IMG/VR virus record: IMGVR_UViG_3300020154_000003
Location: 62,001-126,000 of that record
Length of the DNA: 64,000 bases
Direction: 5' to 3' (one strand)
Part shown: positions 1 through 64,000 of the stretch, piece by piece
How positions within the stretch are numbered: the stretch's first letter is position 1
How the letters are laid out: each line of letters starts with the position of its first letter
Translations under genes and position numbers: made by a program
The notes under the pieces: generated by a model
The model's database searches: none
What the model saw: only the letters and a program-made list of their open reading frames with translations
Told to the model about the DNA's origin: nothing

Positions 1-937
1 TCGTCAATTCCTTCTGCGTTGCACCAACTTCACCACTGTAAAAACCTCTAATTCCACCGATTGCCATTTTACATTTAGCAATAAATAAATCTCTAATCTG
101 AACTTTGGCAACACTGTTTAATTTTTCCCATTTAATGATGTCGATGGGAGCATCGCTAGGAAGTTTCACAACATCATTATTGGCTTCCAAGCACTTATCT
201 CTTCCGATATTGTTGGTATTGTAGTAAAAATACCAGACTTTGGTTCCTTCCATCGATTTACTGAAACCGTTGCTGATTTCATTTCTTTCTCCCGGAACAG
301 GATACAAATACAACAGTTTGGTTCCATTAGGGCCACCTGTTACACGGTATGTTAATTCAGACTGAAGAATACGTCTTTTTGTGCCCCTATCCTGCGCTGA
401 AAGCAACAATGAGTATGTGGGCTGTGCGTATTGGGCTGGTCTACCTAAATAACTCCATCCGAAGCTATTGGCGTTCCAATTCGACAATGCGAAAGGATCG
501 ACCAAACCACTGTCTATTTGAGGCGGGGTAGTCCAGAGCACTTCGTTGATCTCTCTATTGGCTGGAATTATGTAAACTTGGGTGTTTGCTGAGATCGTGA
601 CATAATCCCTATGGAGAACCCAAGAATCGCCAGATGGAGCGTTCATTCCAAGGCCAACCTGCTTAGAGTAGGCGTAGGTGAAACTCTCCATAAAGTCCGT
701 AGATTTCGTTGTATAGGCTTCAAAGAAATTGGAGCCATCGACCTGTAAACCTTGCAGGGATACCCACTGCTGCTCTATGAGCCAGTTGTTTACGATCATG
801 CTGTAGTCCTCAACCACCATTTCAAGATAGGAGTCAAGTTGTTCAGTTTTAAGTTCAAAGGGGCGCAATGGATACCCCAATTCGTGTTTAACTTGTTTGT
901 ATAATTTTTCTTTATCTACCTTTGAAATCAGTGACAT
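1..937 (-). CDS. T4 gp13-like neck/head-completion protein (runs off window edge)
   Basis: Not in ORF track; manual translation from ATG 937: MSLISKVDKEKLYKQVKHELGYPLRPFELKTEQLDSYLEMVVEDYS, resembling the gp13 N-terminus (LG.P..veL..eQl). Confidence 0.7.
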   Translation of the reverse strand, partial: MSLISKVDKEKLYKQVKHELGYPLRPFELKTEQLDSYLEMVVEDYSMIVNNWLIEQQWVSLQGLQVDGSNFFEAYTTKSTDFMESFTYAYSKQVGLGMNAPSGDSWVLHRDYVTISANTQVYIIPANREINEVLWTTPPQIDSGLVDPFALSNWNANSFGWSYLGRPAQYAQPTYSLLLSAQDRGTKRRILQSELTYRVTGGPNGTKLLYLYPVPGERNEISNGFSKSMEGTKVWYFYYNTNNIGRDKCLEANNDVVKLPSDAPIDIIKWEKLNSVAKVQIRDLFIAKCKMAIGGIRGFYSGEVGATQKELT

Positions 938-969
938 AATTCGTTATTTTACATAAATACTAAAAAAGT

Positions 970-1446
970 ATGTTTTCATTTGAATATAATATAACTACTA
1001 ATGAGCACGGAAGGCCGATAATTGACATTTCCGATAAAACTTTAAAGGAACTCGATTCTATCGAACATAAATTCATGGCATTAGAGATGAGTCGAACTAT
1101 TATAGAAACTTCTGTTATTGCCAATCAGAAAAAACCAGTACTCAGTGAGGAAGAGTTTAATGAGTTAAAATCAGTATTGTTTGGATTACGTAAGATTTCT
1201 GATATATTTGCGCTCACGATAAAAAATCAAAACGCACTCCTAAACACCGTTTGGGACAACTTCGATGTAGAAGTTAAGACAATGGATGATCTTTATAAGT
1301 TAAATTATAATGGGTTCTTCTATAAAGATAGAATCTTCTCCCGGAAGATAGGTCTGAGAGTCAGAGTTATTGAAAACGGAAACGTGTATGAATTGAAGGA
1401 TGGTATTGATAACCAACATTGGGTAGATGTCACAAAAAAAGAATAA
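970..1446 (+). CDS. hypothetical protein
   Basis: 158 aa ORF, co-oriented with helicase. Confidence 0.7.
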   Translation: MFSFEYNITTNEHGRPIIDISDKTLKELDSIEHKFMALEMSRTIIETSVIANQKKPVLSEEEFNELKSVLFGLRKISDIFALTIKNQNALLNTVWDNFDVEVKTMDDLYKLNYNGFFYKDRIFSRKIGLRVRVIENGNVYELKDGIDNQHWVDVTKKE

Positions 1447-1452
1447 TCTTAA

Positions 1453-2991
1453 ATGAGCGAAGAATTAGCACAACCACAAATAACACATGATTACGATCCT
1501 AGATCAACGGAGGAACAAGTAACAATATACAATTGGGTAGAATATGGTGAAGGTAATTTAGTAATCAGAGCACGGGCTGGTGCTGGTAAAACAACAACAT
1601 TGGTTGAAATCGCAAAGCTATTACCTGCTGATGCTTCAACCACATTTTTAGCATTCAACGTTCACATTAAGGATGAACTTAAGACCAAGCTTCCAAAAAA
1701 CGTATTTTGCTACACCACACACGGCTTAGGATACTCCGCTATCAAGCGAAAATATAAGGATGCTGAGGTTGATAATTTTAAGGCTGATAAGGTCATTGGT
1801 AAGCAAGCTAAAAAGTGGAATCTCGATGGAATCGACAATAAGCTTGATTACATGACCAACATGAAAAAATTGGTCAGCTTAATTCGATTGTCATTAACTC
1901 ATGATAAAAAGTATGTCCCGGACATTTGTGAACGCCATGATATAAAATTTGATGGTGAAGACATTAATCGTGCATTTCAAGTACTGGAAGAAATGTATAA
2001 CGATAAGAAAACCATTGACTATGTTGATATGGTTTACATGCCTTGTGTCGATCCTAAGATATGGTTATTCCCGCAAGATTATGTACTGGTTGATGAAGCA
2101 CAAGATTTATCTCGTGCTCAACATGAACTAATCAAGAAGTGCGTAAAGAAAAATAAGGCAGGTCAGTTTATCGGTAGAATGATTTATGTGGGTGATGACA
2201 TGCAAGCTATCTACGGATTTGCTGGTGCTGATTCTTACTCATTCAACAGTCTAACCAAGATACCTAACACAATAGTACTTCCTCTCACAACTAGTTTTAG
2301 GTGTGCTAAGAACGTTATTCTGGAAGCCAATAAATTGGTTGCAGACATTAAAGCTTTACCTGATGCACCCGATGGTATTGTACGTAAGGGTAGCGTACTT
2401 ATGGAAGTTAAGGATGGTGATTTTGTCTTGTCAAGAAAGACATTTCCGTTGGTAAAATTATTCTTTGAACTTCTCGTTGAAGATCGAAAGGCGTATATTA
2501 AAGGAAGTGATATTGGAGCATCATTAATCGAGTTTACTGAAAACCACAACACGCCCTCACAGTTGGATGCTTCGCTAACGAATAAATTGGCTGAATACCG
2601 AGAAAATTTAAGAGCACATGGAGTCCTTAATTATCAAGAAGATACTCGATACGTTGCTTTAAACGATAAAGTAAAAATATTGAGATTCCTAATGGGTATG
2701 GTCGATAATGTCGCGGCCTTAAAACAAAGAATCAACTATATCTTCAAAGAAACCAGTAATGAGGGTATTGTTCTGAGTACTGTCCATAAAGCAAAGGGTC
2801 TTGAGGCAGATAAAGTGTTTATTATCATGCCTAAAGATTTACCTTTAAGAACTGGAATACCTCAACAGTACGTACAGGAATTAAATTTGAAGTACATCGC
2901 AATTACACGGGCCAAGTATGAACTTGTCTTTGATGAAGATTGGACAGTTGATGACGGTACGTTTGAAGAATTTACATTAGATCACGAATAA
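1453..2991 (+). CDS. UvrD/Rep-like SF1 helicase
   Basis: ARAGAGKTT Walker A, VDEAQD, VGDDMQAIYGFAGA, STVHKAKGLE, YIAITRAK motifs. Confidence 0.92.
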   Translation: MSEELAQPQITHDYDPRSTEEQVTIYNWVEYGEGNLVIRARAGAGKTTTLVEIAKLLPADASTTFLAFNVHIKDELKTKLPKNVFCYTTHGLGYSAIKRKYKDAEVDNFKADKVIGKQAKKWNLDGIDNKLDYMTNMKKLVSLIRLSLTHDKKYVPDICERHDIKFDGEDINRAFQVLEEMYNDKKTIDYVDMVYMPCVDPKIWLFPQDYVLVDEAQDLSRAQHELIKKCVKKNKAGQFIGRMIYVGDDMQAIYGFAGADSYSFNSLTKIPNTIVLPLTTSFRCAKNVILEANKLVADIKALPDAPDGIVRKGSVLMEVKDGDFVLSRKTFPLVKLFFELLVEDRKAYIKGSDIGASLIEFTENHNTPSQLDASLTNKLAEYRENLRAHGVLNYQEDTRYVALNDKVKILRFLMGMVDNVAALKQRINYIFKETSNEGIVLSTVHKAKGLEADKVFIIMPKDLPLRTGIPQQYVQELNLKYIAITRAKYELVFDEDWTVDDGTFEEFTLDHE

Positions 2992-3277
2992 TTCTATTCA
3001 AAGAATCTCGTTTCGCAGCACACTTATTCATTTCATTTTTATAATGAACAATAATACTATCCTGTGCCTTAATTGTTTCATTACTCACAATTAATGAATT
3101 CGTTAAGGCATCGTTTAGTTTTTTTACTTCTCTATACTGCTCGTCATTAGATTTTAAACTAACCTCAAGATTCGAACTATTGTTGAAAAACACTAACGAA
3201 CCGACACTCACAAGAAATACAATGATCGTTATGAACCCAATTATTCCAATATTATTGATTTTCCACTTCAACATCAC
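2972..3277 (-). CDS. small membrane-anchored coiled-coil protein (possibly lysis-related)
   Basis: N-terminal TM helix followed by coiled coil. Confidence 0.5.
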   Translation of the reverse strand: MMLKWKINNIGIIGFITIIVFLVSVGSLVFFNNSSNLEVSLKSNDEQYREVKKLNDALTNSLIVSNETIKAQDSIIVHYKNEMNKCAAKRDSLNRIIRDLM

Positions 3278-3561
3278 TTCGATATATTTAATTTAGTATA
3301 AATTTCTTGGATTTCAATTCTTAATTGCTCTTCAGATTTGATTCTTTCCTTAATGTCTTCGATTCTTTCCTTCTTCATTTGATTGATTTTAATCCATAAT
3401 TTAACAATGACTGCTGCCATAATTAAAATCACTAAGCAAAGAATCCCAAGTATTGCATTATTTTGTTTTAAACTATTAATAGCATGGTCAGTATTTACTG
3501 GATTTGCTTGAGTCAAGACGTAAGTGTAAAGAAATACTGAACTTAAGTATAATAGTTTCAT
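3274..3561 (-). CDS. small membrane protein (holin-like candidate)
   Basis: TM segment plus charged C-terminus; late motif at 3578-3586. Confidence 0.45.
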   Translation of the reverse strand: MKLLYLSSVFLYTYVLTQANPVNTDHAINSLKQNNAILGILCLVILIMAAVIVKLWIKINQMKKERIEDIKERIKSEEQLRIEIQEIYTKLNISK

Positions 3562-3616
3562 GGTTTATCGTTTCACCTATAAATACTTTTTTGCAGTTTG
3601 AAAAATTTTATCGAAC

Positions 3617-3648
3617 AAAAAAAAGGGTAAGATTTCTCTTACCCTTTT
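3617..3648 (-). terminator. intrinsic terminator after major capsid gene
   Basis: AAAAGGGTAAGA/TCTTACCCTTTT hairpin with A/T tracts. Confidence 0.8.
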
Positions 3649-3669
3649 GTATTTTTTCTTACTCAATTA

Positions 3670-5340
3670 TTAGTTAAGTAAACCGATTCCGAATGTTTCC
3701 AAGCCATCGCACAACACTTTACCGAAGTAACGGTTGATGATGAACTTCTTAGCGTAACGGGTCATGATACCACGGATAGGCTTGAAGTCGAATGGATTAT
3801 ACATCACAGGAGTCAATTGCATAGGCACGTAAGGTGCGTAGATGTAACCAGACTCAAGGATTGATGAACCTTTGTGACCAACCAACAAAGTGTTAGCAGG
3901 AGCGTAAGGATCACGGAATACTTGGTATCTTCCTTGGAGTGAACCAATTTTCTCGATACCCATGTTATACTTATCCTGTTCAGGAGCAGCGTTAGATACG
4001 TGGAAGTACTCCAAGTTATCAAATACGGCACTGATTTCAGGAGATACTACAACCCAAGTTGCGCCACCTCTAAGAGTTGACTTATGGATTTGTGCAGAAA
4101 TCTGGTTGATCTTAGTGATCAAAGTTTGGTTCCAGTCTTTCTGAGTACCATGATAGGTGTTAGATTGCTTTCTCAAGCCATTGTAATCCCATCTTGTAAC
4201 CCAAGCTGCACCTCTTCTAAGGTCTCTAAGGATTTCACGGTCAACTTCAGCAGCCATCTGTTCTGACAACAATGCTGTCAATTCAGCTTCTGCATCAATG
4301 TTATGGAATGCACTTACGTCTTGCGCAAGTTCAGGAGTCCACTGTGCTCTCATCTTACGAGTCTCAACTGATACAGTTACTTCATCAAGACCGAAAGTTA
4401 CTTCAGCCATTTCTGAATCTTCTTCAAGATCAGAGTAAACTCTGTAAGAGTATACGAATCTAGTTGCACCACCAGTTGCAGCAGTAAGTGCTTGGTAACC
4501 GTTAGTACCTGCGTAAGTTAAGTCGATGATAACAACCAAGTTTCCAGAAGAATCAACGATTTGCTGACCATATTTCTGAACCTTTACGTTGAAAGGAATT
4601 GCAGCACCAGCAGCCAATGAAGCGTCTGAGTAACCTGCACCAGCGTTAAACGCCTTGTTTGAAGTGATTTGCAATGAAGCCAAGAAGCTTTCAGTGTCCA
4701 TAGGAACACCTTGAGGGCCAACAAGCTTACCTGCAGAAGTAGTTGAGAAACCACCGATTGTTGCAGTTACGTAAGTAGCACCAGTTGCATAAGCAGGAGA
4801 TACTGATGTGTTACCAGTTACGGTTACATATCTACCTTTGCTTCTATCGAACAATGATGAACCTTCGTTACCATATTCAGTTGCATAGAATGCATCGTAC
4901 AATGAAGTTGTTTCAAACTGAGTACCAGAGAAACCAGTAGCTGCAGCGTTTGAGTAAGCACCATCAGGTGAAGTGTGCTTCTGGTTAGGGCCAGCAGTTT
5001 GTCTAGTTGAAATCTTAGGGTTCATGTAGTACAACTTACCGATAGGCAAGTTCAATGCTTGAACTGATACGATTTCGTTAGCCAAAAGCTTTGCGAAAAC
5101 TCTTCTAATTACAGGGAATGCAACTGTTTCGAATGCACCGCTAGATGCTGAATCAGTAGATTCGTTGATCATATAAGACAACTGGTTCTCAAACAATTGA
5201 GCGCAGTTTTCTCTAATGTTACCTTCAAGACCTTTCAACAAACCGATTTTGTCCCATCTGTTTGTGATAAGTTCTCTTTGTTCACGAAGTTGTTTCAAAC
5301 CAATGTTACCAACTTCTTTACTTTCTGTTAAAAATCCCAT
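3670..5340 (-). CDS. major capsid protein, T4 gp23 family
   Basis: TRKMRAQWTPELAQDVSAFHNIDAEAELTALLSEQMAAEVDREI and GYIYAPYVP...GIMTRYA gp23 motifs. Confidence 0.97.
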   Translation of the reverse strand: MGFLTESKEVGNIGLKQLREQRELITNRWDKIGLLKGLEGNIRENCAQLFENQLSYMINESTDSASSGAFETVAFPVIRRVFAKLLANEIVSVQALNLPIGKLYYMNPKISTRQTAGPNQKHTSPDGAYSNAAATGFSGTQFETTSLYDAFYATEYGNEGSSLFDRSKGRYVTVTGNTSVSPAYATGATYVTATIGGFSTTSAGKLVGPQGVPMDTESFLASLQITSNKAFNAGAGYSDASLAAGAAIPFNVKVQKYGQQIVDSSGNLVVIIDLTYAGTNGYQALTAATGGATRFVYSYRVYSDLEEDSEMAEVTFGLDEVTVSVETRKMRAQWTPELAQDVSAFHNIDAEAELTALLSEQMAAEVDREILRDLRRGAAWVTRWDYNGLRKQSNTYHGTQKDWNQTLITKINQISAQIHKSTLRGGATWVVVSPEISAVFDNLEYFHVSNAAPEQDKYNMGIEKIGSLQGRYQVFRDPYAPANTLLVGHKGSSILESGYIYAPYVPMQLTPVMYNPFDFKPIRGIMTRYAKKFIINRYFGKVLCDGLETFGIGLLN

Positions 5341-5409
5341 GATTTTTTAAATATTTACTTTGTTTTTTATTTTATTTTATTCTTCCTAATTCAGTAATCT
5401 TTCTCTCGA

Positions 5410-6903
5410 TTACATGAGTGATTTTTTTTGTGTTATACCAGACAATCTCAATATCTTGTTTACTTGCTCATCTCCACCGCCCATTGATTCCTCAATCACG
5501 TTTTTAGAAGATGATTCAACAATAGTTGAAGCTATCTTGTTTTCGAGTGATTCAGTAAGAGTTTCTTTCTTCGTTTCTGCGTACTCCTTAAGAGTCTCTT
5601 TGTAAACTTTTTCAGATTCGTTGATTGAACCTACTTTCTTAAACTTCTCGATGATGTTTTTCTTATCGTCTTGTGAAAGTGCGAAACTCTCATTAACCAA
5701 CAAGTTATTTACATATGAAATGTTTGTGTTCAATACCGCCATTTCTTTCAATTGGTCTCTGTATTTTTCAAGAGCACCTTTGTAGTTTTCGTTCAAAGAA
5801 GTTACAGCATTTGCTTTCTTAGTTGCTTCAGTCAAAGAAGATTTAGCTTCCGCTAATTCAGCCTTAGCTGTATTCAACTGTTTCATCAAATTCATATTTT
5901 CCTTAAGCATGGCAGACATCTTTTTTTCGATAGACTCTTTTTGGAGAGCCAATCTTACTTTGTTTTCTGCATAACCTTTTCCATTGTCAAGGCTAGGTTG
6001 TGATTCTTGTCCAACAAGTTTATTGTGAGACAATGACACTCCGTGTCCTTCGTCAACTGGCTTTTCAGCAGCTTCAGCAGCAGGTGCTACTTCTTCTTGT
6101 ACCGGAGCCGCAGCAGGCTTTGAAGCACCACCTTTGGTTTTCTTGTACATGTCGAAAAGTTCGTTTACTTTAGATTCCTCCATTTGAGCCTTATATGTTT
6201 CACCATACATCTCAGACATTTTAGAATGGAATTCTTCCATCAATTGTTGATTTTCGTTCATTTCATCAATTTCTTTAAGATATTTACCCATTTCTTCATG
6301 TATTTGCTTAAATCTGTCAATGGGGTTATTGCTTGGTTGTTGTACTACAGCCTGTTGTTGAGGCTGTGCAGCAGCTTGTTGTGCTTGCATTTGTTCAGCT
6401 TGGTTGATTTCCTTCATCATTTCATCAATTTCACCTTCAATTGAAGTGAGATCAAAATTGTCCTCACCACCACTTGCAGGTAATTGCTGTTGATCTGCAG
6501 CACCGAGAACGGGAGCCTGCTGACTAGCATCGTCTCTCACTACTTGAAACTCATCTTCTGGTTGTGCGCTGTCGAACGCTGCCTCTACTTCAGCCAATGA
6601 AGCTTCCTTCATGTTGATCGTATTTGGTGCGCTAACCCCCACTACCTCTTGCGTTTCGCCAATTGGTTTTTGTACCATTGTTGACTCTTTAATATTGTCT
6701 TTTTTAGACTCTTTACCTTCTGCCATTACTGGCTCACTTGTATTAACGTTTTCTTGTAAAAATTTCTGGATCAAACTGTCAAGTTCAGCCTTGTTGTTTT
6801 CAACAAGTTTGCTCTTAGCAGCCTTTAGTACTTGCTCATATTCTAAAAGGGCTTCTTTTAAAACTGATTCATTTTTGAAATTTTCTTTGTTATTATCTTT
6901 CAT
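5410..6903 (-). CDS. prohead core/scaffold protein (gp22-like)
   Basis: Acidic coiled-coil, between protease and capsid genes, many [ILV]xE sites. Confidence 0.7.
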   Translation of the reverse strand: MKDNNKENFKNESVLKEALLEYEQVLKAAKSKLVENNKAELDSLIQKFLQENVNTSEPVMAEGKESKKDNIKESTMVQKPIGETQEVVGVSAPNTINMKEASLAEVEAAFDSAQPEDEFQVVRDDASQQAPVLGAADQQQLPASGGEDNFDLTSIEGEIDEMMKEINQAEQMQAQQAAAQPQQQAVVQQPSNNPIDRFKQIHEEMGKYLKEIDEMNENQQLMEEFHSKMSEMYGETYKAQMEESKVNELFDMYKKTKGGASKPAAAPVQEEVAPAAEAAEKPVDEGHGVSLSHNKLVGQESQPSLDNGKGYAENKVRLALQKESIEKKMSAMLKENMNLMKQLNTAKAELAEAKSSLTEATKKANAVTSLNENYKGALEKYRDQLKEMAVLNTNISYVNNLLVNESFALSQDDKKNIIEKFKKVGSINESEKVYKETLKEYAETKKETLTESLENKIASTIVESSSKNVIEESMGGGDEQVNKILRLSGITQKKSLM

Positions 6904-6994
6904 ACTAAAGAATGTCTTCTAAATAATTTTATTAATAAATACAGATGTTTTTACGAAAAGTGTTGCTTTTTATACTTTTTTGTAAAAAAATCCT

Positions 6995-7729
6995 TTATAA
7001 CAAGAATTTATTGATGCTTGTTATGATTTTTTTATGTTTATCGTTTTCATTGATGACATTTTCCCCTTTTACAGTGCCTTCAGTGAAACTCTTAGAAATC
7101 TCAGGAAATAGGTACGCTCCCGGAGTACTAGGTGAATGAACTAAGTCAAAACAGATAAGTTCAAAATCATCCTGTACGATGTTTTGGCCTCTAACTTCTT
7201 TTAGACTACCAACACCTCGACTTGAAATACCTAATCTAATCCCTCTCTTTAAATACTCAACAATTTTATCTCCGATCATACAAACAAACCCATCTCTCAT
7301 ATAAGCAGGAGATGTGATTATTTCTAGTGTGCCATAAAGAATGTGTTTATCTTCACCTTCTCCCCACCACATTTTAGTAATTCTGTGAGATACGTTTAAC
7401 AATGAAACTACTGAAGATTCAGGGTGATCAGCTTCACTTATAGCAGAATTCATATTTACTTGTTCCATGTACCTTTGTACTTCAGGAACTAAAACTTCTG
7501 CTGGATAAATTCTACCGTTCTTATTTTTTACACCCCATTTCTGAAGAATGCAATTTATAAGTACTGGTTGATTAGGTTTAATTTGAAAGTTCTCATTCAC
7601 CATTCTGTCAAACAAGTCCTTATTCATCATCTTGTCTACATACCCTGCATCCTCTTCAATGAGTAAACCAAAACCAGTTTCATTTGGCGATAATATTTTA
7701 CTTTCTCTAATTCTCAGTGAGTTCTTCAT
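6995..7729 (-). CDS. prohead protease, T4 gp21 family
   Basis: NKNGRIYP, EADHP, GISSRGVGS, FDLVHSPSTPGA motifs. Confidence 0.95.
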   Translation of the reverse strand: MKNSLRIRESKILSPNETGFGLLIEEDAGYVDKMMNKDLFDRMVNENFQIKPNQPVLINCILQKWGVKNKNGRIYPAEVLVPEVQRYMEQVNMNSAISEADHPESSVVSLLNVSHRITKMWWGEGEDKHILYGTLEIITSPAYMRDGFVCMIGDKIVEYLKRGIRLGISSRGVGSLKEVRGQNIVQDDFELICFDLVHSPSTPGAYLFPEISKSFTEGTVKGENVINENDKHKKIITSINKFLL

Positions 7730-7820
7730 TATTGTTAGAAACTTTTTGTTATAAATACTTGAGTTCTATGAATAAATAGTTTAAAAACCCTAGATTTACT
7801 ATTTATTGGAAAGAATAATC

Positions 7821-10800
7821 ATGGCAGCATCGGATAACATTATAGACCCAAATGAAATTATAACCTCTGACTCGTTTAATAAATTGGGGCTTAACGGTAT
7901 GCCAGATCATTCCAAAATGTATTTGTTCGTAGAATTAACCGCAAAAAGAAGAGGTGGCAGTATTTTAGTGACTGATGGAGTGGGATCATCTTCAAAAAGA
8001 ATATTGAAAGATGAAAATGATGCAATAAGTATCAATATGATGGGGTTCGATCAGAACACTAAAAATTACACTACAAGATGGAGCAAGAATTCTGATAATA
8101 ATGAAACAAATTTTGAAGGTTTTGGGATCACGGAAATAAATATCAACACAACCAGTAGTTATGTTCCAGTGGTTGATATTGAATTCGTTGACATTAGAGG
8201 TTCATCTTTATTTACTTTCGGTTCAAAATCCCCGTATTCAGTACTATTCAGCTTTCCACCGCCAGTATTTACCTTAACTGTTAAGGGTTATTACGGTAAG
8301 GCTTTAACCTATAATTTACATCTGGTACGCCAATCAAGTAGATTCGATGCTGCGTCAGGAAATTATTACATATCAGCCAATTTTGTTGCTCAAAAGTTTG
8401 CACCATTAACGGATGTCCTTTTCAAGTATATTGACGTTGTGCCTTTGATTAATGACACTTCTGGAGGTTCTGGTTTAAATGGCGTTGATTTTGATTTTAG
8501 CCAACCACCCAAAAATACTAGAGAACTTATCGTAAGAGCACAAAAACTATATGACGATCTTGAGAAGTTTAAAGCCAATTCTCAATTGGCAAATGATGCA
8601 GATAAATTCAGATCGGATTTTAACACCTCCCAATCACTTCTCTCGACCATAAACAATTTCAAAGCAAAGCTTGATCTTAACCTTCAAAATTTGAGTGATC
8701 TATATGTCATGGAAGTACCTAAGGATAATCCAAATGATGGTGGTGGTAATTTAAATAATGTTATCACTGAAAGATTTACTCCAATCACTTTACAGGAGTA
8801 TAATAATTTAATTAGGGTAGAGTCCCCTAATTTTCAGTCATCAAATATCAGTAGTAGATTATATATTTCTACAAAATTTGCAAATGCAGATACAACAACT
8901 GTGACTGGAACTACTGCATCGATCACAAAAAGAATAAAAAGTAACTTGCTCCAGTTGAAATTAACTATGTTAGGTGAGGCAAGTAGAGTTAACGCGAACA
9001 TTAAACCTAAAAGTAACGACATCAGAGACCCAAAAGAATTTATGGGGTCTGACGATAGATATTTTGGTATTGATATTACTGATTACTACATCAAAATCTT
9101 TCAAGATATTGAAACTAAAAGAAATCAGTTTCAAGCAAAACAAACTGAATTTAAAGATAAGGTTAATGATATTTCAGTAAGTGCATTAGGTAAAACTCCG
9201 ACAATTAAATTTATATTCGACATCCTATGTAATGATGTTGATAAGTTTTTTAATAAGCTTAAGGACGTAGATTACCTTTCCGAAATACATCACCAAAAAT
9301 ACTTTAGTCAAATCGTAACAAATAACGAATCCAAGAAAAATAAAATATCGCCTTTTCCATTAATTAAAAAGAAAACTGTTATCTCGAATTTGAATGATAG
9401 TACAACAGGTAGCATTGAGCGTGAAGAACGTGCTTATCCTCAAGAAGTGTTTAAGGATATTGAAACATTCCCTGAAGTACAGTTTGTTGAAAGCTTTATC
9501 ACTACGTTTTTGGATATTATTAAAAGCGATGAAATTCTTGACCTTAAAGAAGGAACTGACGAACAAGGTAATAATAAGTGGATACCTATCAACCCATTGG
9601 ACTCAGTTGTTAATGGTCGAATTAGTGCAATAACCCCGTATTTCGGTAAACTAAATCCAATACCTGAATTAATTACTGAGTTATTAACTAGATATTATGT
9701 GGTGACGCAATTTAGTTATGGTGAATTATTTTATCATAAGGATGGAAATATTATTACTGAATTTTTCGGTGTTGAAAGCAAACAAAATGATCTCATCTCA
9801 TTTTTAGCTAAAGCTGAGGCTGCTAATATCATAAATTCTATTGTTGATAGTAATCTTCTCAATGGACTTTCTGCACAAGCGACTCAGTGGAAATCAAATA
9901 TTCAAACTTTCTACGATTCTCTTTCTAATAACGTATCAACCTATAATACGATTCCAACTCATGGAACTGCGGGAGTTACATATTTAGAATTGAATGGCCA
10001 ACCAATTGTAAAGGATCGAACAAATTTTCTATATAAAGGATTTGAATTGTTGACTGGCGGTAAGCCAGACTTAAGGAATCCTTCTGACGATGGTAGTAAT
10101 ACAGGTGAGTTGAATGTTGTGGATAAATTTTTGGACAGATTCGCGAATAGTAGAGTTAGAAACTTTTTATTTGAAAATTTTGAATTTGAAGACTTCACTA
10201 AACAAAACATCATTTATGTTAAGGATGAGGCAAGCAGCGATAGTGGCGGGAATGATAGTGATTTTATAAAAAATGGTACAGTTCTCGACTCTGATTTATT
10301 CAGTTTCAATAGAAACGTAGATAAAACTATTTCAAACATTTATGCAGCAACATTAAGTAAAGCTGATAGCACCTTATTAACTATATTGAACGATCCTGAT
10401 ATTACAAACACAGTCAAAACTATGGTGTTTGTGTCAATGTTCGGTAGAACTCTCTCTTATTTTGATAAGGCAGTAAATAAGAAATTTGCATTCCCATCAG
10501 TAATCGAGGCTCCGAAATTTGCACATTTATACATGGGAGGTTTGGCATATTTCTACAAAGACCCAACAACCTTAATTAATGATGAAATTGACACATACAA
10601 TAATAAGTATGCAAGTTTCTTGCGTTTTGATAAGAATCTTGAAAGTGCAATACAAGTACAAAACATATCATCAATCGATGCTGAGGAATTGAAAACATAC
10701 TTCGAATCTTTTGCATCAGACACCACCTCAACTGGCTACATAACATTTGAAAACAGTGTAATTGCGTTGATCGAGGAAGTTCAAGCCCTTGGAATTAGCG

Positions 10801-12122
10801 ATACTGACGATAAATTTGATGAATATTTTAGAAGATTGACGGATGATGAACTTGATTCAGATAAAAATGAAAACGACTATAGCTTTCTTATAAATAAATT
10901 GAATGAGCAGTTATATGTTTTGAATTATACTCAAACAACATTTTATCCAGACACTACCGTTGATCCAGAATTCACAGCCTTGTCTTTATTGAACTTAAAC
11001 GCATCGTTTAAGTCTACCAATGACAAATATTTCAAAGAATTCTTCACTGAAGTAATTAAACTCATTGAAGAAAGAAATAAAAAATTGAAGGAAATTGAAC
11101 AAAGATTCCAACAAAGTATTGAAGATAAAGATATTAAAACCCAATGCTACTATTCATTTAAATCAATATCAGATAAGTGGGTTTTAGGATATGGTAAGGA
11201 AGGTATTATGGGTAATACAACACCTCTCATTGATGATTTTATTTTTGTTGATAGAGCCTTCAATGATATTGGTGATAAAGTTGTTATAGATTTTAGGCCA
11301 ATCATCGAGATGTCAAAAGATTTCGATGTGAGCGTTTTTACTGTAATGTCAAGATTATTATCGCTAAATGGTTTTGAATTTTTTCCAGTACAGAATTTTA
11401 TGAATTTCAAACAAGGGCAGAATCAGTGGGAAGATGCATTTAAAATTTCCGACTCTGCAAAAGTCGATGTCAGCACCAGTCCTAAATTCATATGTATGTA
11501 CGTTGGTGGCGCATCATCCCAATTGGATGATCCTTATGGTGATTTCGATGATGATGGAGTACAGAATTTGTCTGAGTTACCGGACTTCAAAGAAGGAAAC
11601 GTCTTTGGATTTAAAGTTGCATTTGCTAAACAAAATCAATCGTTGTTCACTAATATTGAACTAAACACTAATGAACATAAAGAGACGAATGAAAGCTTGG
11701 CAATACTGTCTGAAATCGCACAAGATCAAAGCGCATCCTCACCAGTACCTAAGGGTCAGAACTTGTTTTCAACTTTTGAACAAAGAAGTTATACGTGTAA
11801 AGTCGAGATGTTGGGCGATATAATGATTCAACCAACTCAGTATTTTTTATTAGAAAACGTACCGATGTTCAAAGGAGCGTATTTAATCCTACAAGTACAG
11901 CACAACATTGTCCCTAATTTTATGAAGACTAGTTTTGAGGGAGTAAGAATTAGAAAGGTTCCTCAACCATTTGTTCAGGAATTTGCAACTGCGGTGGGGG
12001 TTAAAGGAGGTGCTTCCGATTCTACGTTGGTTGGTGAGAATGACGTAAACAATAACCTTAACAACATACCAACTATAAATCCTATTACAACTGATCAAAC
12101 ATCCAGATTGATCAGTCCTTAA
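7821..12122 (+). CDS. large virion protein, baseplate hub-like C-terminus
   Basis: C-terminal VEMLGDIMIQPTQYF...GAYLILQVQHNI...TSFEGVR resembles hub/late-control-D ends; start placed at ATG 7821. Confidence 0.55.
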   Translation: MAASDNIIDPNEIITSDSFNKLGLNGMPDHSKMYLFVELTAKRRGGSILVTDGVGSSSKRILKDENDAISINMMGFDQNTKNYTTRWSKNSDNNETNFEGFGITEININTTSSYVPVVDIEFVDIRGSSLFTFGSKSPYSVLFSFPPPVFTLTVKGYYGKALTYNLHLVRQSSRFDAASGNYYISANFVAQKFAPLTDVLFKYIDVVPLINDTSGGSGLNGVDFDFSQPPKNTRELIVRAQKLYDDLEKFKANSQLANDADKFRSDFNTSQSLLSTINNFKAKLDLNLQNLSDLYVMEVPKDNPNDGGGNLNNVITERFTPITLQEYNNLIRVESPNFQSSNISSRLYISTKFANADTTTVTGTTASITKRIKSNLLQLKLTMLGEASRVNANIKPKSNDIRDPKEFMGSDDRYFGIDITDYYIKIFQDIETKRNQFQAKQTEFKDKVNDISVSALGKTPTIKFIFDILCNDVDKFFNKLKDVDYLSEIHHQKYFSQIVTNNESKKNKISPFPLIKKKTVISNLNDSTTGSIEREERAYPQEVFKDIETFPEVQFVESFITTFLDIIKSDEILDLKEGTDEQGNNKWIPINPLDSVVNGRISAITPYFGKLNPIPELITELLTRYYVVTQFSYGELFYHKDGNIITEFFGVESKQNDLISFLAKAEAANIINSIVDSNLLNGLSAQATQWKSNIQTFYDSLSNNVSTYNTIPTHGTAGVTYLELNGQPIVKDRTNFLYKGFELLTGGKPDLRNPSDDGSNTGELNVVDKFLDRFANSRVRNFLFENFEFEDFTKQNIIYVKDEASSDSGGNDSDFIKNGTVLDSDLFSFNRNVDKTISNIYAATLSKADSTLLTILNDPDITNTVKTMVFVSMFGRTLSYFDKAVNKKFAFPSVIEAPKFAHLYMGGLAYFYKDPTTLINDEIDTYNNKYASFLRFDKNLESAIQVQNISSIDAEELKTYFESFASDTTSTGYITFENSVIALIEEVQALGISDTDDKFDEYFRRLTDDELDSDKNENDYSFLINKLNEQLYVLNYTQTTFYPDTTVDPEFTALSLLNLNASFKSTNDKYFKEFFTEVIKLIEERNKKLKEIEQRFQQSIEDKDIKTQCYYSFKSISDKWVLGYGKEGIMGNTTPLIDDFIFVDRAFNDIGDKVVIDFRPIIEMSKDFDVSVFTVMSRLLSLNGFEFFPVQNFMNFKQGQNQWEDAFKISDSAKVDVSTSPKFICMYVGGASSQLDDPYGDFDDDGVQNLSELPDFKEGNVFGFKVAFAKQNQSLFTNIELNTNEHKETNESLAILSEIAQDQSASSPVPKGQNLFSTFEQRSYTCKVEMLGDIMIQPTQYFLLENVPMFKGAYLILQVQHNIVPNFMKTSFEGVRIRKVPQPFVQEFATAVGVKGGASDSTLVGENDVNNNLNNIPTINPITTDQTSRLISP

Positions 12123-12135
12123 AGTATTTATTAAC

Positions 12136-13578
12136 ATGGCATATAAACCGCTCACCAATAAAGGTAAAGAATTCATTAGAACTAGATGTACGTCTGCAGG
12201 CGATAGATTATCTGGAAAGCAGAACTATGCATTAGGCAGAAGTAATGTTCCTGCTGGAACCGTATTCACCTCAAACGCCTACAATGATGGTGACCCAAAA
12301 ACAACTGTCGATGATCGTGAAAAAATCACAACGAATGAGCAGTTAGCTGAAAACTTGATCACATGGTTCAATTATTATGCTGAAGAATATCTGCTTGATG
12401 CTAATATTATGGCTGCTCAATGTTATGTGGAAAGCAACTATAATTTATGGGCTTTTTCCTATGGTGGTAAAAGAGGGAGTAGTGCGATGGGTATAACTCA
12501 ATTTATTGATGTTTCCATCTACGACATAATATTCAAGAATTCATATTCGTTTGAACCTGAAATTGTACTTTTAGGACACAACTTAACTGGTGACACATCA
12601 GACATAAGAACGATAGTTCCATATTATAATAATCAAGCTGCTTCAATTATAAGCACTCCCACAACAAATGCTAGAGCGATTGCCAATAGGAAACAGTTGT
12701 TTCAAAATATTGTGGATAATCCTAAAGCAATGATTAAGGCTCAGTGTCATTTAATGCATAAGATTGGGGAGAGAAACAATAATTTAGCTGCATCTTCATT
12801 ATTTGCTTACAATAGAGCAGCTAGTTTGAGGTCTAAAACCTATAATGAAGCTATTGATAAGGCGGTTAAAAAGAAGATACGAATAGAGGAAGGTACTTCT
12901 TATGTTGATAAAATATTCAAACTTTTGAATGGGACATATGGAACCAGAACAGAGAGTAGCTTTGGTAATGGAATATATCAAGGCGAAGGATTTGGGTATG
13001 GTTTTCCGAATGAAATTGATGCGGTAGCTAATAGAAATTTATCCAACACTTTATTAGTTTCAGGAAATTTTGGATTAAATACAGTTCAGGAAAAGTTCAT
13101 ACAGTCATTGCATCCAGTAGCACAAGATAAATTTAGATTGTTTTTATCTACAATAGAAAAACAGACTCCATTCACGGTTTCTTTACAAAGTGCATATAGA
13201 TCATACGCACATCAGCAAAGATTAAAAAAAGAATATGCTGTAACCAAGCCATCTGTACCTGTTTCCTCTCCGGGAAATAGTTATCATAATTTTGGATTGG
13301 CACTGGATATTGTACTGGTTAATGGATACGTTACATACGGGCATGGTCAAACTAAAAAAGAATGGATTGCAACTGGAGTTCCTAAAATAGCTTCAGACCT
13401 TGGACTAGTATGGGGTGGAGATTTTAGTAATTATGATCCTGTACACTTCGATTTGAGCAACACTTACGCTTTGAATTCATTAAAGTCTGCAGCAACGGCA
13501 CAGTTTGGTACTGATCCTAACAAGGTTAACGGAAATCAAATAGCTAATTTACAACCATCTGAAGGAGGTTATTCTTAA
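12136..13578 (+). CDS. virion-associated lysin: SLT-like transglycosylase + M15 peptidase
   Basis: VESNYN, AMGITQF, AYN (SLT); SYHNFGLALD, WGGDF, DPVHF (M15). Confidence 0.85.
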   Translation: MAYKPLTNKGKEFIRTRCTSAGDRLSGKQNYALGRSNVPAGTVFTSNAYNDGDPKTTVDDREKITTNEQLAENLITWFNYYAEEYLLDANIMAAQCYVESNYNLWAFSYGGKRGSSAMGITQFIDVSIYDIIFKNSYSFEPEIVLLGHNLTGDTSDIRTIVPYYNNQAASIISTPTTNARAIANRKQLFQNIVDNPKAMIKAQCHLMHKIGERNNNLAASSLFAYNRAASLRSKTYNEAIDKAVKKKIRIEEGTSYVDKIFKLLNGTYGTRTESSFGNGIYQGEGFGYGFPNEIDAVANRNLSNTLLVSGNFGLNTVQEKFIQSLHPVAQDKFRLFLSTIEKQTPFTVSLQSAYRSYAHQQRLKKEYAVTKPSVPVSSPGNSYHNFGLALDIVLVNGYVTYGHGQTKKEWIATGVPKIASDLGLVWGGDFSNYDPVHFDLSNTYALNSLKSAATAQFGTDPNKVNGNQIANLQPSEGGYS

Positions 13579-14363
13579 GACAAACTTTCCTTAAGTTCGT
13601 GAAGCGAAAGAATATCGTTAGCGTATGTTTCATCATTGAAACTCATTGAGTTTATTTTCTCAACGGATTCGTTAATTCTTTCGTCAACTTCGGTAGATTC
13701 CCCTAATAATGATGAAAGAGTGTGAATTGTTTCACTTTTTAATGAATTAAAGAACCCTAATTTTTCTGATCTGCTTTCAGAAATAATACTTTTGAACAGT
13801 TTCTTCTCGCTTTCATTTAATGCGTTATACTTGTCATTAAATTTGTCGATAGCCTTCTTAATGAAGAATTCTTTGGGTATTGAACTGAATTCTGAGAAAT
13901 CTTCACTTTCAACTAGCTTAGGCTTATTATTTTTAATGTGCTCTAGGACGTAAGTAAATGATTCGTGAAGTTTATCAACGTCAGTTAATGACTTTCCTTT
14001 AAGCGATTCATAGATGAGCGTATGGATGTGATTGTAAAGAGATTCTTTATTGTTGGATACTCTAATCGATAGACCCTCAACCAGAGGGAATAATTTGGCA
14101 TTTTCAGCGATCAACGATTCTCTAGTAAATCCGTTGTCTGAAAACAATTTAAGATTTTCATCTATGTATTTTATGGCAAGATTTTCGTTAGGTAGATACT
14201 TATCCTCCAAACTCTTATAAACTTTGAATTCAGTCTGAAGTAGTGCTGATTCTTTAATCAATTTCATGAAATCTTTGAACATATCTTTGGCAAAAATGTT
14301 CTCTGACTCATTAAGATAATAAGTAAACGTAGCTTTGATTACCCCAAAGTTAAATTTTGTCAT
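13575..14363 (-). CDS. hypothetical head-module protein
   Basis: 262 aa, follows portal, late motif upstream. Confidence 0.7.
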   Translation of the reverse strand: MTKFNFGVIKATFTYYLNESENIFAKDMFKDFMKLIKESALLQTEFKVYKSLEDKYLPNENLAIKYIDENLKLFSDNGFTRESLIAENAKLFPLVEGLSIRVSNNKESLYNHIHTLIYESLKGKSLTDVDKLHESFTYVLEHIKNNKPKLVESEDFSEFSSIPKEFFIKKAIDKFNDKYNALNESEKKLFKSIISESRSEKLGFFNSLKSETIHTLSSLLGESTEVDERINESVEKINSMSFNDETYANDILSLHELKESLS

Positions 14364-14403
14364 AAAGTTTAATAATAAATACTCTTTTTTTGAATAAAAG
14401 TTA

Positions 14404-16425
14404 TTAGCTGGACATTGAATTTATAATATCATCGTCTATATCCTTCAATTTTTCGTCCTCCAATTCGTTAGACTTAACCACATTTTCTACCTTATTTTCC
14501 TTATAAGCGAAGTTTTCTGGATTTGTCGCCTCATTGTTAAATGTACCATTACTGTATAATAGCTTATCAATTTCGGTGATCATAGTCCTTGCGGTCTTAT
14601 TTAACTGATCGTTTTTCTTGGCAAATTCATCCTCACTTTGCTTTGCAGCCGTGACGTTTTGTTTGCCCATCAAATCTTCTAATAATTCATCAAATGTTTT
14701 CTTTTCAGTAATAATGTTCTTTTGTGAACTTACTGATTCTTGAGTATTTCCCCCTGCTGGTGCGGCTTGACTTGCACTGCCTTGTGGCTCAGGTAAGGCA
14801 GCAGGAGTTTGCGGAGCGTTAGTTGCTCCACCTTCTGGTGGTGGATTGCTTTCAGGCTGTCCTTCACCTCCCTGTGGAGGTGGGCCACCTTGAGTCAATG
14901 CAGCATCAGGGTTTCCGTATTTCTGGTCAATGTCATCAAATACACCAGTCTTAGGGATAATAACGGCAGTATCTTGAAGTTCTTGACTAATCGCTCTTTC
15001 CATTCTCTGGTTTTTCAAATCTTCAACAATTTCTTTATCAGACCAGCCAAGGATATTTCTCTTAGCCCATGTATGTGAAGATGCTGCGATTCCTGATCCT
15101 TCGTTGCGAGTAATTTCAGTGTACAACTGAATTTTAGCAGTTAATGTTTCTGTCTTAAGCTTATCTGCTTGTGTTGAAGGATTGGTTAATGAAAGACTGA
15201 ATTCGTGTAAATCATTTTCATATCCCTTGAGGAACAAATGAATGATTGCCATTTTATTCAATTCTTGCAATAATGCTTGTTGTATTTTGTTGATTTTTTT
15301 AGCAAATCTAACATCCATCTGTGCAAGGTTTTTACCTTCACCTGCACTACCTGAGAAACCAAGGAAAGGTTTAGGGATTCCAAGACCACTAAATAAATTG
15401 TCACGCAAGTAAGCGATGTCAGCAATAGCGTCCAAGTTGGTTGCTCCGGGTAATGTTTCAATCACTGTGCTTTTGCCATCACGTACTGGTACAAATATAT
15501 CTTCGTCATTCCCTAAGATATTAAATCTGTAGTCGATTTGACCGTTGTTTTTATAAACTTGTTGTTGTTTCTTGAATTTAGTAGCAACTTTATATACGTA
15601 TGCTTCAATGTCTTTATCGTCAATGTTACCTACTTCTATTTTGAAAACTCTTTTTTCACCTGCTCTCAAAATACGATAAGTTAACATTGCATCTTCAGCC
15701 ATAACTAATTGTCTGAATACTCTTCTTATTTTATTAAGTACAGAAGAACCATACGGTAAGTGCTTGTCATCACCAAGTAGTCTGAAGTGAGCAATTTCAA
15801 ACATGTTGAATTCGTCACCAGTTACTTTATTTTTGAAAACAGTACGTGCTTTTCTGTCTTTAACTTCGTCTTTTCTTTCCATGTCGAAGTTAACTAGCTG
15901 ACGTACATAACGTATACCCTTTCCTTTTTCTCCTAGCGTGTACACAAAATTATCACCGTATTTGGCAAGATTTCTAGCCCAAAAAGGTAAATTAACATTT
16001 ACGTTTACAACACCGTAGAAAAAGTCTTCAAGAATAGTTTTAATTCTTTCCTTCTTTGAAAATATATTAAGCATTTTACCATTATCACCAATGGTAGTTG
16101 CTTCTTCTGAAATTAAATCGAGGGCTGATGCGATAAGTGGATAGTACTCCATACCTTCGTAGTCGACGTATGCAGGTATTCTATGACCTTCATACTGCAT
16201 GGCTTTTTGAAAACCGTGCTGTTGTACTTGGTAAAATTTATCAAAGATAAGTTCTCTCTGCTGAAGTTCTAATGCTGCTCGTTGAATATCTTCAGGAGTT
16301 TCAGCCTTAAGAATAATTTTCTTTTCTGGTTGTTGGTTCTGATTAGTTTGACCGCCAAACCCGAAACCATCCAAATTAAGAAATGAATTTATATCCTGAT
16401 ATATCGTTTTTTTGTTCTCAGCCAT
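14404..16425 (-). CDS. portal protein, T4 gp20 family
   Basis: QLVMAEDAMLTYRILRAGEKRVFKIEVGN, ETLPGATNL..IADI.YLR motifs. Confidence 0.95.
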   Translation of the reverse strand: MAENKKTIYQDINSFLNLDGFGFGGQTNQNQQPEKKIILKAETPEDIQRAALELQQRELIFDKFYQVQQHGFQKAMQYEGHRIPAYVDYEGMEYYPLIASALDLISEEATTIGDNGKMLNIFSKKERIKTILEDFFYGVVNVNVNLPFWARNLAKYGDNFVYTLGEKGKGIRYVRQLVNFDMERKDEVKDRKARTVFKNKVTGDEFNMFEIAHFRLLGDDKHLPYGSSVLNKIRRVFRQLVMAEDAMLTYRILRAGEKRVFKIEVGNIDDKDIEAYVYKVATKFKKQQQVYKNNGQIDYRFNILGNDEDIFVPVRDGKSTVIETLPGATNLDAIADIAYLRDNLFSGLGIPKPFLGFSGSAGEGKNLAQMDVRFAKKINKIQQALLQELNKMAIIHLFLKGYENDLHEFSLSLTNPSTQADKLKTETLTAKIQLYTEITRNEGSGIAASSHTWAKRNILGWSDKEIVEDLKNQRMERAISQELQDTAVIIPKTGVFDDIDQKYGNPDAALTQGGPPPQGGEGQPESNPPPEGGATNAPQTPAALPEPQGSASQAAPAGGNTQESVSSQKNIITEKKTFDELLEDLMGKQNVTAAKQSEDEFAKKNDQLNKTARTMITEIDKLLYSNGTFNNEATNPENFAYKENKVENVVKSNELEDEKLKDIDDDIINSMSS

Positions 16426-16494
16426 TTTATAGTTTTTTATACTTTTTTATATAAATACTGATTTGTTTAAGCAAAATCCTCTATTAACGTTAAA

Positions 16495-18546
16495 TTATCG
16501 GTATTTATTTCCGAAGACCCATGCGTTTGAGCCATAGGGGTTATTTCTATGAACTACATAATCATGTGAGTCTGGCATTTTAGTTTCTGCCTCTCTAATA
16601 TGCTCATTATCATTTACAACCAGTATTGCATTTAACATACTTTTAACTCTTTCTACATTATCATTGACTTTATGTAGTTCGCAGTTAATTACATATAGTG
16701 CAATCGCCAATCCCATAATCAAATCATCATGGAATGTTCGTTTATGGTCAGCAAGACGATTCTTATTTTCAACAATTACGAAGGTTTTGAATTCGTTGGT
16801 CAACCTAACCGAACGAATAACAACATCCTCCATCCTGACACATCTCTCCATTTCTTGAAGTACCAAAGGGCGATTACTACCAATCATAAATCCCGGAATT
16901 AAGTCAACCTTTTTAGTTTGACCATTACCAGCATCGCGTTCAACAGTCTTCACATAAACGTTAAGTCTGTCTCTTGATGGCTTGTGCTGGACATCGGAAT
17001 AGTGTACGTTATTATATCCGAACATTTTCAATGATTCCATTGCAGACACACCGTAACCACCACTCACGTCAATTACACAATATGCATTATTGTACTTTTG
17101 TCCATAGTAATAGGCCATTTCAGCTAATTGCTGTGGTGTTACTTTACCACAGTATTCAGCAACTTCTTCTGAAATAGTTCTTTTTCTCTTTCTCGTTTTT
17201 TTGATTCCGTTATGTAGGTATTCTTGATCGACTAATGTTTCAGTAGTTTTCAGAATCACGATAGTTGAAAAGTCTTCTCCATAACCACTGGCAACGTCAA
17301 GAGCCATAACGTATTTTGCTTCAGGAATTGGGTCTTCGAAAATGTACATGAATTTATCTGTGTACTCAGTACGAAGAGGCTGTCTTTGTTCGTTATCTTC
17401 AATACGCTTTACAAATTCCTCATTGATGAAGTTATCACCAGAACCTAAAAACGAACAAAGAATCTCTTGAGCAAGTCTTCGCATGTCACCGTTGTAACCT
17501 GCCTTTGCATTTTCAAACCAACTACTGGTTGCAGAAAATCTTTTCTTAATTAACTCATCACGAACTTCTTTTGTAAAATTGTCGTCCTTAATTCGTATTT
17601 CAGTATCTTTTCCTTCGTCCTTAACCCACTCAAGATCAATCTCACCAGTTTCTTTATTGCGTATGTATCTAGGATCGTTATACCACCACAATTCAATAGC
17701 ATTAACGTATGGTTTTTTACCTTCCGATCTAGCTACAACGGATGAGTTGAAGGTTTTATAAAAAATAGGGTCTAAACCATTTGGAGTCGAAACAAAAATT
17801 ACGCGACCGCCAGTGTTTCGTACTGCAGGGCCAGCAGATTCCCAAAACTTTTCTCCCTTCTCCGTCCACGCAGTTTCATCCCAAAATACTAGCGTAGGTG
17901 TCGGCCCTCTAAGTTTGGTCGCAGCAAAAGCTTTTACTTGACTACCATTCGAATATTTTTTGTGACCCATAGAATCTTTACCACCGACTTTAGCAAGGCT
18001 AGGTCGCACGTATGATGGACAGTTCTCAATGAAATCAATGATGTCACTCATCAACTCATCACGAGCGGTTTCAAGTTTATCCGCAATAACTGCTACGTAT
18101 CTATTTTTATTGAAAGTAATATACCACGCGATATATGCACAAGTTGTTGTTGACACACCAGCCTGTCTGTATTTGTTAGCTACATTCTCTTTGTTAGACA
18201 TGTAAGCTTTGATGAGTTCCTTTTGGAATGGGAAAAGTTTGAAAGGCACGATTGAACCACCATCTCCGACTGTTTGGTCAAATACGGTTAGATAAGTCTC
18301 AATGTAATAAACTGGATCGATACCACATCTGTAGATTTCATATGCCTGTTCATCAACATTGAGAAGATTCGCTGGTTTAGCTTCCCCACTTTTTGTGATT
18401 ACAATGGGTTGGTTAACGTGTCGTTTTCTTAACTCACTAACTAATTTTTTGAGTTCTATCTTCCTGAGTTCATCAGTAGTAAGTGGACGATCATTATTAT
18501 CCGGTATAAAGTCTAAATCATCATCATCAGTTTTTTTCTTACTCAT
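16495..18546 (-). CDS. terminase large subunit, T4 gp17 family
   Basis: KYRQAGVST, WDETAW, STPNG, ALDVASG, HDDLIM motifs. Confidence 0.95.
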   Translation of the reverse strand: MSKKKTDDDDLDFIPDNNDRPLTTDELRKIELKKLVSELRKRHVNQPIVITKSGEAKPANLLNVDEQAYEIYRCGIDPVYYIETYLTVFDQTVGDGGSIVPFKLFPFQKELIKAYMSNKENVANKYRQAGVSTTTCAYIAWYITFNKNRYVAVIADKLETARDELMSDIIDFIENCPSYVRPSLAKVGGKDSMGHKKYSNGSQVKAFAATKLRGPTPTLVFWDETAWTEKGEKFWESAGPAVRNTGGRVIFVSTPNGLDPIFYKTFNSSVVARSEGKKPYVNAIELWWYNDPRYIRNKETGEIDLEWVKDEGKDTEIRIKDDNFTKEVRDELIKKRFSATSSWFENAKAGYNGDMRRLAQEILCSFLGSGDNFINEEFVKRIEDNEQRQPLRTEYTDKFMYIFEDPIPEAKYVMALDVASGYGEDFSTIVILKTTETLVDQEYLHNGIKKTRKRKRTISEEVAEYCGKVTPQQLAEMAYYYGQKYNNAYCVIDVSGGYGVSAMESLKMFGYNNVHYSDVQHKPSRDRLNVYVKTVERDAGNGQTKKVDLIPGFMIGSNRPLVLQEMERCVRMEDVVIRSVRLTNEFKTFVIVENKNRLADHKRTFHDDLIMGLAIALYVINCELHKVNDNVERVKSMLNAILVVNDNEHIREAETKMPDSHDYVVHRNNPYGSNAWVFGNKYR

Positions 18547-18663
18547 GCTTTTACACTTTTTTATAAATACTCGGTTATATAAAACCGCAAAACCCGAAAC
18601 ATATCAAGATGTCCGGGTTTCGAATCTCCTTCCTCCGAGTATGGCAGGATGAGCAAATCTTAA

Positions 18664-19155
18664 TTAATCCTCTTCTTCGTATTCAGGTTCCTCTTCATCT
18701 TCTGAGTTTGCACTGTTTACGGTTTCAGATTTACTTATTTCAACTTCCTTGAGCATAATATCTCTCGACATGAACAATTCTTTAACTTCACCAGCCTTCA
18801 TCCCATAATGAAATACTAGTAGCGGTGTTTCATCAAATAGAATATCGTTATTACTACTCTCAATATTCTCGTATGCTAGGCAGTGGATGGTATAATACCC
18901 ATCAATGTATGCTCTATCATCAAGTTCGTGTAAACATTTGAAATCAATTTTATTTGATTTTAGCGATAATATCATGTCGACATCGCCTTCTTCAGGTGGG
19001 TTCGCATTATTGCTTGCTGGTGCATCATCCCATCCTAATGATGCTGTGTCAATTGCAGATGCATCTTTAACGAATATGAATTCGTATAATCCTTCTTGTT
19101 TGCTGTTGTATCCTATCTTAAGGATATACACTAATTTTAAATCATCTTTATTCAT
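18664..19155 (-). CDS. hypothetical protein
   Basis: 163 aa acidic ORF upstream of terminase. Confidence 0.7.
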   Translation of the reverse strand: MNKDDLKLVYILKIGYNSKQEGLYEFIFVKDASAIDTASLGWDDAPASNNANPPEEGDVDMILSLKSNKIDFKCLHELDDRAYIDGYYTIHCLAYENIESSNNDILFDETPLLVFHYGMKAGEVKELFMSRDIMLKEVEISKSETVNSANSEDEEEPEYEEED

Positions 19156-19215
19156 GAAAATAAAAGCCCTAACACATTACGTTTTAGGGCTTTTTGTTTA
19201 ATTGAAAACTGATTA

Positions 19216-21378
19216 TTACTTTATATTAAATTTTTTCAAGAAATCTTTGTTGTTCTTAATCTCTTCGTTGATCATTGCATCAATTCTCTTTGAAAGATTT
19301 GATTTTGAACTTTCACTCAACGAAGGCTTTCTCAAACCTAAACGCTCTTGAATTTTTGTCTTAATGATCGACTTCAATTTGTTAACACTTTCAGAAACTT
19401 CTTCTTTTTTTTCTTCCTTTTTGTCTTCTTTCTTATCTTCTTTCTTTATAAGTGAATCACCAGCAGGAGCGAATTTAATTTCGTTCTTTTTAGGTTCTTC
19501 AACTACTTCTTCAGCGACAACTTTAGGTTCTTTTGAAGCGTATTTCTTGGGTTTAACTGAGAAAGTGTCAACACTTTCAGCCAAAGTTCCAAAACCACAT
19601 TCAACAACACCTTCTTTAACTTCTGGTGACCAGAATTCAGCGATTGCTTTAACGTCAGCTTGTGACAAGTCACCGCATTCATTTGCATATCCGCTAACCA
19701 ATGAAACCATTTCCATAATAGAAACTTCATTAACATTTTCAGCATCGTAACCTCTTTCTGCCATGTAACCTTTAAAAGGTTTCACTTCAGTTTCGCCACC
19801 TTCTTCGCCATTCACCATGTCTGAAAGATGTGCGTTGATAGCTTCTTCAATTTCCTTGTCATCAGGTTCGCCTTCAGCACCAGCTTCTTCACTACCTTCA
19901 GCACCACTGAAATCAGGAGCACTTGAAGCTTCTGGTTCAGCACCACCATCAACAGGTTCAGCAGATTCAGGAGAACCGTTAGATTCTTCACCTTCAGCGT
20001 CAGCTTTCAATATGATATTTGCAAGTTCTTTTCTGAAATCAGAATCGAGTTCAGGAATTTTTGCATCGAATGATTTCAACAATGCTTTCAAGAAACCGCC
20101 AGCCATTTCAGGAGTCAACTCAGTAGTTCTTACTTTTTGACCTGTCTTACCAACTAATTTCTCAACATCTTTTACTGCAGCGTCATCGCCAATTGCAGCA
20201 TTTGCAGTTCCGCTTGCAGGAGCATCATCGATAGGAGCAGCTTCTGCGCCAGCATCTGCAACAGGTGCTTCAGCACCGCCTTGAGCAGCACCATCAACAT
20301 CTGAAGAAGTGATGTCCAAGTTATCCAAAGCTTGAGCAGCAGCGTCTAAGCTTGCATCTTCATCACCAGCAGCAGGTACTGCATCAGATGCAGCAGGGGT
20401 TGGAGCCTGAGTTTCAGGTGCGCTTTGTGCAGGAGCAGCATCAGCCACAGGAAGTTCTTCTTCTTGTCCGAAAGCTTCCGCAATCTGAACAGTTTTAACG
20501 CTTGCGTTAATTTGAGAATCTGCAGTAGCTAAAGGCGATGGTTGGCTATGACCAGCATCAGCTTTAGATTTTGCGTTAGTATCGTTTATAGGAGCCGTAG
20601 CTTTTTCTTTTCCAGTAGTTTTGTTAGCCACTACATCAGAATCCTTAATTTCAGAATCTTCAGTTGAAGGAGCAGCAGGAGTTTTCAAACCTGCGTCAGC
20701 CTTTGTCTTTGCAGTAGCATCATTAACAGGTGCCTGAGGTTTTTCTTTACCGCCTTGTTTGTTAGCAACCATGTCACCGTCAGCAATTTCAGAATCGGCA
20801 GTTGCCAATGCTTCACTTTCAGCGATTTTCTTTGTAGGGGTAGATACTGATCTCTCAGAATCTGCAGTTGCTAATGGAGAAGGTTGGCTAGTTCCTTTGT
20901 CTGCTTTTGATTTTGCGTTGCCATCGTTGACTGGTGCTTGAGGGGCACCTTTGCCTCCTGTTTTGTCTGATACGATGTCAGAATCTTTTATTTCAGAATC
21001 AGCAGTTGCAAGTGCTGCTTGTTCGTTCAACGTTTTTGCGGGGTTGAATTTTCTATCTAAACTTTCGTTAATGTTTTGAATGTAGAAGTTTCTAGTTTTA
21101 ACCGCTTCAGACAAACTTGCATATTTGTACTTAAGCTTGTTTTCCAATCCACCAATATATGTGAAATTTTCAACACCAATGTTATCACCTTTAACGTTTG
21201 ATGACTTTATGTAAAAGCTATCATTCTCTTTTATGATACCTAATGCTGACCCATCGTTTGCTCTTGCGTATTCGATAAGAGTTGCATTTTCCAAAGAACC
21301 TGATTTTGAAGGAGATTCGACATTACCTAGTTCTCTTAGTCTCTTATAAAAATTTTCTTGATTTGAAAATTGTCTCAT
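19216..21378 (-). CDS. acidic low-complexity repeat protein, probable prohead/internal protein
   Basis: Three ~45 aa repeats with LATADSEI / AP[VI]ND..AK.KAD; late motif at 21430. Confidence 0.65.
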   Translation of the reverse strand: MRQFSNQENFYKRLRELGNVESPSKSGSLENATLIEYARANDGSALGIIKENDSFYIKSSNVKGDNIGVENFTYIGGLENKLKYKYASLSEAVKTRNFYIQNINESLDRKFNPAKTLNEQAALATADSEIKDSDIVSDKTGGKGAPQAPVNDGNAKSKADKGTSQPSPLATADSERSVSTPTKKIAESEALATADSEIADGDMVANKQGGKEKPQAPVNDATAKTKADAGLKTPAAPSTEDSEIKDSDVVANKTTGKEKATAPINDTNAKSKADAGHSQPSPLATADSQINASVKTVQIAEAFGQEEELPVADAAPAQSAPETQAPTPAASDAVPAAGDEDASLDAAAQALDNLDITSSDVDGAAQGGAEAPVADAGAEAAPIDDAPASGTANAAIGDDAAVKDVEKLVGKTGQKVRTTELTPEMAGGFLKALLKSFDAKIPELDSDFRKELANIILKADAEGEESNGSPESAEPVDGGAEPEASSAPDFSGAEGSEEAGAEGEPDDKEIEEAINAHLSDMVNGEEGGETEVKPFKGYMAERGYDAENVNEVSIMEMVSLVSGYANECGDLSQADVKAIAEFWSPEVKEGVVECGFGTLAESVDTFSVKPKKYASKEPKVVAEEVVEEPKKNEIKFAPAGDSLIKKEDKKEDKKEEKKEEVSESVNKLKSIIKTKIQERLGLRKPSLSESSKSNLSKRIDAMINEEIKNNKDFLKKFNIK

Positions 21379-21518
21379 TGTATAGTGTGTTAATTTAATT
21401 ATTCGTATAAGTTTATTTAAACTTTTTTTATAAATACTCTTTTTAGGTTGAAAAATACACTTTCTTACAAATTTTTATAACATTTCCGCAGATTTTACGT
21501 ATATTTTAAAAAAAGTTT

Positions 21519-21866
21519 ATGAAAACACTGTTTATAGTAGTCATATCCATGTTCATGGCGATAGCGTCATTTGGCCAGACTGCATCCTATTATGTCGCCT
21601 ACGTAAAAGATACCAACTGTGGGACTACTATAATCTTGGAAAATGCCAAGCGAGTTCGTACCCAAAAAGTCGCAAATTTCCTTGAAAAGTACCCTGTGCT
21701 GACCTTAATTAAGGATTTTGACAAAGCCAAGAAATACTCCTTGATTAATTCGCACTTGGTAAAAGGACTTCCAGAAGAAAAAGGGAACAACATCATTTTT
21801 TATCTTATCAACGGCCAAAAATACGTTGTGAAAGGTAAAAAAAGAGTGACTTTTAGTTCACTTTAA
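21519..21866 (+). CDS. secreted hypothetical protein
   Basis: Signal-peptide-like N-terminus; AAC-N16-CGTA promoter at 21479-21501. Confidence 0.65.
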   Translation: MKTLFIVVISMFMAIASFGQTASYYVAYVKDTNCGTTIILENAKRVRTQKVANFLEKYPVLTLIKDFDKAKKYSLINSHLVKGLPEEKGNNIIFYLINGQKYVVKGKKRVTFSSL

Positions 21867-23076
21867 ACTGTACTGGACATTTGCTGACATCAGCAGGTTT
21901 GTTGCTGCCTTTCTCAACGTTCAACTTGATACCCATATCCTTTACTTTAAGAAAAATGTATCGGTAAGAAGGAACATCTTCAGTTTCGGTCTCAACAATT
22001 CTACCCTTAATTACAACATTCACATACTGGTACTGATCATATTCCTCTAAGTTTTCCAGAGGGGCTTCCTGAGCGTTAGATTTCCACAAGGAGGCATCAA
22101 TACCTCTTTGTTGGTAACTAGCTACTGCTTGCGGATCGACTTCATACGGGCTTTTAGGGCCAGAAGTTCCATCACCGTTTTGGCCTGCCACATTTATCTT
22201 AATCTTTTCAGCCGTAATCGCTCCCTTTTTATTTACTCCCTGACCACCAAGGTCTTGTTCCATACCGTTAATTAAGCTTACGATGGTCTCTGCTCTTTTT
22301 TGAGAAGATTGCTGCCATGTCATACCTTCAAATTCCCCTCTGTTTCTTAGGGTTGATGAAGATGCTTCAATGATTACACTATCCACTTCGGTGAACATAT
22401 TCATCATTTCTTGAACTTGTGCTTTAACTTGTTCAGGGCTTTCTAATTGTGCCGAGTTAGGCTTAAATGTACGCTTCAATGGAACTGACATTGTACTGAT
22501 CACAGTATCTACTCTGATCACTTGCTGTGAATTCTGATCGAATTGTATAGCGTTAGGATTGTTATCTTGATTCTTCTGCCATCCACCGATACTTGCATAG
22601 TTGAATTTATCAACATCCTCAAGACTCTTTATTTTACTTTTAATACCATTAAGTATATTCTGTTTCTGTTCTGGCGATAGCTTGTTATAAGCATTTAAAC
22701 TACCTTCAAGCCCGTTCTTTTTCATTACTCGAATAAGTCTGTTCTCAATTTTTGCCAATGGAATGTCACCATCAGTTTGTTGTCCAGATACTTGTTCAAT
22801 TTTTTCTTTAGGAACACCAGCAGCCATAAGTTGCTGCGCATTTACGTTGTTCGCCAGAAGGGTAGAGATCACTGCAGCAGTTAATAAACCTTTGGTCGCA
22901 TAACTTTTAATCGTATCAACAATACCTTCCTCAATAAGAGCAGCTTCGTTTAGCGAACTTCTCTTTTTTCTGATTTCCTCCATTATTTGGGTACAAACAA
23001 GCTTTTCCTTTTTCTTGGATTCGACTAACGCTTTGAATTGACTTTCAGTAATGTAATAGGTTCTATTTGTACTCAT
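21853..23076 (-). CDS. hypothetical virion protein
   Basis: 407 aa; N-terminal ITESQFKALVE resembles a protease-cleaved propeptide. Confidence 0.65.
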   Translation of the reverse strand: MSTNRTYYITESQFKALVESKKKEKLVCTQIMEEIRKKRSSLNEAALIEEGIVDTIKSYATKGLLTAAVISTLLANNVNAQQLMAAGVPKEKIEQVSGQQTDGDIPLAKIENRLIRVMKKNGLEGSLNAYNKLSPEQKQNILNGIKSKIKSLEDVDKFNYASIGGWQKNQDNNPNAIQFDQNSQQVIRVDTVISTMSVPLKRTFKPNSAQLESPEQVKAQVQEMMNMFTEVDSVIIEASSSTLRNRGEFEGMTWQQSSQKRAETIVSLINGMEQDLGGQGVNKKGAITAEKIKINVAGQNGDGTSGPKSPYEVDPQAVASYQQRGIDASLWKSNAQEAPLENLEEYDQYQYVNVVIKGRIVETETEDVPSYRYIFLKVKDMGIKLNVEKGSNKPADVSKCPVQFKVN

Positions 23077-23931
23077 TTATTTTTCTGTTTTAATTTCATC
23101 TGATGATACTGTACGATCAAAACTATCATTCTTAAGATTTGATAACTTATCTAAGTACCCTGTATTTCTTAATATTTTAAATGCTAAATTTTCTGGAGAA
23201 AACTCACCTTCTTTATATAGGCCAGCTTGTCTCATTTTTTTTATCTTCTCTTTGATCATTGTTGCCTTGTTTGCAACATCTTCACCCTTGTTAAACTCGT
23301 CAACCAAAGTGTCGATTCTATTCATAATATCTGCGGCTTTTAGTTGAACTGCAGATTCATCAATATTTATGAACTTCTTTATTGGCTTTCTAACCCAATC
23401 GTTATTCATTAATGAGTAAATACCTAATGATGCGTTCGGTTCTTCAGTACTTTGAACGTAGCATTCAACAGTATGGTCATCGATTGAAATGTCGTGCTGT
23501 ATTCCCCACAACTCTTTCTTTGCTTTAAAAAACTCACCAATGATTTCAGGTTCAGCCTTGATTTGTGAAAAATTCAATACAATGTGTAGGTCTATGTCTG
23601 AATAGGGTGAATAATTATAATTTGCGTTACTGCCAAGAACGACTATATCACTAAACTTTTTATCTTCAACTTTACAAAATTTAATAAATTCAACTGCGAT
23701 CTTCAGTAGCTTCTGCCTGATGTCCTCTTTTAATTTGTCGTTTTTATCCCAAAGCACTGGATTTAGGTCATCATTCAACTTTATTGAAGACATATCAATC
23801 TCTTCAGGTTCAATAACTTCTTGCAAAACTTGCTTTATTGAAGCATTGTTCCAGTACTTACCACACCAATTTCTCGGATTTTTGATACTAGTTTTATCCT
23901 TTTTATCAATGTTTTCAGCCTTTTTTGCCAT
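23077..23931 (-). CDS. Pol-beta-superfamily nucleotidyltransferase
   Basis: LGSNANYNYSPYSDIDLH (GS...DxD) motif. Confidence 0.8.
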   Translation of the reverse strand: MAKKAENIDKKDKTSIKNPRNWCGKYWNNASIKQVLQEVIEPEEIDMSSIKLNDDLNPVLWDKNDKLKEDIRQKLLKIAVEFIKFCKVEDKKFSDIVVLGSNANYNYSPYSDIDLHIVLNFSQIKAEPEIIGEFFKAKKELWGIQHDISIDDHTVECYVQSTEEPNASLGIYSLMNNDWVRKPIKKFINIDESAVQLKAADIMNRIDTLVDEFNKGEDVANKATMIKEKIKKMRQAGLYKEGEFSPENLAFKILRNTGYLDKLSNLKNDSFDRTVSSDEIKTEK

Positions 23932-24017
23932 GAGTGATCAATAAATATAGTTTTTTATAAATACAGAAATTTCCAATAAATACCATTTCAATTTAGTATT
24001 TATGAAAAAAAGAAGAA

Positions 24018-25904
24018 ATGATGGATTTAAATTGTCTTAACACAATTATTACTGATAACTTGGCTGTTCACATCGATTTAACCAGCTTAAAATCATGGAA
24101 TTTGAATACTGGTTACACATCGGTTAGCTTAAATAAATGGGCAGGTGCTGTTTCAGACAATATATTTCTATACGATTTCGGGTTAACAGCATTCGACAAC
24201 GGAAGAGTTGATCACATGCATGATACCTTAACCATTACTCCTAGTGATAATAAAGTAACATTATACCGTATCGGGTATAATAACAGTACTGGCGGTACTT
24301 TCTATACCCCATCGGGTATAACTGCAGTGACTGCGCTCACGGCAACAACGGTCGGTAACTACTTCCAACTTAATGGGGATTACTTACAAGGCTTCTTTAA
24401 ATTGAAAGACTATAACTACGAATTGATTCCAGCACGTTATGGTAAAGGTATTACCATTGAAACTCTTATCAATATTAGTGAGGATTCCTTCAATGACGGA
24501 TATTTCTATTTGATGGGTGCAAGAGCAGAAAGTAAGTACATTCCACCTTTCTCAGGAGAATCATCAGTGTTTAGTAGTGGTTATACCGAAGCTAACGGTA
24601 AACATGTAATTGAGAAGGCAAAGATTGTTTTCAGTGGCGTGACAACTAGCGAAGGTCATTACTTAAATAATTATGTCGAGACTGAAGTACTAAAAACAAG
24701 TATCAATAGCGAAAAATACTTCGACACTCTTTGGGTAGAAAATGACGACAACGGTATCAACAATAACGTAATTGGATTTTTCATCTCATCCGATCAAAGA
24801 ATTGGATTCACACGAATCAACAATCAAGGATTGATTGAAACTCAATCATCTGACAATTTGCTTTCGACTGGATGGACACTCATAACTATTGTCTTCAAAC
24901 CATATGAAATTATTACTGATACTGAAGTTCTAAAATGTACTCCAAGCAGAAAGGGTGATTTCACAATTTATGTGAACGGTAGAAGATTTTGGAAGATAGA
25001 AGATTTTGATGAATACTATTTCAAAGGTTTCAAAACACAAAAAGAAAAACAATTAGGTGTTCCATATAATATTAGTTGGGGTGGTGGTAGTTTCGGATTG
25101 AGACATTCACATCATTATGATCTCAACACAAGAACTATATTCAATGGAAATAGTGAATTAAGCGTTGGAACTGGCTTCACATTTATCAATAACCCGAATC
25201 CTATTGATAGCTGCGAATTACCTAATGTAAGTGGATTCACACAGTACGTAGTGGTAACTGGCGACAACACAACCTTCACTGTTGCTGACGAGTGTGGTAC
25301 TGGTACGACTGGTCAGACTGTTTTGAAAATTCACAATACGGGCACTACAACTGGATTGACAACTAACGAATACTATCTCCAATTCAATGAAGAATATGAG
25401 TTACTGAGTAATCGCGACTATATCTTTACAGTTCAAGTTTATGATGCTGGTATATTCACAAATAACGATGGTGTGATTGGACTGTTCTTCTCAGGCAGCA
25501 CAGGAATAACCGTTGTTGAAGCAATTAACTACAATCAAATTGGTTATGCTGTGAATACATGGAACCAACTTCGATATAAAATAAGAACTACTGAAAATAC
25601 TGGTCTATCAACAGTTAAGGTTGGTCTATATATGAAATCAGCATATGAATTGAGTGATAATTTCCTTCTTTATTTTAATGAATTCAGTTTTGTTGGCCCT
25701 GACAAACTTACCCACGATATAATTAAGGATGATCAGACAATTGAAAATACGTATTCACAATCATTTGTCGGTAGCATCCAGAAGTTAAGAATATACGACA
25801 CCGCATTCAATTCACAGATGGTATTGCACAATGCTTCAATAGAAAGTAGAACTGCAGGTTATAATATGGTTGTTAATAGAGGTGGTAGAATAATTAATGG
25901 ATGA
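24018..25904 (+). CDS. LamG/ConA-like beta-sandwich virion protein
   Basis: WTLITIV, IYVNG, FVGSIQKLRIYD motifs. Confidence 0.65.
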   Translation: MMDLNCLNTIITDNLAVHIDLTSLKSWNLNTGYTSVSLNKWAGAVSDNIFLYDFGLTAFDNGRVDHMHDTLTITPSDNKVTLYRIGYNNSTGGTFYTPSGITAVTALTATTVGNYFQLNGDYLQGFFKLKDYNYELIPARYGKGITIETLINISEDSFNDGYFYLMGARAESKYIPPFSGESSVFSSGYTEANGKHVIEKAKIVFSGVTTSEGHYLNNYVETEVLKTSINSEKYFDTLWVENDDNGINNNVIGFFISSDQRIGFTRINNQGLIETQSSDNLLSTGWTLITIVFKPYEIITDTEVLKCTPSRKGDFTIYVNGRRFWKIEDFDEYYFKGFKTQKEKQLGVPYNISWGGGSFGLRHSHHYDLNTRTIFNGNSELSVGTGFTFINNPNPIDSCELPNVSGFTQYVVVTGDNTTFTVADECGTGTTGQTVLKIHNTGTTTGLTTNEYYLQFNEEYELLSNRDYIFTVQVYDAGIFTNNDGVIGLFFSGSTGITVVEAINYNQIGYAVNTWNQLRYKIRTTENTGLSTVKVGLYMKSAYELSDNFLLYFNEFSFVGPDKLTHDIIKDDQTIENTYSQSFVGSIQKLRIYDTAFNSQMVLHNASIESRTAGYNMVVNRGGRIING

Positions 25905-26103
25905 GTTTAATGAAATTGTGAATGGGTGGAAGAATTACATATTCAAAACCCCTGAAACAGAAGAGTTAGCTAAGAAAAGATTGCGAAGCTGTCTTATGTG
26001 TAGACACTATATGAATGCATCAAAGCGATGTAGATTATGTGGTTGCCCTGTCGCAGCAGCAGTTAGATCAATTCCTAAAAAATGTCCCGTAGGTAAGTGG
26101 TGA
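25897..26103 (+). CDS. small Cys-rich Zn-binding protein
   Basis: CxxC...CxxCGC...CP.GKW. Confidence 0.75.
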   Translation: MDEFNEIVNGWKNYIFKTPETEELAKKRLRSCLMCRHYMNASKRCRLCGCPVAAAVRSIPKKCPVGKW

Positions 26104-26763
26104 TTAGTCTCTAAATCCAAGTATATTCAATAAAAATTTCTTTCTAAAAACTGGAATGTTTGTTTCCTTAAGTGGATACATTTCTTTGAATATTACGTCA
26201 AATACATTTTTCTTAAATCTAGCATCATAGTAGTCAGTTAAATCAGCCTTATAGGTTTTTAAAACGAAGTGCGGATGTGGATGTATTTTTCTAATCACCT
26301 CATAATACAAAATCTTTTCCTTGTTGTTGTCATACTTTAAAATTATGAAACCAGTATATGGATTAAAAATTTCGACCTTACATCCTGAGATAATAATGTT
26401 ATTATTGACTTCTTCTAGTAAGCCACTGAATTTCATATATAGATCAACTAGAATTTCCTTCGAGAATTGTGCGATTGCTTTGATTTCATTAAGGGATTTA
26501 TCGTCAACCAGAGACTGCGTTACAGCTTGCATATTTTTTAGATCGAAACCAACAACGCTAGTTTTTGATTCTTCCATCTTCTTAGTGTTACTCAAAAATT
26601 CATTAACGATTTTTATTTTATCGATAATGTCAGTCAAGTAAGGATAAATTTTTTTCTGATCTAAGTAATTGGTGCTTGCCTGATCATATGCTAAAAGCAA
26701 GTATTTTTTATATTCAAAATCTATGGGGTCACTGGTCAGCCAATTATTGTCAAGTTTCTGCAT
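26104..26763 (-). CDS. hypothetical protein
   Basis: 219 aa ORF, late motif at 26768. Confidence 0.7.
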   Translation of the reverse strand: MQKLDNNWLTSDPIDFEYKKYLLLAYDQASTNYLDQKKIYPYLTDIIDKIKIVNEFLSNTKKMEESKTSVVGFDLKNMQAVTQSLVDDKSLNEIKAIAQFSKEILVDLYMKFSGLLEEVNNNIIISGCKVEIFNPYTGFIILKYDNNKEKILYYEVIRKIHPHPHFVLKTYKADLTDYYDARFKKNVFDVIFKEMYPLKETNIPVFRKKFLLNILGFRD

Positions 26764-26848
26764 GTATATAAATACTTACATAAAAATGACAATAATTTAA
26801 CTTATTCACAAATAATGCGTATAATTGTAATATATACAAAATGCTCTT

Positions 26849-27109
26849 ATGGAAGTTGAAGTGTTGAACGCATTTGTTACCAAATGGAATGATACCACGG
26901 TAATATGTTACATGGTTGAGGAAGAGTCACTTAGAGAGTTCAATAGGACACCATTATTTGCTGATTATAAGCTATTTAAAGGTAAGGAAGTAACGTTCGA
27001 AGTGAACATCCAGCCCGGAGAAATGAAAGTGCTATGTAAGGAGAAAGGAACTAAGAAAATAGTTCAAAAGAAACGGTACTGGCTTTGGAAGCTTAAAAAT
27101 ATGTTTTAG
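26849..27109 (+). CDS. hypothetical protein
   Basis: 86 aa; promoter 26799-26821. Confidence 0.6.
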   Translation: MEVEVLNAFVTKWNDTTVICYMVEEESLREFNRTPLFADYKLFKGKEVTFEVNIQPGEMKVLCKEKGTKKIVQKKRYWLWKLKNMF

Positions 27110-27181
27110 TAACCATGATTGGAATCGAACCAATATCCTTCGAGTCAGAGTCGAAAATAATAACCGTTATACTACATGGTA
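27110..27181 (-). tRNA. tRNA-Gln(CTG)
   Basis: Cloverleaf; anticodon arm TTCGA-CTCTGAC-TCGAA. Confidence 0.88.
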
Positions 27182-27182
27182 G

Positions 27183-27255
27183 TTTTCCTGTCAGGATTCG
27201 AACCTGAACTGAGTAATCCAAAGTTACTCGTGCTGAACCGTTACACTACAGGAAA
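27183..27255 (-). tRNA. tRNA-Gln(TTG)
   Basis: Cloverleaf; AGTAA-CTTTGGA-TTACT. Confidence 0.9.
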
Positions 27256-27258
27256 ATA

Positions 27259-27334
27259 TGGGGCGATGAGTAGGAGTCGAACCTACATCTGCCCGCCTCA
27301 ATGCAGGCCGTGTTACCACAACACTTCCCTCGCC
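27259..27334 (-). tRNA. atypical tRNA (His-type 8-bp acceptor, 8-nt loop CATTGAGG)
   Basis: D and T arms intact, encoded CCA, anticodon ambiguous. Confidence 0.6.
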
Positions 27335-27336
27335 AT

Positions 27337-27519
27337 TTAACTTACAAACTTGAATTTCTTCATGAAATCACTTTGAGTAAACCATTGTTTACAATTAATT
27401 CCTTCTTTAGTTCGGGCAGTACGAGTGACTTCAATTGAGTTACTTGTCTTACCAGTAATTTTTTCAATTACTTTTCCATCCAATACGGAATCACCAATTT
27501 TTATTTCTTCGAAACTCAT
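27337..27519 (-). CDS. hypothetical protein
   Basis: MSFEEIKIGDSV..., trimmed to avoid tRNA-Pro. Confidence 0.55.
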   Translation of the reverse strand: MSFEEIKIGDSVLDGKVIEKITGKTSNSIEVTRTARTKEGINCKQWFTQSDFMKKFKFVS

Positions 27520-27521
27520 AG

Positions 27522-27595
27522 TCGGGGCAGCAGGATTCGAACCTGCGATTTCTTGCTCCCAAAGCAAGCGCGATACCGGACTTCGCTATACCCCG
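27522..27595 (-). tRNA. tRNA-Pro(TGG)
   Basis: CGGGG acceptor; CTTGC-TTTGGGA-GCAAG. Confidence 0.93.
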
Positions 27596-27599
27596 TGTT

Positions 27600-27677
27600 T
27601 GGGTGATTGAGGGGACTCGAACCCCCGTTCTTCAGAGCCACAATCTGACGCTTTCGGCCAACTAAGCTACAACCACC
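27600..27677 (-). tRNA. tRNA-His(GTG)
   Basis: G-1:C73 acceptor; TCAGA-TTGTGGC-TCTGA. Confidence 0.93.
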
Positions 27678-27684
27678 ATGTATA

Positions 27685-28020
27685 TTAAAAATCAAAATTC
27701 TTTGTCAATCTTTTTAAAATATAATCTTTGACACAAGAAGCCAACACCTTACTTCTTTTATAACCTAAAACTTTTTTCGTGTAACTGCCAGTACCTTTGC
27801 AATCACTGCACTCAGGATCATAATTATTTCCGTAATCATAGTTCTCATTGCAGTAACACGTTTCATTTCTAGTTGTATCTTCTAAATTACCTCCACCACT
27901 ACTATTCTCACTAGAGAATGAAACCCAATCCACATAATCATCAGTACAATTGGTGACGATGCAGATGCTACCATAAGGGCTTTTAATTACGTTACCTGTT
28001 CTAAAGGGTGTCATGTTCAT
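27685..28020 (-). CDS. hypothetical protein with CxxCxGxG motif
   Basis: CSDCKGTG. Confidence 0.6.
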   Translation of the reverse strand: MNMTPFRTGNVIKSPYGSICIVTNCTDDYVDWVSFSSENSSGGGNLEDTTRNETCYCNENYDYGNNYDPECSDCKGTGSYTKKVLGYKRSKVLASCVKDYILKRLTKNFDF

Positions 28021-28064
28021 TTTTATTTAAAAACTGGACATACTATCATAATGTGTCCAGTTTG

Positions 28065-28143
28065 TCGCGTAGGCAGGATTCGAACCTGCGCAAATCTCCT
28101 GTGTCCAAGACAGGCGGGAACGGCCAGACTTCCCCACTACACG
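28065..28143 (-). tRNA. tRNA-Pro(TGG)
   Basis: CCTGT-CTTGGAC-ACAGG; T arm GCAGG-TTCGAAT-CCTGC. Confidence 0.88.
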
Positions 28144-28151
28144 ATATAAAC

Positions 28152-28182
28152 AAAAAAAACCCAAGCTTTTGGCTTGGGTTTT
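28152..28182 (-). terminator. attenuator terminator, tRNA operon 1
   Basis: AAAACCCAAGC-CAAAA-GCTTGGGTTTTTTTT. Confidence 0.9.
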
Positions 28183-28203
28183 CTGTATTGTCCTAATTAT
28201 ATT

Positions 28204-28302
28204 TTATCTATTTAGTGGACATAGAATACAAAATCCTCCCAAGCATGAGCATTGTGGCTGATGTTGGGGGTGTTGAAGTGCTATGTTTACTAATGTTTTC
28301 AT
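28204..28302 (-). CDS. leader peptide 1 (Gln/His/Pro sensor) MKTLVNIALQHPQHQPQCSCLGGFCILCPLNR
   Basis: 32 aa ORF between promoter and terminator; CAA CAC CCC CAA CAT CAG CCA CAA run. Confidence 0.85.
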   Translation of the reverse strand: MKTLVNIALQHPQHQPQCSCLGGFCILCPLNR

Positions 28303-28317
28303 TTCGTTATTGTGATG

Positions 28318-28356
28318 CAAATGTAATAGTAAATACGTAGATTCCAAAAAAAGGTT
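28318..28356 (-). promoter_or_regulatory. composite promoter of tRNA operon 1
   Basis: AAC-N16-CGTA, overlapping GTATTTA, then TACATTTG. Confidence 0.75.
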
Positions 28357-28375
28357 CAATTATTTTTTCACTTTT

Positions 28376-29422
28376 TTATTTAGGGCCAAAACTTCTATTT
28401 GGATTACCCCACAATTTAGCAGCAGAATCGGAGTGGGGAACATCAGGATGCAATGTCTCGCCAGTAAGTTCCTCAACCCATTTATACATCTCAGATGCAA
28501 TACCCATCCTTCTTTTATCGGGTCTCACATCAATACTTGCTTTCATTATTGAAGACTCATGCTGTTTACCGTAACTTACGTGACCTACCTCAGTACCATC
28601 TTCATTATCGAATGCGTATATATCGCCCCAAAGAAACCATTTCTCTTCAGGATATGGGTCTTTAATATGTATTAATGTAACCTTCGGAAGAACTTTCTTT
28701 TGATCGTAATTGGTGTAGTCCTTAAGTTTTTCTCTTTTATTTTTAACAAATTCAACACCAACATCATCATATGCCTCTTGAATCATTTCACCAACAAAAG
28801 CTGGTACTGGTCGCTTCGATCTATTCAATGAAAGTTCTAAACCCTTCTTCCAGTTAGGAGGCAAATTTGTAACGACATCGTTTATGTCTGTTTTTGTTTT
28901 TTCAAAATAATCTAAGATTTGGTCTTCCTGATGATCTTGAATATCTGGTGACACTAAAAATATAGTCCTGTTTGGAAACTCTATAAAGTAGTTCGTACTA
29001 ACTCTTTTAAGGCTGTCCCACACTCTGGTTGCATCGACTGTTCTATCAGTGTCAGTTGTTTTGTCTTTGTCTGATGACGATACAAACCCTAATTGATCGG
29101 AAAGCTTCTCATATATTTTCTTACCTAAACCGAGATTTCTAAAAGTATTTGGGATAGGCTCAACCGTCAAAATGTAATTAAAATTGGTAGGATCAATCAT
29201 GATTGATGGATTCCCAATTTCAGAATCAGCTTTAAACTGTGCATTAATTTCAGGGTCTCTGAAACCAATTTCATACCTACGATTATTGGCTTTTGGGATC
29301 AAAAGAATATCGTCTTTGGAAAGATTTTTGACTTTTTGCTGAATAGGGCTAACAGCATTGTCTGGTACGAGTTCAGAAATGTAGTTTTCCAGTTCTTCCT
29401 TAATTAAGTATTTTAAATCCAT
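28376..29422 (-). CDS. tandem GNAT acetyltransferase-like protein
   Basis: Two acetyl-CoA motif A copies: FRNLGLGKKIY and RRMGIASEMY; late motif at 29436. Confidence 0.65.
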   Translation of the reverse strand: MDLKYLIKEELENYISELVPDNAVSPIQQKVKNLSKDDILLIPKANNRRYEIGFRDPEINAQFKADSEIGNPSIMIDPTNFNYILTVEPIPNTFRNLGLGKKIYEKLSDQLGFVSSSDKDKTTDTDRTVDATRVWDSLKRVSTNYFIEFPNRTIFLVSPDIQDHQEDQILDYFEKTKTDINDVVTNLPPNWKKGLELSLNRSKRPVPAFVGEMIQEAYDDVGVEFVKNKREKLKDYTNYDQKKVLPKVTLIHIKDPYPEEKWFLWGDIYAFDNEDGTEVGHVSYGKQHESSIMKASIDVRPDKRRMGIASEMYKWVEELTGETLHPDVPHSDSAAKLWGNPNRSFGPK

Positions 29423-29451
29423 TTAAGATTTTTTTATAAATACTTAACTTT

Positions 29452-29955
29452 ATGCTATATTTGTATTTTATGGGATTGGACATCAATACAAGTAAAGGTC
29501 AACTTTCACTCACTCAGGAACGAGAGGTTCAGGAGATTGTTAGTAGTAAATGGAAGGTTGACGTAATTGAAACAGGGAAGGACTCGATTGCTGCCTGTGA
29601 TGGCTTTCTAAGCCGAAATAACGTGATTATAGCCTGTTTTGAGACTAAATGCAGGTATGACATGACTTATGAGGAACTACTGGACAGGGGTAGCTGGTTG
29701 GTCACTTTCGATAAAATAAAGAAGTGTCAATTAGTGTCAAAATTGTTGCAAGTTCCCTTTATAGGGTTCCTTTATTTGCTACCTAAAAGCAACCCGGAAC
29801 AAAAATTGTTGGTCTATTGGAAGATTACGGATAAACAAGGGAACTTTGTTTTTGATTTTGAGGTAATGGATCAGGCAACGCAAAGGACGATTAACGGTGG
29901 AGAGACGGTCAGGCGAAATGCTTATCTTCCCGTAAATGAAATGGTTATTCTATAA
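29452..29955 (+). CDS. PD-(D/E)XK nuclease-like protein
   Basis: CDG...FETKCR motif; true start may be a few codons downstream. Confidence 0.6.
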   Translation: MLYLYFMGLDINTSKGQLSLTQEREVQEIVSSKWKVDVIETGKDSIAACDGFLSRNNVIIACFETKCRYDMTYEELLDRGSWLVTFDKIKKCQLVSKLLQVPFIGFLYLLPKSNPEQKLLVYWKITDKQGNFVFDFEVMDQATQRTINGGETVRRNAYLPVNEMVIL

Positions 29956-29963
29956 GTATTTAT

Positions 29964-30479
29964 ATGAAAAACAAAATGAAAAAGCCTACTAACGAATCGA
30001 TTACTAAAAATGCTGCTAATCTGGACGAGATCATCAACAATGTGGATGAGATGGAAATGATTCTACAGTCTAAAGAATTCCAAACCGCATTGGTTAATGA
30101 TTTAATCAGTGGGAAAAGGAATGTTGTAGAGTGGAAGTTGATTGACGGTAGTGGTAGTTTGGATGATGTTGAAAAGGGAACAATCAAAGACTATTTTGGT
30201 ATTGATTATAGCTTCGACTTCAAATACAGATACAATGGAAAGGTAATTCCTTTGACATTGTTCATTGGTGGTAGAGTGCATTTTAATGCGACACCAGTAC
30301 GTAGTGGAGATTGGATGACACCTCCCGAAGGTGGTGAAGTAACGGTAGATGAGAAGAACTTAGGGAGCGGTCTTGAATTAAGTTTGTTTGATCAAGAAGG
30401 TTCAGAAATTAGTGTGAAATGGCTAACACCTGATTTAGAGAAAAAATTAGCCAGAGAAATTATTAAGGATTACGTTTAA
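29964..30479 (+). CDS. hypothetical protein
   Basis: 171 aa, GTATTTAT at 29956. Confidence 0.65.
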   Translation: MKNKMKKPTNESITKNAANLDEIINNVDEMEMILQSKEFQTALVNDLISGKRNVVEWKLIDGSGSLDDVEKGTIKDYFGIDYSFDFKYRYNGKVIPLTLFIGGRVHFNATPVRSGDWMTPPEGGEVTVDEKNLGSGLELSLFDQEGSEISVKWLTPDLEKKLAREIIKDYV

Positions 30480-30887
30480 ATGAAAAAGTACAATCTCTAT
30501 TTGGATGATGTTAGAAAGCCAATTGATTCTTTGGATTATACCAAGAATAAGGCATATGTTACAGAAGAATGGGAGATCGTAAGATCATATGATGCTTTTG
30601 TGGCGCATATTACGAAGCATGGTTTGCCCGAACTTGTTTCGTTCGACCATGACTTGGCAGAGCCACATTATCATGAAAGCATGTATAAAGATGGGAAGGT
30701 TTATATGAAATATTTGGAAACCATTTCTGAAAAAACTGGCATGGATTGCGTTAAGTGGTTGGTGGAATACTGTCTCGATAACGGAAAAAAATTCCCAAAT
30801 TGGTACTTACACACCATGAATCCAGTTGGCCACGAGAACATGAAATCGTACATAATGTCGTTTTTGAAGCATTCAAGCACGATTTAG
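30480..30887 (+). CDS. cyclic-phosphate-processing receiver-like domain protein
   Basis: LYLDDVR, SFDHDL, TGMDC..WL, HTMNPVG motifs. Confidence 0.8.
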   Translation: MKKYNLYLDDVRKPIDSLDYTKNKAYVTEEWEIVRSYDAFVAHITKHGLPELVSFDHDLAEPHYHESMYKDGKVYMKYLETISEKTGMDCVKWLVEYCLDNGKKFPNWYLHTMNPVGHENMKSYIMSFLKHSSTI

Positions 30888-30951
30888 TATAGTTTACATT
30901 ATATTGGCATTAGGTTCGCATAAGGACTAATGTATTTAACCCCAAAGTGTA

Positions 30952-31266
30952 ATGAAACTGTTTGATAAGGTTAGTAATTTCCAAGAAGGCAAGGCAAATG
31001 TCCTTTATAATGAGATCGTTGATAAATTATCAGGTGATACTACCAATGAGAAAATCAGAACCGTTTGCCTTGACATTCTTGATAAGAAAATCAAGTTTGC
31101 TAACTCGCATAGAAAAAAAGGGAAAATAAATTTGATGGAAAATGAAATTTTCTTTGCAAATACGATAATTCATAATATCTTTGCGCCAGAGTATTCGATC
31201 ATCATCTCGAACGATGAGTTCGGACTCTCAGGAAGAAAAATCAAAAATAAATGGGAAAAACTGTAA
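30952..31266 (+). CDS. hypothetical protein
   Basis: 104 aa ORF. Confidence 0.55.
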   Translation: MKLFDKVSNFQEGKANVLYNEIVDKLSGDTTNEKIRTVCLDILDKKIKFANSHRKKGKINLMENEIFFANTIIHNIFAPEYSIIISNDEFGLSGRKIKNKWEKL

Positions 31267-31315
31267 CATTTTATAATTTTTTCCGTATTTACTAACAAAC
31301 CAGATAATACATTCG
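31265..31315 (+). promoter_or_regulatory. composite promoter of tRNA operon 2
   Basis: AAC-N16-CGTA overlapping GTATTTA; degenerate TACATTCG. Confidence 0.7.
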
Positions 31316-31318
31316 AAA

Positions 31319-31435
31319 ATGAAAACTTTAATATCATCAGTAACTTTAGAAGCATTAGCATTGAACGCTATGGCGGTTGCCTTAGTGGAGGATGATATGC
31401 GTCATGGGTTTTCTGATATTATAGTTGGATTCTAA
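31319..31435 (+). CDS. leader peptide 2 (Val/Leu-UUR/Glu/Ala/Met/Asp sensor) MKTLISSVTLEALALNAMAVALVEDDMRHGFSDIIVGF
   Basis: 38 aa ORF before terminator; 18 of 20 codons (8-27) are V/L/E/A/M/D; all Leu codons are TTA/TTG. Confidence 0.85.
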   Translation: MKTLISSVTLEALALNAMAVALVEDDMRHGFSDIIVGF

Positions 31436-31458
31436 AAAAATAACAACATCAAATCAGG

Positions 31459-31484
31459 AAACCCGACCGAAAGTCGGGTTTTTT
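31459..31484 (+). terminator. attenuator terminator, tRNA operon 2
   Basis: AAACCCGAC-CGAAA-GTCGGGTTTTTT. Confidence 0.9.
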
Positions 31485-31511
31485 GTTTTTAGGAGTTCTT
31501 TGAAAATAAAA

Positions 31512-31705
31512 AGTAATCGATGCGTGGTGGAATTGGTATACACTGCCTTTGAAACGCGATAAAACACATGAGCAACCAGTAAGCTGTTGTCATGATGCGC
31601 TGAGTAGTTGGACTGTCCGATGAAATCTAATCGGGCTGCGGGGGATAAACCGTGGGTTGTTTTCAACATCCAATACAGGTTCGAGTCCTGTCGCTGAAGA
31701 TTGCT
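31512..31705 (+). ncRNA. large tRNA-like RNA
   Basis: Leu-type D arm GTGGAATTGGTATACAC, T arm ACAGG-TTCGAGT-CCTGT, closing AGTAATC/GATTGCT, ~130 nt insert. Confidence 0.55.
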
Positions 31706-31717
31706 AGTAATTAAAAT

Positions 31718-31794
31718 GGTGCATTGGTGAAGTTGGTTATCATGCTTGCCTGTCACGCAAGAGTTCACGGGTTCGAGTCCCGTATGCACCGCCA
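31718..31794 (+). tRNA. tRNA-Asp(GTC)
   Basis: CTTGC-CTGTCAC-GCAAG; encoded CCA. Confidence 0.95.
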
Positions 31795-31797
31795 CTT

Positions 31798-31869
31798 AGT
31801 CAGTGGGTACGTAGGTATGTATGTCCGGCTGTCACCCGGAAGAAGCGGGTTCAATTCCCGTACTGACTG
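31798..31869 (+). tRNA. tRNA-Asp(GTC)
   Basis: TCCGG-CTGTCAC-CCGGA. Confidence 0.85.
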
Positions 31870-31895
31870 CGAAGGATGGTTGCAAACATCAGGGT

Positions 31896-31967
31896 TGTAT
31901 GTTCGTCTAGGGGTCTAGGACACTCCCTTCATCGGGGGAAACATTGGTTCGAATCCAATACATACTC
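31896..31967 (+). tRNA. atypical tRNA (Glu-type D arm, irregular anticodon loop TTCATC[G])
   Basis: Acceptor GTATGT/ACATAC, T arm ATTGG-TTCGAAT-CCAAT. Confidence 0.55.
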
Positions 31968-31972
31968 AAATT

Positions 31973-32080
31973 GGTTGTGTAGTTTATGCGACTGTAAAAT
32001 CGGTCGGGCGTGTGATGCGCAGCATGTTTGGTTAGAATACTCTGGAATGAGAGAAGCAGGTTCGAATCCTGACACAACCG
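31973..32080 (+). ncRNA. tRNA-like RNA with D-loop insertion
   Basis: Acceptor GGTTGTG/CACAACC, T loop TTCGAAT, non-canonical anticodon loop. Confidence 0.55.
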
Positions 32081-32210
32081 CAAAAAAAGAAGAAATGAAA
32101 ATTGAATTTATCACAATTGGGAACGTGCAGTTTTGGAGAGTCACAACATATGACTATTCATATAGCAGCAAAGATTTAGGTAAAGCTATTTTCAAATGCA
32201 TTGGCAGAAT

Positions 32211-32294
32211 GCCCCAATGATGGAACTGGTAGTCATGCCACACTCAAAATGTGGTGCTCGTAAGGGCGTGTAGGTTCGAATCCTACTTGGGGTA
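32211..32294 (+). tRNA. tRNA-Leu(CAA)
   Basis: CCACA-CTCAAAA-TGTGG, long variable arm. Confidence 0.93.
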
Positions 32295-32304
32295 CAATAA
32301 ATAT

Positions 32305-32376
32305 GGGGCCATCGTATAATGGCTATTACTCCTGACTTGCACTCAGGGAATTAGGGTTCGAATCCCTATGGCTCCA
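32305..32376 (+). tRNA. tRNA-Ala(TGC)
   Basis: G3:U70; CCTGA-CTTGCAC-TCAGG. Confidence 0.93.
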
Positions 32377-32377
32377 C

Positions 32378-32590
32378 ATGTATAAGAAATATAGTAAAGA
32401 AGAGTTTGGAAAAATATTTAACAAAGTTGTTGAAGAAGCTTTTTCAGAAGATGAAGTAGGTGAAACTGGTGTGTTGATTAAAGCGGGTGATATGGTGGTA
32501 TATACTAGTAGAGAGTTTTACGAAGAATTTAAAACTGATTTAATAAGACAATCACTCAAACCAGATGGAACCACTACGGAAGGAAATTAA
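32378..32590 (+). CDS. hypothetical protein
   Basis: 70 aa ORF between tRNAs. Confidence 0.55.
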   Translation: MYKKYSKEEFGKIFNKVVEEAFSEDEVGETGVLIKAGDMVVYTSREFYEEFKTDLIRQSLKPDGTTTEGN

Positions 32591-32765
32591 TACTAGATTC
32601 AAATTTGCTAAAGAGCAAGGTGAAATCTTTTTTAAACAGATAAAGAATGTTGAACGTGGAGGTGGAAATGTAGTCTCTTGTCTCGCAGCAAGAAAATATA
32701 GACAGGCTGGAAGAATTTACGATCATTATCAAAAGGAGTTTACTAAATATATAAACCAGAAATGA
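32565..32765 (+). CDS. hypothetical protein
   Basis: 66 aa ORF. Confidence 0.5.
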   Translation: MEPLRKEINTRFKFAKEQGEIFFKQIKNVERGGGNVVSCLAARKYRQAGRIYDHYQKEFTKYINQK

Positions 32766-32799
32766 AAAAGAAGGCACGATTATGTCGCCACGATAGCAA

Positions 32800-32884
32800 G
32801 GCTTCGTGGTGGAACGGCAGACACGCTAGACTTAAAATCTAGTGCTCAGTAATGGGCGTATGGGTTCAAGTCCCATCGAGGCTA
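32800..32884 (+). tRNA. tRNA-Leu(TAA)
   Basis: CTAGA-CTTAAAA-TCTAG, long variable arm. Confidence 0.93.
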
Positions 32885-33038
32885 CAATTTAAATGTAGTA
32901 AAGTTATGAATGAAAAAAGATTAGAGCAATTAAGAGAAACGTGGGTTAAGAACGTAATGAAAGTTCAGAACATCACAAGAGCAGAGGCTGAAGTTTTATA
33001 TAGTAAAATTCAACCTCACAATTTAGCCAAGTAAAAAT

Positions 33039-33111
33039 GGCGCATAGGACGATAGGCTAAGTCACAACCCTTTCAAGGTTGAAAAACAGGGTTCGAGTCC
33101 CTGATGCGCTA
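33039..33111 (+). tRNA. tRNA-Glu(TTC)
   Basis: CAACC-CTTTCAA-GGTTG. Confidence 0.9.
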
Positions 33112-33113
33112 CG

Positions 33114-33311
33114 ATGGAACAAAAGAAATTTAAGTTAGTCTTTGATGTTGAAAAACTTGTCAAAGAAGGTAAGGCAACCATAATACCTGAGCATGAAGTT
33201 CAAAATTCTTTTAGGAGAATTAATGCTGAAATGAAAAAAGCACATCGTGATTTTAGACGTAAATCAAAGATGTCAGAACTGAGGGCCAGTAAGATTATAT
33301 TGAATTCTTAA
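33114..33311 (+). CDS. hypothetical protein
   Basis: 65 aa basic ORF. Confidence 0.5.
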   Translation: MEQKKFKLVFDVEKLVKEGKATIIPEHEVQNSFRRINAEMKKAHRDFRRKSKMSELRASKIILNS

Positions 33312-33316
33312 TTAAG

Positions 33317-33388
33317 GCTCCCATCGAATAACGGTTAGTTCGCGTCACTTTCAATGACGAAATAGGGGTTCGATTCCCCTTGGGAGTA
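33317..33388 (+). tRNA. tRNA-Glu(TTC)
   Basis: CGTCA-CTTTCAA-TGACG. Confidence 0.92.
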
Positions 33389-33446
33389 CAAAAAAAGTTC
33401 TTTGAAATTTTGAATATTGTAACTTGTTTATTAAGTTTACATAAAT

Positions 33447-33519
33447 GGCGATATAGTATAACGGCTTATTACGTCCCTCTCATAAGGGGAAAAAGATGGT
33501 TCGATTCCATCTATCGCTA
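33447..33519 (+). tRNA. tRNA-Met(CAT), elongator-type
   Basis: TCCCT-CTCATAA-GGGGA. Confidence 0.85.
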
Positions 33520-33522
33520 CTT

Positions 33523-33599
33523 ACGACAGAATAATCACAAGTGGTGCTTGTGGCTTCCGTGCTTTGGAAGTGATCATGGTTCGATTCCATCTGTCGTTA
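33523..33599 (+). tRNA. atypical tRNA-like element (loop GTGCTTT)
   Basis: ACGACAG/CTGTCGT acceptor, 6-bp D stem, T loop TTCGATT. Confidence 0.5.
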
Positions 33600-33605
33600 C
33601 AACAT

Positions 33606-33693
33606 CGCGGGATAGAGTAGTGGCCTAACTCGTCAGTCTCATAAGCTGAACCGTCTCATAAGGATGGCGTTGGTTCGAATCCAACTCCCGCTA
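33606..33693 (+). tRNA. tRNA-fMet-like(CAT) with extra CAT-bearing arm
   Basis: CGCGGG acceptor with C1 mismatch; GTCTCATAAG occurs twice. Confidence 0.8.
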
Positions 33694-33830
33694 CAAAATT
33701 TGTTAAACTTAAAGGTATGTATTATGGATGTCCAAAATGTGGTTCAACTCAAGTAAGTGTTCTAACAGAAAATTATTATATCTGTTTGGGTTGTAACAAT
33801 ACATGGACTGAAAATATAAAAAATAAACAT

Positions 33831-33903
33831 CGCGGGGTGGAGAAGTCGGTATCTCGTTTGGCTCATAACCAAAAGGTCGCAGGTTCAAGTCCTGCTCCCG
33901 CTA
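33831..33903 (+). tRNA. tRNA-fMet(CAT)
   Basis: CGCGGGG acceptor with C1 mismatch; TTTGG-CTCATAA-CCAAA. Confidence 0.9.
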
Positions 33904-33912
33904 CAAAGTAAA

Positions 33913-34305
33913 ATGAGGAATAAGGAAAAACAAAAGCAGTATGCTAGGAAACATTATTTAAAGAATAAGGATAAAGTAAAAAAAAGTGCTGCATTTTATA
34001 AAAAAATTTCTAAAAAAAGAAATAAAGATTTTGTTATTGATTATTTATTAAAGCATCCATGTATTGATTGTTCAGAATCAGATATTGTTGTATTGGATTT
34101 TGATCATGTAAAAGATGATAAAATAATGAATATCGCTGATGCGATAAATAATGGTTGGTCAATAGAAAAACTAAAGACAGAAATTGAAAAATGTGTTATT
34201 CGATGTGCAAATTGTCATAGAAGAATAACACATCTAAGAAGACATAGCAGCTTGCGCATAGCTGGTAAACTTGTTAGATCGGATCATGCCCGAATCGGAC
34301 TTTAA
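33913..34305 (+). CDS. HNH endonuclease
   Basis: CIDC...LDFDHV...CVIRCANCHRRIT. Confidence 0.85.
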   Translation: MRNKEKQKQYARKHYLKNKDKVKKSAAFYKKISKKRNKDFVIDYLLKHPCIDCSESDIVVLDFDHVKDDKIMNIADAINNGWSIEKLKTEIEKCVIRCANCHRRITHLRRHSSLRIAGKLVRSDHARIGL

Positions 34306-34357
34306 TCTGCGGAGCAATAGCTTACATTGGGGTCTGAATCAAGTATGCTGCAATTAT

Positions 34358-34430
34358 GCTTTCGTAGCTTAGTGGCAAAAGCACCATCTCGACAAGGTGG
34401 GAACCGTGAGTTCGAGTCTCACCGAAAGTA
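34358..34430 (+). tRNA. tRNA-Val(GAC)
   Basis: CCATC-TCGACAA-GGTGG (C33). Confidence 0.85.
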
Positions 34431-34431
34431 C

Positions 34432-34620
34432 ATGAATGTTAAAACAGTTGACGAAAAAATTATTGGCCTCACAATAGATGAGGCTAAAAAATTATGGGAT
34501 GATATTCGTGTTATAGAAATTGATGGAAATCAAACAGTAATAACAAGGAATTACGTTCTAATGAGAATGAATGTAAAAGTAAGAGACGGTAAAATTGTTG
34601 AGTTCGTCAACTTCGGATAA
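34432..34620 (+). CDS. peptidase inhibitor I78/potato-I-like small protein
   Basis: IGLT..EA...IRVI..DG..TVITRNY...RMNV.V.DGKI. Confidence 0.55.
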   Translation: MNVKTVDEKIIGLTIDEAKKLWDDIRVIEIDGNQTVITRNYVLMRMNVKVRDGKIVEFVNFG

Positions 34621-34621
34621 C

Positions 34622-34694
34622 ACTTTCGTAGCTTAGTGGCAAAAGCATCTGCATTACAAGCAGACAACCGGGGGTTCGAGTCCCTCCGAAAGTA
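34622..34694 (+). tRNA. tRNA-Val(TAC)
   Basis: TCTGC-ATTACAA-GCAGA. Confidence 0.88.
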
Positions 34695-34700
34695 CAACAT

Positions 34701-34774
34701 GCCCACGTAACTCAGTGGTTCAGAGAGGTCGCCTTACAAGCGATCAGTCGGGAGTTCGATTCTCTCCGTGGGTA
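34701..34774 (+). tRNA. tRNA-Val(TAC)
   Basis: GTCGC-CTTACAA-GCGAT. Confidence 0.9.
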
Positions 34775-34775
34775 C

Positions 34776-35126
34776 TTATTTTTTAAGATTCTTGAAAAAA
34801 GGTATGACATATTTTATCCAAGCGTATGGCTTACGCTCGAATAAATAAGTCAGGTTGCTTTCATTATCATAAGCTTCATGCTCAAACGGATTTTGACGAT
34901 AAGCTTTGTAATGATCCTTGGTAGCCAATCTCTTAATTAAATAGAAGATACCATAAAGAATCCAATGAAATATAAAACCCATTTCAACTTGTTGGTGGAA
35001 ATGAACTAACTCATGATTGATAAGAACGTGATCATTCAATTTTGATTTATCTTTTAAGAAGATAAAAATGAAAATTGACATACCGTTAAAGTTTTTTAGG
35101 AGTTTAGGTGCTACAATTTTGAACAT
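34776..35126 (-). CDS. HExxH metallopeptidase-like membrane protein
   Basis: NHELVH..Q, NPFEHEAY. Confidence 0.7.
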   Translation of the reverse strand: MFKIVAPKLLKNFNGMSIFIFIFLKDKSKLNDHVLINHELVHFHQQVEMGFIFHWILYGIFYLIKRLATKDHYKAYRQNPFEHEAYDNESNLTYLFERKPYAWIKYVIPFFKNLKK

Positions 35127-35156
35127 AAGAAGGTTTATTAATAAATACTGAAAAAA

Positions 35157-35762
35157 GTGAAAATAGAATTAAAAAATAAGAGTTGGTTTTCTAGTGATTT
35201 TCACTTAGGTCACACAAATATTGCAGGGAAAAAAGTATCGAAATGGAATGGCGGCTATAGGGATTTCGATAGTGTTAGCCAGATGGATGAAACGATTATA
35301 AATACAATCAATCGCTATGTTGGAGTAGAGGACACGTTGTTTTTTTTAGGTGATTTTACATTCGCAAGAAAAGAAGCAGTGGCTAATTATCGTGATAGAA
35401 TTTATTGTCAAACAATTCATTTTGTAAAAGGTAATCATGATCCGCACGTTGACATGTATGCGGAAAAGTTTACTTCAGTAGGGACTGAACTTTTATTCGA
35501 ATACGAACCAAACAAACGATTGTACCTCCATCATTTCTCACACAGAGTATGGCACAGTTCGCACAGAGGTACAATTCATTTGTATGGCCATTCACATGGG
35601 ACAATTCCTGATCATGGTAAATCTATGGATGTTGGGGTTGATGTAGCCTACAGAATGTTCGGAGAATATAGACCATTCTCACTTGAAGAAATAATTGATA
35701 TAATGGCAAAAAAGGAGATACCAAATCTTGATCATCACAGAGCCAAGTTGGTAAGAGGATAA
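35157..35762 (+). CDS. calcineurin-like metallophosphoesterase
   Basis: SDFHLGH, LGDF, GNHD, GHSH. Confidence 0.9.
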   Translation: MKIELKNKSWFSSDFHLGHTNIAGKKVSKWNGGYRDFDSVSQMDETIINTINRYVGVEDTLFFLGDFTFARKEAVANYRDRIYCQTIHFVKGNHDPHVDMYAEKFTSVGTELLFEYEPNKRLYLHHFSHRVWHSSHRGTIHLYGHSHGTIPDHGKSMDVGVDVAYRMFGEYRPFSLEEIIDIMAKKEIPNLDHHRAKLVRG

Positions 35763-36475
35763 TGAAAGTAGTAGTAATTGGAGATATTCATGGTAGAGAC
35801 AATTGGAAAGCAATTATTCCTAAAGTAGACGAATACGATAAAATTGTCTTCGTGGGGGACTATACTGACAGTTATGAATTGCCAAATCCAGTAATTCTTC
35901 AAAACCTACAGGAGATCATTAAATTCAGAAGAGAATTTCCTGATAAAGTCGTGACATTGGTGGGGAACCATGATATTGCTTATATGTGGTATGGTGAAAC
36001 ATTATTCTTAAATAACGGTTTTAGACCTGAAGCAGCACACGATTTATCTACAATTTTTAGAGCACATCACGATATTTTTGATGTTGCATGGCAAAGCGGT
36101 AAAACTATCATCACCCATGCTGGTATTACAAATGGATGGATGAGATACAATGCTGAAACGATTCAACATGCTCGTGAAAGATATAAAACTGAAACGATTG
36201 CAGATACATTTAATATGATGTTACGTAATTATACGTATAATCGGTGTTTACATCAACTCAGTGGTAAAAGAGGTGGCCCGTATAACTACGGAGGAATTAC
36301 TTGGGCAGATAAACAAGAAACCGAAAAAGACGGTTTGAAAGGATACATACAGGTAGTAGGACACACACCTGTTGAAGACATCACAACAGTGAAGTTGGAA
36401 GATTATGATTTCCAAATTACGTATTGTGATGTATTATGGAAAAAGACATCATTTTATGAATTTATTATTGACTAA
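35762..36475 (+). CDS. calcineurin-like metallophosphoesterase
   Basis: GDIHG, GDYTD, GNHD, HAG, GHTP. Confidence 0.9.
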   Translation: MKVVVIGDIHGRDNWKAIIPKVDEYDKIVFVGDYTDSYELPNPVILQNLQEIIKFRREFPDKVVTLVGNHDIAYMWYGETLFLNNGFRPEAAHDLSTIFRAHHDIFDVAWQSGKTIITHAGITNGWMRYNAETIQHARERYKTETIADTFNMMLRNYTYNRCLHQLSGKRGGPYNYGGITWADKQETEKDGLKGYIQVVGHTPVEDITTVKLEDYDFQITYCDVLWKKTSFYEFIID

Positions 36476-36684
36476 TGGGAGAAATTGAATTAAATATATC
36501 AGTAAACAGAAGAACGAAAGAACTAATTGGATATTGGTCGCCTGACGGTGATCCGATAGGAATTATTGTTAAGGCATATGCTGTTGATGATCTCGAAAGA
36601 AAATTCGAGGAAGCAAAAAAACAATACATAAACTTGCATGGTGGTAGCCATGAGGTGTATGTGCAATTAAAAAAAGAGGACTAA
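36475..36684 (+). CDS. small protein, weak HicB-like pattern
   Basis: GIIVKAYAVDDLERKFEEA. Confidence 0.4.
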   Translation: MGEIELNISVNRRTKELIGYWSPDGDPIGIIVKAYAVDDLERKFEEAKKQYINLHGGSHEVYVQLKKED

Positions 36685-36699
36685 TAATCCTCTTTTTTC

Positions 36700-37449
36700 T
36701 TATGCTTTCTGACAATCTACATGCAAGCAGTTGTTTTCCCTTTCTGCAAGATACCCTCTCAATCCGGGGATTTTTTTATCTTTCATGGCCTTTAGAATAA
36801 TTGCAAGTTCGTCATTAATACCATTACCTCCACCGCCAATGTCAAGTGCTAAACCCGGAGCATGTGGTGATGAACCAATAACTTTACCTTTTCTATTCAC
36901 CGTACCACGGATGTAGTTCATCAATACTGTTGCAGGTAGTGGTGGATTAATAATTACATTTATGTTGAGTAGATTACTCCAAGCCATTTGCCAAACATAG
37001 TCACCGTTCGGTAACTTATCGTTCACATCACAACTCATCGCTTCAGGATATTTCTTATCCAAACCTTTTCTAACTAGATAACCTTTAATGATGCGAAGTT
37101 GATCTTTCGAATCTCTCAGACCAGATGTTACGTATGCTTTGTGATTTGCTTCTTCAAAATACTTATCTAAAGCCACGATTACTGGCTCAATAACAGGTGT
37201 TAAAACAACACTATCTTGTACGATCAGCCATTTGTTGTCTTCAGCAGATGGAACCCCTAAAGCATTCCATGATATTTTACCTACAACACCATCAGCCAAA
37301 AGACCTTTTTTCTGTTGAAATTCTTTTACTTTGGCTTCAGTACCGTTACCGAAATCACCATCAGCTATACAAGTAAACCCATGTTTTGTTAGCAGTTCTT
37401 GCAATTGAACGACTAAAACGCCATCATCACCCTTTTTTAATACAGTCAT
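36700..37449 (-). CDS. endolysin candidate: peptidoglycan-binding domain + M15-like peptidase
   Basis: LKKGD.G..V..LQ..L...DGDFG..TE..VK.FQ...GL.ADGVVG; SPH..GLALDI; HVD. Confidence 0.8.
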   Translation of the reverse strand: MTVLKKGDDGVLVVQLQELLTKHGFTCIADGDFGNGTEAKVKEFQQKKGLLADGVVGKISWNALGVPSAEDNKWLIVQDSVVLTPVIEPVIVALDKYFEEANHKAYVTSGLRDSKDQLRIIKGYLVRKGLDKKYPEAMSCDVNDKLPNGDYVWQMAWSNLLNINVIINPPLPATVLMNYIRGTVNRKGKVIGSSPHAPGLALDIGGGGNGINDELAIILKAMKDKKIPGLRGYLAERENNCLHVDCQKA

Positions 37450-37480
37450 ATTATTTATAATTTCTTATAAATAGTTGACT

Positions 37481-39244
37481 TTAGATTTTTACGACACCGT
37501 GTTTATATTTACCTTTAGATGTAACAAAAATCATTTCGTTGTTCATCACATACTGCTCAACAATAATTTCCTTTTCTGGTTCAGGTTCGTTTGGTATCGG
37601 TTCAGGTTCTGGCTCAGTTGTAGTAACAATACCCTTCACACCGAATCCTTTTGCCTTCCAGTAACAATCATCAGCTAAACGAAGATCATCAGGAGGGAAA
37701 AATGATTGAACAGTATTCGGATTATGTCCAGCTTTATCATTTCTGATACCATTTTCATCCCATGTCAATGTTAAAAATTGCTCACTTTCTTTTGGTCTAA
37801 TAACAGTTGCACCAGTTTTTGTTACGTGATCTTGGATACATTTACAAAAAACATATGTACCATCTTCTCTTGAATCAATCGCGATGTCATCGTATTTCCA
37901 GATTGTTGGAGTGTTATCAGGGCCATCAAAATACTTTCCATATGTTTGATGCCATACCTTAATTTTACTTACAGGAGTTTCACCGAAACCACTGTTAATA
38001 TATTTTGGTGCTGGTAAAGCTTTGTCGAGAATGACTTCACCAATTTCAGTTGCTAAGAAGTCTCTAGTATCTTCAAATACTCTTTCTTTAGAACCGTCAT
38101 GTATAATTCTTTCGTAATGTACGGGGTCAGTACCGTGTCTGTTGGAGATGATATAAGGAATTTTCTTTTCGCCAGTACCATCAGCATATGAATTATTGAA
38201 GCCACGGAAGTAAACGTTTTTGTATTTCCACGTAATACCCATCTTGGCACTGTTGTGAAGGTATTGACCTTGATTCCTTCCATCATTAAGGAGAACATTT
38301 TCAACTAATGAAACACCGTTAGGTGCATTTGTAGGGTCTTCACCCGAACCGTATACTGCCAATCCTTGAGATGCAAAACCGTCAAGAATAACGTTACTTA
38401 ATTTGTTAACACCTGACGACACAACCCACTGCATACCAGTATCTTGATAAGGCTGGAAGGCATGTAAATAATCCATATCTGATCCGTAGATAACAATGTC
38501 AGCTACATCTGCACCACCGATCATATGTTGTAACTGAAGCGATTCAGCAGCAGTTCTAGCCACAATACCATTCTTAATTTTGAGATTTCTCAATTTAGCT
38601 TTGGCTCCTGATTGTGTTGAGCCGATGTAGAATCCTTCGCCACCGCCAGTGTCATGTATATAGAAATTACTAATGTCGATGCTTTCGACAAATATATCGA
38701 CCGCACTGCTGTATAATCTAACTCCTGAGAAACCGAATTGAATTTCGAATCCGTCAAGTTTAATTGATCCACCATTTAAAGTTGAAAGTTCAATACCATG
38801 ACCACCAGTCATGTTTAGATTTTTAACGTGTATACCGAAGTTTCCTGTAAGGAATTTTCTTGAGTAAGGCCATTCGAGAAGACCTTTATATTTTTCACAC
38901 ACACCAGAAATGTGTAGGTTCACTAAGCCATGTGATGTTATTGCTCCACATACAACTTTTGTATTTGGAATATTTTTTATTGATGCTGACTTAATCAGCC
39001 ATCCTGTTTGTCCGTTTGAAGTATTCCTAAATTGATATTTATTAACGAAACCTAACTTCTCGCCATCAAGCCAGATCACTGCACCTTCCCTTAAAGTCGG
39101 CCATTCTTTAACCATGAAGTAGTAGCTTACTTCTTTTGAACCATCTTCAAATGTTCTGGTTGGTGAATCGATAATTAAATCTCCGGGTGTGATATAATTT
39201 CCGTATAAGGAAATGTCTTCTGCTTTTGCAATTCTATTTGCCAT
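37481..39244 (-). CDS. right-handed beta-helix protein (depolymerase-like)
   Basis: NFYIHDTGGGEGFYIGS and repeated beta-helix rungs; PEPE linker. Confidence 0.6.
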   Translation of the reverse strand: MANRIAKAEDISLYGNYITPGDLIIDSPTRTFEDGSKEVSYYFMVKEWPTLREGAVIWLDGEKLGFVNKYQFRNTSNGQTGWLIKSASIKNIPNTKVVCGAITSHGLVNLHISGVCEKYKGLLEWPYSRKFLTGNFGIHVKNLNMTGGHGIELSTLNGGSIKLDGFEIQFGFSGVRLYSSAVDIFVESIDISNFYIHDTGGGEGFYIGSTQSGAKAKLRNLKIKNGIVARTAAESLQLQHMIGGADVADIVIYGSDMDYLHAFQPYQDTGMQWVVSSGVNKLSNVILDGFASQGLAVYGSGEDPTNAPNGVSLVENVLLNDGRNQGQYLHNSAKMGITWKYKNVYFRGFNNSYADGTGEKKIPYIISNRHGTDPVHYERIIHDGSKERVFEDTRDFLATEIGEVILDKALPAPKYINSGFGETPVSKIKVWHQTYGKYFDGPDNTPTIWKYDDIAIDSREDGTYVFCKCIQDHVTKTGATVIRPKESEQFLTLTWDENGIRNDKAGHNPNTVQSFFPPDDLRLADDCYWKAKGFGVKGIVTTTEPEPEPIPNEPEPEKEIIVEQYVMNNEMIFVTSKGKYKHGVVKI

Positions 39245-39368
39245 AATTCTTTCGCCTCCACCGTTAAATAGTTTGGGATTTCCAAACGAAGCGGCTGTAT
39301 CGGCAGAATGTCGATAAAATAGTTTAAGTCGAAAAAAACATTTTCTTGACTTTTACGTAAAAGACTGT

Positions 39369-39779
39369 ATGGAACAAATATTCTTAGTTTTAGGGTTACT
39401 GTCTCCGGGAGATTTTAAGCCTTGCCAATGTGTTGTAAATCAGAACATGCAGGTAGTGGGCGAAACTGAAATCCTAGTCAAAGGTACTGGTGATGAGAAG
39501 TGTATGGTCGATTTGACGAATCTCATAATTGAGATCACCCCGGAAGACGATAATTACTTAAATAAGAAATATGAAGTTACCTTGGTTTCCTCCAAAAGGG
39601 GTGAAATTGAGGGTTATGTGCTTTCTGGTTTCACCAGTAGCATGAGGGGTTGGAAAACCCAAAATCTTATTATTCAACAGCGATTTGTGGCCAAAAAGAA
39701 TGAGAAAATCTGGTTTAAAGTCAAAACAGTGACCGAATCAGAGCCAAATTTCCTCTTTTCGATGAGCAAAATGTATTAA
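39369..39779 (+). CDS. hypothetical protein
   Basis: 136 aa; promoter 39337-39359. Confidence 0.6.
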   Translation: MEQIFLVLGLLSPGDFKPCQCVVNQNMQVVGETEILVKGTGDEKCMVDLTNLIIEITPEDDNYLNKKYEVTLVSSKRGEIEGYVLSGFTSSMRGWKTQNLIIQQRFVAKKNEKIWFKVKTVTESEPNFLFSMSKMY

Positions 39780-39804
39780 GCGATATTATTTACATCAATT
39801 TTGA

Positions 39805-39843
39805 AACTTTTTTTTGGAAATTACGTATTTATCTTTACCTTTG
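39805..39843 (+). promoter_or_regulatory. composite promoter of tRNA operon 3
   Basis: AAC-N16-CGTA, GTATTTAT, TACCTTTG. Confidence 0.75.
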
Positions 39844-39879
39844 TGCAACAATTGCGAAGGCAAAAAAGAAAAAGAAATC

Positions 39880-39948
39880 ATGAGAACTTCAAAGACATAT
39901 AAAACTTATAAGTATCAGCCACAAGCTGAGTCGAGTTTTATTGTCTAA
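39880..39948 (+). CDS. leader peptide 3 (Lys/Tyr sensor) MRTSKTYKTYKYQPQAESSFIV
   Basis: 22 aa ORF; AAG ACA TAT AAA ACT TAT AAG TAT run. Confidence 0.85.
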   Translation: MRTSKTYKTYKYQPQAESSFIV

Positions 39949-39971
39949 AAATATCTTGCAAGGAAGACACC

Positions 39972-40004
39972 AAAAACCCGATTCAGAAATGAGTCGGGTT
40001 TTTT
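39972..40004 (+). terminator. attenuator terminator, tRNA operon 3
   Basis: AAAAACCCGATTCA-GAAA-TGAGTCGGGTTTTTT. Confidence 0.92.
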
Positions 40005-40019
40005 GTTTTATAGAGATTT

Positions 40020-40277
40020 ATGCTAGACCTGAAAAAAATAAGTGGCGAGTTTGATGCTCTCTTGAAAACCAAGACCAAAGAGGATTTGGAGAAATGGTTG
40101 CGCATGGATAAAAAGCGAATGAAAAAAGAACGAATACCGAGGAAGGATAAAAAATCCTTGAAAAAAGAAGGTGAGCGTTTCAAAAAGGAATTGAAAAACA
40201 GTCCACTGCTAAAAGGTACTGGACGATCATTTAAAACGGCAGAAGAATTTAAAAGTTATGTCAACAAAAAAGGATAA
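40020..40277 (+). CDS. Lys-rich hypothetical protein
   Basis: 85 aa, very Lys-rich. Confidence 0.55.
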   Translation: MLDLKKISGEFDALLKTKTKEDLEKWLRMDKKRMKKERIPRKDKKSLKKEGERFKKELKNSPLLKGTGRSFKTAEEFKSYVNKKG

Positions 40278-40441
40278 ATGTGAGATTGGAATTTGCGTGT
40301 TGTCGATCATTCGTTCAACTACGAGTGCGACTACACCATGCGATCACACATGCCAATACTACGATAAAATGAAAAAGATGAAACGAAAACAATAAAACTA
40401 CACTACCAGTGAGTCATGTCACGGGTGTGTAGTTAAAAAAC

Positions 40442-40529
40442 GCATCCGTGGCAGAATGGAGAATGATGCCCCACACTTTTAATGTGGACTGTCGTAAGAC
40501 TAACGTAGGTTCGATCCCTACCGGATGCA
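40442..40529 (+). tRNA. tRNA-Lys(TTT) with long variable arm
   Basis: CCACA-CTTTTAA-TGTGG plus GTC-GTAA-GAC arm. Confidence 0.8.
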
Positions 40530-40591
40530 CAAACGTAGATTTATGCGGTGAATAGAGACGCTATTCATCGCAGAATATGCGGAGATTAGTC

Positions 40592-40663
40592 GCCTCCTTA
40601 ACTCAATGGTAGAGTACCATACTTTTAATATGGGAGTTATCAGTTCGAATCTGATAGGGGGTA
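40592..40663 (+). tRNA. tRNA-Lys(TTT)
   Basis: CCATA-CTTTTAA-TATGG. Confidence 0.9.
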
Positions 40664-40666
40664 CTA

Positions 40667-40888
40667 GGGCTTTGCAGATTGTTTCTCAATTGCATAGAAC
40701 ATGTGCCCATATCAAACAAGGGTTCATAGAAATTGAAATACGGGTTGACTTTCGGTGTGGAGAACCGAGCCGCCTATAGGGGCGGTGCCATTGTGCTAAG
40801 GTAAAATAATGTAGAATGCTGCTGAATAGAATAGATGCGCATAAAGATTCAGTAAGGTCTACAGTAGGTTCGAATCCCCTGCAGCCCA
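40667..40888 (+). ncRNA. large structured RNA with tRNA-like ends
   Basis: GGGCT/AGCCC-A ends, GGTTCGAATCC T loop, several internal helices. Confidence 0.55.
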
Positions 40889-40894
40889 CAATAT

Positions 40895-40967
40895 ACCTTC
40901 GTAGCTTAACTGGTAGAGTAGGTGACTCTTAATCATCGGGTTGTGGGTTCGAGTCCCACCGGAGGTA
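40895..40967 (+). tRNA. tRNA-Lys(CTT)
   Basis: GGTGA-CTCTTAA-TCATC. Confidence 0.92.
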
Positions 40968-41272
40968 CATGAATGAAATTAATACCATATGTATGGATTG
41001 TGGAAAAGAGTGTGAACGATGGCAAATCGTAAATACTGCCATGATCGGAAAAGTATGGGAAGTGTGGTGTTATTGTAAGGAATGTAACGTTGAAACTTTT
41101 CATCCTTTTGAGGGTGGAGAAGATGATTAAAAAAAACAATGTTATGAATATTGCGTATAAGTTATAAAGTTCGTAATATTGTCTTCCCAATCGCAGTTAA
41201 TTCTAAGGCGTAGAATGTCACGATAGGAATAAGGTTATATCAAAATGAGGGAGTAGCAATACTTCCTCACAT

Positions 41273-41357
41273 GGGTAGGTAGCAAAGTTCGGTTAAATGC
41301 GCCACGCTGTAAACGTGGTCTCTTCGGAGTTCGGTGGTTCAAATCCATCCCTGCCCA
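41273..41357 (+). tRNA. tRNA-Tyr(GTA)
   Basis: CCACG-CTGTAAA-CGTGG. Confidence 0.92.
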
Positions 41358-41358
41358 C

Positions 41359-41541
41359 AAGACACATCATGGTACTCTGACCGAGAACGATAGTGTGCTG
41401 GATGAAATATAGGTAAGGCCAGCAGAGCGGATAGGAGATTGAATAAGACTACAATCGTCAGTCACTTCCGAGTATAGTTGCACTTCAGAGAGTTTGAGCA
41501 TGTCGGTTATATCGCTTAGATGAAAGGTTCTTGATGTTCTT
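41359..41541 (+). ncRNA. candidate structured RNA
   Basis: Non-coding spacer closed by AAGACACATCA/TGATGTTCTT. Confidence 0.4.
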
Positions 41542-41545
41542 ACAT

Positions 41546-41630
41546 AGGTTGGTAGCAAAGTTCGGTCAAATGCGCTGCGCTGTAAACGCAGTCTCTTCGG
41601 AGTTCGGGGGTTCAAATCCCTCTCAACCTA
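41546..41630 (+). tRNA. tRNA-Tyr(GTA)
   Basis: CTGCG-CTGTAAA-CGCAG. Confidence 0.92.
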
Positions 41631-41796
41631 CAAAATGGACTTAATTAAAGAAACGTATATCGATAAGGAAACTGGCATGTATGTCTCTGTGATTAATAAA
41701 GAAGCATTGATTGATCGAGAGAGTAAAACACCTCAGGAAGCCTTAATAAGATCGTACAATCGATTCATGGATGCAATAAAGAAGCCATTGAAAAAT

Positions 41797-41879
<83 letters not shown>

Positions 41880-41888
41880 CTATTTATG

Positions 41889-41922
41889 ATGAGACCTATG
41901 TAAATGGGTCTCATTTTATTTT
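41889..41922 (+). terminator. end-of-operon terminator
   Basis: ATGAGACCTAT/ATGGGTCTCAT hairpin + T tract. Confidence 0.7.
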
Positions 41923-41953
41923 ATAATAATTTTATTTTTGAAAAGAGTGCAGT

Positions 41954-42223
41954 ATGTTTTACGTGGTGCAGAAAAAAGATTTGAAAGATGGGTATTACTA
42001 TTCAGGATTAATTACTCAGAACTGGTGTGCTGTTAGTAAGGAGCAGCCAATGATTATTGGGAAATGGGATAAGGAAGATGGATGTTTTTATTTTTGGGAA
42101 TTTGATGGAAACATAAAATCAAAATCAAAGCTGTACTATCTGCCTGATATAGATAATGAAATTGAACTTGGGTTTTTCCCTATTAAAGAAATCATTCCGA
42201 AAGATGAACATGTTATTGAGTAA
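41954..42223 (+). CDS. hypothetical protein
   Basis: 89 aa ORF. Confidence 0.6.
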   Translation: MFYVVQKKDLKDGYYYSGLITQNWCAVSKEQPMIIGKWDKEDGCFYFWEFDGNIKSKSKLYYLPDIDNEIELGFFPIKEIIPKDEHVIE

Positions 42224-42290
42224 TGTTTGAACATTACAAATAGTTTGTTATTTTTGGTTTTGATAATCTATTTATAGTAAATATACCTAT

Positions 42291-42554
42291 ATGTCTGAAA
42301 ACAAATTTTATTGCCTATACAGTGACAGTGATCAAACAAAATTCTTGAGTATGGCTTCTACTCTGGAAAAATTGAAAGAGGAAAGTGAATATTGGAGCGA
42401 GGGTGTATGGTTCGAATACACGCACAAAGATGGCAGCAATTTGCTTGAGAATGAAACAGAAATGGCTGGTATCGAATTTCCTAAAGACCCTAAAAAAAGA
42501 TCATTTAAAGAAATCGAAGGAACACCAAAAACCGCATTTAAGTGGGTATCTTAG
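42291..42554 (+). CDS. hypothetical protein
   Basis: 87 aa ORF. Confidence 0.6.
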   Translation: MSENKFYCLYSDSDQTKFLSMASTLEKLKEESEYWSEGVWFEYTHKDGSNLLENETEMAGIEFPKDPKKRSFKEIEGTPKTAFKWVS

Positions 42555-42739
42555 TCACATGGACTATAAGTATTTTACATACGGCAGTAAGGTCGTTGTA
42601 AAAAAATCCATTATTAAAAACGGTGTCGATTTGGAAAATAAAACTGGTTTTATTGTCAACAAAAACAGAAACCTTAAGGGTATTGTGAAGGTATTAATTA
42701 CGGAGTTGGAGTTAACTTATAACCTTCACTATACCGATC

Positions 42740-42991
42740 TCACAATAGTGAATTGAGGTATGTTAATATTTTTTGAACGTCCTCTTCAGCGTAAATGTCA
42801 ATCGGACTGAATTCGTAACCATCCCTGTCAATCAACTTCTGATCCTTGATCAGCACTATCGTAATTCTTCCTAACAGGTCTATACCGTCTCTCTCGGTGT
42901 GTAGTTCAAAAACAATATCTTGCTTAGGTATTGCAAGGGGATATTCAAGGTTATATATTTTTTCTTGGAGTAGTTCTTTAGATGGGGTCAT
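42740..42991 (-). CDS. hypothetical protein
   Basis: 83 aa ORF downstream of Pnk. Confidence 0.55.
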   Translation of the reverse strand: MTPSKELLQEKIYNLEYPLAIPKQDIVFELHTERDGIDLLGRITIVLIKDQKLIDRDGYEFSPIDIYAEEDVQKILTYLNSLL

Positions 42992-43389
42992 GATAATCTC
43001 TTTCTGAAAAATTTTATTTTTCTATCGTAATTTAGGTTTTTACTTTTGATGAATTTCTTTACATGGTATCGCATGAGACCATCGAATTCATTGTCAGTAT
43101 ATTTAAGTTCCTTTTTTAGTACGTACCAAATATCTTCTGAGGGTTCGGTAAGTTCATGGAAATGGAAATGACAGAATTTGCTGTTGTATGTAAAATACGT
43201 ACCGGCTAAATGTCCACGAATACTTCCATTGTTATATTTCCCGAACCTCATTTCATCAGTAAAAGATACTGCTGAGTTCATATGTTCGAAAATCGTAAAC
43301 ACAAAACTCTCAACCTCCTTTTTGTAAAGTTGCTTGATGGGTTTTTCCGTGAATTGGGAGATGTGTTGTAAATATTCGATGCGAGTCAT
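42988..43389 (-). CDS. hypothetical protein
   Basis: 133 aa ORF downstream of Pnk. Confidence 0.55.
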   Translation of the reverse strand: MTRIEYLQHISQFTEKPIKQLYKKEVESFVFTIFEHMNSAVSFTDEMRFGKYNNGSIRGHLAGTYFTYNSKFCHFHFHELTEPSEDIWYVLKKELKYTDNEFDGLMRYHVKKFIKSKNLNYDRKIKFFRKRLS

Positions 43390-43406
43390 AAAAAAGGGGT
43401 GAGTAA

Positions 43407-44315
43407 TTAATACTCACCCTTGCTTACTTGGAACACTTTAAGTCCGTTTTCTCTCCACATGTTGACAACTGGTTGACGATCCTCCAGTACTGCCCGGACA
43501 GAATATTTCCCCTTCACATTTTCCACCCACAATTCTCTCTTTACGACAATATCCTTACGGAAATCATCCATCTTACGCATCAACAGCAGGTCATACTCAA
43601 CACCATATGTTCTTAGCGACAGTTCGGTGCCCTCACGGGATTCCTCACTTCTACCAGTACAGATGATGATCGTGTAACCAGCAGCTTTGTAACAAAGATA
43701 GGTTTCGTATACAACCTGATCAAGATCATCCCGATCAACTTTATGCCAATCGAAATAACCACGCTTACCGTTCGCGTGAAACAATGTGCCATCCAGATCA
43801 ATCATAACGGCTTTAGGAAGCGCAGGATCGAATTCTGGTTCTTTGTACACGTAAGTCTTTTTAGACTGGTTTTGCAAAGCAAAGCTGTCCATTAAGATCA
43901 TGTAGTCTTCGTACATTTTCTTGATAACTTCCTCACCGACTGGTCTTTCACGAACACTGTCCCTCTCAACTGCCTTCTCGAATGAGATGTCAAATACCAT
44001 GAATTCAACGTCCGCACGATATTCCACGTACTTGATCATATCCTCAATGTATCTGGATTTGACGTGAGTAGCGTCAAGCAGGATGTTAAGTCTTCTATCC
44101 AAAGCCACATCGATGGCGTTCAAAACCAATTGAGTAATCATATCCTCAATCTTTGGTTCGCAAAATCCTTGATCCTTCAACATATAGCGGAAGTCATCCC
44201 GGTTAATTCTCACATAATCAGGGTTTTTGCGGACATATTCCTTTGACCACGTTGATTTACCTGCTGCAGGGATTCCGATAAGGATTTTGACGATTTGATT
44301 CTTTTTCTGTGCCAT
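43407..44315 (-). CDS. pseT: polynucleotide 5'-kinase/3'-phosphatase (T4 PseT/Pnk)
   Basis: GIPAAGKSTW...RINRDDFR kinase; DLDGTL, TGR, EDRQPVVNMWR HAD phosphatase. Confidence 0.93.
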   Translation of the reverse strand: MAQKKNQIVKILIGIPAAGKSTWSKEYVRKNPDYVRINRDDFRYMLKDQGFCEPKIEDMITQLVLNAIDVALDRRLNILLDATHVKSRYIEDMIKYVEYRADVEFMVFDISFEKAVERDSVRERPVGEEVIKKMYEDYMILMDSFALQNQSKKTYVYKEPEFDPALPKAVMIDLDGTLFHANGKRGYFDWHKVDRDDLDQVVYETYLCYKAAGYTIIICTGRSEESREGTELSLRTYGVEYDLLLMRKMDDFRKDIVVKRELWVENVKGKYSVRAVLEDRQPVVNMWRENGLKVFQVSKGEY

Positions 44316-44343
44316 AATGTAAAGTTACTATAATTATATGTTA

Positions 44344-44399
44344 TACGAAAACTTTGTATAAATGTTTCAAAACATATTAAATAATATTACGTATATTTG
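44344..44399. promoter_or_regulatory. back-to-back AAC-N16-CGTA promoters
   Basis: 44344-44366 (-) and 44371-44393 (+); TATATTTG at 44392. Confidence 0.7.
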
Positions 44400-44704
44400 T
44401 GAAAAGTACAAGGATGCCTGAATTTAGATATGAAGATTTGCCTAACGGGGAAAAAACTCGTGCAAAAGATGTGTATCGGCAGTTAGATGTATTCCGAAAG
44501 TTTCAAAATAAAGCGTCATTACCTCTCTTTACTTACCTTTTTAAGGAAAGGGGAGAACATCTGTTTGTTGAGGTATTTGTGAGAAAATCCAATAGAAATC
44601 TCCTTGATTTTTTTAACCGAGTAGATGCAGACGTTCATGAAATAATTATAATGAATGTTATGTTTAACGAATCGCTATACGCCCACGACTTTTTATATGA
44701 ATAA
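44399..44704 (+). CDS. hypothetical protein
   Basis: 101 aa ORF. Confidence 0.55.
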   Translation: MKSTRMPEFRYEDLPNGEKTRAKDVYRQLDVFRKFQNKASLPLFTYLFKERGEHLFVEVFVRKSNRNLLDFFNRVDADVHEIIIMNVMFNESLYAHDFLYE

Positions 44705-44993
44705 ATATCAACGCTTAATTAAGGATTTGGAAGAAACTGGTACTGGAAAGATGAAAGTTTTCGGTCAGTCCATGAAACCCTTAATTTACACAGGCTCCCT
44801 ACTCACCTTCACGAAAGTCTCTGAATACGAAGTCGGGGATATTGTCTTTTGCAAAGTAAAAGGCAGATTCATTGACGCACATCTCATAACCAAAAAAGAT
44901 CAAAACAAAGGCTTCATGATCTCCAATAATCATGGGTATGATAACGGATGGACTAAAACAATTTATGCTAAAGTAACTAATATCGAAGCATGA
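44697..44993 (+). CDS. S24/S26 peptidase-like protein
   Basis: VFGQSMKPLI..G...GDIVFCKV. Confidence 0.7.
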   Translation: MNKYQRLIKDLEETGTGKMKVFGQSMKPLIYTGSLLTFTKVSEYEVGDIVFCKVKGRFIDAHLITKKDQNKGFMISNNHGYDNGWTKTIYAKVTNIEA

Positions 44994-45331
44994 AATATTT
45001 ATTTGTCGGAGAGAAAAGAAGTGAATTGGCTAAAAAAATGAAAGTTACGTGGACTGACGGAAGGTTGGCTGCAAAACAATTATTTGATGCTTTCGTATAT
45101 TGTGGTATCGATCCTGAAAAACAGGAATTTTGCAACTGGTTTGAAGGGGGTAAAACTAAGGTACGATCTTACAACGGAACTATCGTAGCAATGGGTAAAA
45201 AGGTAAGTGATGCTCTTACTAAGGAAAAAATTAATCATATTTACATTGTTCATCCAGCAGCCAGAGGCAAAATCAGGAAAAAAGAATTATATTTCCAACA
45301 CGTAAAACAAGCACTAATAAAAACAAATTAA
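44990..45331 (+). CDS. uracil-DNA-glycosylase-fold-like protein
   Basis: LFVGE, IVAMGK, HPAAR. Confidence 0.5.
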   Translation: MKYLFVGEKRSELAKKMKVTWTDGRLAAKQLFDAFVYCGIDPEKQEFCNWFEGGKTKVRSYNGTIVAMGKKVSDALTKEKINHIYIVHPAARGKIRKKELYFQHVKQALIKTN

Positions 45332-45344
45332 ACTATAAACCAAA

Positions 45345-45893
45345 ATGAAAGGATTACTTATTGCCCTACTATTATTCGGTATTCTCGGTGTCACATTTTT
45401 CGTTATGTACATCTCTTACGACAACAAGTTTGTCACCACCAAGAATCTTTACGAAGCACAGGTCTCACAAGACCAGATCATCCACGATGAAATGTGGAAA
45501 GTTATTCAGCAGCAAGCTGGAGTTTCTGAAAAGTACAGCGAAGATTTCACTCGTAACTATAAAGAAATTATGAATGCCAGAAACTATGGTGGTGAATTGA
45601 TGAAATGGATTACTGAACAGAACCCTAATTTCAGTCCTGATTTATATTCCAAACTCATGAACACCATTGAAGTTCAAAGAAATAAATTTACTGTAGTACA
45701 ATCCAAGCTGATCTCCATTCATAATGAAATGAAAAATCAACTTACATTATTTCCGAGTAGATTGTTTTTGGTAAATATTGGTGGCCACGTATTGCCTGAC
45801 CTTAACATCGTAACTAGTTCACGTACTGATGAAGTATTCAGAACCGGGAAGGATGATGATGTCCAGCTTTTCAAGTCTGACACTGCAAAATAA
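45345..45893 (+). CDS. LemA-like membrane-anchored protein
   Basis: N-terminal TM, helical body, C-terminal FPS motif. Confidence 0.55.
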   Translation: MKGLLIALLLFGILGVTFFVMYISYDNKFVTTKNLYEAQVSQDQIIHDEMWKVIQQQAGVSEKYSEDFTRNYKEIMNARNYGGELMKWITEQNPNFSPDLYSKLMNTIEVQRNKFTVVQSKLISIHNEMKNQLTLFPSRLFLVNIGGHVLPDLNIVTSSRTDEVFRTGKDDDVQLFKSDTAK

Positions 45894-45944
45894 TTCATGG
45901 GGTGCTGCCACTGGTAGCACCCTTCACTTCTTAAACCAACTCCA

Positions 45945-47096
45945 ATGGTTCTCTATCTAGCTTTTGCTATTCCGGTCTTAGCTGCTTTAGTTCTATACAC
46001 ATTCTTCAAACACAAAACCAAGATATGGGAAGTAGCAATTCCGATGCTCTTCACAATCCTTTTGATTTTGGGTGCAAAAGCCATTTGTGTTAGTTCACTA
46101 ACTGGCGACACAGAATATTTGGGTGGGATGGTTTATGAAGTTAGATATTACGAAGAATGGGATGAATACATTCACCAGACTTGTAGTAGAGAATGTTGCT
46201 GCTCAAAAGATTCAGATGGACATGAATCATGTAGCACCGAATACTACGATTGTTCTTACGTGGATAACCATCCAGAATATTGGGAGGTAGTGACAACCCT
46301 AGGCTCATTCAATGTCTCTGAAAATTATTATAGGTATCTGGTAAAAAAATTCGAAGTTGCCCCGACCTTTAAAGACATGCATAGAGATTATCACAGCATC
46401 GATGGTGATATGTACTTTGCGAAATGGGATAACACAGACGAAAAGTTGGAACCTGTCACTATTACTCATTCGTATGAAAATCGACCTAAAGTATCAAGCA
46501 GCATTTATCGCTTCGAAGAAGTTGATACTTTTGATATAAGACAATATAAACCATACAACTATCCTGAAGTTAATGGACTGAAACAGCGTGTTATATTGGG
46601 TTATGACGATCCTAAAGCGGAACATGCACTACAAGTTCTTAATTCAAGGTTGGGTAAAGAGAAACAAGTAAGGGTTTATTTTTTGATTTTTAAAAATCAA
46701 CCATTAGATGCTGGTTCGATTCAGGAACGGTATTGGGAAGGTGGAAATAAAAATGAGTTGAATGTGTGCATCGGGATTGACGATAATAATAACGTCAAGT
46801 GGGCCTACGTTTTCTCGTGGACAGAACAAAGCGAAGTCAAAGTAAATATCAGAACGCATATTCAGGAATCAAAAAAGCTTGATCTTTATGAATATGTTAA
46901 CTATACGAAAGCAGAGGTTCTTGAGAATTGGGTTAGGAAGCAATTTAAAGATTTTGATTATCTGACAATCGAACCAACCATGAAGCAGATCATATGGATT
47001 TATATCTTGACGATCATCTTCAATGCAGGTATTTGTGTCTGGATAGTTAATAATGAATTTGATGATGAACCGAGAGGAAAATACTACTGGAAATGA
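45945..47096 (+). CDS. membrane protein with Cys-rich extracytoplasmic segment
   Basis: Two N-terminal TMs, one C-terminal TM; paired with LemA-like gene. Confidence 0.65.
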   Translation: MVLYLAFAIPVLAALVLYTFFKHKTKIWEVAIPMLFTILLILGAKAICVSSLTGDTEYLGGMVYEVRYYEEWDEYIHQTCSRECCCSKDSDGHESCSTEYYDCSYVDNHPEYWEVVTTLGSFNVSENYYRYLVKKFEVAPTFKDMHRDYHSIDGDMYFAKWDNTDEKLEPVTITHSYENRPKVSSSIYRFEEVDTFDIRQYKPYNYPEVNGLKQRVILGYDDPKAEHALQVLNSRLGKEKQVRVYFLIFKNQPLDAGSIQERYWEGGNKNELNVCIGIDDNNNVKWAYVFSWTEQSEVKVNIRTHIQESKKLDLYEYVNYTKAEVLENWVRKQFKDFDYLTIEPTMKQIIWIYILTIIFNAGICVWIVNNEFDDEPRGKYYWK

Positions 47097-47569
47097 AAGT
47101 GAAACCAAGAATACCAGAAACTTTATACAAGTCGAGAGTCATATTACATTCACAAAAAAGAGCAAAGGAACGATACGACATATATCTGATCACTGACGTT
47201 TATTCCATCAACAGGGTAATACGAAGTGAACTGGAAGCTAAGAACCCAAATCCAAACACACTATTACTGCTGTATCGGGAAAATAAAAAATCAAATAGAT
47301 TTCATTATTTGGTGTATTGGAGGAATAACTATTATTGGGTGGTTTGGAATGATACATTGAAAACAATTCACACATTTATGCCGACCGATGGGCTACAAAC
47401 CAGAATAAGTAGGTTTACGAATTCCGTAGCTGCATTTTTATCGTGCAGAGGATTGATTGATATGCAGCAATATAGAAGAATGAAAATTCTTAATATCTCG
47501 AAAAAGAAGCCTTCTGCTTTGGTGCATAGTGATCTTGGTAAACATCATCATTTAGACCATAATCAATAA
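47093..47569 (+). CDS. hypothetical protein
   Basis: 158 aa ORF. Confidence 0.5.
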   Translation: MKVKPRIPETLYKSRVILHSQKRAKERYDIYLITDVYSINRVIRSELEAKNPNPNTLLLLYRENKKSNRFHYLVYWRNNYYWVVWNDTLKTIHTFMPTDGLQTRISRFTNSVAAFLSCRGLIDMQQYRRMKILNISKKKPSALVHSDLGKHHHLDHNQ

Positions 47570-48173
47570 TCACGATTTCTGGCTGGCCATTTCTGTTGAC
47601 TTCTCCGTAGGAAGAGATTCTACTAAGATCGCCAGATGGCATGTCGTAATTCAGCATAAGATCAAGAATTGTGCTTGCGAATTCGTTATTCTCAACCATT
47701 TCCAGTTGTTCTGGTGTCATCTCTGACCCCATCTTCCCCCTGCCTTTGTTTTCAGCATGTTTTTTCCAGAGATATGTGCTGAGAGTTTTGATGTCAATAC
47801 CAGTTAATTCTCGGAATCTTGTGGGTGTCACTCTTTTAGCATGTTCAGCCTCAATCCATTCGTCTTTAGGGTGTGTTTTGAAGACTTGGGCCACCATGTC
47901 CCTGATATAATAATCGTTGCTTAAACTGGCCTCTAATTCATTCTGAGCGATGCCTTTGGCGTTCTTTGCAAGTTTCAGAACCGACTTATCGTCAATTTCG
48001 TATACAATCCGTGCGCTGCCAGCACCAATTTTTCTTAAATGTTGGGCGCAGTAACGTACTCTTTCAGCGAATGAGCGTAAATTGGCGAATTCCTCATGGT
48101 TGAATGACGCTGGATAGTCCTCTTTCATGAAATATCCTGCTAATTCTTCAAAAACCATGTCGCGAATGTTCAT
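47490..48173 (-). CDS. protein-kinase-like protein
   Basis: IGAGSARIVY Gly loop, VLKLA, QNELE, IIDYG; late motif at 48191. Confidence 0.7.
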   Translation of the reverse strand: MNIRDMVFEELAGYFMKEDYPASFNHEEFANLRSFAERVRYCAQHLRKIGAGSARIVYEIDDKSVLKLAKNAKGIAQNELEASLSNDYYIRDMVAQVFKTHPKDEWIEAEHAKRVTPTRFRELTGIDIKTLSTYLWKKHAENKGRGKMGSEMTPEQLEMVENNEFASTILDLMLNYDMPSGDLSRISSYGEVNRNGQPEIVIIDYGLNDDVYQDHYAPKQKASFSRY

Positions 48174-48248
48174 AATTTGCTAACTTTACTATAAATACAA
48201 CAAAAACCTGTATTTTACGTATTACCAAGTATCAAAAACACTCATTTT

Positions 48249-48485
48249 ATGAAAGTACGAGACTTAATTAAGCAATTGGCAAAGTTTGATCAGAATTCCA
48301 CTGTGATTGTGACTTCTAGCAATTTTGAATTGGATGGAAGTCAAGTGGCTGTCACTTCTGTTTACGGAACTGAAGAGGGTTCAAAAAAAGAACAGACTTT
48401 CAGAGATGCTTTCGATGGGGAATCATACAACAAAACCACATGGTCAACACAGGGAGGAAAACTCAAAGTGGTGAAAATATCTTAA
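48249..48485 (+). CDS. hypothetical protein
   Basis: MKVRDLIKQL start; promoter 48199-48221. Confidence 0.6.
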   Translation: MKVRDLIKQLAKFDQNSTVIVTSSNFELDGSQVAVTSVYGTEEGSKKEQTFRDAFDGESYNKTTWSTQGGKLKVVKIS

Positions 48486-48487
48486 CA

Positions 48488-48802
48488 ATGAATTATTTAG
48501 AAAAAGAAATAGCCCTTTTCAAAAGGAGAAAACAACTTTTGAACCAGCCAATATTGAAAGTTGTTGGGGAAGGTTGTCAAGCAATTAGCGAATTTCAATG
48601 GATTGGAAAAGTAATCGGTTTCGAAGAAGATAAGGAAAAGGGTTGGACTGTGGCAGTCATCAAAATTTTGAAACATAATCGTTCATACGGTGATGCCAGA
48701 GACGCTAAGGAGGATGAAATTTATACTTATCCAATAGCGAACAAGTATTACATGATCAATGACATTCAAAACGTTGATGGTGTATGGATACTTTACACAT
48801 AG
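48488..48802 (+). CDS. hypothetical protein
   Basis: MNYLEKEIALF... Confidence 0.55.
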   Translation: MNYLEKEIALFKRRKQLLNQPILKVVGEGCQAISEFQWIGKVIGFEEDKEKGWTVAVIKILKHNRSYGDARDAKEDEIYTYPIANKYYMINDIQNVDGVWILYT

Positions 48803-48812
48803 AAATGCGGAT

Positions 48813-49874
48813 ATGTTACTAACTAGAGATCAATTCAGGGAAGGTGTCTTTAAAAGAGATAAATACAGATGTGTCGTGTGCTTTAATCCTGCAGTTGATG
48901 CTCACCATATCATTGAAAGAAAATTATGGGATGACGGTGGATACTATTTGGATAACGGGGTTTCTCTTTGTGAACGTTGTCACATGAAAGCAGAACAAAC
49001 GATTATTTCTTGCGATGAGTTAAGAAATTCTGTTGGTATCACAACTAATCATTTACCAGCAATATTGTTTGATCGATTGATGGATGACAACAGAATCACG
49101 AATATAGGAAAGGTAAGTTTCGATAAATGGGGTAACCTAATACTGGCAGACGGTAGCCGTAGACCGGGGCCAATGTTTAATACGGAACAGGTTCAAAAAA
49201 TCATAAAGCAAGCCAATTTATTACATCTGTTTGTGGAAGATAAATATGTAAAATATCCAAGGACGTATCACTTACCATACAGCGAAAAAGCCTCTGCAGA
49301 CGATAAAAGATTATCCAGTACTGAGCAATTCGCAGGTAAGGAAGTGGTAGCAACCATCAAACTTGATGGGGAAAACACCACTTTGTATCAAGATCATATC
49401 CATGCAAGGTCTTTGGATTCAGCACATCATCCCTCTCGCGATTGGGTTAAAGGTTTGTGGGGAAGTTTCAAACATGAAATACCTGACGGTTGGAGAATTT
49501 GTGGTGAGAATGTTTACGCACTGCACACAATACCCTACAACAACTTAGAAACATACTTCTACGTTTTTTCCATATGGGATAATACGAATACCTGCCTTTC
49601 GTGGGATGAAACGGTTGCATACTGTGAAATGCTCGGACTAAAAACAGTACCCGTAATTTATCGTGGTGATTTTGATCAAGCGAAAATACAAGCTGCTTTT
49701 CCTGCAACACACAATGGTGATCCCACTGAAGGATATGTGGTTAGACTGACCGAACGTTTTCATTACGATGAGTTTGAAAATTCGTTAGCTAAATATGTGT
49801 CAAAGTCCTTCATTATCGAAGGCGCACAACATTGGATGCAGAATGCAATAATACCAAACAAGCTTTCTTCTTAA
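48813..49874 (+). CDS. HNH domain fused to ATP-dependent RNA ligase
   Basis: RDKYRCVVC..DAHHI..NGVSLCERCH; KYPRTYHL, KLDGEN, ICGEN, EGYVVR, AKYV. Confidence 0.88.
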   Translation: MLLTRDQFREGVFKRDKYRCVVCFNPAVDAHHIIERKLWDDGGYYLDNGVSLCERCHMKAEQTIISCDELRNSVGITTNHLPAILFDRLMDDNRITNIGKVSFDKWGNLILADGSRRPGPMFNTEQVQKIIKQANLLHLFVEDKYVKYPRTYHLPYSEKASADDKRLSSTEQFAGKEVVATIKLDGENTTLYQDHIHARSLDSAHHPSRDWVKGLWGSFKHEIPDGWRICGENVYALHTIPYNNLETYFYVFSIWDNTNTCLSWDETVAYCEMLGLKTVPVIYRGDFDQAKIQAAFPATHNGDPTEGYVVRLTERFHYDEFENSLAKYVSKSFIIEGAQHWMQNAIIPNKLSS

Positions 49875-50050
49875 TAGATGGACATTGAAACATATTTCTT
49901 TCAAGATAAAATTATTGTAGAGGTTTATAACGCCTATATTGATGGTTTATCTTCGCAGGATATTGCATTTAAAATGAATTTGTTTCACGATGTTAGTCTT
50001 GACGAAAATCAAATAAATAATATTATCGATCTCATAAACCAAATTTTATA

Positions 50051-50644
50051 ATGTTTAAAACATCTCGCTTCTTAGTCATTTTGTCTATATTTTTTTTATG
50101 TTCCTTCGTGTCGAATAAAGAAGTAATGGTGATTGGCGACAGCATAACAGCTAATGGCACTTTTGTGGATTACCTTAAAGTTGAAACTGGTATGAACTTT
50201 AAATCGTATGGGTTCACTGGTGAAGGAACTTCACATATATTGAAGAGGTTGAAAAACATCAATGTCACAAAATACAATTACATCATTATTGAAGCGGGTA
50301 TAAACAACATCGACAATGCTTCTCAAGTAATGAGTGATATGAAGGAAATGTTTCAATACGCAAAATCTGAAAACCCTGACATCAAGGTTATCGTGTTGAC
50401 AATCGTACCATTCAAAGGTTATCCAACATGGACACCGAAGAAACAAGAAAATCTTCTGAAAGTAAATTCATGGCTTTTAACAAAACCAGAAAATGTCGAT
50501 ATTGTTGTTGATATTTATGATGTCATGTCCGTTAATGGATTTCAACCACACTCGACTGATGGTCTTCATCCTTCCAGAAAGGGACATAGATTAATGGCTG
50601 ATTTGATAAAACCTCATTTACAAGATGGCATACGGAGTTATTGA
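50051..50644 (+). CDS. SGNH/GDSL hydrolase, secreted
   Basis: GDSIT, GINN, DGLHP. Confidence 0.88.
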   Translation: MFKTSRFLVILSIFFLCSFVSNKEVMVIGDSITANGTFVDYLKVETGMNFKSYGFTGEGTSHILKRLKNINVTKYNYIIIEAGINNIDNASQVMSDMKEMFQYAKSENPDIKVIVLTIVPFKGYPTWTPKKQENLLKVNSWLLTKPENVDIVVDIYDVMSVNGFQPHSTDGLHPSRKGHRLMADLIKPHLQDGIRSY

Positions 50645-51053
50645 ATACGATGATGATGGCAATCCCATTTGTGAGATTTGTAAAAAATCTTTCAAAAGAG
50701 TATTGAGTCATGTTCGCCAAAAGCATGACATGAATGAACGAGAGTATAAGCTTAAGTTCGGTTTTGATCTCACCAAGGGAATATGCAGTGAAGAAAGTTC
50801 GGAAGCATCAAGAATTATGGTGTACCAGAATTATGATCGCTGTATATCTAAGAATTTAATAAGAAAGGGTGTTAAAACCAGATACAAAAAAGGTGATCCC
50901 GGACGAACCAAAGATATGGTGCAAGAACAAACCAGAATTGCATTAATTGAACGGTTAAAAGAACCGAAGATGGTCAAAGCAATGAAAGCGTCTGGTAAGA
51001 AAGTAGGGAAAACAGGTTTAGGAAATTTAGCCCGATGGGGTAAAAAAAGTTAG
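50625..51053 (+). CDS. C2H2 Zn-finger protein
   Basis: CEICKKSF...HVRQKH..EYK. Confidence 0.65.
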   Translation: MAYGVIEYDDDGNPICEICKKSFKRVLSHVRQKHDMNEREYKLKFGFDLTKGICSEESSEASRIMVYQNYDRCISKNLIRKGVKTRYKKGDPGRTKDMVQEQTRIALIERLKEPKMVKAMKASGKKVGKTGLGNLARWGKKS

Positions 51054-51095
51054 TAAATGTTGAATAGTATTCATTTCTCTTCCTATATTTGAGAC

Positions 51096-51371
51096 ATGAA
51101 TTTGATCGGTGAGTTGGGGACTGCATTTACTAAATTAAGACTGTATTGGAAATATTTCGGTCTGCCTGCGGAAGATAAAAAGTTGTTAGTTGAGATTGAA
51201 ATGTTGGCAATGGAGCCTGATTCACCTCAAAAATGGGGACTTCTTGCTGAACGGTACTGGAAGCTAATTGAGTGTCATGATGGTTTAAGCAGGCACTCAA
51301 TTGAACATTACGCGAACCAATACACTGCTTGTAGAACTAAGTTTCTGAAGAAAAGTCTGCCTCTTAATTAA
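51096..51371 (+). CDS. hypothetical protein
   Basis: 91 aa; TATATTTG at 51084. Confidence 0.55.
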   Translation: MNLIGELGTAFTKLRLYWKYFGLPAEDKKLLVEIEMLAMEPDSPQKWGLLAERYWKLIECHDGLSRHSIEHYANQYTACRTKFLKKSLPLN

Positions 51372-51400
51372 TTTTTATAAAAAAATACATAAAAAATCGC

Positions 51401-51439
51401 AACTTTTAATTGCAAGTCTCGTATTTATGGTTACATTTG
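51401..51439 (+). promoter_or_regulatory. composite promoter of tRNA operon 4
   Basis: AAC-N16-CGTA, GTATTTAT, TACATTTG. Confidence 0.75.
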
Positions 51440-51454
51440 CAACGCATTAAAAAA

Positions 51455-51586
51455 ATGGAAAAACTAACGTCAAATATTAATCGATCAAACTGGTGTGGAA
51501 GTAATTCTATATCAGGGAATATTCTTGGCTCTACATTTAGAGGCACGAACGGGTTAATGTTTGATACAGATGGTGGAACACTGTAA
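51455..51586 (+). CDS. leader peptide 4 MEKLTSNINRSNWCGSNSISGNILGSTFRGTNGLMFDTDGGTL
   Basis: 43 aa; codons 4-33 use only L,T,S,N,I,R,W,C,G,F. Confidence 0.85.
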   Translation: MEKLTSNINRSNWCGSNSISGNILGSTFRGTNGLMFDTDGGTL

Positions 51587-51610
51587 ATAGAAGAAAAAAT
51601 ATCAAACACT

Positions 51611-51638
51611 AACCCGACCCAAAAAGTCGGGTTTTTTT
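51611..51638 (+). terminator. attenuator terminator, tRNA operon 4
   Basis: AACCCGAC-CCAAAAA-GTCGGGTTTTTTT. Confidence 0.9.
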
Positions 51639-51646
51639 ATGTCTAT

Positions 51647-51740
51647 ACATCGGCATTCATTGGTGAGATAAGCAGTCTCCAAAACTGTGCGAAAGGAGTA
51701 ATTACTGAGTAGCTTGTGGGTTCGAATCCCACCCTTTGTG
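51647..51740 (+). tRNA. atypical tRNA-Trp(CCA), long variable arm, weak acceptor
   Basis: GCAGT-CTCCAAA-ACTGT; GTGGG-TTCGAAT-CCCAC. Confidence 0.6.
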
Positions 51741-51754
51741 CGAAAATAGTAAAT

Positions 51755-51826
51755 GGATAGGTAGCTTAATGGTGAAGCTTTCGGCTGTTAACCGAATGAG
51801 TGTGGGTTCGAGTCCCACCCTGTCCT
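51755..51826 (+). tRNA. tRNA-Asn(GTT)
   Basis: TTCGG-CTGTTAA-CCGAA. Confidence 0.9.
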
Positions 51827-51835
51827 CAATAATAA

Positions 51836-51908
51836 GGGGTTCAAGCTAATCTGGTGAAAGCGTCTGCCTGAAGAGCAGAAGAGTTCGGTTCGAAACCGAA
51901 GTTCCCCA
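51836..51908 (+). tRNA. tRNA-Phe(GAA)
   Basis: TCTGC-CTGAAGA-GCAGA. Confidence 0.85.
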
Positions 51909-52059
51909 CCGTGATCTAAAGTATTTCGAGACCTAAATCGGGTACTGGTGATGACAACGATCATTGACATGCTGGAAAAAAATTTGATAAAATTAGGTTA
52001 ATTTTGGAAAAAGTTAACTATGTTTACAATTGTTGAACAAGTTAACTTTTTCTATATTT

Positions 52060-52143
52060 GCCGATGTCGCATAGTGGTTGATTGCACCTGACTTGTAATC
52101 AGGAAGATAATATCTCGCGGGGGTTCGAATCCCTCCATCGGCT
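52060..52143 (+). tRNA. tRNA-Thr(TGT) with long variable arm
   Basis: CCTGA-CTTGTAA-TCAGG. Confidence 0.85.
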
Positions 52144-52159
52144 CAAGAAATTTTAAAAC

Positions 52160-52504
52160 ATGATTATTGATCAATACTTAATAATATCTGAAGGAAAAAA
52201 GAAGTGGAATCCCAATGTTAAATTGGTGAAAACATTGAAAGGCAACATGCCTTCGAATGCTATCGCTCTTAAACTTAACATTGACATACCCGACAGTATT
52301 TTCAAGCGTCCTCAGCTTCAAGCTTCAATTAAGATTAATGAAGAAGACATTGCCAAACCAGTAATTAATGGACAGGTACTGGATAACATTAAAGAAGTGT
52401 TTAAGCAGCAGCTTGGAGTTGAAGTAACCTTACAACACATTCAACCTGATTTAGAACTTGCTAATTATAATATTGGTGTTAAGAATTTCCTAAAGGAAGA
52501 ATAA
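52160..52504 (+). CDS. hypothetical protein
   Basis: 114 aa ORF. Confidence 0.6.
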   Translation: MIIDQYLIISEGKKKWNPNVKLVKTLKGNMPSNAIALKLNIDIPDSIFKRPQLQASIKINEEDIAKPVINGQVLDNIKEVFKQQLGVEVTLQHIQPDLELANYNIGVKNFLKEE

Positions 52505-52510
52505 TAATTT

Positions 52511-52583
52511 GCCTTCGTAGTTCAACGGAAGAACATCACTCTTCTAAAGTGTATGGTTGGGGGTTCGAATCCCTCCGAAGGTA
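52511..52583 (+). tRNA. tRNA-Arg(TCT)
   Basis: CACT-CTTCTAA-AGTG. Confidence 0.88.
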
Positions 52584-52597
52584 CGATTTAATGAAAT

Positions 52598-52669
52598 GCC
52601 CTTGTAGTTCAATGGATAGAATAGTTGCCTTCTAAGCAATTGATATTGGTTCGATTCCAATCAGGGGTA
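52598..52669 (+). tRNA. tRNA-Arg(TCT)
   Basis: GTTGC-CTTCTAA-GCAAT. Confidence 0.92.
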
Positions 52670-52793
52670 CTAAATGGAAAAAAGAAGAGTAAGACCTTCT
52701 GCTTTAATGTGGTGGAGAATACAATTAATGATCGCAATATTAATGTATCTTTTTTCACATGAGATTGCTGAAGTTATAGTTATATTAGTACAA

Positions 52794-52866
52794 GCCCTTA
52801 TAGATTAACTGGAAAATCACTCCGCTACGAACGGAGAGACTGTAGGTTCGACTCCTACTAGGGGTA
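52794..52866 (+). tRNA. tRNA-Arg(ACG)
   Basis: CTCCG-CTACGAA-CGGAG. Confidence 0.92.
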
Positions 52867-52870
52867 CAAT

Positions 52871-53083
52871 ATGAAAAACAAAAGGGTTATTAAAATAAAG
52901 TTTTATGGGTTTGCCCAATTACTTACTGTCCTATTTATAGGATTGAAATTAACAGATCATATTGACTGGTCATGGTTATGGGTTCTATCCCCGTTATGGT
53001 TGCCTGCAGTAGTTGTGATTTCAATATTATTAATTATGTTTCTATTCATGTTAATTGTTGCAGCAGCTTCAAGTAGTAGATAA
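52871..53083 (+). CDS. small transmembrane protein
   Basis: LFIGLKLT..IDWSWLWVLSPLW. Confidence 0.7.
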   Translation: MKNKRVIKIKFYGFAQLLTVLFIGLKLTDHIDWSWLWVLSPLWLPAVVVISILLIMFLFMLIVAAASSSR

Positions 53084-53089
53084 ATAAAT

Positions 53090-53263
53090 TGTAGAGTGGC
53101 GAAATTGGCAGACGTTGCCCATCGGTCTCATGGGAGGGGAGCAAGAAATAAAGATGAAACAATGTTGTTTGTTGGTTGGAAATCAATAAACGGGTGGCGA
53201 AAGAAATTTTAACATTAAAGTAATCCTAATCTCCCCGTGTAGGTTCGACCCCTACCTCTACAG
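53090..53263 (+). ncRNA. tRNA-like RNA with ~95-nt variable-arm insertion
   Basis: TGTAGAG/CTCTACA acceptor, D arm, CCCAT-CGGTCTC-ATGGG, insert closed by GGGGAG/CTCCCC, T arm. Confidence 0.65.
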
Positions 53264-53277
53264 CAAAAAATACAAGT

Positions 53278-53511
53278 ATGGAAGGGCCAACGAAATTATT
53301 TTTCCCTGCAAGGGAAGAACTTCATTGTTCAGGATGTAAATATTATGATTATCATTTAGTGAAAAGTGGTCATCATCCTGTTTATGCGAAGCATTGTACT
53401 CACCCAACAGTTGAGCAATCAATGTGGTGTTTCGAAGGAAATTTACCTAAAGATGGTATCACTCCTGAATGGTGTCCATACTTGAAGAAAAATGAAAGAT
53501 CAACATATTAG
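53278..53511 (+). CDS. Cys-rich small protein
   Basis: CSGC...C...TPEWCP. Confidence 0.6.
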   Translation: MEGPTKLFFPAREELHCSGCKYYDYHLVKSGHHPVYAKHCTHPTVEQSMWCFEGNLPKDGITPEWCPYLKKNERSTY

Positions 53512-53713
53512 TAGAGCACGAGCACATTGCTCGTTATGTGATATAAATTTCGTTGCGTCTGCAACACATGAAATTTCGGTTGAAGCTGAATTGAAATCAA
53601 TTGATCAATTAAAAGAACAATTAGAAGAACATTTTATTACTTCAATGCATCAAAAAAATGTTGAAGCATTTAAGCAATACAATGAAGAAATAGTCGGGTA
53701 TATCAACGGTTAG
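53492..53713 (+). CDS. C2H2 Zn-finger small protein
   Basis: CSLC...H....H; 3' end overlaps tRNA-Ile. Confidence 0.55.
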   Translation: MKDQHISRARAHCSLCDINFVASATHEISVEAELKSIDQLKEQLEEHFITSMHQKNVEAFKQYNEEIVGYING

Positions 53714-53764
53714 ATTGTCATCCTGATAAGATGAAGGTAGTGGGTTCGACTCCCACCCTGACTA
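53692..53764 (+). tRNA. tRNA-Ile(GAT)
   Basis: TCATC-CTGATAA-GATGA. Confidence 0.9.
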
Positions 53765-53850
53765 CTGAGATATGTTATGAATTAATAACAGTGTTTTGAA
53801 ATTCTGTAGAACGTGTACAGAAACACGAGAGCAATCTCGTCTCAAAGAAT

Positions 53851-53922
53851 GGGCGGTTCATATAAGGGTAAATATGCGAAGCTGATAACTTCGACACAGC
53901 AGTTCGACTCTGCTACTGCCTA
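53851..53922 (+). tRNA. tRNA-Ile(GAT)
   Basis: CGAAG-CTGATAA-CTTCG. Confidence 0.88.
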
Positions 53923-54025
53923 CTTGCATCGAAGGATGGTGTAGTTTCATCTTAGGCCAATGTAACCTGAGCCTTAATCACTGAACGTGGGAGCAGAAAG
54001 AGAGATGATTAGCATATCGATATAT

Positions 54026-54100
54026 TGGCCCTTAGCTTAGTCCGGTGAAAGCGACACACTCATAATGTGAAGATCGGGGGTTCGAATCCCTCAGGGCCAA
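54026..54100 (+). tRNA. tRNA(CAT), probably Ile2 (lysidine type)
   Basis: CACA-CTCATAA-TGTG; GGCCC acceptor; follows two Ile tRNAs. Confidence 0.8.
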
Positions 54101-54109
54101 CTTAAAATT

Positions 54110-54388
54110 ATGGAAGAAAGAATATACACAATTGATCGAGTTCGTTTCGAAGGGAAATGGGTCGAGTACTGGTTCGTTGAAAAACCGCTTGAAGGAAGAA
54201 TGAGTTTTGATGCTTGCTCTAAAGGCTACATGCTTTGGAATGCAATAGATAAAGCGGGTATTTATGATGAAGTCGTTTCAAACGGACTTAAAGGAAGAAA
54301 AATGAAATGGGTTAAGAATGAAAATTCATATGTTTTCGAACCAAAAGAATTTGTGATGGACGTTTCTTGTTTCTGTAATCAAGATTAA
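54110..54388 (+). CDS. hypothetical protein
   Basis: 92 aa ORF. Confidence 0.55.
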   Translation: MEERIYTIDRVRFEGKWVEYWFVEKPLEGRMSFDACSKGYMLWNAIDKAGIYDEVVSNGLKGRKMKWVKNENSYVFEPKEFVMDVSCFCNQD

Positions 54389-54392
54389 AAAT

Positions 54393-54482
54393 AGAGAGTT
54401 ACCCAAGCTGGTGAAGGGGCCGATTTGCTAAATCGGTAGGTCATGTTAAAGTGGCGCGAGGGTTCGAACCCCTCACTCTCTG
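54393..54482 (+). tRNA. tRNA-Ser(GCT)
   Basis: CCGAT-TTGCTAA-ATCGG, long arm, G73. Confidence 0.93.
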
Positions 54483-54546
54483 CGAGAATGAATACATGCC
54501 AAGTTGAAAGGGAACTCACAGTGGGAGCACTGCCCCTTGGCTCCAT

Positions 54547-54617
54547 GCAGATGTGGTATAGTGGTATTACGTTAGCTTGCCAAGCTAAGGACGAGGGTTC
54601 GATTCCCTTCATCTGCT
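54547..54617 (+). tRNA. tRNA-Gly(GCC)
   Basis: TTAGC-TTGCCAA-GCTAA, U73. Confidence 0.93.
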
Positions 54618-54620
54618 CAT

Positions 54621-54977
54621 ATGTTTTACGAAAATTATCCAATTGAAGAAATTCCTAATGATATTAGGGAAATCTATGAACGTGATGTTAAACCATACAT
54701 CGGTCAATTAGTATTAAATGGCCATGAGGTTGTAAGGTTAGCAGGAATGACATTAGCTGGCGATGGAGAATGGTGTTATCGATACATGATTTTTCCTTCA
54801 TTTTATTATTGGAATCAAAATCGTAAACAAGAAATTTGTGAACCATCACTTTTGATTATGCATCCAATCCCGCTTAAAGGAGTTTTACCGGATGAGACTT
54901 ATGATGAGTTAGAAAGAGTATGGAAAATGAATGAAGAACGTTGTCCTTATTCTAAAGATTGGTTTAAGGAATTTTAA
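54621..54977 (+). CDS. hypothetical protein
   Basis: 118 aa ORF. Confidence 0.6.
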   Translation: MFYENYPIEEIPNDIREIYERDVKPYIGQLVLNGHEVVRLAGMTLAGDGEWCYRYMIFPSFYYWNQNRKQEICEPSLLIMHPIPLKGVLPDETYDELERVWKMNEERCPYSKDWFKEF

Positions 54978-54980
54978 AAT

Positions 54981-55052
54981 GCGAGTGTGGTGCTAGTGGT
55001 AACACAGTGGACTTCCAATTCACAGTCGCGGGTTCGATTCCCGCTACTCGCT
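54981..55052 (+). tRNA. tRNA-Gly(TCC)
   Basis: GTGGA-CTTCCAA-TTCAC. Confidence 0.92.
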
Positions 55053-55057
55053 CAATA

Positions 55058-55144
55058 GGAGAATTAGCATAATTGGTAATGCAGCACTCTCGAAAAGTGC
55101 CATGACTGTAAAAGGTCTTGTAGGTTCGAGTCCTACATTCTCCG
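55058..55144 (+). tRNA. tRNA-Ser(CGA)
   Basis: GCACT-CTCGAAA-AGTGC. Confidence 0.92.
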
Positions 55145-55161
55145 CAAAAATCAAATTTTAC

Positions 55162-55665
55162 ATGAAAGTAATCAATATATTCGGTGGCCCCGGAACGGGT
55201 AAATCAGTAACTGCAGCAAAGTTGTTTGCAGAATTAAAGATCAAAAAGTATAATTGTGAACTAATCACAGAATACGCAAAAGAACTAGTTTACGATGAAT
55301 CTTTTAAGTTGATGGAAAATCAGATTTGGATTTTTGCCAATCAGCACCACCGAATGCATCGCCTCAGGGACAAAGTGGACTACTTAATTACGGATTCACC
55401 GTTATTTAACTCTATTGTTTATTCGGGAAAAGGTGAAGAACACAAAACTTTTCATAGTTTTATCATGACAGAGTTTAACAAATACAACAATTTAAATGTA
55501 TATTTGGAACGTGAAACCGAATACCAAACTGTTGGTAGGTATCAGGATGAGGAAGGTGCGAAACAGGTTGATTTAGAGGTTCTTAGACTGTTTAAATACT
55601 TTGATGTTCCGTATGTGAAGATCGGTTTACATAATGTAACAAGTAATATAATGAATCTTTTATGA
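55162..55665 (+). CDS. P-loop nucleotide kinase/AAA (NadR-like)
   Basis: GGPGTGKS, EYAKE, ITDSP. Confidence 0.8.
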   Translation: MKVINIFGGPGTGKSVTAAKLFAELKIKKYNCELITEYAKELVYDESFKLMENQIWIFANQHHRMHRLRDKVDYLITDSPLFNSIVYSGKGEEHKTFHSFIMTEFNKYNNLNVYLERETEYQTVGRYQDEEGAKQVDLEVLRLFKYFDVPYVKIGLHNVTSNIMNLL

Positions 55666-55892
55666 TAACGGAGGAACAACTTGACTCACTCCTTGAATTC
55701 GGGAAAGAAGCTGATGGAAGTTATTGCGATAGATGGCAGTTTTCCATCAAAAAGAGATTCGGGAAATGGAATTTTTACCTGTTTTGTGAGGTAGATGGTA
55801 AATTAACACATATTAAAGTTTTAAAAGACTTTGAAGATTTGAAAAATGTGTATAAAGCCATCACCGATCAAGAATTAGAATATAAAAAATAG
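55662..55892 (+). CDS. hypothetical protein
   Basis: 76 aa ORF. Confidence 0.55.
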   Translation: MITEEQLDSLLEFGKEADGSYCDRWQFSIKKRFGKWNFYLFCEVDGKLTHIKVLKDFEDLKNVYKAITDQELEYKK

Positions 55893-55977
55893 AGAGTTGC
55901 CAGAGTGGTTTATCGGGGCGGTCTTGAAAACCGTTGAACTGTAACAGGTTCCGGGGGTTCGAATCCCTCACTCTCTG
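55891..55977 (+). tRNA. tRNA-Ser(TGA)
   Basis: GCGGT-CTTGAAA-ACCGT. Confidence 0.93.
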
Positions 55978-55978
55978 C

Positions 55979-56308
55979 GTGATATACGTAGTTAACAAAT
56001 ACAAGCACACCCCAACAGAATTTGATGTCAAAATATCAAGACCATCACCTTTGGGTAATCCCTTTACTTCGAAAGATGTTAAATCTACTAGAGCAAAATA
56101 TCAGTCGAGTTCAAGGGAAGAGTCAATCAAAAACTTTGAAAGTTACATAGTTGCTAAGATTGCACAACGCGACAAAGCAATATGTGATGAACTTAACAAG
56201 ATATATTTGATGGCCAAAAGGGGTGATGTGTATTTGGTGTGTTTTTGTAAACCGCAGGACTGTCACGGTGACATCATAAAGAAAATTGTTGAAAGTAAAT
56301 TAGCATGA
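55979..56308 (+). CDS. DUF4326-like protein
   Basis: RPSPLGNPF...L.CFCKP..CHGD; GTG start. Confidence 0.75.
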   Translation: MIYVVNKYKHTPTEFDVKISRPSPLGNPFTSKDVKSTRAKYQSSSREESIKNFESYIVAKIAQRDKAICDELNKIYLMAKRGDVYLVCFCKPQDCHGDIIKKIVESKLA

Positions 56309-56643
56309 CCAGAACATTAAAATTTGAAAAAGATACCTTATCACAGTGGTTTGCTGTGATTCCTGAATGGTCTGGTAGCAGAGATGATTTACAAATGGTA
56401 ATGGGTGCTGATACATTACTTGAGATCATTGCCCAAGGAGAAAATAACGTGGAGGTTTTATTTAGTACAGAACCTTTTGAAGGAAGCAATGTCCTCAATT
56501 GGAGTGAAGATGATCTAGTAATTGGCGGTGGTTATTACGAACTACCTACTTACATGAACATTGAATATAATCTAAACATATGGCTTTGTGATGTCACCAA
56601 ATTTGTGTTTGGAGATATGCCAAGACATATTTACTTTAAATAA
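56305..56643 (+). CDS. conserved hypothetical protein (DUF6717-like)
   Basis: LQMVMGADTLL...WLCDVTKFVFG..P..IYF. Confidence 0.6.
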   Translation: MTRTLKFEKDTLSQWFAVIPEWSGSRDDLQMVMGADTLLEIIAQGENNVEVLFSTEPFEGSNVLNWSEDDLVIGGGYYELPTYMNIEYNLNIWLCDVTKFVFGDMPRHIYFK

Positions 56644-57148
56644 CATGGCAAGCGAAATTTTAGCGGTTCCTGAAGAATATCTGGAGGAAGTAATTAAGGT
56701 CATCCGCACAGGGTTGAAACACACAAAAGTTTCAAAAAGCGTAAAATCCAATCTAACTAAATGGTGTAATGAAGAAGAGCAGTATTTATTGGAAATGGAT
56801 GATGACGAATGAAACCATACGGAAGAAGAGAAAAAGGCGTTCAATTCCACTCAAAAACCGATCATAACATCAGGTTCAAAAATCGAAAGATCGGAAATTG
56901 GTGGGAAGATATAGGTTCTTCTAGTAAGAAAACGGAACGTCAAAAAGCTAAAAAATATTGTAATGAAGAAATGGTGGTATACAATAAGACCGAACCAAAG
57001 TGAGACTGTTCGTAAATTAATTGCCTTAGGTAAGGGCAGAGATATTATGAACGCAATTCAAATAGAAATGAGATCAGGGAAAGGTCATGGCACTTACAAT
57101 GGGATTAGGGTTGAGCGGGTTGGAAGAATTATTATTGATTAAATAAAT

Positions 57149-57220
57149 ACGGGTATCGTACAGTGGCTAGTATAGCGATCTCCAAAATCGTTGACGTGGG
57201 TTCGAATCCTACTACCCGTG
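57149..57220 (+). tRNA. tRNA-Trp(CCA)
   Basis: GCGAT-CTCCAAA-ATCGT. Confidence 0.92.
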
Positions 57221-57236
57221 CAAGTTTTAATTTATT

Positions 57237-57479
57237 ATGGCGAAGAAAGTTAAAAAAGTAGAAGATATATTAGGTCAACCAGACATCATAGAATCGTTTA
57301 GTGTTTTTTATTATCAAGATCAAAAATCAAAAGGTTACTCAATATTCTCTGACGAGTTTCCATTCTTTGGGTCTCAAGGCGAAACAAAAGAATTGGCATT
57401 TGAAAACTTCATAAAAGATTTAGGTGCGATTCTCGCCATACAAAGACGAGACAAAGAAAAAAGAAAGAAGAAAAAATAA
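57237..57479 (+). CDS. HicB-like domain protein
   Basis: GYSIFSDEFP..GSQGETKELAFEN. Confidence 0.5.
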   Translation: MAKKVKKVEDILGQPDIIESFSVFYYQDQKSKGYSIFSDEFPFFGSQGETKELAFENFIKDLGAILAIQRRDKEKRKKKK

Positions 57480-57486
57480 AATATAT

Positions 57487-57576
57487 TCTTGGGTTGCTAT
57501 AGTGGCCGAATAGTCCAGACTGTTAATCTGGTGAACGCAAGTTCCATCGCAGGTTCGACTCCTGCCCCAAGAGCCA
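57487..57576 (+). tRNA. tRNA-Asn(GTT) with long variable arm
   Basis: CCAGA-CTGTTAA-TCTGG, GAAC-GCAA-GTTC arm, encoded CCA. Confidence 0.85.
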
Positions 57577-57593
57577 CACATTAAATAATTGAA

Positions 57594-58520
57594 ATGAACA
57601 AGGAATTACTAGACTTCGTAAGGGTTTTATCTGAAAACGATAAAAAGAATCTATGTCAAAAAGCATTGAAAACCTCTGAAGAAGTTGGTGAATTAGCGAA
57701 AGCAGTATTACCATTTGAAAATGCTGCAGGTACGCTGCATAGATTTTCTGACCGAAGAAAAATTCTTGAAAATGTTGCTGACGTTATTTTGAGTGCAATA
57801 TCAATAGCATATGATATGAAGTTCACGGATGAGGCGATTGAAGATATGATGCTTGAGAAGTCTAAAAAGTGGCAGGGAATACAGGCGAAGGAAGACAAAA
57901 CAAAATTTCCTTTACCATATGAAATTCATGTCACGGTTCAACGACCTGAGGATATTGAGGAATTTAAGAAAGTGTGCGGTGTGATTGGGGTTAAACCGAT
58001 CATCATTGAATTGGAAAAGAATCAGGAAGTGGTAATGCAGGATGTTATGACATCATCCGTTCATTTCGGGGATAATAGGTCTGCTTACGAAGAGGTTGAA
58101 AGAATCTCAAAAAGATTGGCATTACATTCGTTCAATGTTTTGAGAAGTAAAATTGAGACTGTGCCTTGGCATCCCGCAGCACCGACAAGGAATGGTGAAA
58201 GTAAAATGCCAATGGACTGTTATTTTGAGTCGCATTTAAGAATTGTAACTGACAAAACTAAATACGATAATTTGAGGGCGATTGCGGAATATCATGAAGC
58301 ACATTTATCAAGAAACTACTTTAAGAAATTAAGCGAAACGGAATACATCATCATGATGACGTTAAGATCGTATGATGATAATGCAGAAAATTTCAAAAGT
58401 AGAGTGGAAGCATTAAAGAACGAATTGCGTGATTTGAATTTTAATGTTGATAAGGTTGAAATTGAATTTGCGGTTTACGATACAAAAACATCTCACGACA
58501 TTGCGTGGATAGGGAAATAA
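57594..58520 (+). CDS. MazG-like NTP pyrophosphatase fused to an uncharacterised domain
   Basis: KTSEEVGELAKA...ENVADV. Confidence 0.75.
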   Translation: MNKELLDFVRVLSENDKKNLCQKALKTSEEVGELAKAVLPFENAAGTLHRFSDRRKILENVADVILSAISIAYDMKFTDEAIEDMMLEKSKKWQGIQAKEDKTKFPLPYEIHVTVQRPEDIEEFKKVCGVIGVKPIIIELEKNQEVVMQDVMTSSVHFGDNRSAYEEVERISKRLALHSFNVLRSKIETVPWHPAAPTRNGESKMPMDCYFESHLRIVTDKTKYDNLRAIAEYHEAHLSRNYFKKLSETEYIIMMTLRSYDDNAENFKSRVEALKNELRDLNFNVDKVEIEFAVYDTKTSHDIAWIGK

Positions 58521-58523
58521 AAA

Positions 58524-58874
58524 ATGGACTACAATACGTTTCTTGAAGAATACAAGAAGAATGAAAAAGATGGTGTCTATTGGATAATGACAACACTTAA
58601 GGATATGGGGAATAATAAGGAATATGATGATTTCCAAACTATCCTTGATAATGCGGAACCAGAAATTTTTAAAGACGGATCAGTAACAATTGCCTTAGTT
58701 GCATGGTGGTTTGGAGATCATCTTGATCGCTCGAATTACGTAAAGAAGGCCATCCAATATTACGATGAATTAAAGGGCGATGGCTACGGTGAAAAATTGT
58801 TTGGTCGATTTGGTAATGGTTCATGGAAACCTTCATTCGGATTTGAAAGACGAATGTTTGATATTAAAGAATAG
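58524..58874 (+). CDS. hypothetical protein
   Basis: 116 aa ORF. Confidence 0.55.
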   Translation: MDYNTFLEEYKKNEKDGVYWIMTTLKDMGNNKEYDDFQTILDNAEPEIFKDGSVTIALVAWWFGDHLDRSNYVKKAIQYYDELKGDGYGEKLFGRFGNGSWKPSFGFERRMFDIKE

Positions 58875-58961
58875 AGAGATGACCGAGTGGCTGATGGTGC
58901 CTGCTTGGAAAGCAGGTTTACGTGTAAAAGCGTAACAAGGGTTCGAATCCCTTTCTCTCTG
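58873..58961 (+). tRNA. tRNA-Ser(GGA)
   Basis: CCTGC-TTGGAAA-GCAGG. Confidence 0.93.
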
Positions 58962-58967
58962 CAACAT

Positions 58968-59040
58968 GCGAAGGTAGTTTAACTGGATAAAGCAGCCCCC
59001 TCCGAAGGGGTAGATGTAGGTTCGACTCCTGCCCTTCGCA
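58968..59040 (+). tRNA. tRNA-Arg(CCG)
   Basis: GCCCC-CTCCGAA-GGGGT. Confidence 0.9.
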
Positions 59041-59042
59041 CA

Positions 59043-59187
59043 AAGTAAGCGAAAGGTTGTGGGTTGGATTCCCATCATCCGCATCGAAATAGAGATAAAC
59101 CGAATCTGAAAATTCGGTCGTCAGCTATCAGGTAGTCAGGAAGTACAACTGTAGGATGTAACTCAATGTCAGAGTAGTCGCTTATTT
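59043..59187 (+). ncRNA. candidate structured RNA
   Basis: Closed by AAGTAAGCGA/TCGCTTATTT; internal ACCGAAT/ATTCGGT hairpin. Confidence 0.4.
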
Positions 59188-59191
59188 ATTT

Positions 59192-59266
59192 GCCTTAGTG
59201 GTGTCTCAACGGCTAACACACGCCCTTGGTAAGGGCGAGATTCGAGTTCGATTCTCGACTAAGGCT
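59192..59266 (+). tRNA. tRNA-Thr(GGT)
   Basis: CGCCC-TTGGTAA-GGGCG. Confidence 0.9.
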
Positions 59267-59431
59267 CACAATGAAAAGATTGAAAAAGACACAATATTGT
59301 ATTTATTGTAAGGAACAAAAAATACACCCCGCATTTAAAGAGGAACTTTTGTGTGGTACTTGTGCTAGTGATTGCTTTGAAGACTATCGAGATAGAATTT
59401 CAACGTATCATAAAAATAAAATTTCTATAAT

Positions 59432-59514
59432 GCCCTCATGATGTAACGGTAGCCATGCTGGTCTAAGAAGCCAGTGCTGTAAAAGGCGTGTCAGTTCGAA
59501 TCTGACTGAGGGTA
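59432..59514 (+). tRNA. tRNA-Leu(AAG)
   Basis: CTGGT-CTAAGAA-GCCAG, long arm, A73. Confidence 0.88.
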
Positions 59515-59691
59515 CAAAAACTTAAAATTTAATATGGCAGTTTATAGACCAGTATGTATTTGTCCTGATTGTGGAAAACCGTTTGAAGAAGTACACAAAC
59601 AGTATGATCCTTCTGTAGTGTTTGTTGGAGATACTTTTATGTATTATGATTTCGATGGACATGTCTGCGAAAGGAAGGAAGAAGAAGTTGA

Positions 59692-59901
59692 ATGAAAGAA
59701 TATGAACCATACCATGTTTGGATGTATAGAAAAGCACCCGAACTTCCTGTTGATTACATATTGAGCAATAAGGAGTGTATGGATTATTTGATGAAGGATG
59801 ATAATTTATTTGATTGGTTGGAAGTTTTAGTTGCTCTTAAAGAGCATAACATGATGGTTGAAATTGCGGATAAGAACCTCGATGAAATCCTATCTACTTA
59901 A
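59692..59901 (+). CDS. hypothetical protein
   Basis: 69 aa ORF. Confidence 0.5.
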   Translation: MKEYEPYHVWMYRKAPELPVDYILSNKECMDYLMKDDNLFDWLEVLVALKEHNMMVEIADKNLDEILST

Positions 59902-59905
59902 GAAA

Positions 59906-60148
59906 ATGGAAGACTTGTTTTTTGATAGTTATTACGATGAACTAATCTCTGAAAGAGAGAATGAGATAACTAGGAAAGCATTATTAAGTAATAGAATTTT
60001 AAAAGGATCAATGTATATGGATGTAGGATATGTTTATGCACCATACATACCTATAACTACAACACCATTGACCGTTAACCCAAATATTGTGGGTCGATAT
60101 AAAAAGAAGTGCGTTATGGGAAAATATTATGGAAGACTCGTTCTTTGA
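59906..60148 (+). CDS. small protein carrying a copy of the major-capsid C-terminal motif
   Basis: KGSMYMDVGYVYAPYIP...RYKKK...YYG vs capsid KGSSILESGYIYAPYVP...RYAKK...YFG. Confidence 0.7.
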   Translation: MEDLFFDSYYDELISERENEITRKALLSNRILKGSMYMDVGYVYAPYIPITTTPLTVNPNIVGRYKKKCVMGKYYGRLVL

Positions 60149-60344
60149 TGAGTATGAAGAATTAATACGTAAAAGAGAAAAACAGGTAACTGATCACGCC
60201 TTTGCAATGAACAAGTTAGATCGTTCAATGGGCGACATACAACAAAAACTAGTATTATTAGGTACATCAATAAATAATTTTGGTGAGGTACTTACTACAC
60301 ACAATCTGAAATTAGAAGAAGTTCTAAAAAAGATGAAAAAATAA
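60129..60344 (+). CDS. hypothetical protein, N-terminus paralogous to 59906 ORF
   Basis: MEDSFFDEYEELIRKREKQVT vs MEDLFFDSYYDELISERENEIT. Confidence 0.6.
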   Translation: MEDSFFDEYEELIRKREKQVTDHAFAMNKLDRSMGDIQQKLVLLGTSINNFGEVLTTHNLKLEEVLKKMKK

Positions 60345-60347
60345 TTA

Positions 60348-60430
60348 GCCCCCGTGGTGGAACGGCAGACACAGCAGACTTAGAATCTGCCGCCTTCAGT
60401 GGCATGAGAGTTCGAATCTCTCCGGGGGCA
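60348..60430 (+). tRNA. tRNA-Leu(TAG)
   Basis: GCAGA-CTTAGAA-TCTGC. Confidence 0.93.
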
Positions 60431-60557
60431 CTATGAAAGAATTTAAATTTAAAATCAGATTTTATTACTGGTACTGGTTTACATTCTCTAACTGGAAATA
60501 TTTCTTGAGATTCATACTCCTATTTCCAATCATGTACTGGTTAACACAATTTATATT

Positions 60558-60779
60558 ATGAAAAATTGGGGAAATATTTTTAATATTGAATCTAAAGATG
60601 GAACATGGGAAATCACTCATCATGAGGAAGATAATATCCTGTCATTTCAATTTTGGAATTATGAGAATCAAGGAACAGAGGGAGAGAAACTAAAAAATAA
60701 GAAATATATGTTTCTTACCTATGAACAAGCTAACTCATTGATCGATTTTATTGAGGAAGTAAAAAAGAGGGTAGAATAA
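60558..60779 (+). CDS. hypothetical protein
   Basis: 73 aa ORF. Confidence 0.5.
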   Translation: MKNWGNIFNIESKDGTWEITHHEEDNILSFQFWNYENQGTEGEKLKNKKYMFLTYEQANSLIDFIEEVKKRVE

Positions 60780-60786
60780 AATAAAT

Positions 60787-60861
60787 GCACGTATGGCTGA
60801 GTGGTCAAAAGCATCTGCCTGCAAAGCAAAAAAATCGTTGGTTCGAATCCAACTACGTGCT
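60787..60861 (+). tRNA. tRNA-Cys(GCA)
   Basis: Loop CTGCAAA, U73. Confidence 0.85.
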
Positions 60862-60862
60862 C

Positions 60863-61258
60863 TTACAATTCGTATAATTTTTTCAGATTTTTTTCCTGTA
60901 CATACATTTTGATGAAGTTACCAGCCTTCACATTGGCTTCGTCTTCAGCAAACCCGCCAATCGCGGTATAGTTGTCACCGATCTGGCCCTTATCTTCCTG
61001 CTTCTTATGCACCATCTCGTGAGCGATGGTTTTGAGAATGTCAACCAAGGCTCTGCCTTCAGCGACAGCCCAAATAGTATCATCATTTCTTTGGTAAAGG
61101 CCAGTACTGCATCCTTCCTTTTCTCCCCTTTTGACGAGAAATATATTAATGTCGTTCTGGAAGGGTAGTTTGGTGGTTACGAATTTGGCAAAATCCAGCA
61201 TGAAATCCAGATATTCATCTGAAAGTTGTAAGGACGGTTTTTTATGGATTTTTATCAT
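60863..61258 (-). CDS. HExxH zinc metallopeptidase-like protein
   Basis: TIAHEMVH.KQ...EDEAN. Confidence 0.7.
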   Translation of the reverse strand: MIKIHKKPSLQLSDEYLDFMLDFAKFVTTKLPFQNDINIFLVKRGEKEGCSTGLYQRNDDTIWAVAEGRALVDILKTIAHEMVHKKQEDKGQIGDNYTAIGGFAEDEANVKAGNFIKMYVQEKNLKKLYEL

Positions 61259-61428
61259 TTCTTCAAATGCATTAAGCGGATCAAAGCACCTACTTTATTC
61301 CATTTATACCCGTGATTATAGAGATTTATTAAATTCTGCTTTTTATCTCCCGTGGGTTTTGGTGGTGTTTTTGCCATTATATTGATAAATACTGCAACAA
61401 AAATCAAAATAAGTCGTATAATTGCACA

Positions 61429-61536
61429 TAGTCTTTCATCCAACCGGAATCCTAAATGTTCAAACCGACTATTGGGCTATGACACAGGGAAGGTCGGCAC
61501 TCCTGTGTATTCAAGGTGGAACCTTGTGGAGGATTA
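61429..61536 (+). ncRNA. candidate pseudoknotted RNA
   Basis: Closing TAGTCTTTCA/TGGAGGATTA; ACACAGG/CCTGTGT hairpin with loop GGTCGG complementary to upstream CCGAC; promoter 61396-61418. Confidence 0.45.
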
Positions 61537-61539
61537 TAC

Positions 61540-61612
61540 GTCTTAGTAGCACAATTGGCGGTGCAACGATCTCTAAAATCGGAGGATGCGGGTTCGATCC
61601 CCGCCTAAGGCA
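61540..61612 (+). tRNA. amber suppressor tRNA (CTA)
   Basis: GTCTTAG/CTAAGGC acceptor; CGAT-CTCTAAA-ATCG. Confidence 0.85.
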
Positions 61613-61613
61613 C

Positions 61614-61797
61614 AAATAATTCTCCTGCTTGAAAGCCATACAACCACGAATATGACCTATTCGCTTGACAAAGACCAGTTCTGTTCCAGCAGTTAATGGT
61701 GGCCTAGGGATAAGATGAATCCATTAGGATGGAACCTCGTAAGAGTGATAAGAATTACGTCTTATTCCAATCTGGAAGTTGGACAGGAGAATTATTT
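61614..61797 (+). ncRNA. 184-nt RNA candidate (6S-sized)
   Basis: Perfect 14-bp closing stem AAATAATTCTCCTG/CAGGAGAATTATTT. Confidence 0.5.
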
Positions 61798-61894
61798 AAA
61801 TTGTATTGTTTTTTTGAAATGTAGTATTTACTTTTACTAAAATTCAGACCCTTAAGGTCTGGTTTTGAAATAATATTACATTTTCAAGAAGATA

Positions 61895-62674
61895 ATGAAA
61901 GCAAAAAAAACTAAGAAAACTGCTAAAACCAGCACAAAAAGACCCGCCAAGAAGAAGCCTACCGCAAAAGCAAAAGCCTCATCAAAGACCAAAGCGAAAG
62001 CTAAGGTTAAATCCAAATTGGATTATACACACATAATCGCAGTACTGGACAAATCCAGTTCTATGCATTCAGTAGCGAATGCTGCCATGAAAGGTTTTAA
62101 TGAATTCCTGACATCACAAAAAGCCTTAAAAGGGAAAGCCACTATGGACGTGTTATTGTTCAGTAGTGCTGATAAAATCGACTATATCTCGCAGGGTGTT
62201 GACATCAGTGAGGTTGCTGAATTAACCTCTGAGACTTATCGTCCTCAGGGCACTACAGCATTATTCGATGCAATCGTGAAAGCCACTTCAACTTACAAAC
62301 TGAAGTATGATGAATTGAAGCCTTCAAAGAGACCCGATAAGATTTTGGTAATTGCTATTACTGATGGAGAAGAAAATAGCAGCACAGAATTTCCTATAAG
62401 TAAAGTTGGTGATGTCAAAGCATTGATCACAAAACGTAAGTCGGAAAACTGGCAGTTTATGTTCTTGTGCTCGACTGAAGATGCCGTGTTAACTGGCGAA
62501 TCTCTTGGAGTTTCAAGAGGTAACACAATGCAGTTTACCAATAGCGATCTTGGTAATCAAGCCATGTACTCTGCTGTGGCATCTGCTGCGACCATGTACA
62601 GATCGACTTCACTGAGAAGTAAGAGTTTTAGCAAGGTCAGCGATAATTTGCTGGCTGAGGATGATATTTCCTAA
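61895..62674 (+). CDS. vWA domain protein with Lys/Ala-rich N-tail
   Basis: MIDAS LDKSSSM, GTTALFDAI, ITDGEENSS. Confidence 0.88.
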   Translation: MKAKKTKKTAKTSTKRPAKKKPTAKAKASSKTKAKAKVKSKLDYTHIIAVLDKSSSMHSVANAAMKGFNEFLTSQKALKGKATMDVLLFSSADKIDYISQGVDISEVAELTSETYRPQGTTALFDAIVKATSTYKLKYDELKPSKRPDKILVIAITDGEENSSTEFPISKVGDVKALITKRKSENWQFMFLCSTEDAVLTGESLGVSRGNTMQFTNSDLGNQAMYSAVASAATMYRSTSLRSKSFSKVSDNLLAEDDIS

Positions 62675-62683
62675 ATTTAATTA

Positions 62684-62977
62684 ATGGGTGGTATGAATAA
62701 TACCATCCATTTTTTTATGAAACGAAAGAAAGAACCAGTACCAATATTTCGAGATTACGTAGTGTTCTATGAGGTTAAGAATGATAAAAACTCTACCAAA
62801 TGGGACATGTTATGGCGAGAAACAGGCGAAAAGGCAGGTGATGTAGAATTTTTTAAAGATAAATTCGACACTTATGTTTATAATGTTTTCCCACAATTTA
62901 AGCGTTTAAGCGGGGTTTGGGTTGATCTCAGGAAACTTATAAAAGAAAAATCTGGTCACGACATTGCAAAATTCTAA
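62684..62977 (+). CDS. hypothetical protein
   Basis: ORF; true start probably at a downstream Met. Confidence 0.5.
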   Translation: MGGMNNTIHFFMKRKKEPVPIFRDYVVFYEVKNDKNSTKWDMLWRETGEKAGDVEFFKDKFDTYVYNVFPQFKRLSGVWVDLRKLIKEKSGHDIAKF

Positions 62978-63000
62978 AACATTTTTTAGATTTGCACGTA
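62978..63000 (+). promoter_or_regulatory. AAC-N16-CGTA promoter of amber-island operon
   Basis: AAC ATTTTTTAGATTTGCA CGTA. Confidence 0.7.
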
Positions 63001-63022
63001 TATATAGAAAACACCAAAAATC

Positions 63023-63403
63023 ATGAAAAAAGAACTGTAGATTTCCAATCCTAGCGATCTTAAACTGGTAACCATTACCAGACAAGACCTACCAATGGGC
63101 GCAATCATTGCCCAAACAGTACATTCAACAGCATCATTTGCCATCCAGTACCCTGACAAATTTCGTCATTGGGAACAAACATCAAACTACGTAGCGTGTC
63201 TAGCTGCAAAGGATGAGCAAGAACTACTCAAGTATTACGACCGATTAATAAAGGCAGGAGCCGATGTGGTATTATTCCGTGAACCCGACATGGATAACCA
63301 AGCAACATCCCTATGCTTTTACGGCACTCCTGAGTTTCGGAAAATTACAAGCAGTTTACCATTAATGTTCAAGCAGAAGAAGGAGGTGGCTATGGCAGCA
63401 TAA
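63023..63403 (+). CDS. peptidyl-tRNA hydrolase Pth2-like, with in-frame TAG at codon 6
   Basis: MKKEL*ISNPSDLKLVTITRQDLPMGAIIAQTVHS...FREPDMDNQATSL. Confidence 0.8.
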
Positions 63404-63411
63404 TTTCACAT

Positions 63412-63486
63412 CCTTTGGTAGCTTAAGCTGGTTAAAGCCCATGACTGATCCTCATGGAGATGGTTGTTCGAATCGGCCCCAAAGGA
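63412..63486 (+). tRNA. atypical tRNA (GAT anticodon, loop CTGATCC)
   Basis: CCTTTGG/CCAAAGG acceptor; CATGA/TCATG stem; C37. Confidence 0.7.
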
Positions 63487-63493
63487 CTTAAAA

Positions 63494-63573
63494 CCTCGTG
63501 TAGCTTAGTGGTCTAAAGCAGCATACTTATAATATGCCTATCGTCTTAAACGGTTCGAATCCTACCACGAGGA
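63494..63573 (+). tRNA. tRNA-Ile(TAT)-like
   Basis: GCATA-CTTATAA-TATGC; poorly paired T stem. Confidence 0.65.
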
Positions 63574-63585
63574 CTTTAAAAAAAT

Positions 63586-63658
63586 GAGAGTATGGCTCAG
63601 TGGTTAGAGCAAGGACTTCTAAACTCCTAGGTCGTGGGTTCGAATCCCACTACTCTCT
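63586..63658 (+). tRNA. amber suppressor tRNA (CTA)
   Basis: GAGAGTA/TACTCTC acceptor; AGGAC-TTCTAAA-CTCCT (C31:C39 mismatch). Confidence 0.75.
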
Positions 63659-63677
63659 CTCAATAAAATAAAAAGTT

Positions 63678-64000
63678 ATGAAAACAATTAGAGAAACAAG
63701 TCAACCAGTAATCGATGCTCTTTTGAAGCATGTCGATCTTTGTGATGATCATTAGATACTTGAACCTTCAGCAGGCTTCGGTAATCTTGCGGATGGAATC
63801 GTAAGAGCGTGTCCTGACATAAAAGTTGATTGTGTCGAATTGAATGAACGCAACGTACAAATTCTCAAGGAGAAAGGGCATAACGTAGTTGGTCGTGACT
63901 TCTTTCACTTCAAAACAGAAAAGAAGTACTGGTACATCATCGCAGCACCAAACTTCAAAGACAATATTGATGTCGAACACATCATGAAGATGTACACACA
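63678..64000 (+). CDS. SAM-dependent methyltransferase with in-frame TAG at codon 26 (runs off window)
   Basis: MKTIRETSQPVIDALLKHVDLCDDH*ILEPSAGFGNLA...VDCVELN...GRDFF...IIAAPNF. Confidence 0.75.

What the first reader, a model, noticed from the sequence alone, without database searches (positions are those of the whole stretch)
40667..40888. 222-nt multi-helix RNA with tRNA-like termini among the Lys tRNAs
GGGCT...AGCCC-A ends and a GGTTCGAATCC loop enclose helices TCAATT/AATTGA, TCGGT/ACCGA, CCGCCT/GGGCGG, TGCTGAAT/ATTCAGTA and TGTAGA/TCTACA. It lacks the G3:U70 pair of tmRNA. Candidate new ncRNA co-induced with Lys/Tyr tRNAs.
Basis: partly seen in the sequence, partly recalled or inferred. 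Interest (0 to 1): 0.6.

Follow-up and report, generated by a model that had tools for sequence, protein, structure and literature searches.

The report
Phage tRNA-like RNA, giant extra arm
Among the lysine tRNA genes of an uncultured 366-kb soil phage lies a conserved 147-base RNA that is shaped like a tRNA but cannot read a codon and carries a large extra arm. The 222-base unit first proposed is this RNA plus a separate 72-base conserved piece in front of it.

Summary
The helices and the GGTTCGAATCC loop are really there, but the 222-nt unit is not supported. Relatives split it into two modules.

- **Module A (40667-40738)** recurs in sister phage G001, where tRNA-Lys(CUU) follows it directly.
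- **Module B (40742-40888, 147 nt)** recurs without module A in other jumbo-phage lineages (L049, L064). In L083 it recurs with at most a weak module-A-like stretch upstream.

It has a D-like arm, a 5-bp hairpin with a non-conserved 5-6-nt loop, a 24-nt conserved purine-rich strand, a 54-nt two-helix extra arm and a T arm.

Across four lineages 93.5% of pair cells are standard pairs. Twelve pairs change on both sides, against 0-5 in slid controls.

Rfam and ARAGORN call nothing. It is not a tmRNA: G3:C70, no conserved ORF, no SmpB. It is not a Y RNA either.

The closest known thing is T4 species 1 RNA (rnaC), a tRNA-like stable RNA in the T4 tRNA cluster whose function is still unknown.

Most likely it is a non-decoding tRNA mimic matured by the tRNA-processing enzymes. 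A counter-defence decoy or scaffold role is inferred only. Expression is unshown.

The parts
40592..40664 (+). tRNA-Lys(UUU), the upstream neighbour; a 3-nt spacer CTA follows it
   Evidence: ARAGORN; Rfam tRNA at 65.1 bits
40667..40738 (+). Module A: a 72-nt conserved leader or spacer element (blocks CAATTGCATAGAAC and GGGTTCATAGAAATTGAAA). It is separate from the tRNA-like unit.
   Evidence: 80-85% identical in sister phage G001, where tRNA-Lys(CUU) follows directly, and 96% identical in L044. Structure support is weak: 1 compensatory pair in 18, with a positive covariation term. No sigma-70-like promoter. A weak colinear match lies upstream of module B in L083.
40739..40741 (+). 3-nt spacer TAC between module A and module B
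   Evidence: 40739 T>A and 40741 C>T in a soil variant, while both flanks are conserved (table 3)
40742..40888 (+). Module B: the 147-nt non-decoding tRNA-like RNA (the whole unit)
   Evidence: Covariance models R1 and R2 find full-length homologues in L044, L049, L064 and L083. 93.5% of cells are paired and 12 pairs change on both sides. It is the only copy in the 366-kb genome.
40742..40748 (+). Acceptor-like stem, 5' strand GGGTTGA. It pairs with 40881-40887 (GCAGCCC). A40888 stands at the discriminator position.
   Evidence: Pair 4 is U.G or A-U, pair 6 is G-C or A-U, pair 7 is C-G, G-C or U.G; the stems are perfect in L049 and L083
40751..40769 (+). D-like arm: stem 40751-40755 with 40765-40769, and a 9-nt loop UGUGGAGAA with G18 and G19 at 40759-40760
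   Evidence: Pair 13:25 is G-C, C-G or U.G. The loop is 9 nt in all lineages.
40770..40785 (+). Hairpin at the anticodon-arm position: 5-bp stem CCGCC/GGCGG with the 6-nt loop UAUAGG
   Evidence: The stem is 100% paired, with one compensatory pair (C-G to U-A). The loops are UAUAGG, CAAAAA, AGUAA and AUGAA, that is 5-6 nt and not conserved.
40786..40809 (+). Conserved single-stranded junction UGCCAUUGUGCUAAGGUAAAAUAA, with the core RAGGUAAA
   Evidence: Invariant GGTGC..CA and AGGTA.A blocks in the four-row alignment of three lineages; L083 agrees. A one-base insertion after 40807 is tolerated in L044 and in soil variants.
40810..40863 (+). Extra arm at the variable-region position. Outer helix 40810-40815 with 40858-40863; inner helix 40820-40827 with 40847-40854; 19-nt apical loop 40828-40846 with conserved AAUAG...CAUAAA.
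   Evidence: The outer helix has 3 pairs and the inner helix 4 pairs with changes on both sides. A40863>G in soil variants keeps a U.G pair.
40864..40880 (+). T arm: G-C, G-C and a closing G.U/A-U pair around two invariant mismatches; T loop UUCGAAU at 40869-40875
   Evidence: U54 and A58 are invariant. The loop is UG(U/C)AAUU in the other three lineages. 18/55 co-varies (G/U against A/G). 19/56 is G-C, A-U, G-C, A.C.
40895..40968 (+). tRNA-Lys(CUU), the downstream neighbour, after the 6-nt spacer CAATAT
   Evidence: ARAGORN; Rfam at 63.5 bits

Best explanation
The 222-nt stretch is two adjacent elements.

(1) Bases 40742-40888 encode a 147-nt tRNA-like RNA that does not decode.
- It keeps the parts of a tRNA that processing enzymes and other tRNA-binding proteins recognise. 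These are a 7-bp acceptor-like stem with A at the discriminator position, a T arm with the U54/A58 T-loop core, and a D-like arm placed to form the elbow.
- A 5-bp stem with a variable 5-6-nt loop stands where the anticodon arm would be.
- About 78 nt are inserted at the variable-region position: a conserved purine-rich strand plus a two-helix arm with a conserved apical loop.

(2) Bases 40667-40738 are a separate conserved 72-nt leader or spacer.

Shown: homology and covariation in four phage lineages, constant placement in the tRNA-Lys cluster, and independence of the two modules.

Inferred from established tRNA biology:
- The unit is transcribed with the tRNA array.
- RNase P cuts 5' of G40742.
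- The 3' end is trimmed, and CCA is added by the phage's own PolyA_pol-family enzyme or the host's. CCA is not encoded, as for the phage's tRNAs.
- The RNA accumulates as a stable species.

Inferred function (about 0.25-0.3): it acts as a tRNA mimic or natural tRNA scaffold. It engages a tRNA-binding host factor, most plausibly a tRNA-targeting defence nuclease or its sensor, without offering a cleavable anticodon loop. The conserved extra arm would supply specificity.

The confidence figure below is for identity, extent and maturation, not for the decoy function.
For: Split into two modules:
- G001 has module A followed directly by tRNA-Lys(CUU), and no module B anywhere in its 371 kb.
- L049 and L064 have module B without module A.

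Homology:
- Model R2 was built only from the window lineage.
- It finds L049 (84.8 bits), L083 (75.4 bits) and L064 (71.9 bits) over their full length.

Structure:
- 93.5% of 170 cells are paired.
- 12 of 34 pairs change on both sides, against 0-5 in slid controls.
- No shuffle in 500 reaches the observed score.

Terminal stem: acceptor stems are perfect in L049 and L083.

Non-decoding:
- Loops of 6, 6, 5 and 5 nt with unrelated sequences.
- With the extra arm removed in silico, ARAGORN draws a cloverleaf only at a relaxed threshold, and with an abnormal anticodon loop.

Elbow:
- D loop is 9 nt in all lineages.
- U54 and A58 are invariant.
- 18/55 is G/U or A/G.
- 19/56 is Watson-Crick in 3 of 4 lineages.

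Context:
- Same strand as the tRNAs, with spacers of 3-16 nt.
- In 3 of 4 lineages it lies between tRNA-Lys(UUU) and tRNA-Lys(CUU).
- Pnk-type PNKP at 43407-44315 and an RNA ligase at 48759-49874 lie nearby.
- Relatives have Rnl1 and a PolyA_pol-family (CCA-adding-type) gene next to the cluster.
- The genome holds a PolyA_pol-family gene.

Presence differs between close relatives: the neighbouring proteins of L049 and L050 are 84% identical, yet only L049 has module B. Accessory counter-defence loci typically behave this way.

Precedents:
- T4 rnaC and rnaD sit in the T4 tRNA cluster (PMC3014915).
- Phage tRNA-Lys and tRNA-Tyr neutralise PARIS and retron defences (PMC11464382, PMC11555353, PMC10264068).
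Against: - No expression or end-mapping data. All runs were available only as contigs, and the one genuine RNA run did not cover the element.
- There are only four independent lineages, and the alignment used for counting was fitted to the model's structure.
- The T stem has two invariant mismatches.
- Three lineages lack the canonical UUCGAAU loop.
- L083 breaks the 19:56 pair (A.C).
- Nothing ties the RNA to any nuclease. The host is unknown.
- The non-conserved short loop argues against mimicry of a specific anticodon loop.
- The strongly conserved junction strand and apical loop point to a specific partner that was not identified.
Confidence: 0.62

Rival explanations
1. One 222-nt RNA (40667-40888) is closed by GGGCT/AGCCC, and all five helices lie in one molecule.
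For: The 5-bp complement exists. RNAfold uses it, extended by GCAG/CUGC, in the MFE of the 222-mer. In the window lineage, and possibly in L083, modules A and B are adjacent.
Against: - The fold is no better than shuffles (z -0.93).
- The pairing is one of three equally good partners.
- GGGCT is not conserved in G001, which has AGGTG.
- L049 and L064 carry the tRNA-like unit with perfect 7-bp stems starting at the equivalent of 40742 and have no module A.
- The spacer 40739-40741 varies while both flanks are conserved.
Confidence: 0.06
2. A natural tRNA scaffold. The tRNA-like frame serves only for processing and stability. The working part is the conserved junction strand (RAGGUAAA, Shine-Dalgarno-like) and extra arm, which bind a ribosome, an mRNA or a phage or host protein unrelated to tRNA-targeting defence.
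For: The most conserved unpaired sequence lies in the junction and the apical loop, not in the tRNA-like core loops. At least one more expanded tRNA-like unit with the same layout but an unrelated arm exists in the same genome and is conserved in G001: e5, 53090-53263. A second, e2, has only an acceptor stem and a T arm shown.
Against: No target was identified. Complementarity to the 16S 3' end is only 4-5 nt, and its register differs between lineages (read from the sequences). The constant position inside the tRNA-Lys cluster is left unexplained.
Confidence: 0.2
3. A working, decoding tRNA. It could be a class II tRNA, perhaps Tyr-derived, with a giant variable arm, or a tRNA gene with an intron that is spliced out.
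For: The acceptor stem, D arm, T arm and discriminator A are tRNA-like. tRNA-Tyr genes rank first by end similarity for two of the three lineages scored, with small margins. L064 can be drawn with a 7-nt loop CAGUAAG that holds GUA (read from the sequence).
Against: - The loops are 5-6 nt when the invariant C33:G40 pair forms, and their sequences are unrelated across lineages.
- No consistent U33 or purine-37.
- ARAGORN in intron mode finds nothing in L049 or L064, and only an inconsistent relaxed hit in the window.
- The Rfam tRNA model gives no hit even at E<=10.
Confidence: 0.05
4. A reduced tmRNA-like RNA: a tRNA-like domain plus a short reading frame, acting in trans-translation.
For: A tRNA-like domain joined to an internal insert. 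In the window and L049 an SD-like motif is followed by AUG and an 11-codon frame if UAG is read through.
Against: - G3:C70 in all lineages, so the AlaRS determinant is absent.
- The AUG reads AAG in L064 and L083, so the frame is not conserved.
- ARAGORN tmRNA mode finds nothing in the three lineages tested.
- The Rfam tmRNA model matches only 11 nt of the T loop, at 5.8 bits.
- No SmpB gene in the phage.
Confidence: 0.02
5. A decaying tRNA pseudogene or a selfish tRNA-derived insertion with no function for the phage.
For: Patchy distribution: absent from G001 and from the locus in L047, L050 and L063. It sits at a different place in L049.
Against: About 68-77% identity is kept between lineages whose neighbouring protein is only 52-61% identical. 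Helices are maintained by compensatory changes, and unpaired blocks are invariant. It is single-copy per genome.
Confidence: 0.05

Closest known systems
Bacteriophage T4 species 1 RNA (rnaC, 139 nt) and species 2 RNA (rnaD, 119 nt)
   Same: - Small non-tRNA RNAs encoded inside a phage tRNA gene cluster, on the tRNA strand, with spacers of a few bases.
- rnaC ends with a canonical T arm (CCGGG-UUCGAAU-CCCGG) and an acceptor-like closing stem, and its size is similar.
- Their function is still unknown (PMC3014915, PMC12685909).
   Different: - No detectable homology: model R1 gives no hit in the T4 tRNA region at E<=10.
- As drawn by RNAfold, rnaC has one long hairpin where the D and anticodon arms would be. 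Module B keeps a D-like arm, an anticodon-position hairpin and the elbow contacts, and puts its insert at the variable-region position.
Class II tRNAs (bacterial tRNA-Tyr, Leu, Ser) with long variable arms
   Same: Acceptor stem, D arm, T arm, discriminator A and an extra arm that leaves between the anticodon-position stem and the T arm. Weak end similarity to the phage's tRNA-Tyr genes.
   Different: The insert is about 78 nt; natural variable arms reach roughly 20 nt (own knowledge). The loop at the anticodon position has 5-6 nt and is not conserved. It fails the Rfam tRNA model and ARAGORN.
tmRNA tRNA-like domain
   Same: A tRNA-like acceptor and T-arm domain joined to a large internal insert. 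Phage-borne examples exist (own knowledge).
   Different: No G3:U70, no conserved tag frame, no pseudoknot series, and about half the usual size. The D arm and a second hairpin are retained. No hits from the Rfam or ARAGORN tmRNA models.
Bacterial Y RNA YrlA (RF02553)
   Same: A tRNA-mimicking non-coding RNA found next to RNA-repair genes (PMC4201824).
   Different: In YrlA the termini form the Ro-binding stem and the tRNA-like module is internal (own knowledge of the YrlA literature, not checked here). Here the termini form the acceptor stem. The phage has no TROVE/Ro gene, and the YrlA model gives no hit at the element.
Phage counter-defence tRNAs (T5 tRNA-Lys against PARIS; tRNA-Tyr against retron Eco7)
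   Same: Phage-encoded RNAs of the Lys/Tyr group that deal with tRNA-targeting immunity. The present RNA always lies in the Lys/Tyr tRNA cluster (PMC11464382, PMC11555353, PMC10264068).
   Different: Those are functional, decoding tRNAs that replace cleaved host tRNAs. Module B cannot decode, so it could act only as a mimic or decoy, which is untested.

Membership tests
tRNA (Rfam RF00005 / ARAGORN) | 7-bp acceptor stem closed by the two ends, followed by a discriminator base | tested here: met
   The stem is 94.3% paired over 5 sequences, with 3 covarying pairs, and A follows it in all.
tRNA (Rfam RF00005 / ARAGORN) | T arm with a T-loop motif, and D-loop/T-loop elbow contacts (18:55, 19:56) | tested here: inconclusive
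   U54 and A58 are invariant. The canonical UUCGAAU occurs only in the window lineage. 18/55 co-varies. 19:56 is Watson-Crick in 3 of 4 lineages. The T stem has two invariant mismatches.
tRNA (Rfam RF00005 / ARAGORN) | 5-bp anticodon stem with a 7-nt loop (U33, anticodon, purine 37) | tested here: not met
   The loops are 6, 6, 5 and 5 nt with unrelated sequences.
tRNA (Rfam RF00005 / ARAGORN) | Score at or above the family threshold | tested here: not met
   No RF00005 hit over the element even at E<=10. ARAGORN finds none, with or without introns.
tmRNA (RF00023) | G3:U70 alanine identity pair | tested here: not met
   G3:C70 in all five sequences.
tmRNA (RF00023) | Conserved tag reading frame with a resume codon and a stop | tested here: not met
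   The candidate AUG frame of the window and L049 is lost in L064 and L083, which read AAG.
tmRNA (RF00023) | Model score or ARAGORN tmRNA call | tested here: not met
   5.8 bits on 11 nt of the T loop, against a gathering score of 47. ARAGORN -m finds nothing in the three lineages tested.
YrlA / bacterial Y RNA (RF02553) | Ro60/Rsr (TROVE) partner gene and a Ro-binding terminal stem | tested here: not met
   No TROVE domain in the 366-kb genome, while the control genomes respond. The termini form an acceptor-like stem.
YrlA / bacterial Y RNA (RF02553) | Model score | tested here: not met
   No hit over 40742-40888. The best hits in the genome are ordinary tRNAs at 24 bits or less, against a cut-off of 69.
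T4 rnaC-type stable RNA of phage tRNA clusters | Encoded within a phage tRNA array on the tRNA strand with short spacers; T arm and acceptor-like closing stem at the 3' end | tested here: met
T4 rnaC-type stable RNA of phage tRNA clusters | Sequence or structure homology to rnaC or rnaD | tested here: not met
   Model R1 gives no hit in T4 68000-76000 at E<=10.
T4 rnaC-type stable RNA of phage tRNA clusters | Accumulates as a stable, RNase P-processed RNA during infection | not testable with these tools
   Only assembled contigs were available, and no RNA cover of the element was seen.

The most novel reading that the evidence does not exclude
These soil jumbo phages encode a class of 'expanded tRNA mimics'. 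Each has a tRNA frame with a dead anticodon-position loop and a large, lineage-conserved arm grafted at the variable region. Module B is one; e5 at 53090-53263 has the same layout; e2 at 31973-32080 may be another. They would be matured like tRNAs and act as RNA anti-defence factors that trap or blind tRNA-targeting immune nucleases such as PrrC/RloC-, PARIS-, retron- or Schlafen-type systems. That would also suggest a function for the 50-year-old orphan T4 species 1 RNA.
Probability: 0.2. Interest if true: 0.8.

Novelty: new variant of a known kind. Interest (0 to 1): 0.58.

Why it matters
Phage tRNA clusters are now seen as counter-defence arsenals, but only decoding tRNAs have been given that role. 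T4's tRNA-like species 1 RNA has had no function since the 1970s.

This study defines a covariation-supported, non-decoding tRNA-like family that no RNA database holds. It sits at a fixed place in the tRNA-Lys cluster, among RNA-repair genes, and is gained or lost between close relatives. That gives a concrete and testable case for RNA-level tRNA mimicry in phage-host conflict.

It also shows that standard tRNA finders miss a whole layer of tRNA-like genes in jumbo-phage arrays. At least three more occur in this window.

Tried and rejected
Database and finder searches with no result:
- Rfam at gathering thresholds and at E<=10: nothing over the element except spurious miRNA and plastid-UTR hits and an 11-nt tmRNA T-loop match.
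- ARAGORN in tRNA, intron and tmRNA modes, also at relaxed thresholds: nothing consistent.

Searches for relatives that failed:
- Phage GenBank BLAST: only tRNA-Lys matches.
- Exact 3'-end pattern in IMG/VR: none.
- The 19-mer of module A in IMG/VR: G001 plus four chance hits in coding DNA.
- Gapped module A pattern in JGI metagenomes: only the window's own contig and G001.
- Hairpin pattern in IMG/VR: none.
- Hairpin pattern in GTDB genomes: 10 chance hits, best 17 bits.
- 3'-end pattern in IMG/VR: one chance hit.
- The Zn-ribbon neighbour found only G001.
- P0005 had no DNA available; P0008, P0009 and P0010 lie in other genomic contexts.

Ideas rejected:
- Mini-ORF or tmRNA-like tag, including read-through of UAG by the phage's CUA tRNAs: two lineages lack the AUG.
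- Module A as a cloverleaf, a small ORF (the ATG reads ACG in G001) or a sigma-70 promoter.
- Y RNA.
- Origin from tRNA-Tyr: only marginal similarity, kept as a lead.

Expression: the runs labelled metatranscriptomic are probably DNA, and the true RNA run covered only conserved tRNA parts from other organisms.

Full report
**Setting.** The window is bases 62001-126000 of a 366,038-bp IMG/VR virus record rated complete. It carries a major head protein, a portal and a large terminase, and 52 tRNA genes, so it is a jumbo phage. Sequencing runs that hold the locus are soil metagenomes. The finding lies between tRNA-Lys(UUU) 40592-40664 and tRNA-Lys(CUU) 40895-40968, on the same strand, with spacers of 3 and 6 nt. 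A Pnk-type polynucleotide kinase-phosphatase (43407-44315) and an RNA ligase (48759-49874) lie nearby. In relatives the same tRNA-Lys cluster sits among RNA ligases, a PolyA_pol-family (CCA-adding-type) enzyme and metallophosphoesterases.

**The observation.**
- As one 222-nt molecule the fold is not better than chance: MFE -61.5 kcal/mol, z -0.93.
- Rfam (4227 families) gives no hit at gathering thresholds. At E<=10 it gives only spurious matches plus an 11-nt tmRNA T-loop match of 5.8 bits.
- ARAGORN finds no tRNA, intron-bearing tRNA or tmRNA.
- The 3' strand GCAGCCC has three equally good upstream partners, at 40667, 40742 and 40780.

**Comparison splits the element.**
- A sister phage, G001 (IMGVR_UViG_3300032157_000001, 371.5 kb), has a terminase 71% identical.
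- G001 aligns from tRNA-Lys(UUU) through the first 72 nt of the element at about 80% identity. It then continues directly into tRNA-Lys(CUU), so 40739-40888 has no counterpart there.
- The neighbouring 587-aa protein has many homologues, and their contigs were fetched.
- L044, a 98%-identical soil variant, carries both parts.
- L049 carries a 73%-identical copy of only the 3' 147 nt, placed after a long tRNA-Lys(CUU).
- A covariance model then found the same unit in L064. A last pattern scan led to L083, a 362.6-kb IMG/VR phage.
- In L064 and L083 the unit again lies between tRNA-Lys(UUU) and tRNA-Lys(CUU).
- G001 lacks the unit in its whole genome. L047, L050 and L063 lack it at the locus.
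- The window genome has a single copy.

The stretch is therefore module A (40667-40738), a 3-nt spacer that varies in soil variants, and module B (40742-40888).

**Anatomy of module B** (positions counted from 40742):
- acceptor-like stem 1-7/140-146, with A147 after it
- D-like arm 10-14/24-28 with a 9-nt loop
- hairpin 29-33/40-44 with a 5-6-nt loop
- single-stranded junction 45-68 with the conserved core RAGGUAAA
- extra arm with outer helix 69-74/117-122, inner helix 79-86/106-113 and an apical loop of about 19 nt holding AAUAG...CAUAAA
- T arm 123-139.

**Support for the structure.**
- Model R2 was built only from the two window-lineage sequences. It recovers L049, L083 and L064 full length at 84.8, 75.4 and 71.9 bits.
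- On the resulting alignment of 5 sequences from 4 lineages, 93.5% of 170 pair cells are standard pairs.
- 12 of 34 pairs change on both sides, against 0-5 when partners are slid by 1-3 columns. No shuffle in 500 reaches the observed covariation score.
- Every helix except the three-pair T stem has at least one compensatory pair.
- The alignment was fitted to the model, which favours the structure. The slid controls and the independent MAFFT alignment show the same pairs for the acceptor, D, hairpin and outer helices.
- Acceptor stems are perfect in L049 (GGGAUGC/GCAUCCC) and L083 (GGGAUAG/CUAUCCC). This fixes the 5' end at the equivalent of 40742.

**How tRNA-like is it?**
- With positions 50-122 cut out in silico, ARAGORN draws a cloverleaf only at a relaxed threshold, and with an abnormal anticodon loop.
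- U54 and A58 of the T loop are invariant.
- D-loop positions 18 and 19 and T-loop positions 55 and 56 read GG/UC, AA/GU, AG/GC and AA/GC in the four lineages. So 18/55 co-varies and 19:56 is Watson-Crick in three of four. This suggests a tRNA elbow but does not prove one.
- Against a decoding role, the hairpin loops are UAUAGG, CAAAAA, AGUAA and AUGAA.
- The T stem has two invariant mismatches. The invariant AGG of the junction could pair with the invariant CCU of the 3' T-stem strand. I could not test this alternative.

**Rejected readings.**
- tmRNA: G3:C70 everywhere. The SD-AUG frame seen in the window and L049 is lost in L064 and L083 (AAG). There are no model hits, and the phage has no SmpB gene.
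- Y RNA: no TROVE gene and no YrlA hit at the element.
- Intron-bearing tRNA: no consistent ARAGORN model.
- Pseudogene: conservation of 68-77% with compensatory changes, while the adjacent protein is 52-61% identical.

**Closest known.** T4 encodes rnaD (119 nt) and rnaC (139 nt) directly after tRNA-Arg in its tRNA cluster. rnaC ends in a canonical T arm and an acceptor-like stem. Their roles remain unknown (PMC3014915; PMC12685909). Module B works like this kind of RNA but is not a detectable homologue. Its architecture also differs: the D arm and hairpin are kept, and the insert sits at the variable region.

**Mechanism.**
- Inferred maturation: co-transcription with the array, RNase P cleavage at G40742, 3' trimming and CCA addition. 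CCA is not encoded, as for the phage's tRNAs, and a PolyA_pol-family gene is present.
- Function is not shown.
- I favour, at about 0.25-0.3, a tRNA mimic or scaffold that engages a tRNA-binding factor of phage-host conflict. Three observations point that way: the fixed position in the Lys/Tyr cluster, the RNA-repair neighbourhood, and the presence/absence differences between close relatives.
- Published precedent shows that phage tRNA-Lys and tRNA-Tyr neutralise PARIS and retron defences (PMC11464382, PMC11555353, PMC10264068).
- A scaffold for an unrelated RNA function is nearly as likely, at about 0.2.

**Module A.**
- It is 80-96% conserved in G001 and L044, which is as conserved as the flanking tRNAs.
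- It lacks convincing structure, an ORF or a sigma-70-type promoter.
- The 83 nt upstream of module B in L083 align weakly and colinearly with it.
- TTGAAATA directly precedes module B in the window, L049 and L083. The related TTGAAAC precedes tRNA-Lys(CUU) in G001.
- It may be a leader or processing element. Its role is open.

**Expression.** Only assembled contigs could be laid on the locus. DNA-type soil runs cover the locus, with variants that preserve pairing (A40863>G gives U.G). The one real RNA run covers only generic tRNA parts.

**Verdict.** This is a real, previously uncatalogued tRNA-like ncRNA family, a new variant of the T4 species-1 kind.

Noticed in passing
window 53090-53263 (+): e5 is a second expanded tRNA-like unit of 174 nt, missed by ARAGORN and Rfam. 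It has a perfect 7-bp acceptor TGTAGAG/CTCTACA, a D arm with GG, and a hairpin CCCAT-CGGUCUC-AUGGG without U33. It also has an extra arm of about 95 nt closed by GGGGAG/CUCCCC, and a perfect T arm. G001 has a copy at 75% identity with 8 compensatory pairs.
   Followed up: partly
window 31973-32080 (+) and 33522-33599 (+): Two more uncalled tRNA-like units. e2 (108 nt) has a 7-bp acceptor GGTTGTG/CACAACC and a T arm, with a 91%-identical copy in L044. e3 (78 nt) has a T arm and is 81-86% conserved in L047 and L050. T-arm-like motifs also lie at 31679 and 51720, just upstream of tRNA-Asp and tRNA-Asn.
   Followed up: partly
window 40442-40530; also 33606-33694, 52060-52144, 57487-57576: tRNA-Lys(UUU) of 89 nt has a class-II-like long variable arm. 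Long Lys(UUU) and Lys(CUU) forms are conserved beside normal-length ones in L047, L049, L063, L064 and L083. Unusually long tRNA-Met, Thr and Asn are also present. Their identity and charging are unclear.
   Followed up: partly
window 27259-27333 (-) and 31896-31967 (+): ARAGORN reports 'tRNA-???' with two-base anticodons, meaning otherwise normal cloverleaves with 6-nt anticodon loops. These are further candidates for non-decoding tRNA-like genes.
   Followed up: partly
window 61540-61613 and 63586-63659 (+): Two tRNA(CUA) amber-suppressor genes. Long ORFs in this window are nonetheless intact under code 11, and reading TAG as sense extends few of them.
   Followed up: partly
window 40575-40588; L044:529-613; L049:7040-7110; L063:8985-9030: The motif TGCGGAGA(T/A)TA, often within short hairpins, recurs a few bases upstream of tRNA or module 5' ends in the Lys cluster of several lineages. 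L044 has an 84-nt insert made of such repeats between tRNA-Lys(UUU) and module A.
   Followed up: no
window 40380-40440 and the equivalent place in all relatives: A conserved block AAACGAAAAC(G/A)ATAAAAC is followed by a hairpin (CTACAC...GTGTAG) and TTGAAAAAAC, immediately upstream of the first tRNA-Lys. It is a candidate promoter or leader of the Lys/Tyr array.
   Followed up: no
window 48759-49874 (+): The RNA ligase (PF09414) carries an N-terminal HNH endonuclease domain. Relatives have a plain 215-227-aa ligase next to the tRNA-Lys cluster.
   Followed up: no
window 40969-41130 (+): A 53-aa four-cysteine Zn-ribbon ORF starts immediately after tRNA-Lys(CUU). It is conserved in that position in G001, L044, L047 and L064 and has no Pfam family.
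   Followed up: partly

What the first reader, a model, noticed from the sequence alone, without database searches (positions are those of the whole stretch)
51401..51638. Attenuator 4: 30 consecutive codons drawn only from the ten downstream tRNA identities
Codons 4-33 (LTSNINRSNWCGSNSISGNILGSTFRGTNG) use only L,T,S,N,I,R,W,C,G,F, and all ten occur, including single W, C and F. Leu here is CTA/CTT (Leu-TAG, Leu-AAG downstream), Arg is CGA/AGA (ACG, TCT), and Ile includes ATA (Ile2). CGGGTTA-A-TGTTTGATA pairs with TATCAAACA-C-TAACCCG. Inference: a ten-input OR gate over a ~9 kb block. An internal TATATTTG at 52053 may partly bypass it.
Basis: partly seen in the sequence, partly recalled or inferred. 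Interest (0 to 1): 0.9.

Follow-up and report, generated by a model that had tools for sequence, protein, structure and literature searches.

The report
Codon-sensing attenuator ahead of phage tRNAs
A short translated leader in front of a large phage's tRNA gene block is written almost entirely in the codons those tRNAs read and ends in a terminator/antiterminator switch, so the phage probably makes these tRNAs only when decoding of those codons slows; the same design recurs in over 100 other phage contigs and I found no earlier description of it.

Summary
In ORF 51455-51586 (43 codons), codons 4-33 use only the ten amino acids whose tRNAs lie downstream. The chance of this is about 1e-9 per position, and it is the longest such run in all six frames. 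17 of 20 downstream anticodon species have a cognate codon in it. Its 3' part (51550-51566) pairs with 51600-51616, which overlaps the 5' arm of an intrinsic terminator (51611-51638).

Three sister elements precede the other tRNA blocks with matching leaders (Q/H/P; D/L/A/E/M/V; K/Y). Together the four blocks cover all 20 amino acids.

The same promoter-leader-terminator-tRNA design occurs in over 100 viral and metagenomic contigs, in four classes. Sampled by leader alone, 300 of 317 downstream tRNAs are Lys or Tyr. Sampled by promoter alone, 35 of 37 sites show the design.

Leader codons move with the tRNAs. Elsewhere Trp and Leu-CUN tRNAs sit in the Asp/Glu/Val block, whose leaders carry W and CUN. 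Here they sit in block 4, and this leader carries W, CUA and CUU.

Best reading: ribosome-mediated attenuation that couples tRNA synthesis to decoding speed. Transcript ends, translation, the response and reach over the whole 9 kb are not shown. No Rfam family, cultured phage or paper matches.

The parts
51400..51441 (+). Promoter-like module. It holds CGTATTTA (51420-51427) followed by TACATTTG (51432-51439, fits the Bacteroidota-type -7 box TAnnTTTG), and an upstream GCAACTTTT related to the GTAACATTTT of the relatives.
   Evidence: the 22-nt motif occurs twice in the window (0.08 expected), both times at a leader; 4 of the 7 CGTATTTA copies lie at the four leaders; a promoter-only pattern finds 37 sites in viral contigs, and 35 are followed by leader + terminator + tRNAs. 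That this is a promoter is inferred; no transcript start was mapped.
51455..51586 (+). Leader ORF of 43 codons plus TAA. It has an A-rich 5' flank and no Shine-Dalgarno sequence.
   Evidence: No Pfam or PHROG family matches the peptide. It aligns with the T/C/I/S/F/G/N/R-class leaders of other phages.
51464..51553 (+). Sensor stretch: codons 4-33, all readable by tRNAs of the downstream block.
51490..51549 (+). Two hairpins inside the sensor stretch (51490-51515 and 51522-51549). They may be pause or spacing structures.
   Evidence: -22.2 kcal/mol, z -3.45. Their role is not tested.
51550..51566 (+). Antiterminator 5' arm (segment 2). It lies inside the ORF at codons 32-38 and ends 17 nt before the stop codon.
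51600..51616 (+). Antiterminator 3' arm (segment 3). Its last 6 bases are the first 6 bases of the terminator's 5' arm.
   Evidence: In the soil relatives, the variants listed inside the leader region fall in the loop just upstream (51591, 51593).
51611..51638 (+). Intrinsic terminator: an 8-bp G+C-rich stem, a 7-nt loop and a run of 7 T.
   Evidence: -12.0 kcal/mol, z -2.7.
51646..51741 (+). Sub-threshold tRNA-like sequence (Trp-CCA-like with a long extra arm). It is the first thing behind the terminator.
   Evidence: found only with a relaxed ARAGORN threshold. Not called.
51755..60862 (+). Controlled block as proposed: 22 tRNA genes (Asn, Phe, Thr, Arg, Ile, CAT, Ser, Gly, Trp, Leu-AAG/TAG, Cys) interleaved with small same-strand ORFs.
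   Evidence: No canonical + strand terminator lies between 51640 and 62683. There is a strong hairpin at 52005-52054. Minus-strand genes start at 60863.
28152..28337 (-). Sister attenuator 1. ORF 28302-28204 carries the run QHPQHQPQ. The terminator is 28181-28152. It lies ahead of the Pro, His, Pro, Gln, Gln tRNAs.
   Evidence: p 9e-5; z -6.6. The class is seen again in L211, L213, L218 and L219.
31284..31490 (+). Sister attenuator 2. ORF 31319-31435 is rich in V, L (TTA/TTG only), E, A, M and D. The terminator is 31459-31484. It lies ahead of the Asp, Leu-CAA/TAA, Ala, Glu, Met, Val tRNAs.
   Evidence: p 7e-4; 8 of 8 anticodons sensed.
39813..40004 (+). Sister attenuator 3. ORF 39880-39948 carries KTYKTYKY. 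The terminator is 39974-40004. It lies ahead of the Lys x3 and Tyr x3 tRNAs.
   Evidence: (p 8e-3). A related Lys/Tyr class with 82 distinct leaders is seen elsewhere.

Best explanation
This is a ribosome-mediated (leader-peptide) transcription attenuator that puts a phage tRNA gene block under the control of decoding speed.

Proposed sequence of events:
1. Transcription starts a few bases upstream of the ATG at 51455, and a ribosome translates the 43-codon leader while RNA polymerase moves on.
2. If every codon of the sensor stretch (codons 4 to about 28) is read quickly, the ribosome reaches segment 2 (51550-51566) or the stop codon before segment 3 is free to pair. Segment 3 then pairs with segment 4, the terminator (51611-51638) forms, and the tRNA genes are not transcribed.
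3. If the ribosome lags at any codon whose charged tRNA is scarce, segment 2 stays naked and pairs with segment 3. This helix (-22 kcal/mol) is far more stable than the terminator (-12 kcal/mol). The terminator cannot form and polymerase reads into the tRNA block.
4. The tRNAs made are those that read the sensor codons, so the loop is a negative feedback: supply on demand.

The ten amino acids are spread over 30 codons, so the device sums decoding delays rather than computing a strict OR.

Shown here: the anatomy, the codon-tRNA match, the alternative structures, the conservation and the co-variation.

Inferred: the promoter, translation of the leader, the direction of the response, the physiological trigger (phage/host codon mismatch, host tRNA loss or cleavage, starvation), and how far downstream control reaches.
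For: Anatomy: a promoter-like module, a short ORF, then an antiterminator that overlaps an intrinsic terminator.

Codon match in this element: 30 of 30 sensor codons are readable by the block's tRNAs, P about 1e-9, and it is the longest such run in six frames. 17 of 20 anticodon species are represented, against 10.0 +/- 1.9 at random.

Internal replication: four leaders and four blocks. The matching pairs give binomial p of 9e-5, 7e-4, 8e-3 and 2e-7, and every non-matching pair is non-significant. The blocks partition all 20 amino acids.

External replication:
- 82 distinct Lys/Tyr leaders were ascertained by leader sequence only. The tRNA clusters behind them hold 300 Lys or Tyr of 317 tRNAs.
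- Of 37 sites ascertained by promoter motif only, 35 have a short ORF + terminator + tRNA block.
- Q/H/P leaders stand ahead of Pro/His/Gln blocks in four other phages.
- Over multi-amino-acid leaders, presence in the sensor zone against presence in the block gives 93/80/7/100, odds ratio 16.6, p 1.7e-17. Permuting blocks among leaders gives p < 2e-4.
- 104 of 118 anticodon species have a cognate sensor codon, against 62.8 at random (maximum 79 in 5000).

Co-variation:
- W in the leader against a Trp tRNA in the block gives 8/0/0/10.
- In seven other phages the Asp/Glu/Val/Leu/Ala block holds Trp, Leu-CUN and Leu-UUR tRNAs, and its leader has W, CUN and UUR codons.
- In the window, Trp and Leu-AAG/TAG are in block 4. 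This leader has W, CTA and CTT, while leader 2 has no W and only TTA/TTG.

Structure:
- The antiterminator pairing beats shuffles in 14 of 16 elements.
- Across 33 non-Lys/Tyr elements, each element's own segment-2/segment-3 pair is more stable than mismatched pairs from other elements (-17.85 against -14.05 +/- 0.46, P < 1e-4).

Conservation: in soil relatives, 51420-51797 is 98-99% identical. Neighbouring ORFs are about 90% identical, and the ORF just upstream is replaced.
Against: - No expression evidence. The only runs that hold the region are kept as contigs, so no 5' or 3' ends or read-through ratios could be read.
- Translation of the ORF is not shown.
- The naked leader folds into the antiterminator in both the MFE and the centroid structure. 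Termination therefore needs a ribosome running close behind polymerase. Whether the unknown host couples the two that tightly is not known.
- Sensor codons 29-33 lie within a ribosome footprint of segment 2, so stalls there should favour termination rather than read-through.
- W, C and F are single codons and may give a weak signal.
- Four anticodon species of the block (Arg-CCG, Ser-CGA, Thr-GGT and the CTA suppressor) have no sensor codon.
- The match is looser in some relatives. The L024/L043/L049 leaders have E, D, A, Y and V in the zone without such tRNAs in the part of the block seen. L085's block has a Gln tRNA with no Q in its leader. 17 of 317 tRNAs behind Lys/Tyr leaders are other identities.
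- A test for substitutions staying within the amino-acid set was weak (0.60 against 0.52 expected).
- Inside the block there is a very stable hairpin followed by a U-rich tail at 52005-52060 (-20 kcal/mol, z -6.2). There are also six -7-box matches. Control of the whole 9 kb by this one switch is therefore unproven.
- Extra tRNA does not help if the shortage is of the amino acid itself.
Confidence: 0.8

Rival explanations
1. The switch is a real attenuator but reports general translation capacity (ribosome availability, host shut-off, timing of infection), not the supply of particular charged tRNAs. On this view the codon composition is a by-product.
For: The naked RNA defaults to the antiterminator, so any failure to translate gives read-through. 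The long 43-codon leader acts as a timer. Off-set codons are tolerated in several relatives.
Against: A by-product would not make leader codons follow the tRNA identities across four classes. It would not move the W and Leu-CUN codons together with the Trp and Leu-CUN tRNAs.
Confidence: 0.1
2. The ORF encodes a small functional peptide, and the hairpin is simply its terminator. The tRNA genes have their own promoters.
For: The ORF is conserved in length and partly in sequence within a class. There is a conserved box between the terminator and the first tRNA in relatives, and a promoter-like site at 51964-51993.
Against: No protein family matches. The peptide sequence varies freely while its amino-acid set tracks the tRNAs. 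The conserved 3' residues are those encoded by the RNA arm that pairs with the terminator, and that arm co-evolves with the terminator. The conserved box ends 0-17 nt before the tRNA, too close to be its promoter.
Confidence: 0.04
3. The RNA senses tRNAs directly, T-box-like, by codon-anticodon pairing without translation.
For: The leader is full of codons cognate to the downstream tRNAs and has a terminator/antiterminator pair.
Against: No T-box or other Rfam family matches, even at permissive thresholds. The codons are in one frame between an ATG and a stop in every one of more than 100 copies. Thirty specifier positions have no precedent in T-boxes.
Confidence: 0.02
4. Chance: an accidental ORF next to the terminator of the upstream gene.
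For: The ten-amino-acid set covers half of all residues, and the window is A+T-rich with many short ORFs.
Against: P is about 1e-9 per position, which gives about 1e-4 expected in the window. The design is replicated three more times in the window and in over 100 other contigs.
Confidence: 0.01

Closest known systems
Leader-peptide attenuators of amino-acid biosynthetic operons in enterobacteria (trpL, hisL, leuL, pheL; multivalent thrL for Thr+Ile and ilvL/ivbL for Ile/Leu/Val)
   Same: A promoter-proximal short ORF enriched in regulatory codons, an intrinsic terminator, and a mutually exclusive antiterminator whose 5' arm sits at the end of the ORF. Read-out is by a race between ribosome and polymerase (general scheme as in PMC1183508; details from established knowledge).
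   Different: - The controlled genes are tRNAs, not enzymes, so the product feeds back on the sensor directly.
- Up to ten amino acids and about 17 isoacceptors are sampled, against one to three.
- The sensor is 30 scattered codons rather than a tandem run.
- For this element the untranslated RNA favours read-through, whereas the untranslated trp leader terminates.
- The element is in phages.
- No Rfam leader family matches (Trp_leader 22 bits against a threshold of 41, driven by the terminator).
pheM leader of pheST (attenuation control of an aminoacyl-tRNA synthetase)
   Same: Leader-peptide attenuation applied to a component of the translation machinery rather than to a biosynthetic pathway (established knowledge).
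   Different: One amino acid, a protein product, a cellular gene.
T-box riboswitches
   Same: The same physiological variable (the state of specific tRNAs) is coupled to a terminator/antiterminator choice upstream of translation-related genes.
   Different: A T-box binds one uncharged tRNA directly through a single specifier codon and a conserved T-box sequence. Here the codons sit in a translated frame and no T-box model matches.
tRNA gene clusters of large phages (T4, T5, megaphages)
   Same: Tens of tRNA genes are clustered with small ORFs and tRNA-repair genes. Here an RNA ligase and a PTH2-like protein lie in the island.
   Different: To my knowledge no amino-acid-sorted regulons or leader peptides have been described for them. 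No cultured phage in the collection matches this leader. Eight full-text searches found no report.
Polycysteine leaderless short ORFs acting as Cys-responsive attenuators in mycobacteria (bioRxiv 10.1101/834739; title and abstract seen)
   Same: A short ORF very close to the transcript start, with codons for the sensed amino acid, controlling downstream operon genes.
   Different: One amino acid, and cellular cysteine-related genes rather than tRNA genes.

Membership tests
Ribosome-mediated (leader-peptide) transcription attenuator | A short ORF with start and stop codons between the promoter and the first structural gene | tested here: met
   ORF 51455-51586. It is present in 35 of 37 promoter-ascertained sites elsewhere.
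Ribosome-mediated (leader-peptide) transcription attenuator | Regulatory codons cognate to what the operon supplies | tested here: met
   30 of 30 sensor codons are read by downstream tRNAs. 17 of 20 anticodons are represented. Co-variation across phages.
Ribosome-mediated (leader-peptide) transcription attenuator | An intrinsic terminator before the first structural gene | tested here: met
   51611-51638: an 8-bp stem and 7 T.
Ribosome-mediated (leader-peptide) transcription attenuator | An antiterminator that excludes the terminator, with its 5' arm where a translating ribosome can mask it | tested here: met
   51550-51566 pairs with 51600-51616 and shares 6 nt with the terminator arm. Energy -22.1 kcal/mol, z -5.3. 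Co-evolution of arms across 33 elements, P < 1e-4.
Ribosome-mediated (leader-peptide) transcription attenuator | The leader is translated, and read-through rises when cognate charged tRNA is limiting | not testable with these tools
   Only contigs of public runs were available. No cultured phage or host is known.
Rfam amino-acid operon leaders (Trp_leader, His_leader, Leu_leader, Thr_leader and others) | A match to the family covariance model at its gathering score | tested here: not met
   Only tRNA hits at gathering thresholds. At a permissive E-value the best leader hit is Trp_leader, 22 bits against 41, over the terminator only.
T-box riboswitch | Specifier loop plus conserved T-box sequence (a match to Rfam T-box) | tested here: not met
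   No T-box hit.
Bacteroidota-type housekeeping promoter (TTTG ... TAnnTTTG) | A -7 box TAnnTTTG with TTTG/TTG about 19-21 nt upstream | tested here: inconclusive
   TACATTTG lies at 51432-51439 with ATTG 19 nt upstream. Full matches occur at leaders 1 and 3 and in most Lys/Tyr leaders. The motif is not enriched in the window (67 against 81 expected), and no start site is mapped. The consensus itself is from my own knowledge.

The most novel reading that the evidence does not exclude
A widespread group of large phages, probably of Bacteroidota, sorts its tRNA genes into three or four amino-acid regulons. Each regulon sits behind a leader peptide that samples roughly one codon per isoacceptor. 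Together the leaders form a genome-encoded monitor of decoding for all 20 amino acids. The monitor switches on only those phage tRNAs whose codons are currently read slowly, for instance after host tRNA depletion or cleavage by anticodon nucleases.
Probability: 0.6. Interest if true: 0.92.

Novelty: new variant of a known kind. Interest (0 to 1): 0.88.

Why it matters
Why phages carry tRNA genes is a long-standing question. The candidate answers are codon-usage compensation, replacement of host tRNAs lost during infection, and escape from tRNA-cleaving defences.

A sensor that reads decoding speed codon by codon, and answers by making the matching tRNAs, would show that supply is regulated by demand. 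It would also give a direct experimental handle: the leader says which codons the phage expects to become limiting.

It would be the first case, to my knowledge, of leader-peptide attenuation controlling tRNA genes. It would also be by far the most multiplexed attenuator (ten amino acids, about 17 isoacceptors). The design rules are natural and portable: one codon per isoacceptor, with the antiterminator arm inside the ORF. That makes it a possible basis for synthetic sensors of tRNA availability.

The amino-acid sorting of tRNA islands is also a new annotation clue for large phage genomes.

Tried and rejected
- Megablast and blastn of the region and of a relative's leader against 50,697 phage records gave no match except generic tRNA similarity.
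- The RNA ligase upstream fetched only two distant, unrelated phage loci without leaders.
- Rfam at gathering and permissive thresholds gave only tRNAs and terminator-driven noise.
- Pfam and PHROGs gave nothing for the leader peptide.
- Read laying: the four 'metatranscriptomic' soil runs are held as contigs, so they gave conservation but no transcript ends.
- A genome-contig scan for the Lys/Tyr leader gave three chance hits in coding DNA and one phage contig binned as a bacterium. There is therefore no sign of the element in cellular genomes.
- ARAGORN with introns and tmRNA mode on the stretches behind attenuators 2 and 4 found only weak tRNA-like calls at a relaxed threshold.
- The CGTATTTA copy at 11878 lies inside a coding region and is not a fifth element.
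- A test of whether substitutions among homologous leaders stay within the amino-acid set was too weak to use (0.60 against 0.52).
- The sigma-70-type promoter scan is not informative here (60 found against 61.6 expected).
Full report
1. WHAT IS THERE

The window is part of a 366-kb viral contig from a soil metagenome (IMGVR_UViG_3300020154_000003). It holds 52 tRNA genes.

At 51455 an ATG opens a 43-codon ORF that stops with TAA at 51584-51586. Codons 4-33 (51464-51553) encode only L, T, S, N, I, R, W, C, G and F, and all ten occur. ARAGORN places tRNAs for exactly these ten amino acids between 51755 and 60862, plus a CAT-anticodon tRNA at 54026.

At codon level, all 30 codons are readable by anticodons of that block under standard wobble. 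The two Leu codons are CTA and CTT, and the block has Leu-TAG and Leu-AAG but no UUR-reading Leu tRNA. Arg is CGA and AGA, with Arg-ACG and Arg-TCT downstream.

The last six bases of the second arm are the first six of the 5' arm of a hairpin-plus-T7 terminator at 51611-51638.

2. IS IT MORE THAN CHANCE?

- The ten amino acids make up 0.50 of the residues in the window's 42 long ORFs. Thirty in a row therefore has P = 9.5e-10 at a given position, or about 1e-4 expected over all frames. At amino-acid level the run is 31 long (codon 34, TTA, is also Leu) and is the longest in all six frames of the 64 kb; the next is 24.
- 'All ten present' is weak by itself (P = 0.12).
- 17 of the 20 anticodon species of the block have a cognate codon in the stretch, against 10.0 +/- 1.9 for random codon strings (0 of 5000).
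- The antiterminator hairpin has -22.1 kcal/mol (z -5.3). The terminator has -12.0 (z -2.7). The whole leader has -52.2 (z -5.1), with the antiterminator formed in both the MFE and the centroid structure.

3. INTERNAL REPLICATION

Each of the other three tRNA blocks is preceded by the same arrangement:

- Ahead of Pro/His/Pro/Gln/Gln (minus strand), the leader has the run QHPQHQPQ.
- Ahead of Asp, Leu-CAA/TAA, Ala, Glu, Met and Val, the leader has a 20-codon stretch with 18 codons from that set, and all five Leu codons are TTA or TTG.
- Ahead of Lys x3 and Tyr x3, the leader has KTYKTYKY.

In a 4x4 table of leaders against block sets, only the diagonal is enriched (p = 9e-5, 7e-4, 8e-3, 2e-7); every off-diagonal cell is at or below expectation. 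Together the four blocks cover all 20 amino acids, with Leu split by codon family.

All four have a segment in the 3' part of the ORF that pairs with the terminator's 5' arm and flank (z -3.2 to -6.6). All four share the motif CGTATTTA upstream; 4 of the 7 copies in the window are at leaders.

4. EXTERNAL REPLICATION

There is no close relative among cultured phages. DNA-pattern scans of IMG/VR and JGI/ENA metagenome contigs found many instances.

(a) Lys/Tyr class.
- The terminator shared by window leader 3 and a first hit led to the class.
- A pattern taken from the leader alone then gave 38 viral and 113 metagenomic stretches.
- Among 82 distinct leader peptides, every one is followed by a terminator and a tRNA cluster. 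300 of the 317 tRNAs in those clusters are Lys or Tyr.
- The tRNAs were not part of the search pattern, so this is an independent test.

(b) Promoter-only pattern.
- The pattern (the module shared by several non-Lys/Tyr leaders) gave 37 sites. 35 are followed by a short ORF, a terminator and a tRNA block.
- They fall into two classes. One has leaders rich in D, E, V, L, A, M and one W, ahead of Asp/Glu/Val/Leu/Ala/Trp/Met blocks. The other has leaders rich in T, C, I, S, F, G, N and R, ahead of blocks of those tRNAs.
- Several of the second class have runs of 28-30 codons from those eight amino acids only. The window's leader aligns with them.

(c) Q/H/P class. Q/H/P leaders stand ahead of Pro/His/Gln clusters in four other phages.

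Over the multi-amino-acid leaders with at least six tRNAs in view:
- Presence of an amino acid in the sensor zone against presence of its tRNA in the block gives 93/80/7/100 (odds ratio 16.6, p 1.7e-17).
- Permuting blocks among leaders never reaches the observed in-set fraction.
- 104 of 118 anticodon species have a cognate sensor codon, against 62.8 expected (maximum 79 in 5000).
- Many blocks are cut by the locus end, which inflates the 'zone yes, block no' cell.

5. CO-VARIATION THAT INVOLVES THIS VERY ELEMENT

- In seven other phages the Trp tRNA and the CUN-reading Leu tRNAs sit in the Asp/Glu/Val/Ala block. Their leaders carry one W and a mix of CUN and UUR Leu codons.
- In one of them (L062 2840-2932), five different Leu codons face five Leu isoacceptors.
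- In the window, Trp and Leu-AAG/TAG sit in block 4. Leader 4 has W, CTA and CTT, while leader 2 has no W and only TTA/TTG.
- Over all informative distinct leaders, W against Trp tRNA is 8/0/0/10 (Fisher p 2.3e-5). These rows are related by descent, so the p-value overstates independence. The informative event is the joint move in the window's lineage.
- ATA codons occur in every leader of the T/C/I/S class. Of the eight blocks of that class (the window's included) seen with at least nine tRNAs, seven hold a CAT or a TAT tRNA next to Ile-GAT; the one without (L147) is cut short by the locus end. This supports, but does not prove, that the CAT tRNA at 54026 is the lysidine-type Ile2.

6. STRUCTURE ACROSS THE FAMILY

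- In 14 of 16 representative elements the segment-2/segment-3 duplex beats shuffles.
- Across 33 distinct non-Lys/Tyr elements, whose arms were not part of any search pattern, each element's own segment-2/segment-3 pair averages -17.85 kcal/mol. Mismatched pairs taken from different elements average -14.05 +/- 0.46 (P < 1e-4).
- The residues conserved at the C-terminal side of the peptides are those encoded by the pairing arm. An example is the I-G-I-G-N stretch of the Lys/Tyr class, encoded by the GGAATCGGG that pairs with the terminator's CCCGATTCC.
- In soil relatives, 51420-51797 is 98-99% identical while flanking ORFs are about 90% identical. The ORF just upstream (51157-51419) is replaced by other sequence. 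The two listed variants inside the leader region lie in the loop between the stop codon and segment 3.

7. MECHANISM

The anatomy is that of classical ribosome-mediated attenuation (general scheme: PMC1183508). A ribosome delayed in the sensor stretch leaves segment 2 free to capture segment 3, so the terminator cannot form. A ribosome that runs through segment 2 to the stop codon, 17 nt further on, leaves segment 3 to pair with segment 4.

Two points differ from the textbook trp case; the trp behaviour is from established knowledge.
- The untranslated RNA folds into the antiterminator. The default is therefore read-through, and termination needs a ribosome close behind polymerase.
- The regulatory codons are 30 scattered codons for ten amino acids, about one or more per isoacceptor. 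The device should therefore add up small delays rather than act as a strict OR gate.

A ribosome covers roughly 12-15 nt downstream of its A site (established knowledge). Stalls at codons 29-33 would therefore mask segment 2 and should not give read-through.

The products are the very tRNAs that read the sensor, so the loop is a direct negative feedback. The trigger is open: mismatch between phage codon use and host tRNA pools, loss of host tRNAs during infection, tRNA-cleaving defence, or starvation. The island also encodes an HNH-RNA ligase and a PTH2-like protein, which fits a tRNA-maintenance theme.

8. REACH OF CONTROL

In favour of a long unit:
- All tRNAs and nearly all ORFs from 51640 to 60862 are on the + strand.
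- The standard scan finds no + strand terminator before 62683.
- The promoter module occurs only at block heads.
- The leader senses tRNAs that lie 5-9 kb away (Trp 57149, Leu 59432/60348, Cys 60787). That would be pointless if they were outside its reach.

Against:
- A 50-nt hairpin at 52005-52054 (-20 kcal/mol, z -6.2) with a U-rich tail sits just before tRNA-Thr. It could be a terminator or a processing site.
- A sigma-70-like site lies at 51964-51993.
- Six TAnnTTTG matches lie in the block.

It resembles the conserved flank that precedes the first tRNA in relatives. It is therefore unlikely to be a promoter for that tRNA.

9. COMPARISON WITH WHAT IS KNOWN

It works like the amino-acid operon attenuators, and most like the multivalent thr and ilv leaders. 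It meets every sequence-level criterion of that class (see the membership table).

It is not a member of any Rfam leader family and is not a T-box.

What is new:
- the target (tRNA genes);
- the setting (phages, with tRNA islands sorted into amino-acid regulons);
- the degree of multiplexing;
- the one-codon-per-isoacceptor sampling.

Eight full-text searches found no description of leader peptides or attenuators ahead of tRNA genes. The library does not cover most subscription journals, so this is absence of evidence within that limit.

The element was not found in 185,579 representative bacterial and archaeal genomes, except in one phage contig binned as a bacterium.

10. VERDICT

What remains is experimental: transcript ends, translation, the response to single-tRNA limitation, and the length of the controlled transcript.

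I rate it a new variant of a known kind of mechanism, with high interest.

Noticed in passing
window 61540-61613 and 63586-63659: Two tRNAs with anticodon CTA (amber-suppressor-like; ARAGORN labels them Pyl). This hints at TAG recoding in part of the phage genome. All four leader ORFs stop with TAA.
   Followed up: no
window 27259-27333 (-) and 31896-31967 (+): tRNA-like genes for which ARAGORN reports a two-base anticodon, that is, an irregular anticodon loop. Similar '???' calls occur in relatives' blocks.
   Followed up: no
window 51646-51741 and 31628-31698: Sub-threshold tRNA-like sequences lie directly behind attenuators 4 and 2. The first is Trp-CCA-like with a long extra arm; the second is Glu-UUC-like. 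Both were found only at a relaxed ARAGORN threshold.
   Followed up: partly
relatives, e.g. L210, L213, L217, L218, L224 (between terminator and first tRNA); window about 51957-51975 and 33398: A conserved box, GTTCTTTGACATGTTGGAAA (or the shorter GTTCTTTACAT), ends 0-17 nt before the first tRNA in 17 of 19 promoter-ascertained relatives. That is too close to be the tRNA's promoter. It may be a processing or pause signal.
   Followed up: partly
window 52005-52054: A very stable, nearly perfect 50-nt hairpin (-20 kcal/mol, z -6.2) with an A-tract before it and a U-rich tail after it, just upstream of tRNA-Thr. It could be a terminator or an RNase III-type processing site inside the block.
   Followed up: partly
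L089 (JBAZIW010000001.1, 362,763 bp): A GTDB representative 'Candidatus Paceibacterota' MAG contig carries the Lys/Tyr leader and tRNA blocks. It has exactly the length of the IMG/VR contig behind L075. It looks like a large phage genome binned as a bacterium.
   Followed up: partly
window 51157-51419: In soil relatives this stretch (most of ORF 51096-51371 and the spacer) is replaced by about 290 unrelated letters. The replacement ends exactly at the CGTATTTA motif at 51420, where near-identity resumes.
   Followed up: no
window 48759-49871 and 63095-63400: An HNH-RNA ligase fusion and a PTH2-like peptidyl-tRNA hydrolase are encoded at the edges of tRNA block 4. A Ros/MucR-like zinc-finger protein (50625-51050) lies just upstream of the attenuator.
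   Followed up: no
all leaders (window and relatives): Most leaders begin M-K-T/N/K-L (AAA and ACN codons right after ATG), whatever their class. This may serve efficient initiation in a host without Shine-Dalgarno pairing. These first residues account for many of the 'off-set' codons.
   Followed up: no

Follow-up and report, generated by a model that had tools for sequence, protein, structure and literature searches.

The analysed stretch of 64,000 nucleotides (positions 62,001 to 126,000 of IMG/VR record IMGVR_UViG_3300020154_000003, hereafter the window) carries an array of 52 tRNAs, within which a 174-base element on the plus strand (53090-53263) folds as a cloverleaf with a 7-bp acceptor stem, a 3-bp D stem, a T arm, a 5-bp stem capped by CGGUCUC and a variable arm of 101 nt. 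The element is composed of the following parts:

53090-53096 (+), acceptor stem, 5' strand (UGUAGAG), pairing 7 of 7 (Watson-Crick) with 53256-53262
53097-53117 (+), U8-G9, the D arm (53099-53115; stem GCG 53099-101 / CGU 53113-115, loop AAAUUGGCAGA with G18 G19) and a 2-nt linker (an extra U, then G26)
53118-53134 (+), anticodon-like arm, 5-bp stem CCCAU/AUGGG and 7-nt loop CGGUCUC (53123-53129) with G33, GUC at 34-36, U37 and C38
53136-53153 (+), variable-arm base, 5' side: GGGG (pairs with 53233-36), bulge AGCA, AGA (pairs with 53230-32), internal-loop strand AAUAAAG
53154-53224 (+), distal, lineage-specific part of the arm, including a predicted 10-bp hairpin at 53168-53190 with a GGA triloop
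53225-53238 (+), variable-arm base, 3' side: internal-loop strand CCUAA, then UCU and CCCC closing the arm, then a GU linker
53239-53255 (+), T arm, GUAGG / UUCGACC / CCUAC
53256-53264 (+), acceptor stem, 3' strand (CUCUACA), discriminator G73 (53263), then C; a full CCA is not encoded

The observation of the earlier note, i.e. a tRNA scaffold with perfect acceptor, D and T arms, a non-canonical anticodon loop without U33 and a long insert clamped by GGGGAG/CUCCCC at the variable arm, is confirmed by the sequence, although "perfect" is slightly generous for the D arm, as its stem contains one G.U pair. The clamp (GGGGAG 53136-41 and CUCCCC 53231-36) encloses 89 nt; the family covariation described below favors a slightly different register of 4 bp, a 4-nt bulge and 3 bp. 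The elbow nucleotides (U8, G18-G19, GUUCRA T loop) are those of a canonical tRNA. In contrast, neither ARAGORN at default settings nor the Rfam tRNA model (RF00005, no match at 53090-53263 even at E up to 10) called the element, and typical bacterial members of the family were likewise not matched by the Rfam model. When the arm was trimmed in silico to a tetraloop, ARAGORN called an 88-nt class-II tRNA with anticodon GUC. The minimum folding energy alone was unremarkable (z = -0.37); the evidence that the structure exceeds chance is based on comparison with relatives.

A homologue in a second, related phage of 371 kb (L002) is 75.6% identical and shows compensatory changes in every helix: two in the acceptor stem and others in the D stem (C-G to U-A), the anticodon-like stem (U-A to A-U), the arm clamp, the T stem (A-U to U-A) and the inner hairpin (one compensatory change, U-A to C-G, and one G.U-to-A-U change). 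The remainder of the distal arm did not align with relatives. Near and distant BLAST searches of the window region against GenBank phages and three exact-pattern scans of viral contigs revealed nothing beyond one related phage; the family only appeared with pattern scans of metagenomes and genomes, and with a more typical member as BLAST query. By these scans more than 200 distinct relatives were found, located in the chromosomes of Cytophagales and other Bacteroidota (cultured carriers include Ohtaekwangia koreensis DSM 25262, Rhodonellum psychrophilum DSM 17998, Lunatimonas lonarensis AK24 and Fulvivirga species) and in the tRNA arrays of at least four viral records. Rfam 15 lists no such family, and full-text literature searches yielded no description of it.

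A covariance model search had been named in advance as a check of the element, and lack of conservation (together with lack of accumulation) as the outcome that would disprove it. The model (R1), built from 41 sequences excluding the window and its phage relative, scored the window copy at 87 bits (E 5e-22, full length 1-112), whereas the best ordinary tRNAs of the window scored 47 (Leu-CAA) and 45.5 bits (Asp-GUC), a margin of 40 bits over any ordinary tRNA. On a MAFFT alignment of the family, 22 of 27 pairs changed on both sides and 97.4% of cells were paired; 0 of 500 shuffles reached this value and slid controls gave about 55% paired, with the same result on 57 evenly sampled members (R-scape was not run on the full alignment). 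The anticodon-like stem and the T stem are 100% paired across the family, and the D stem and both helices of the arm base covary. U1-A72 was present in 55 of 56 and G2-C71 in 56 of 56 members, A51-U63 in 53 of 56; G73 and the loop positions 34-38 (GUCUC) are essentially invariant, and all these family features, including the arm base with its ANAAA/CUAA internal loop, are present in the window copy. The ANAAA motif is found in most of 206 members and CUAA in 188 of 206. The 3' end ...CAG is invariant; C follows the discriminator in nearly all copies, while full CCA is encoded in only 9 of 217.

The bacterial genomes contain 1-6 copies; the gene was detected in 56 of 151 genomes of one Bacteroidota order, but in only about 13 of 151 across the phylum. 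A divergent lrp/asnC-type gene lies within 1 kb upstream in 82 of 126 non-redundant loci (median gap of 135 nt), and also in 7 of 11 phylum-wide loci where the other neighbors differ. The Bacteroidetes -7 box is enriched upstream (71 of 217 loci against 17 of 217 in a control window), and terminators lie downstream. The phage copies, in contrast, sit inside tRNA arrays in the window's genome, in the genome G001, in the IMG/VR record L235 and in the 636-kb LR756504.1; they also occur in the array-bearing metagenome contigs L034, L024 and L047.

Is the element a decaying tRNA pseudogene or a DNA-level element, such as a phage attachment site copied from a host tRNA-like gene? The silence of the tRNA finders and the frequent integration of phages at tRNA genes would fit this reading. 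However, it is contradicted by the compensatory changes that keep every helix between phages only about 75% identical, and it is regarded as very improbable. Among related phage strains, 24 differences were found in the adjacent ORF (52912-53062) but only one across 53063-53247, which is structure-preserving: a strain variant carries 53171 G>A, which turns a G.U pair of the inner hairpin into A-U. Furthermore, the element is a full-length copy and not a 3' fragment identical to that of the host, and phage and bacterial copies differ in sequence but share the structure.

The long arm could alternatively be an intervening sequence whose removal leaves a normal-sized tRNA. Indeed, the same phage genome holds other tRNA-like genes with inserts of 50-90 nt, and at relaxed stringency (80%) the intron mode of ARAGORN can be forced to a tRNA-Met model with an intron in the anticodon loop. 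This model was rejected as a forced fit, as it has a poor anticodon stem and an arbitrary splice site; at default settings the intron mode found nothing. The insert is too short for a self-splicing group I intron (about 200 nt or more), no intron or ribozyme family matched it, and the arm length varies continuously from 24 to 143 nt on a conserved helical base, as would be the case for an expansion segment. Even with the arm removed the loop stays non-canonical. The intron reading is thus considered very unlikely. An alternative in which the inner hairpin represents the "real" anticodon arm (loop UUGGAAA, anticodon GGA) was suggested by an Rfam tRNA-Sec alignment of 17 bits (threshold 47 bits) on a different register; it was rejected because the loop differs in L002 (GGU) and the stem closes to a 10-bp helix with a triloop.

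The earlier note's interpretation is supported in part. Its proposal that the element is unlikely to decode is supported, now on family-wide grounds: position 33 is U, G, C or A among relatives (G in this copy and in over 150 relatives) and position 37 is always a pyrimidine (U or C), yet the gene stays under selection. The loop variants of the even sample were UUGUCUC (21), CUGUCUC (18), CGGUCUC (8) and others. Its description as a tRNA scaffold carrying an arm is accurate; however, only the base of the arm is conserved and the distal part ranges from 24 to 143 nt among relatives, which argues against a tRNA-stabilised sRNA with a specific antisense or aptamer cargo. The proposed nuclease or synthetase decoy is neither shown nor excluded, and that the element is one member of a large bacterial and phage family could not be known from its sequence alone.

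A genuine decoding tRNA, i.e. an extra class-II isoacceptor reading GAC/GAU and inserting Asp or another residue such as Ser or Asn, perhaps only under certain conditions, appears unlikely, but weak decoding by some members cannot be excluded, as 39 of 57 evenly sampled members have U33 with GUC. ARAGORN called not only the trimmed element but also, outright, the short-armed relative in L024 a tRNA-Asp, the element sits among tRNAs in phage arrays, and class-II tRNAs with unexpected anticodons exist (allo-tRNA, nev-tRNA; PMC5389517, PMC3333845). On the other hand, besides the lack of purine-37 and of a conserved U33, hosts and phage arrays already carry a normal tRNA-Asp(GUC), the element is below the Rfam tRNA threshold, and A51-U63 is a weak EF-Tu-binding pair.

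A pure decoy or sponge titrating a tRNA-cleaving nuclease, a modification enzyme or a synthetase, without being charged or used as a carrier, is likewise considered unlikely. The tRNA shape, the identity-type invariants and the non-decoding loop would be compatible with it, spare phage tRNAs are thought to counter tRNA-targeting defences, and the GUC-type loop resembles the targets of nucleases specific for Tyr, His, Asn and Asp tRNAs. However, a vertically conserved chromosomal gene at a fixed locus with its own promoter, terminator and adjacent regulator fits a housekeeping or regulatory role better than a defence decoy; no nuclease or defence genes recur beside it, and the conserved arm base is not explained by this reading.

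In comparison with established RNAs, the body is closest to bacterial class-II tRNA-Leu: the 3-bp D stem, a D-arm sequence almost identical to that of Bacteroidota tRNA-Leu (GAAAUUGGCAGAC), the long variable arm and the canonical T loop are shared, and tRNA-Leu genes are the next-best hits of the family model (about 60 bits in Bacteroidota, 47 bits in the window). The element differs by G73 instead of A73 (present in the Bacteroidota tRNA-Leu genes examined), by the absence of a Leu anticodon, by the first pair U1-A72 and by an arm of 24-143 nt with a conserved internal loop instead of a short hairpin. With tRNA-Asp(GUC) it shares G73, G34, U35, C36 and C38, the strong aspartate determinants, as well as G2-C71 (PMC9976931) and usually U3-A70; G2-C71, U3-A70 and G73 are also found in the host's own tRNA-Asp. 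In contrast to tRNA-Asp, it has a class-II body with a huge arm, U1-A72 instead of G1-C72 (present in the hosts' real tRNA-Asp), a pyrimidine at position 37 instead of a purine, A51-U63 instead of G51-C63, and neither U33 nor G10 is conserved. Of the tRNA-Ser features, G73, the long arm and (in the window only) C11-G24 are present, but position 72 is A instead of C and there is no Ser anticodon; the 7/5 geometry and the lack of a UCA anticodon also separate it from tRNA-Sec (8/5 or 9/4 stems). The isotype models of tRNAscan-SE were not applied.

Class-II tRNAs whose body and anticodon disagree (allo-tRNA, selC-like tRNA-Cys, nematode nev-tRNA; PMC5389517, PMC7609411, PMC3333845) likewise combine a long-armed body with an anticodon that does not belong to Leu or Ser and occur in soil bacteria and metagenomes; those have 8/4 or 9/3 acceptor/T geometry or normal decoding loops and do decode, whereas the present family has 7/5 geometry, a loop without the decoding invariants and far longer arms. 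The non-decoding Bacillus cereus tRNA-Other and Staphylococcus cell-wall tRNA-Gly are tRNA-shaped, processed and in part charged like tRNAs, act outside normal decoding and also carry weak EF-Tu-type T-stem pairs; they keep normal size and mostly normal anticodon loops, and none has an expanded variable arm, an lrp-linked locus or phage copies (a sequence relationship was not examined). Bacterial Y RNA (YrlA) and the tRNA-like domain of tmRNA also mimic the tRNA elbow and acceptor (PMC4201824), but in YrlA the RNA ends lie where the anticodon stem would be and the gene sits beside rsr, and tmRNA lacks a D stem and an anticodon arm; the Rfam models of both gave no match and the tmRNA mode of ARAGORN found nothing.

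Based on these results, the element is interpreted, with good but not full confidence, as a functional RNA gene, the phage-borne member of a conserved family of tRNA-shaped RNAs with a class-II, tRNA-Leu-like body, an NNGUCUC loop and an expandable variable arm, whose home is the chromosomes of Cytophagales-type Bacteroidota. The arrangement within the phage tRNA array was demonstrated, whereas co-transcription with the array is a deduction, as are excision by RNase P and the 3' processing enzymes, CCA addition and folding into the L-shape, which would follow from the canonical acceptor, D and T arms and elbow nucleotides. That it does not read codons rests on an observed pattern of conservation, the U33 and purine-37 needed by a decoding loop not being conserved. 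The nucleotides that never vary (U1-A72, G2-C71, G73, G34-U35-C36 and C38) are of the kind read by synthetases and amidotransferases (for the role of U1-A72 in the latter see PMC9976931), and it is deduced from them that the molecule is most likely recognised, and possibly charged, by a synthetase-type protein and would serve off the ribosome as an aminoacyl carrier or as an amino-acid-responsive regulatory mimic. The conservation of the arm base was likewise observed directly, but its role as a further recognition or docking surface, with the distal arm as a freely evolving expansion, is again a deduction. In bacteria, the short divergent promoter region shared with the lrp/asnC-type regulator suggests amino-acid-responsive expression, although this link is synteny only; phages presumably carry the gene alongside their tRNAs to keep or control this host function during infection.

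The function is unproven, and there is no evidence of expression, processing or charging: the only sequencing runs found to hold the region were the source soil sample and runs labelled metatranscriptomic, whose contigs cover ORFs and spacers alike, look like DNA and hence say nothing about RNA; raw reads of soil metatranscriptomes and small-RNA libraries were not searched, and aspartylation by AspRS was not assayed. The aspartate-type reading is incomplete, since G1-C72, important for bacterial AspRS, is replaced by U1-A72 and G10 is not conserved; as AspRS approaches the tRNA from the variable-loop side, a large arm might clash with it (this was not modelled in three dimensions), and G73 plus a long arm also fits seryl identity. 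A scaffold for tRNA-dependent asparagine synthesis is not supported, but not excluded either: the carriers have GatB, but also AsnRS and several AsnB-type synthases, so that no metabolic gap points to a need for this RNA; a phylogenetic profile of the family against GatCAB and other genes across all Bacteroidota was not made. As a more far-reaching possibility, which is speculative and rather unlikely but compatible with the data, Bacteroidota would keep a dedicated off-ribosome tRNA, lrp/asnC-controlled and derived from tRNA-Leu, that is charged through aspartate-type identity nucleotides, might be a substrate of GatCAB owing to U1-A72, and serves as an aminoacyl carrier or sensor of amino-acid supply with the expandable arm docking a partner protein; huge phages would carry their own copy to run or hijack that circuit during infection.

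tRNA-like RNAs that have left decoding are few, and each has opened a piece of biology, such as cell-wall synthesis, Ro/Y RNA quality control and trans-translation. The present family, with very clean covariation and occurrence in about a third of the genomes sampled in one bacterial order, has been captured repeatedly by huge phages and is missed by tRNA finders unless its arm is short; tRNA counts for such phages and bacteria are therefore incomplete. It offers a natural example of a tRNA scaffold that tolerates arms of 24-143 nt, a testable link between an Lrp-type regulator and a tRNA mimic, and a new marker that ties huge soil phages to Bacteroidota hosts.

With respect to the phage genomes, the ORFs flanking the element have no informative family, and the two downstream ORFs are missing in related strains; a functional linkage to them was therefore rejected. 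A crude test for TAG recoding, prompted by two CUA tRNAs, gave no signal, and no alternative genetic code was used throughout. A phage-encoded AspRS-type partner was absent from the window's genome and from G001, whereas one class-IIb core is present in LR756504.1 only.

The window spans bases 62001-126000 of a 366,038-bp IMG/VR virus record. ARAGORN detected 52 tRNA genes in the window and 54 in the genome; they cover all 20 amino acids and are interspersed with small ORFs. The tRNA-like element (53090-53263, + strand) is positioned 6 nt after a 70-aa membrane ORF of a phage family of unknown function (phrog_1374) and 14 nt before a 77-aa ORF, with tRNA-Arg genes upstream and tRNA-Ile genes downstream. 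The observation made in the earlier note, a tRNA scaffold with acceptor, D and T arms, an unusual anticodon loop and a long clamped insert at the variable arm, was confirmed in every feature:

53090-53096 with 53256-53262 (+): acceptor stem of 7 Watson-Crick pairs, followed by the discriminator G (53263); U8-G9 follow the 5' strand
D arm (+): 3-bp stem with one G.U pair, loop AAAUUGGCAGA
53123-53129 (+): 7-nt loop CGGUCUC, closed by a 5-bp stem
53136-53236 (+): variable arm, closed by GGGGAG/CUCCCC
53239-53255 (+): canonical T arm

Neither ARAGORN at default settings nor the Rfam tRNA model (even at E up to 10) reported the element. When the arm was shortened in silico to a tetraloop, however, ARAGORN called an 88-nt long-armed tRNA with the "anticodon" GUC, G33 and U37. 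The folding energy of the whole molecule was not unusual (z = -0.37); the case for function therefore rests on the comparison with relatives and not on thermodynamics.

Based on a neighboring P-loop kinase gene, two related phage loci were retrieved. One of them, a complete 371-kb record, holds a 177-nt homologue (locus L002, 8342-8518) that is 75.6% identical and lies directly after a tRNA-Ile gene. In the pairwise alignment, every helix carries at least one change on both sides that preserves the pair: two in the acceptor and one each in the D stem, the anticodon-like stem, the arm clamp, the T stem and an inner hairpin, whereas the loop CGGUCUC, the D loop and the T loop are unchanged.

Exact patterns derived from this alignment found nothing more in viral contigs. 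In contrast, a scan of metagenome contigs returned 41 loci, about 26 of which carry the same tRNA-shaped gene, often in tandem, and a scan of species-representative genomes returned at least 120 rows, nearly all with titles naming Cytophagales (Cyclobacteriaceae, Fulvivirga, Chryseolinea, Ohtaekwangia, Lunatimonas, Aquiflexum and others) and a few from Ignavibacteria bins. In total, 206 distinct sequences of 93-213 nt were collected. Lack of both accumulation and conservation had been named in the earlier note as grounds for dismissing the element, and a covariance model search as a means of examining it; conservation was addressed with a MAFFT alignment of 41 diverse members (A2) that omits the window and its phage relative. 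On this alignment the cloverleaf plus two arm-base helices is 97.4% paired and 22 of 27 pairs change on both sides; none of 500 shuffles reached any of these measures, and sliding the partners by 1-3 columns lowered pairing to about 55%. The covariance model built from A2 (R1) scored the window's element at 87 bits (E 5e-22) over its full length, compared with 47 bits (Leu-CAA) and 45.5 bits (Asp-GUC) for the best ordinary tRNAs in the window. The sequences used for R1 were retrieved with a pattern taken from the window's D loop and CGGUCUC loop, so that these two segments match by construction; the acceptor, the arm base, the T arm and all the covariation are independent of that pattern. No Rfam 15 family matched the window's copy or typical bacterial copies at any threshold, and full-text literature searches found no description of the family.

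Five bacterial carriers hold 1-6 copies each. Of 151 genomes drawn evenly from the phylum, about 13 have a match above 80 bits (the matches near 60 bits are ordinary tRNA-Leu genes), and of 151 genomes from one order, 56 have a match at E <= 1e-16. Among 126 non-redundant loci with sufficient upstream sequence, 82 have a gene for an Lrp/AsnC-family regulator (Pfam AsnC_trans_reg plus HTH) within 1 kb, always divergent and with a median of 135 nt between the two genes. In Cytophagales the suf operon lies beyond that regulator, and an AMP-binding acyl-CoA-ligase-type gene and a TerB gene lie downstream; in a phylum-wide sample these outer neighbors change, yet the divergent regulator remains in 7 of 11 loci and is therefore the neighbor most likely to be functionally linked. 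In one carrier genome (locus L189; G014:C2:1309959-1310119 and 1316125-1317510) the asparaginyl-tRNA synthetase gene lies only about 6 kb from the tRNA-like gene, which was seen once and is probably coincidence. The Bacteroidetes -7 promoter box TAnnTTTG is enriched 16-60 nt upstream of the gene (71 of 217 loci, against 17 of 217 in the next window out), and many copies have CA-rich leaders of 30-45 nt. A C follows the discriminator almost always, but full CCA is rarely encoded. The last copy of an array is commonly followed, at a distance of 4-6 nt, by a conserved trailer hairpin of about 33 nt (AGCUCAGUUUAGGUUAAUGAG...CAGAGCU; no Rfam match) and an intrinsic terminator (60 of 272 copies), e.g. 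in the bacterial loci L027 (2190-2260), L030 and L052.

An evenly sampled set of 57 members, including the phage copies, was aligned to the model. U1-A72 occurs in 55 of 56 distinct rows, G2-C71 in 56 of 56 and G73 in all, whereas pairs 3-70 to 7-66 covary freely; the anticodon-like stem always comprises 5 bp (6 in the window's subtype), and the T stem has A51-U63 in 53 of 56 rows. The loop reads UUGUCUC (21), CUGUCUC (18), CGGUCUC (8), CCGUCCC (3), CUUUCUC (2), UCGUCUC (2) and three singletons: positions 34-36 are thus GUC in 55 of 57, position 38 is always C and position 37 always a pyrimidine, while position 33, the universal U of decoding tRNAs, is U, G, C or A. The CGGUCUC type of the window is fixed in more than 150 sequences of Cyclobacteriaceae, Chryseolinea and allied groups; the gene has therefore persisted for a long time without U33.

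The variable arm always starts with 4 bp, a 4-nt bulge on the 5' side and 3 further bp, both helices being supported by covariation, followed by an internal loop with ANAAA on the 5' strand and CUAA on the 3' strand (CUAA in 188 of 206). This internal loop resembles the UAA/GAN motif of large RNAs, although the resemblance was not examined further. Beyond it, the arm is anything from a short hairpin to a branched structure of about 100 nt, with a whole-arm length of 24-143 nt (median 60). The 101-nt arm of the window is at the long end of this range, and only its 10-bp hairpin at 53168-53190 is supported by comparison.

The D arm is that of Bacteroidota tRNA-Leu, which is also the nearest canonical relative by model score; the body is therefore most simply a derivative of tRNA-Leu, but the discriminator is G where the tRNA-Leu genes retrieved have A. 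According to a review of identity elements (PMC9976931), aspartate identity rests on the five strong determinants G73, G34, U35, C36 and C38, plus G2-C71, G1-C72 and G10 in bacteria, and serine identity on G73, C72, G2-C71, C11-G24 and the large variable region; U1-A72 allows amidotransferases to accept Asp-tRNA-Asn and Glu-tRNA-Gln, while G1-C72 blocks tRNA-Asp. The invariant nucleotides of the family thus include all five strong Asp determinants and G2-C71, together with the amidotransferase-type first pair. The hosts' own tRNA-Asp shares G2-C71, U3-A70 and G73 with the family but has G1-C72, A37 and a G51-C63 T stem. Several points argue against the Asp-type reading: G1-C72 and G10 are not kept, G73 plus a long arm fits SerRS as well, and AspRS approaches tRNA from the variable-loop side, where a large arm could clash. 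Carriers possess GatB, AsnRS and several AsnB-type synthases; GatCAB is therefore available to act on such a molecule, but no missing pathway calls for it. The retention of synthetase-read positions and the loss of ribosome-read positions is the main basis for the reading that this is a non-decoding molecule still recognized by the aminoacylation machinery.

Besides the window and the related phage record G001, family members lie inside tRNA clusters of an 85-kb IMG/VR record (88.7 bits, with 5- and 10-nt spacers to tRNA-Ser and tRNA-Gly), of GenBank LR756504.1, a 636,363-bp uncultured phage (85.5 bits; the local gene order Asn, Thr, element, Arg, Arg, Ile, Met is much like the window's), and of three array-bearing metagenome contigs (L034, L024 and L047). 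In L024 the short-armed copy stands two genes away from a normal tRNA-Asp, so the array holds both. Al-Shayeb et al. 2020 report a 636-kb genome among their four largest and state that all genomes over 634 kb were predicted to infect Bacteroidetes; LR756504.1 is equated with that genome on its length only. The window's kinase gene has its best GenBank matches in the same set of huge phages. Two other huge phages, of 642 and 484 kb, lack the RNA. The RNA is thus also circumstantial evidence that the window's phage infects a Cytophagales-type host.

Contigs from other soil samples carry close relatives of this phage. One differs at 24 positions between 52912 and 53062, inside the upstream ORF, and at none from 53063 to 53140; another covers 53111-53247 with a single difference, 53171 G>A, which turns a G.U pair of the inner hairpin into A-U. 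The underlying runs are labeled metatranscriptomic, but they cover coding and spacer DNA alike and were flagged as probably DNA; they therefore give no evidence about transcription. These strains also lack the 421-nt stretch 53267-53687, which holds the two small ORFs at 53278-53511 and 53492-53713, with the result that the tRNA-like gene directly abuts tRNA-Ile.

Demonstrated by these comparisons are a conserved, structured, tRNA-shaped RNA gene family of bacterial origin with repeated capture by phages, its fixed set of invariant nucleotides, the loss of the decoding invariants, the conserved arm base with a free distal arm, and the linkage to an lrp/asnC-type gene. In contrast, maturation by the tRNA-processing enzymes, recognition and possibly charging by a synthetase (Asp-type nucleotides fit best, Ser-type second), use off the ribosome, amino-acid-responsive control by the neighboring regulator, and a benefit to phages that bring their own copy are inferred. 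The interpretation in the earlier note was partly supported: its view that the molecule is unlikely to decode agrees with the present reading, whereas a pure decoy is ranked only as a rival. Among the rivals, a weakly decoding extra tRNA is placed first, followed by the pure decoy, an excised arm and, last, a non-functional relic, which is contradicted by the covariation.

R1 detected only one strong copy in the window's genome; further unusual tRNA and tRNA-like genes of this and related phages are:

31521-31699 (+): just upstream of tRNA-Asp, a tRNA-Leu-like D arm and a good T arm separated by about 130 nt, with an insert of about 84 nt in place of the anticodon loop and a GGGGGAUAAAC stretch that recalls the family's arm base
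200526-200682 (-) and 212703-212871 (-) of the window's genome record (G000:C1), outside the window, and 1501-1647 (-) of L175 in the third related phage: tRNA-Leu-like bodies with good acceptor, D and T arms, interrupted by 50-90 nt in the anticodon region
33606-33694, 40442-40530, 52060-52144 and 57487-57576 (+): four class-I isoacceptors (Met, Lys, Thr, Asn) of 85-90 nt with long variable arms
61540-61613 and 63586-63659 (+): two tRNAs with the amber-reading anticodon CUA
27259-27333 (-) and 31896-31967 (+): two tRNA-like genes reported by ARAGORN with 6-nt anticodon loops (two-base "anticodons" tg and ca)

The first of these has an acceptor pairing of only about 3 bp, scores 23.6 bits with R1 and is not called by the tRNA finders; it may be a decayed or very divergent tRNA-like gene. 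The interrupted tRNA-Leu-like bodies lie far from the main tRNA array and may be intron-bearing tRNAs or further tRNA mimics. An anticodon CUA tRNA is also present in L002, but a crude open-frame comparison gave no sign that TAG is read through genome-wide. The extra arm of the long-armed Met gene repeats the CUCAUAA anticodon-loop sequence, and LR756504.1 likewise has 88-nt Asn and Thr genes: long arms on class-I tRNAs seem to be a habit of this phage group.
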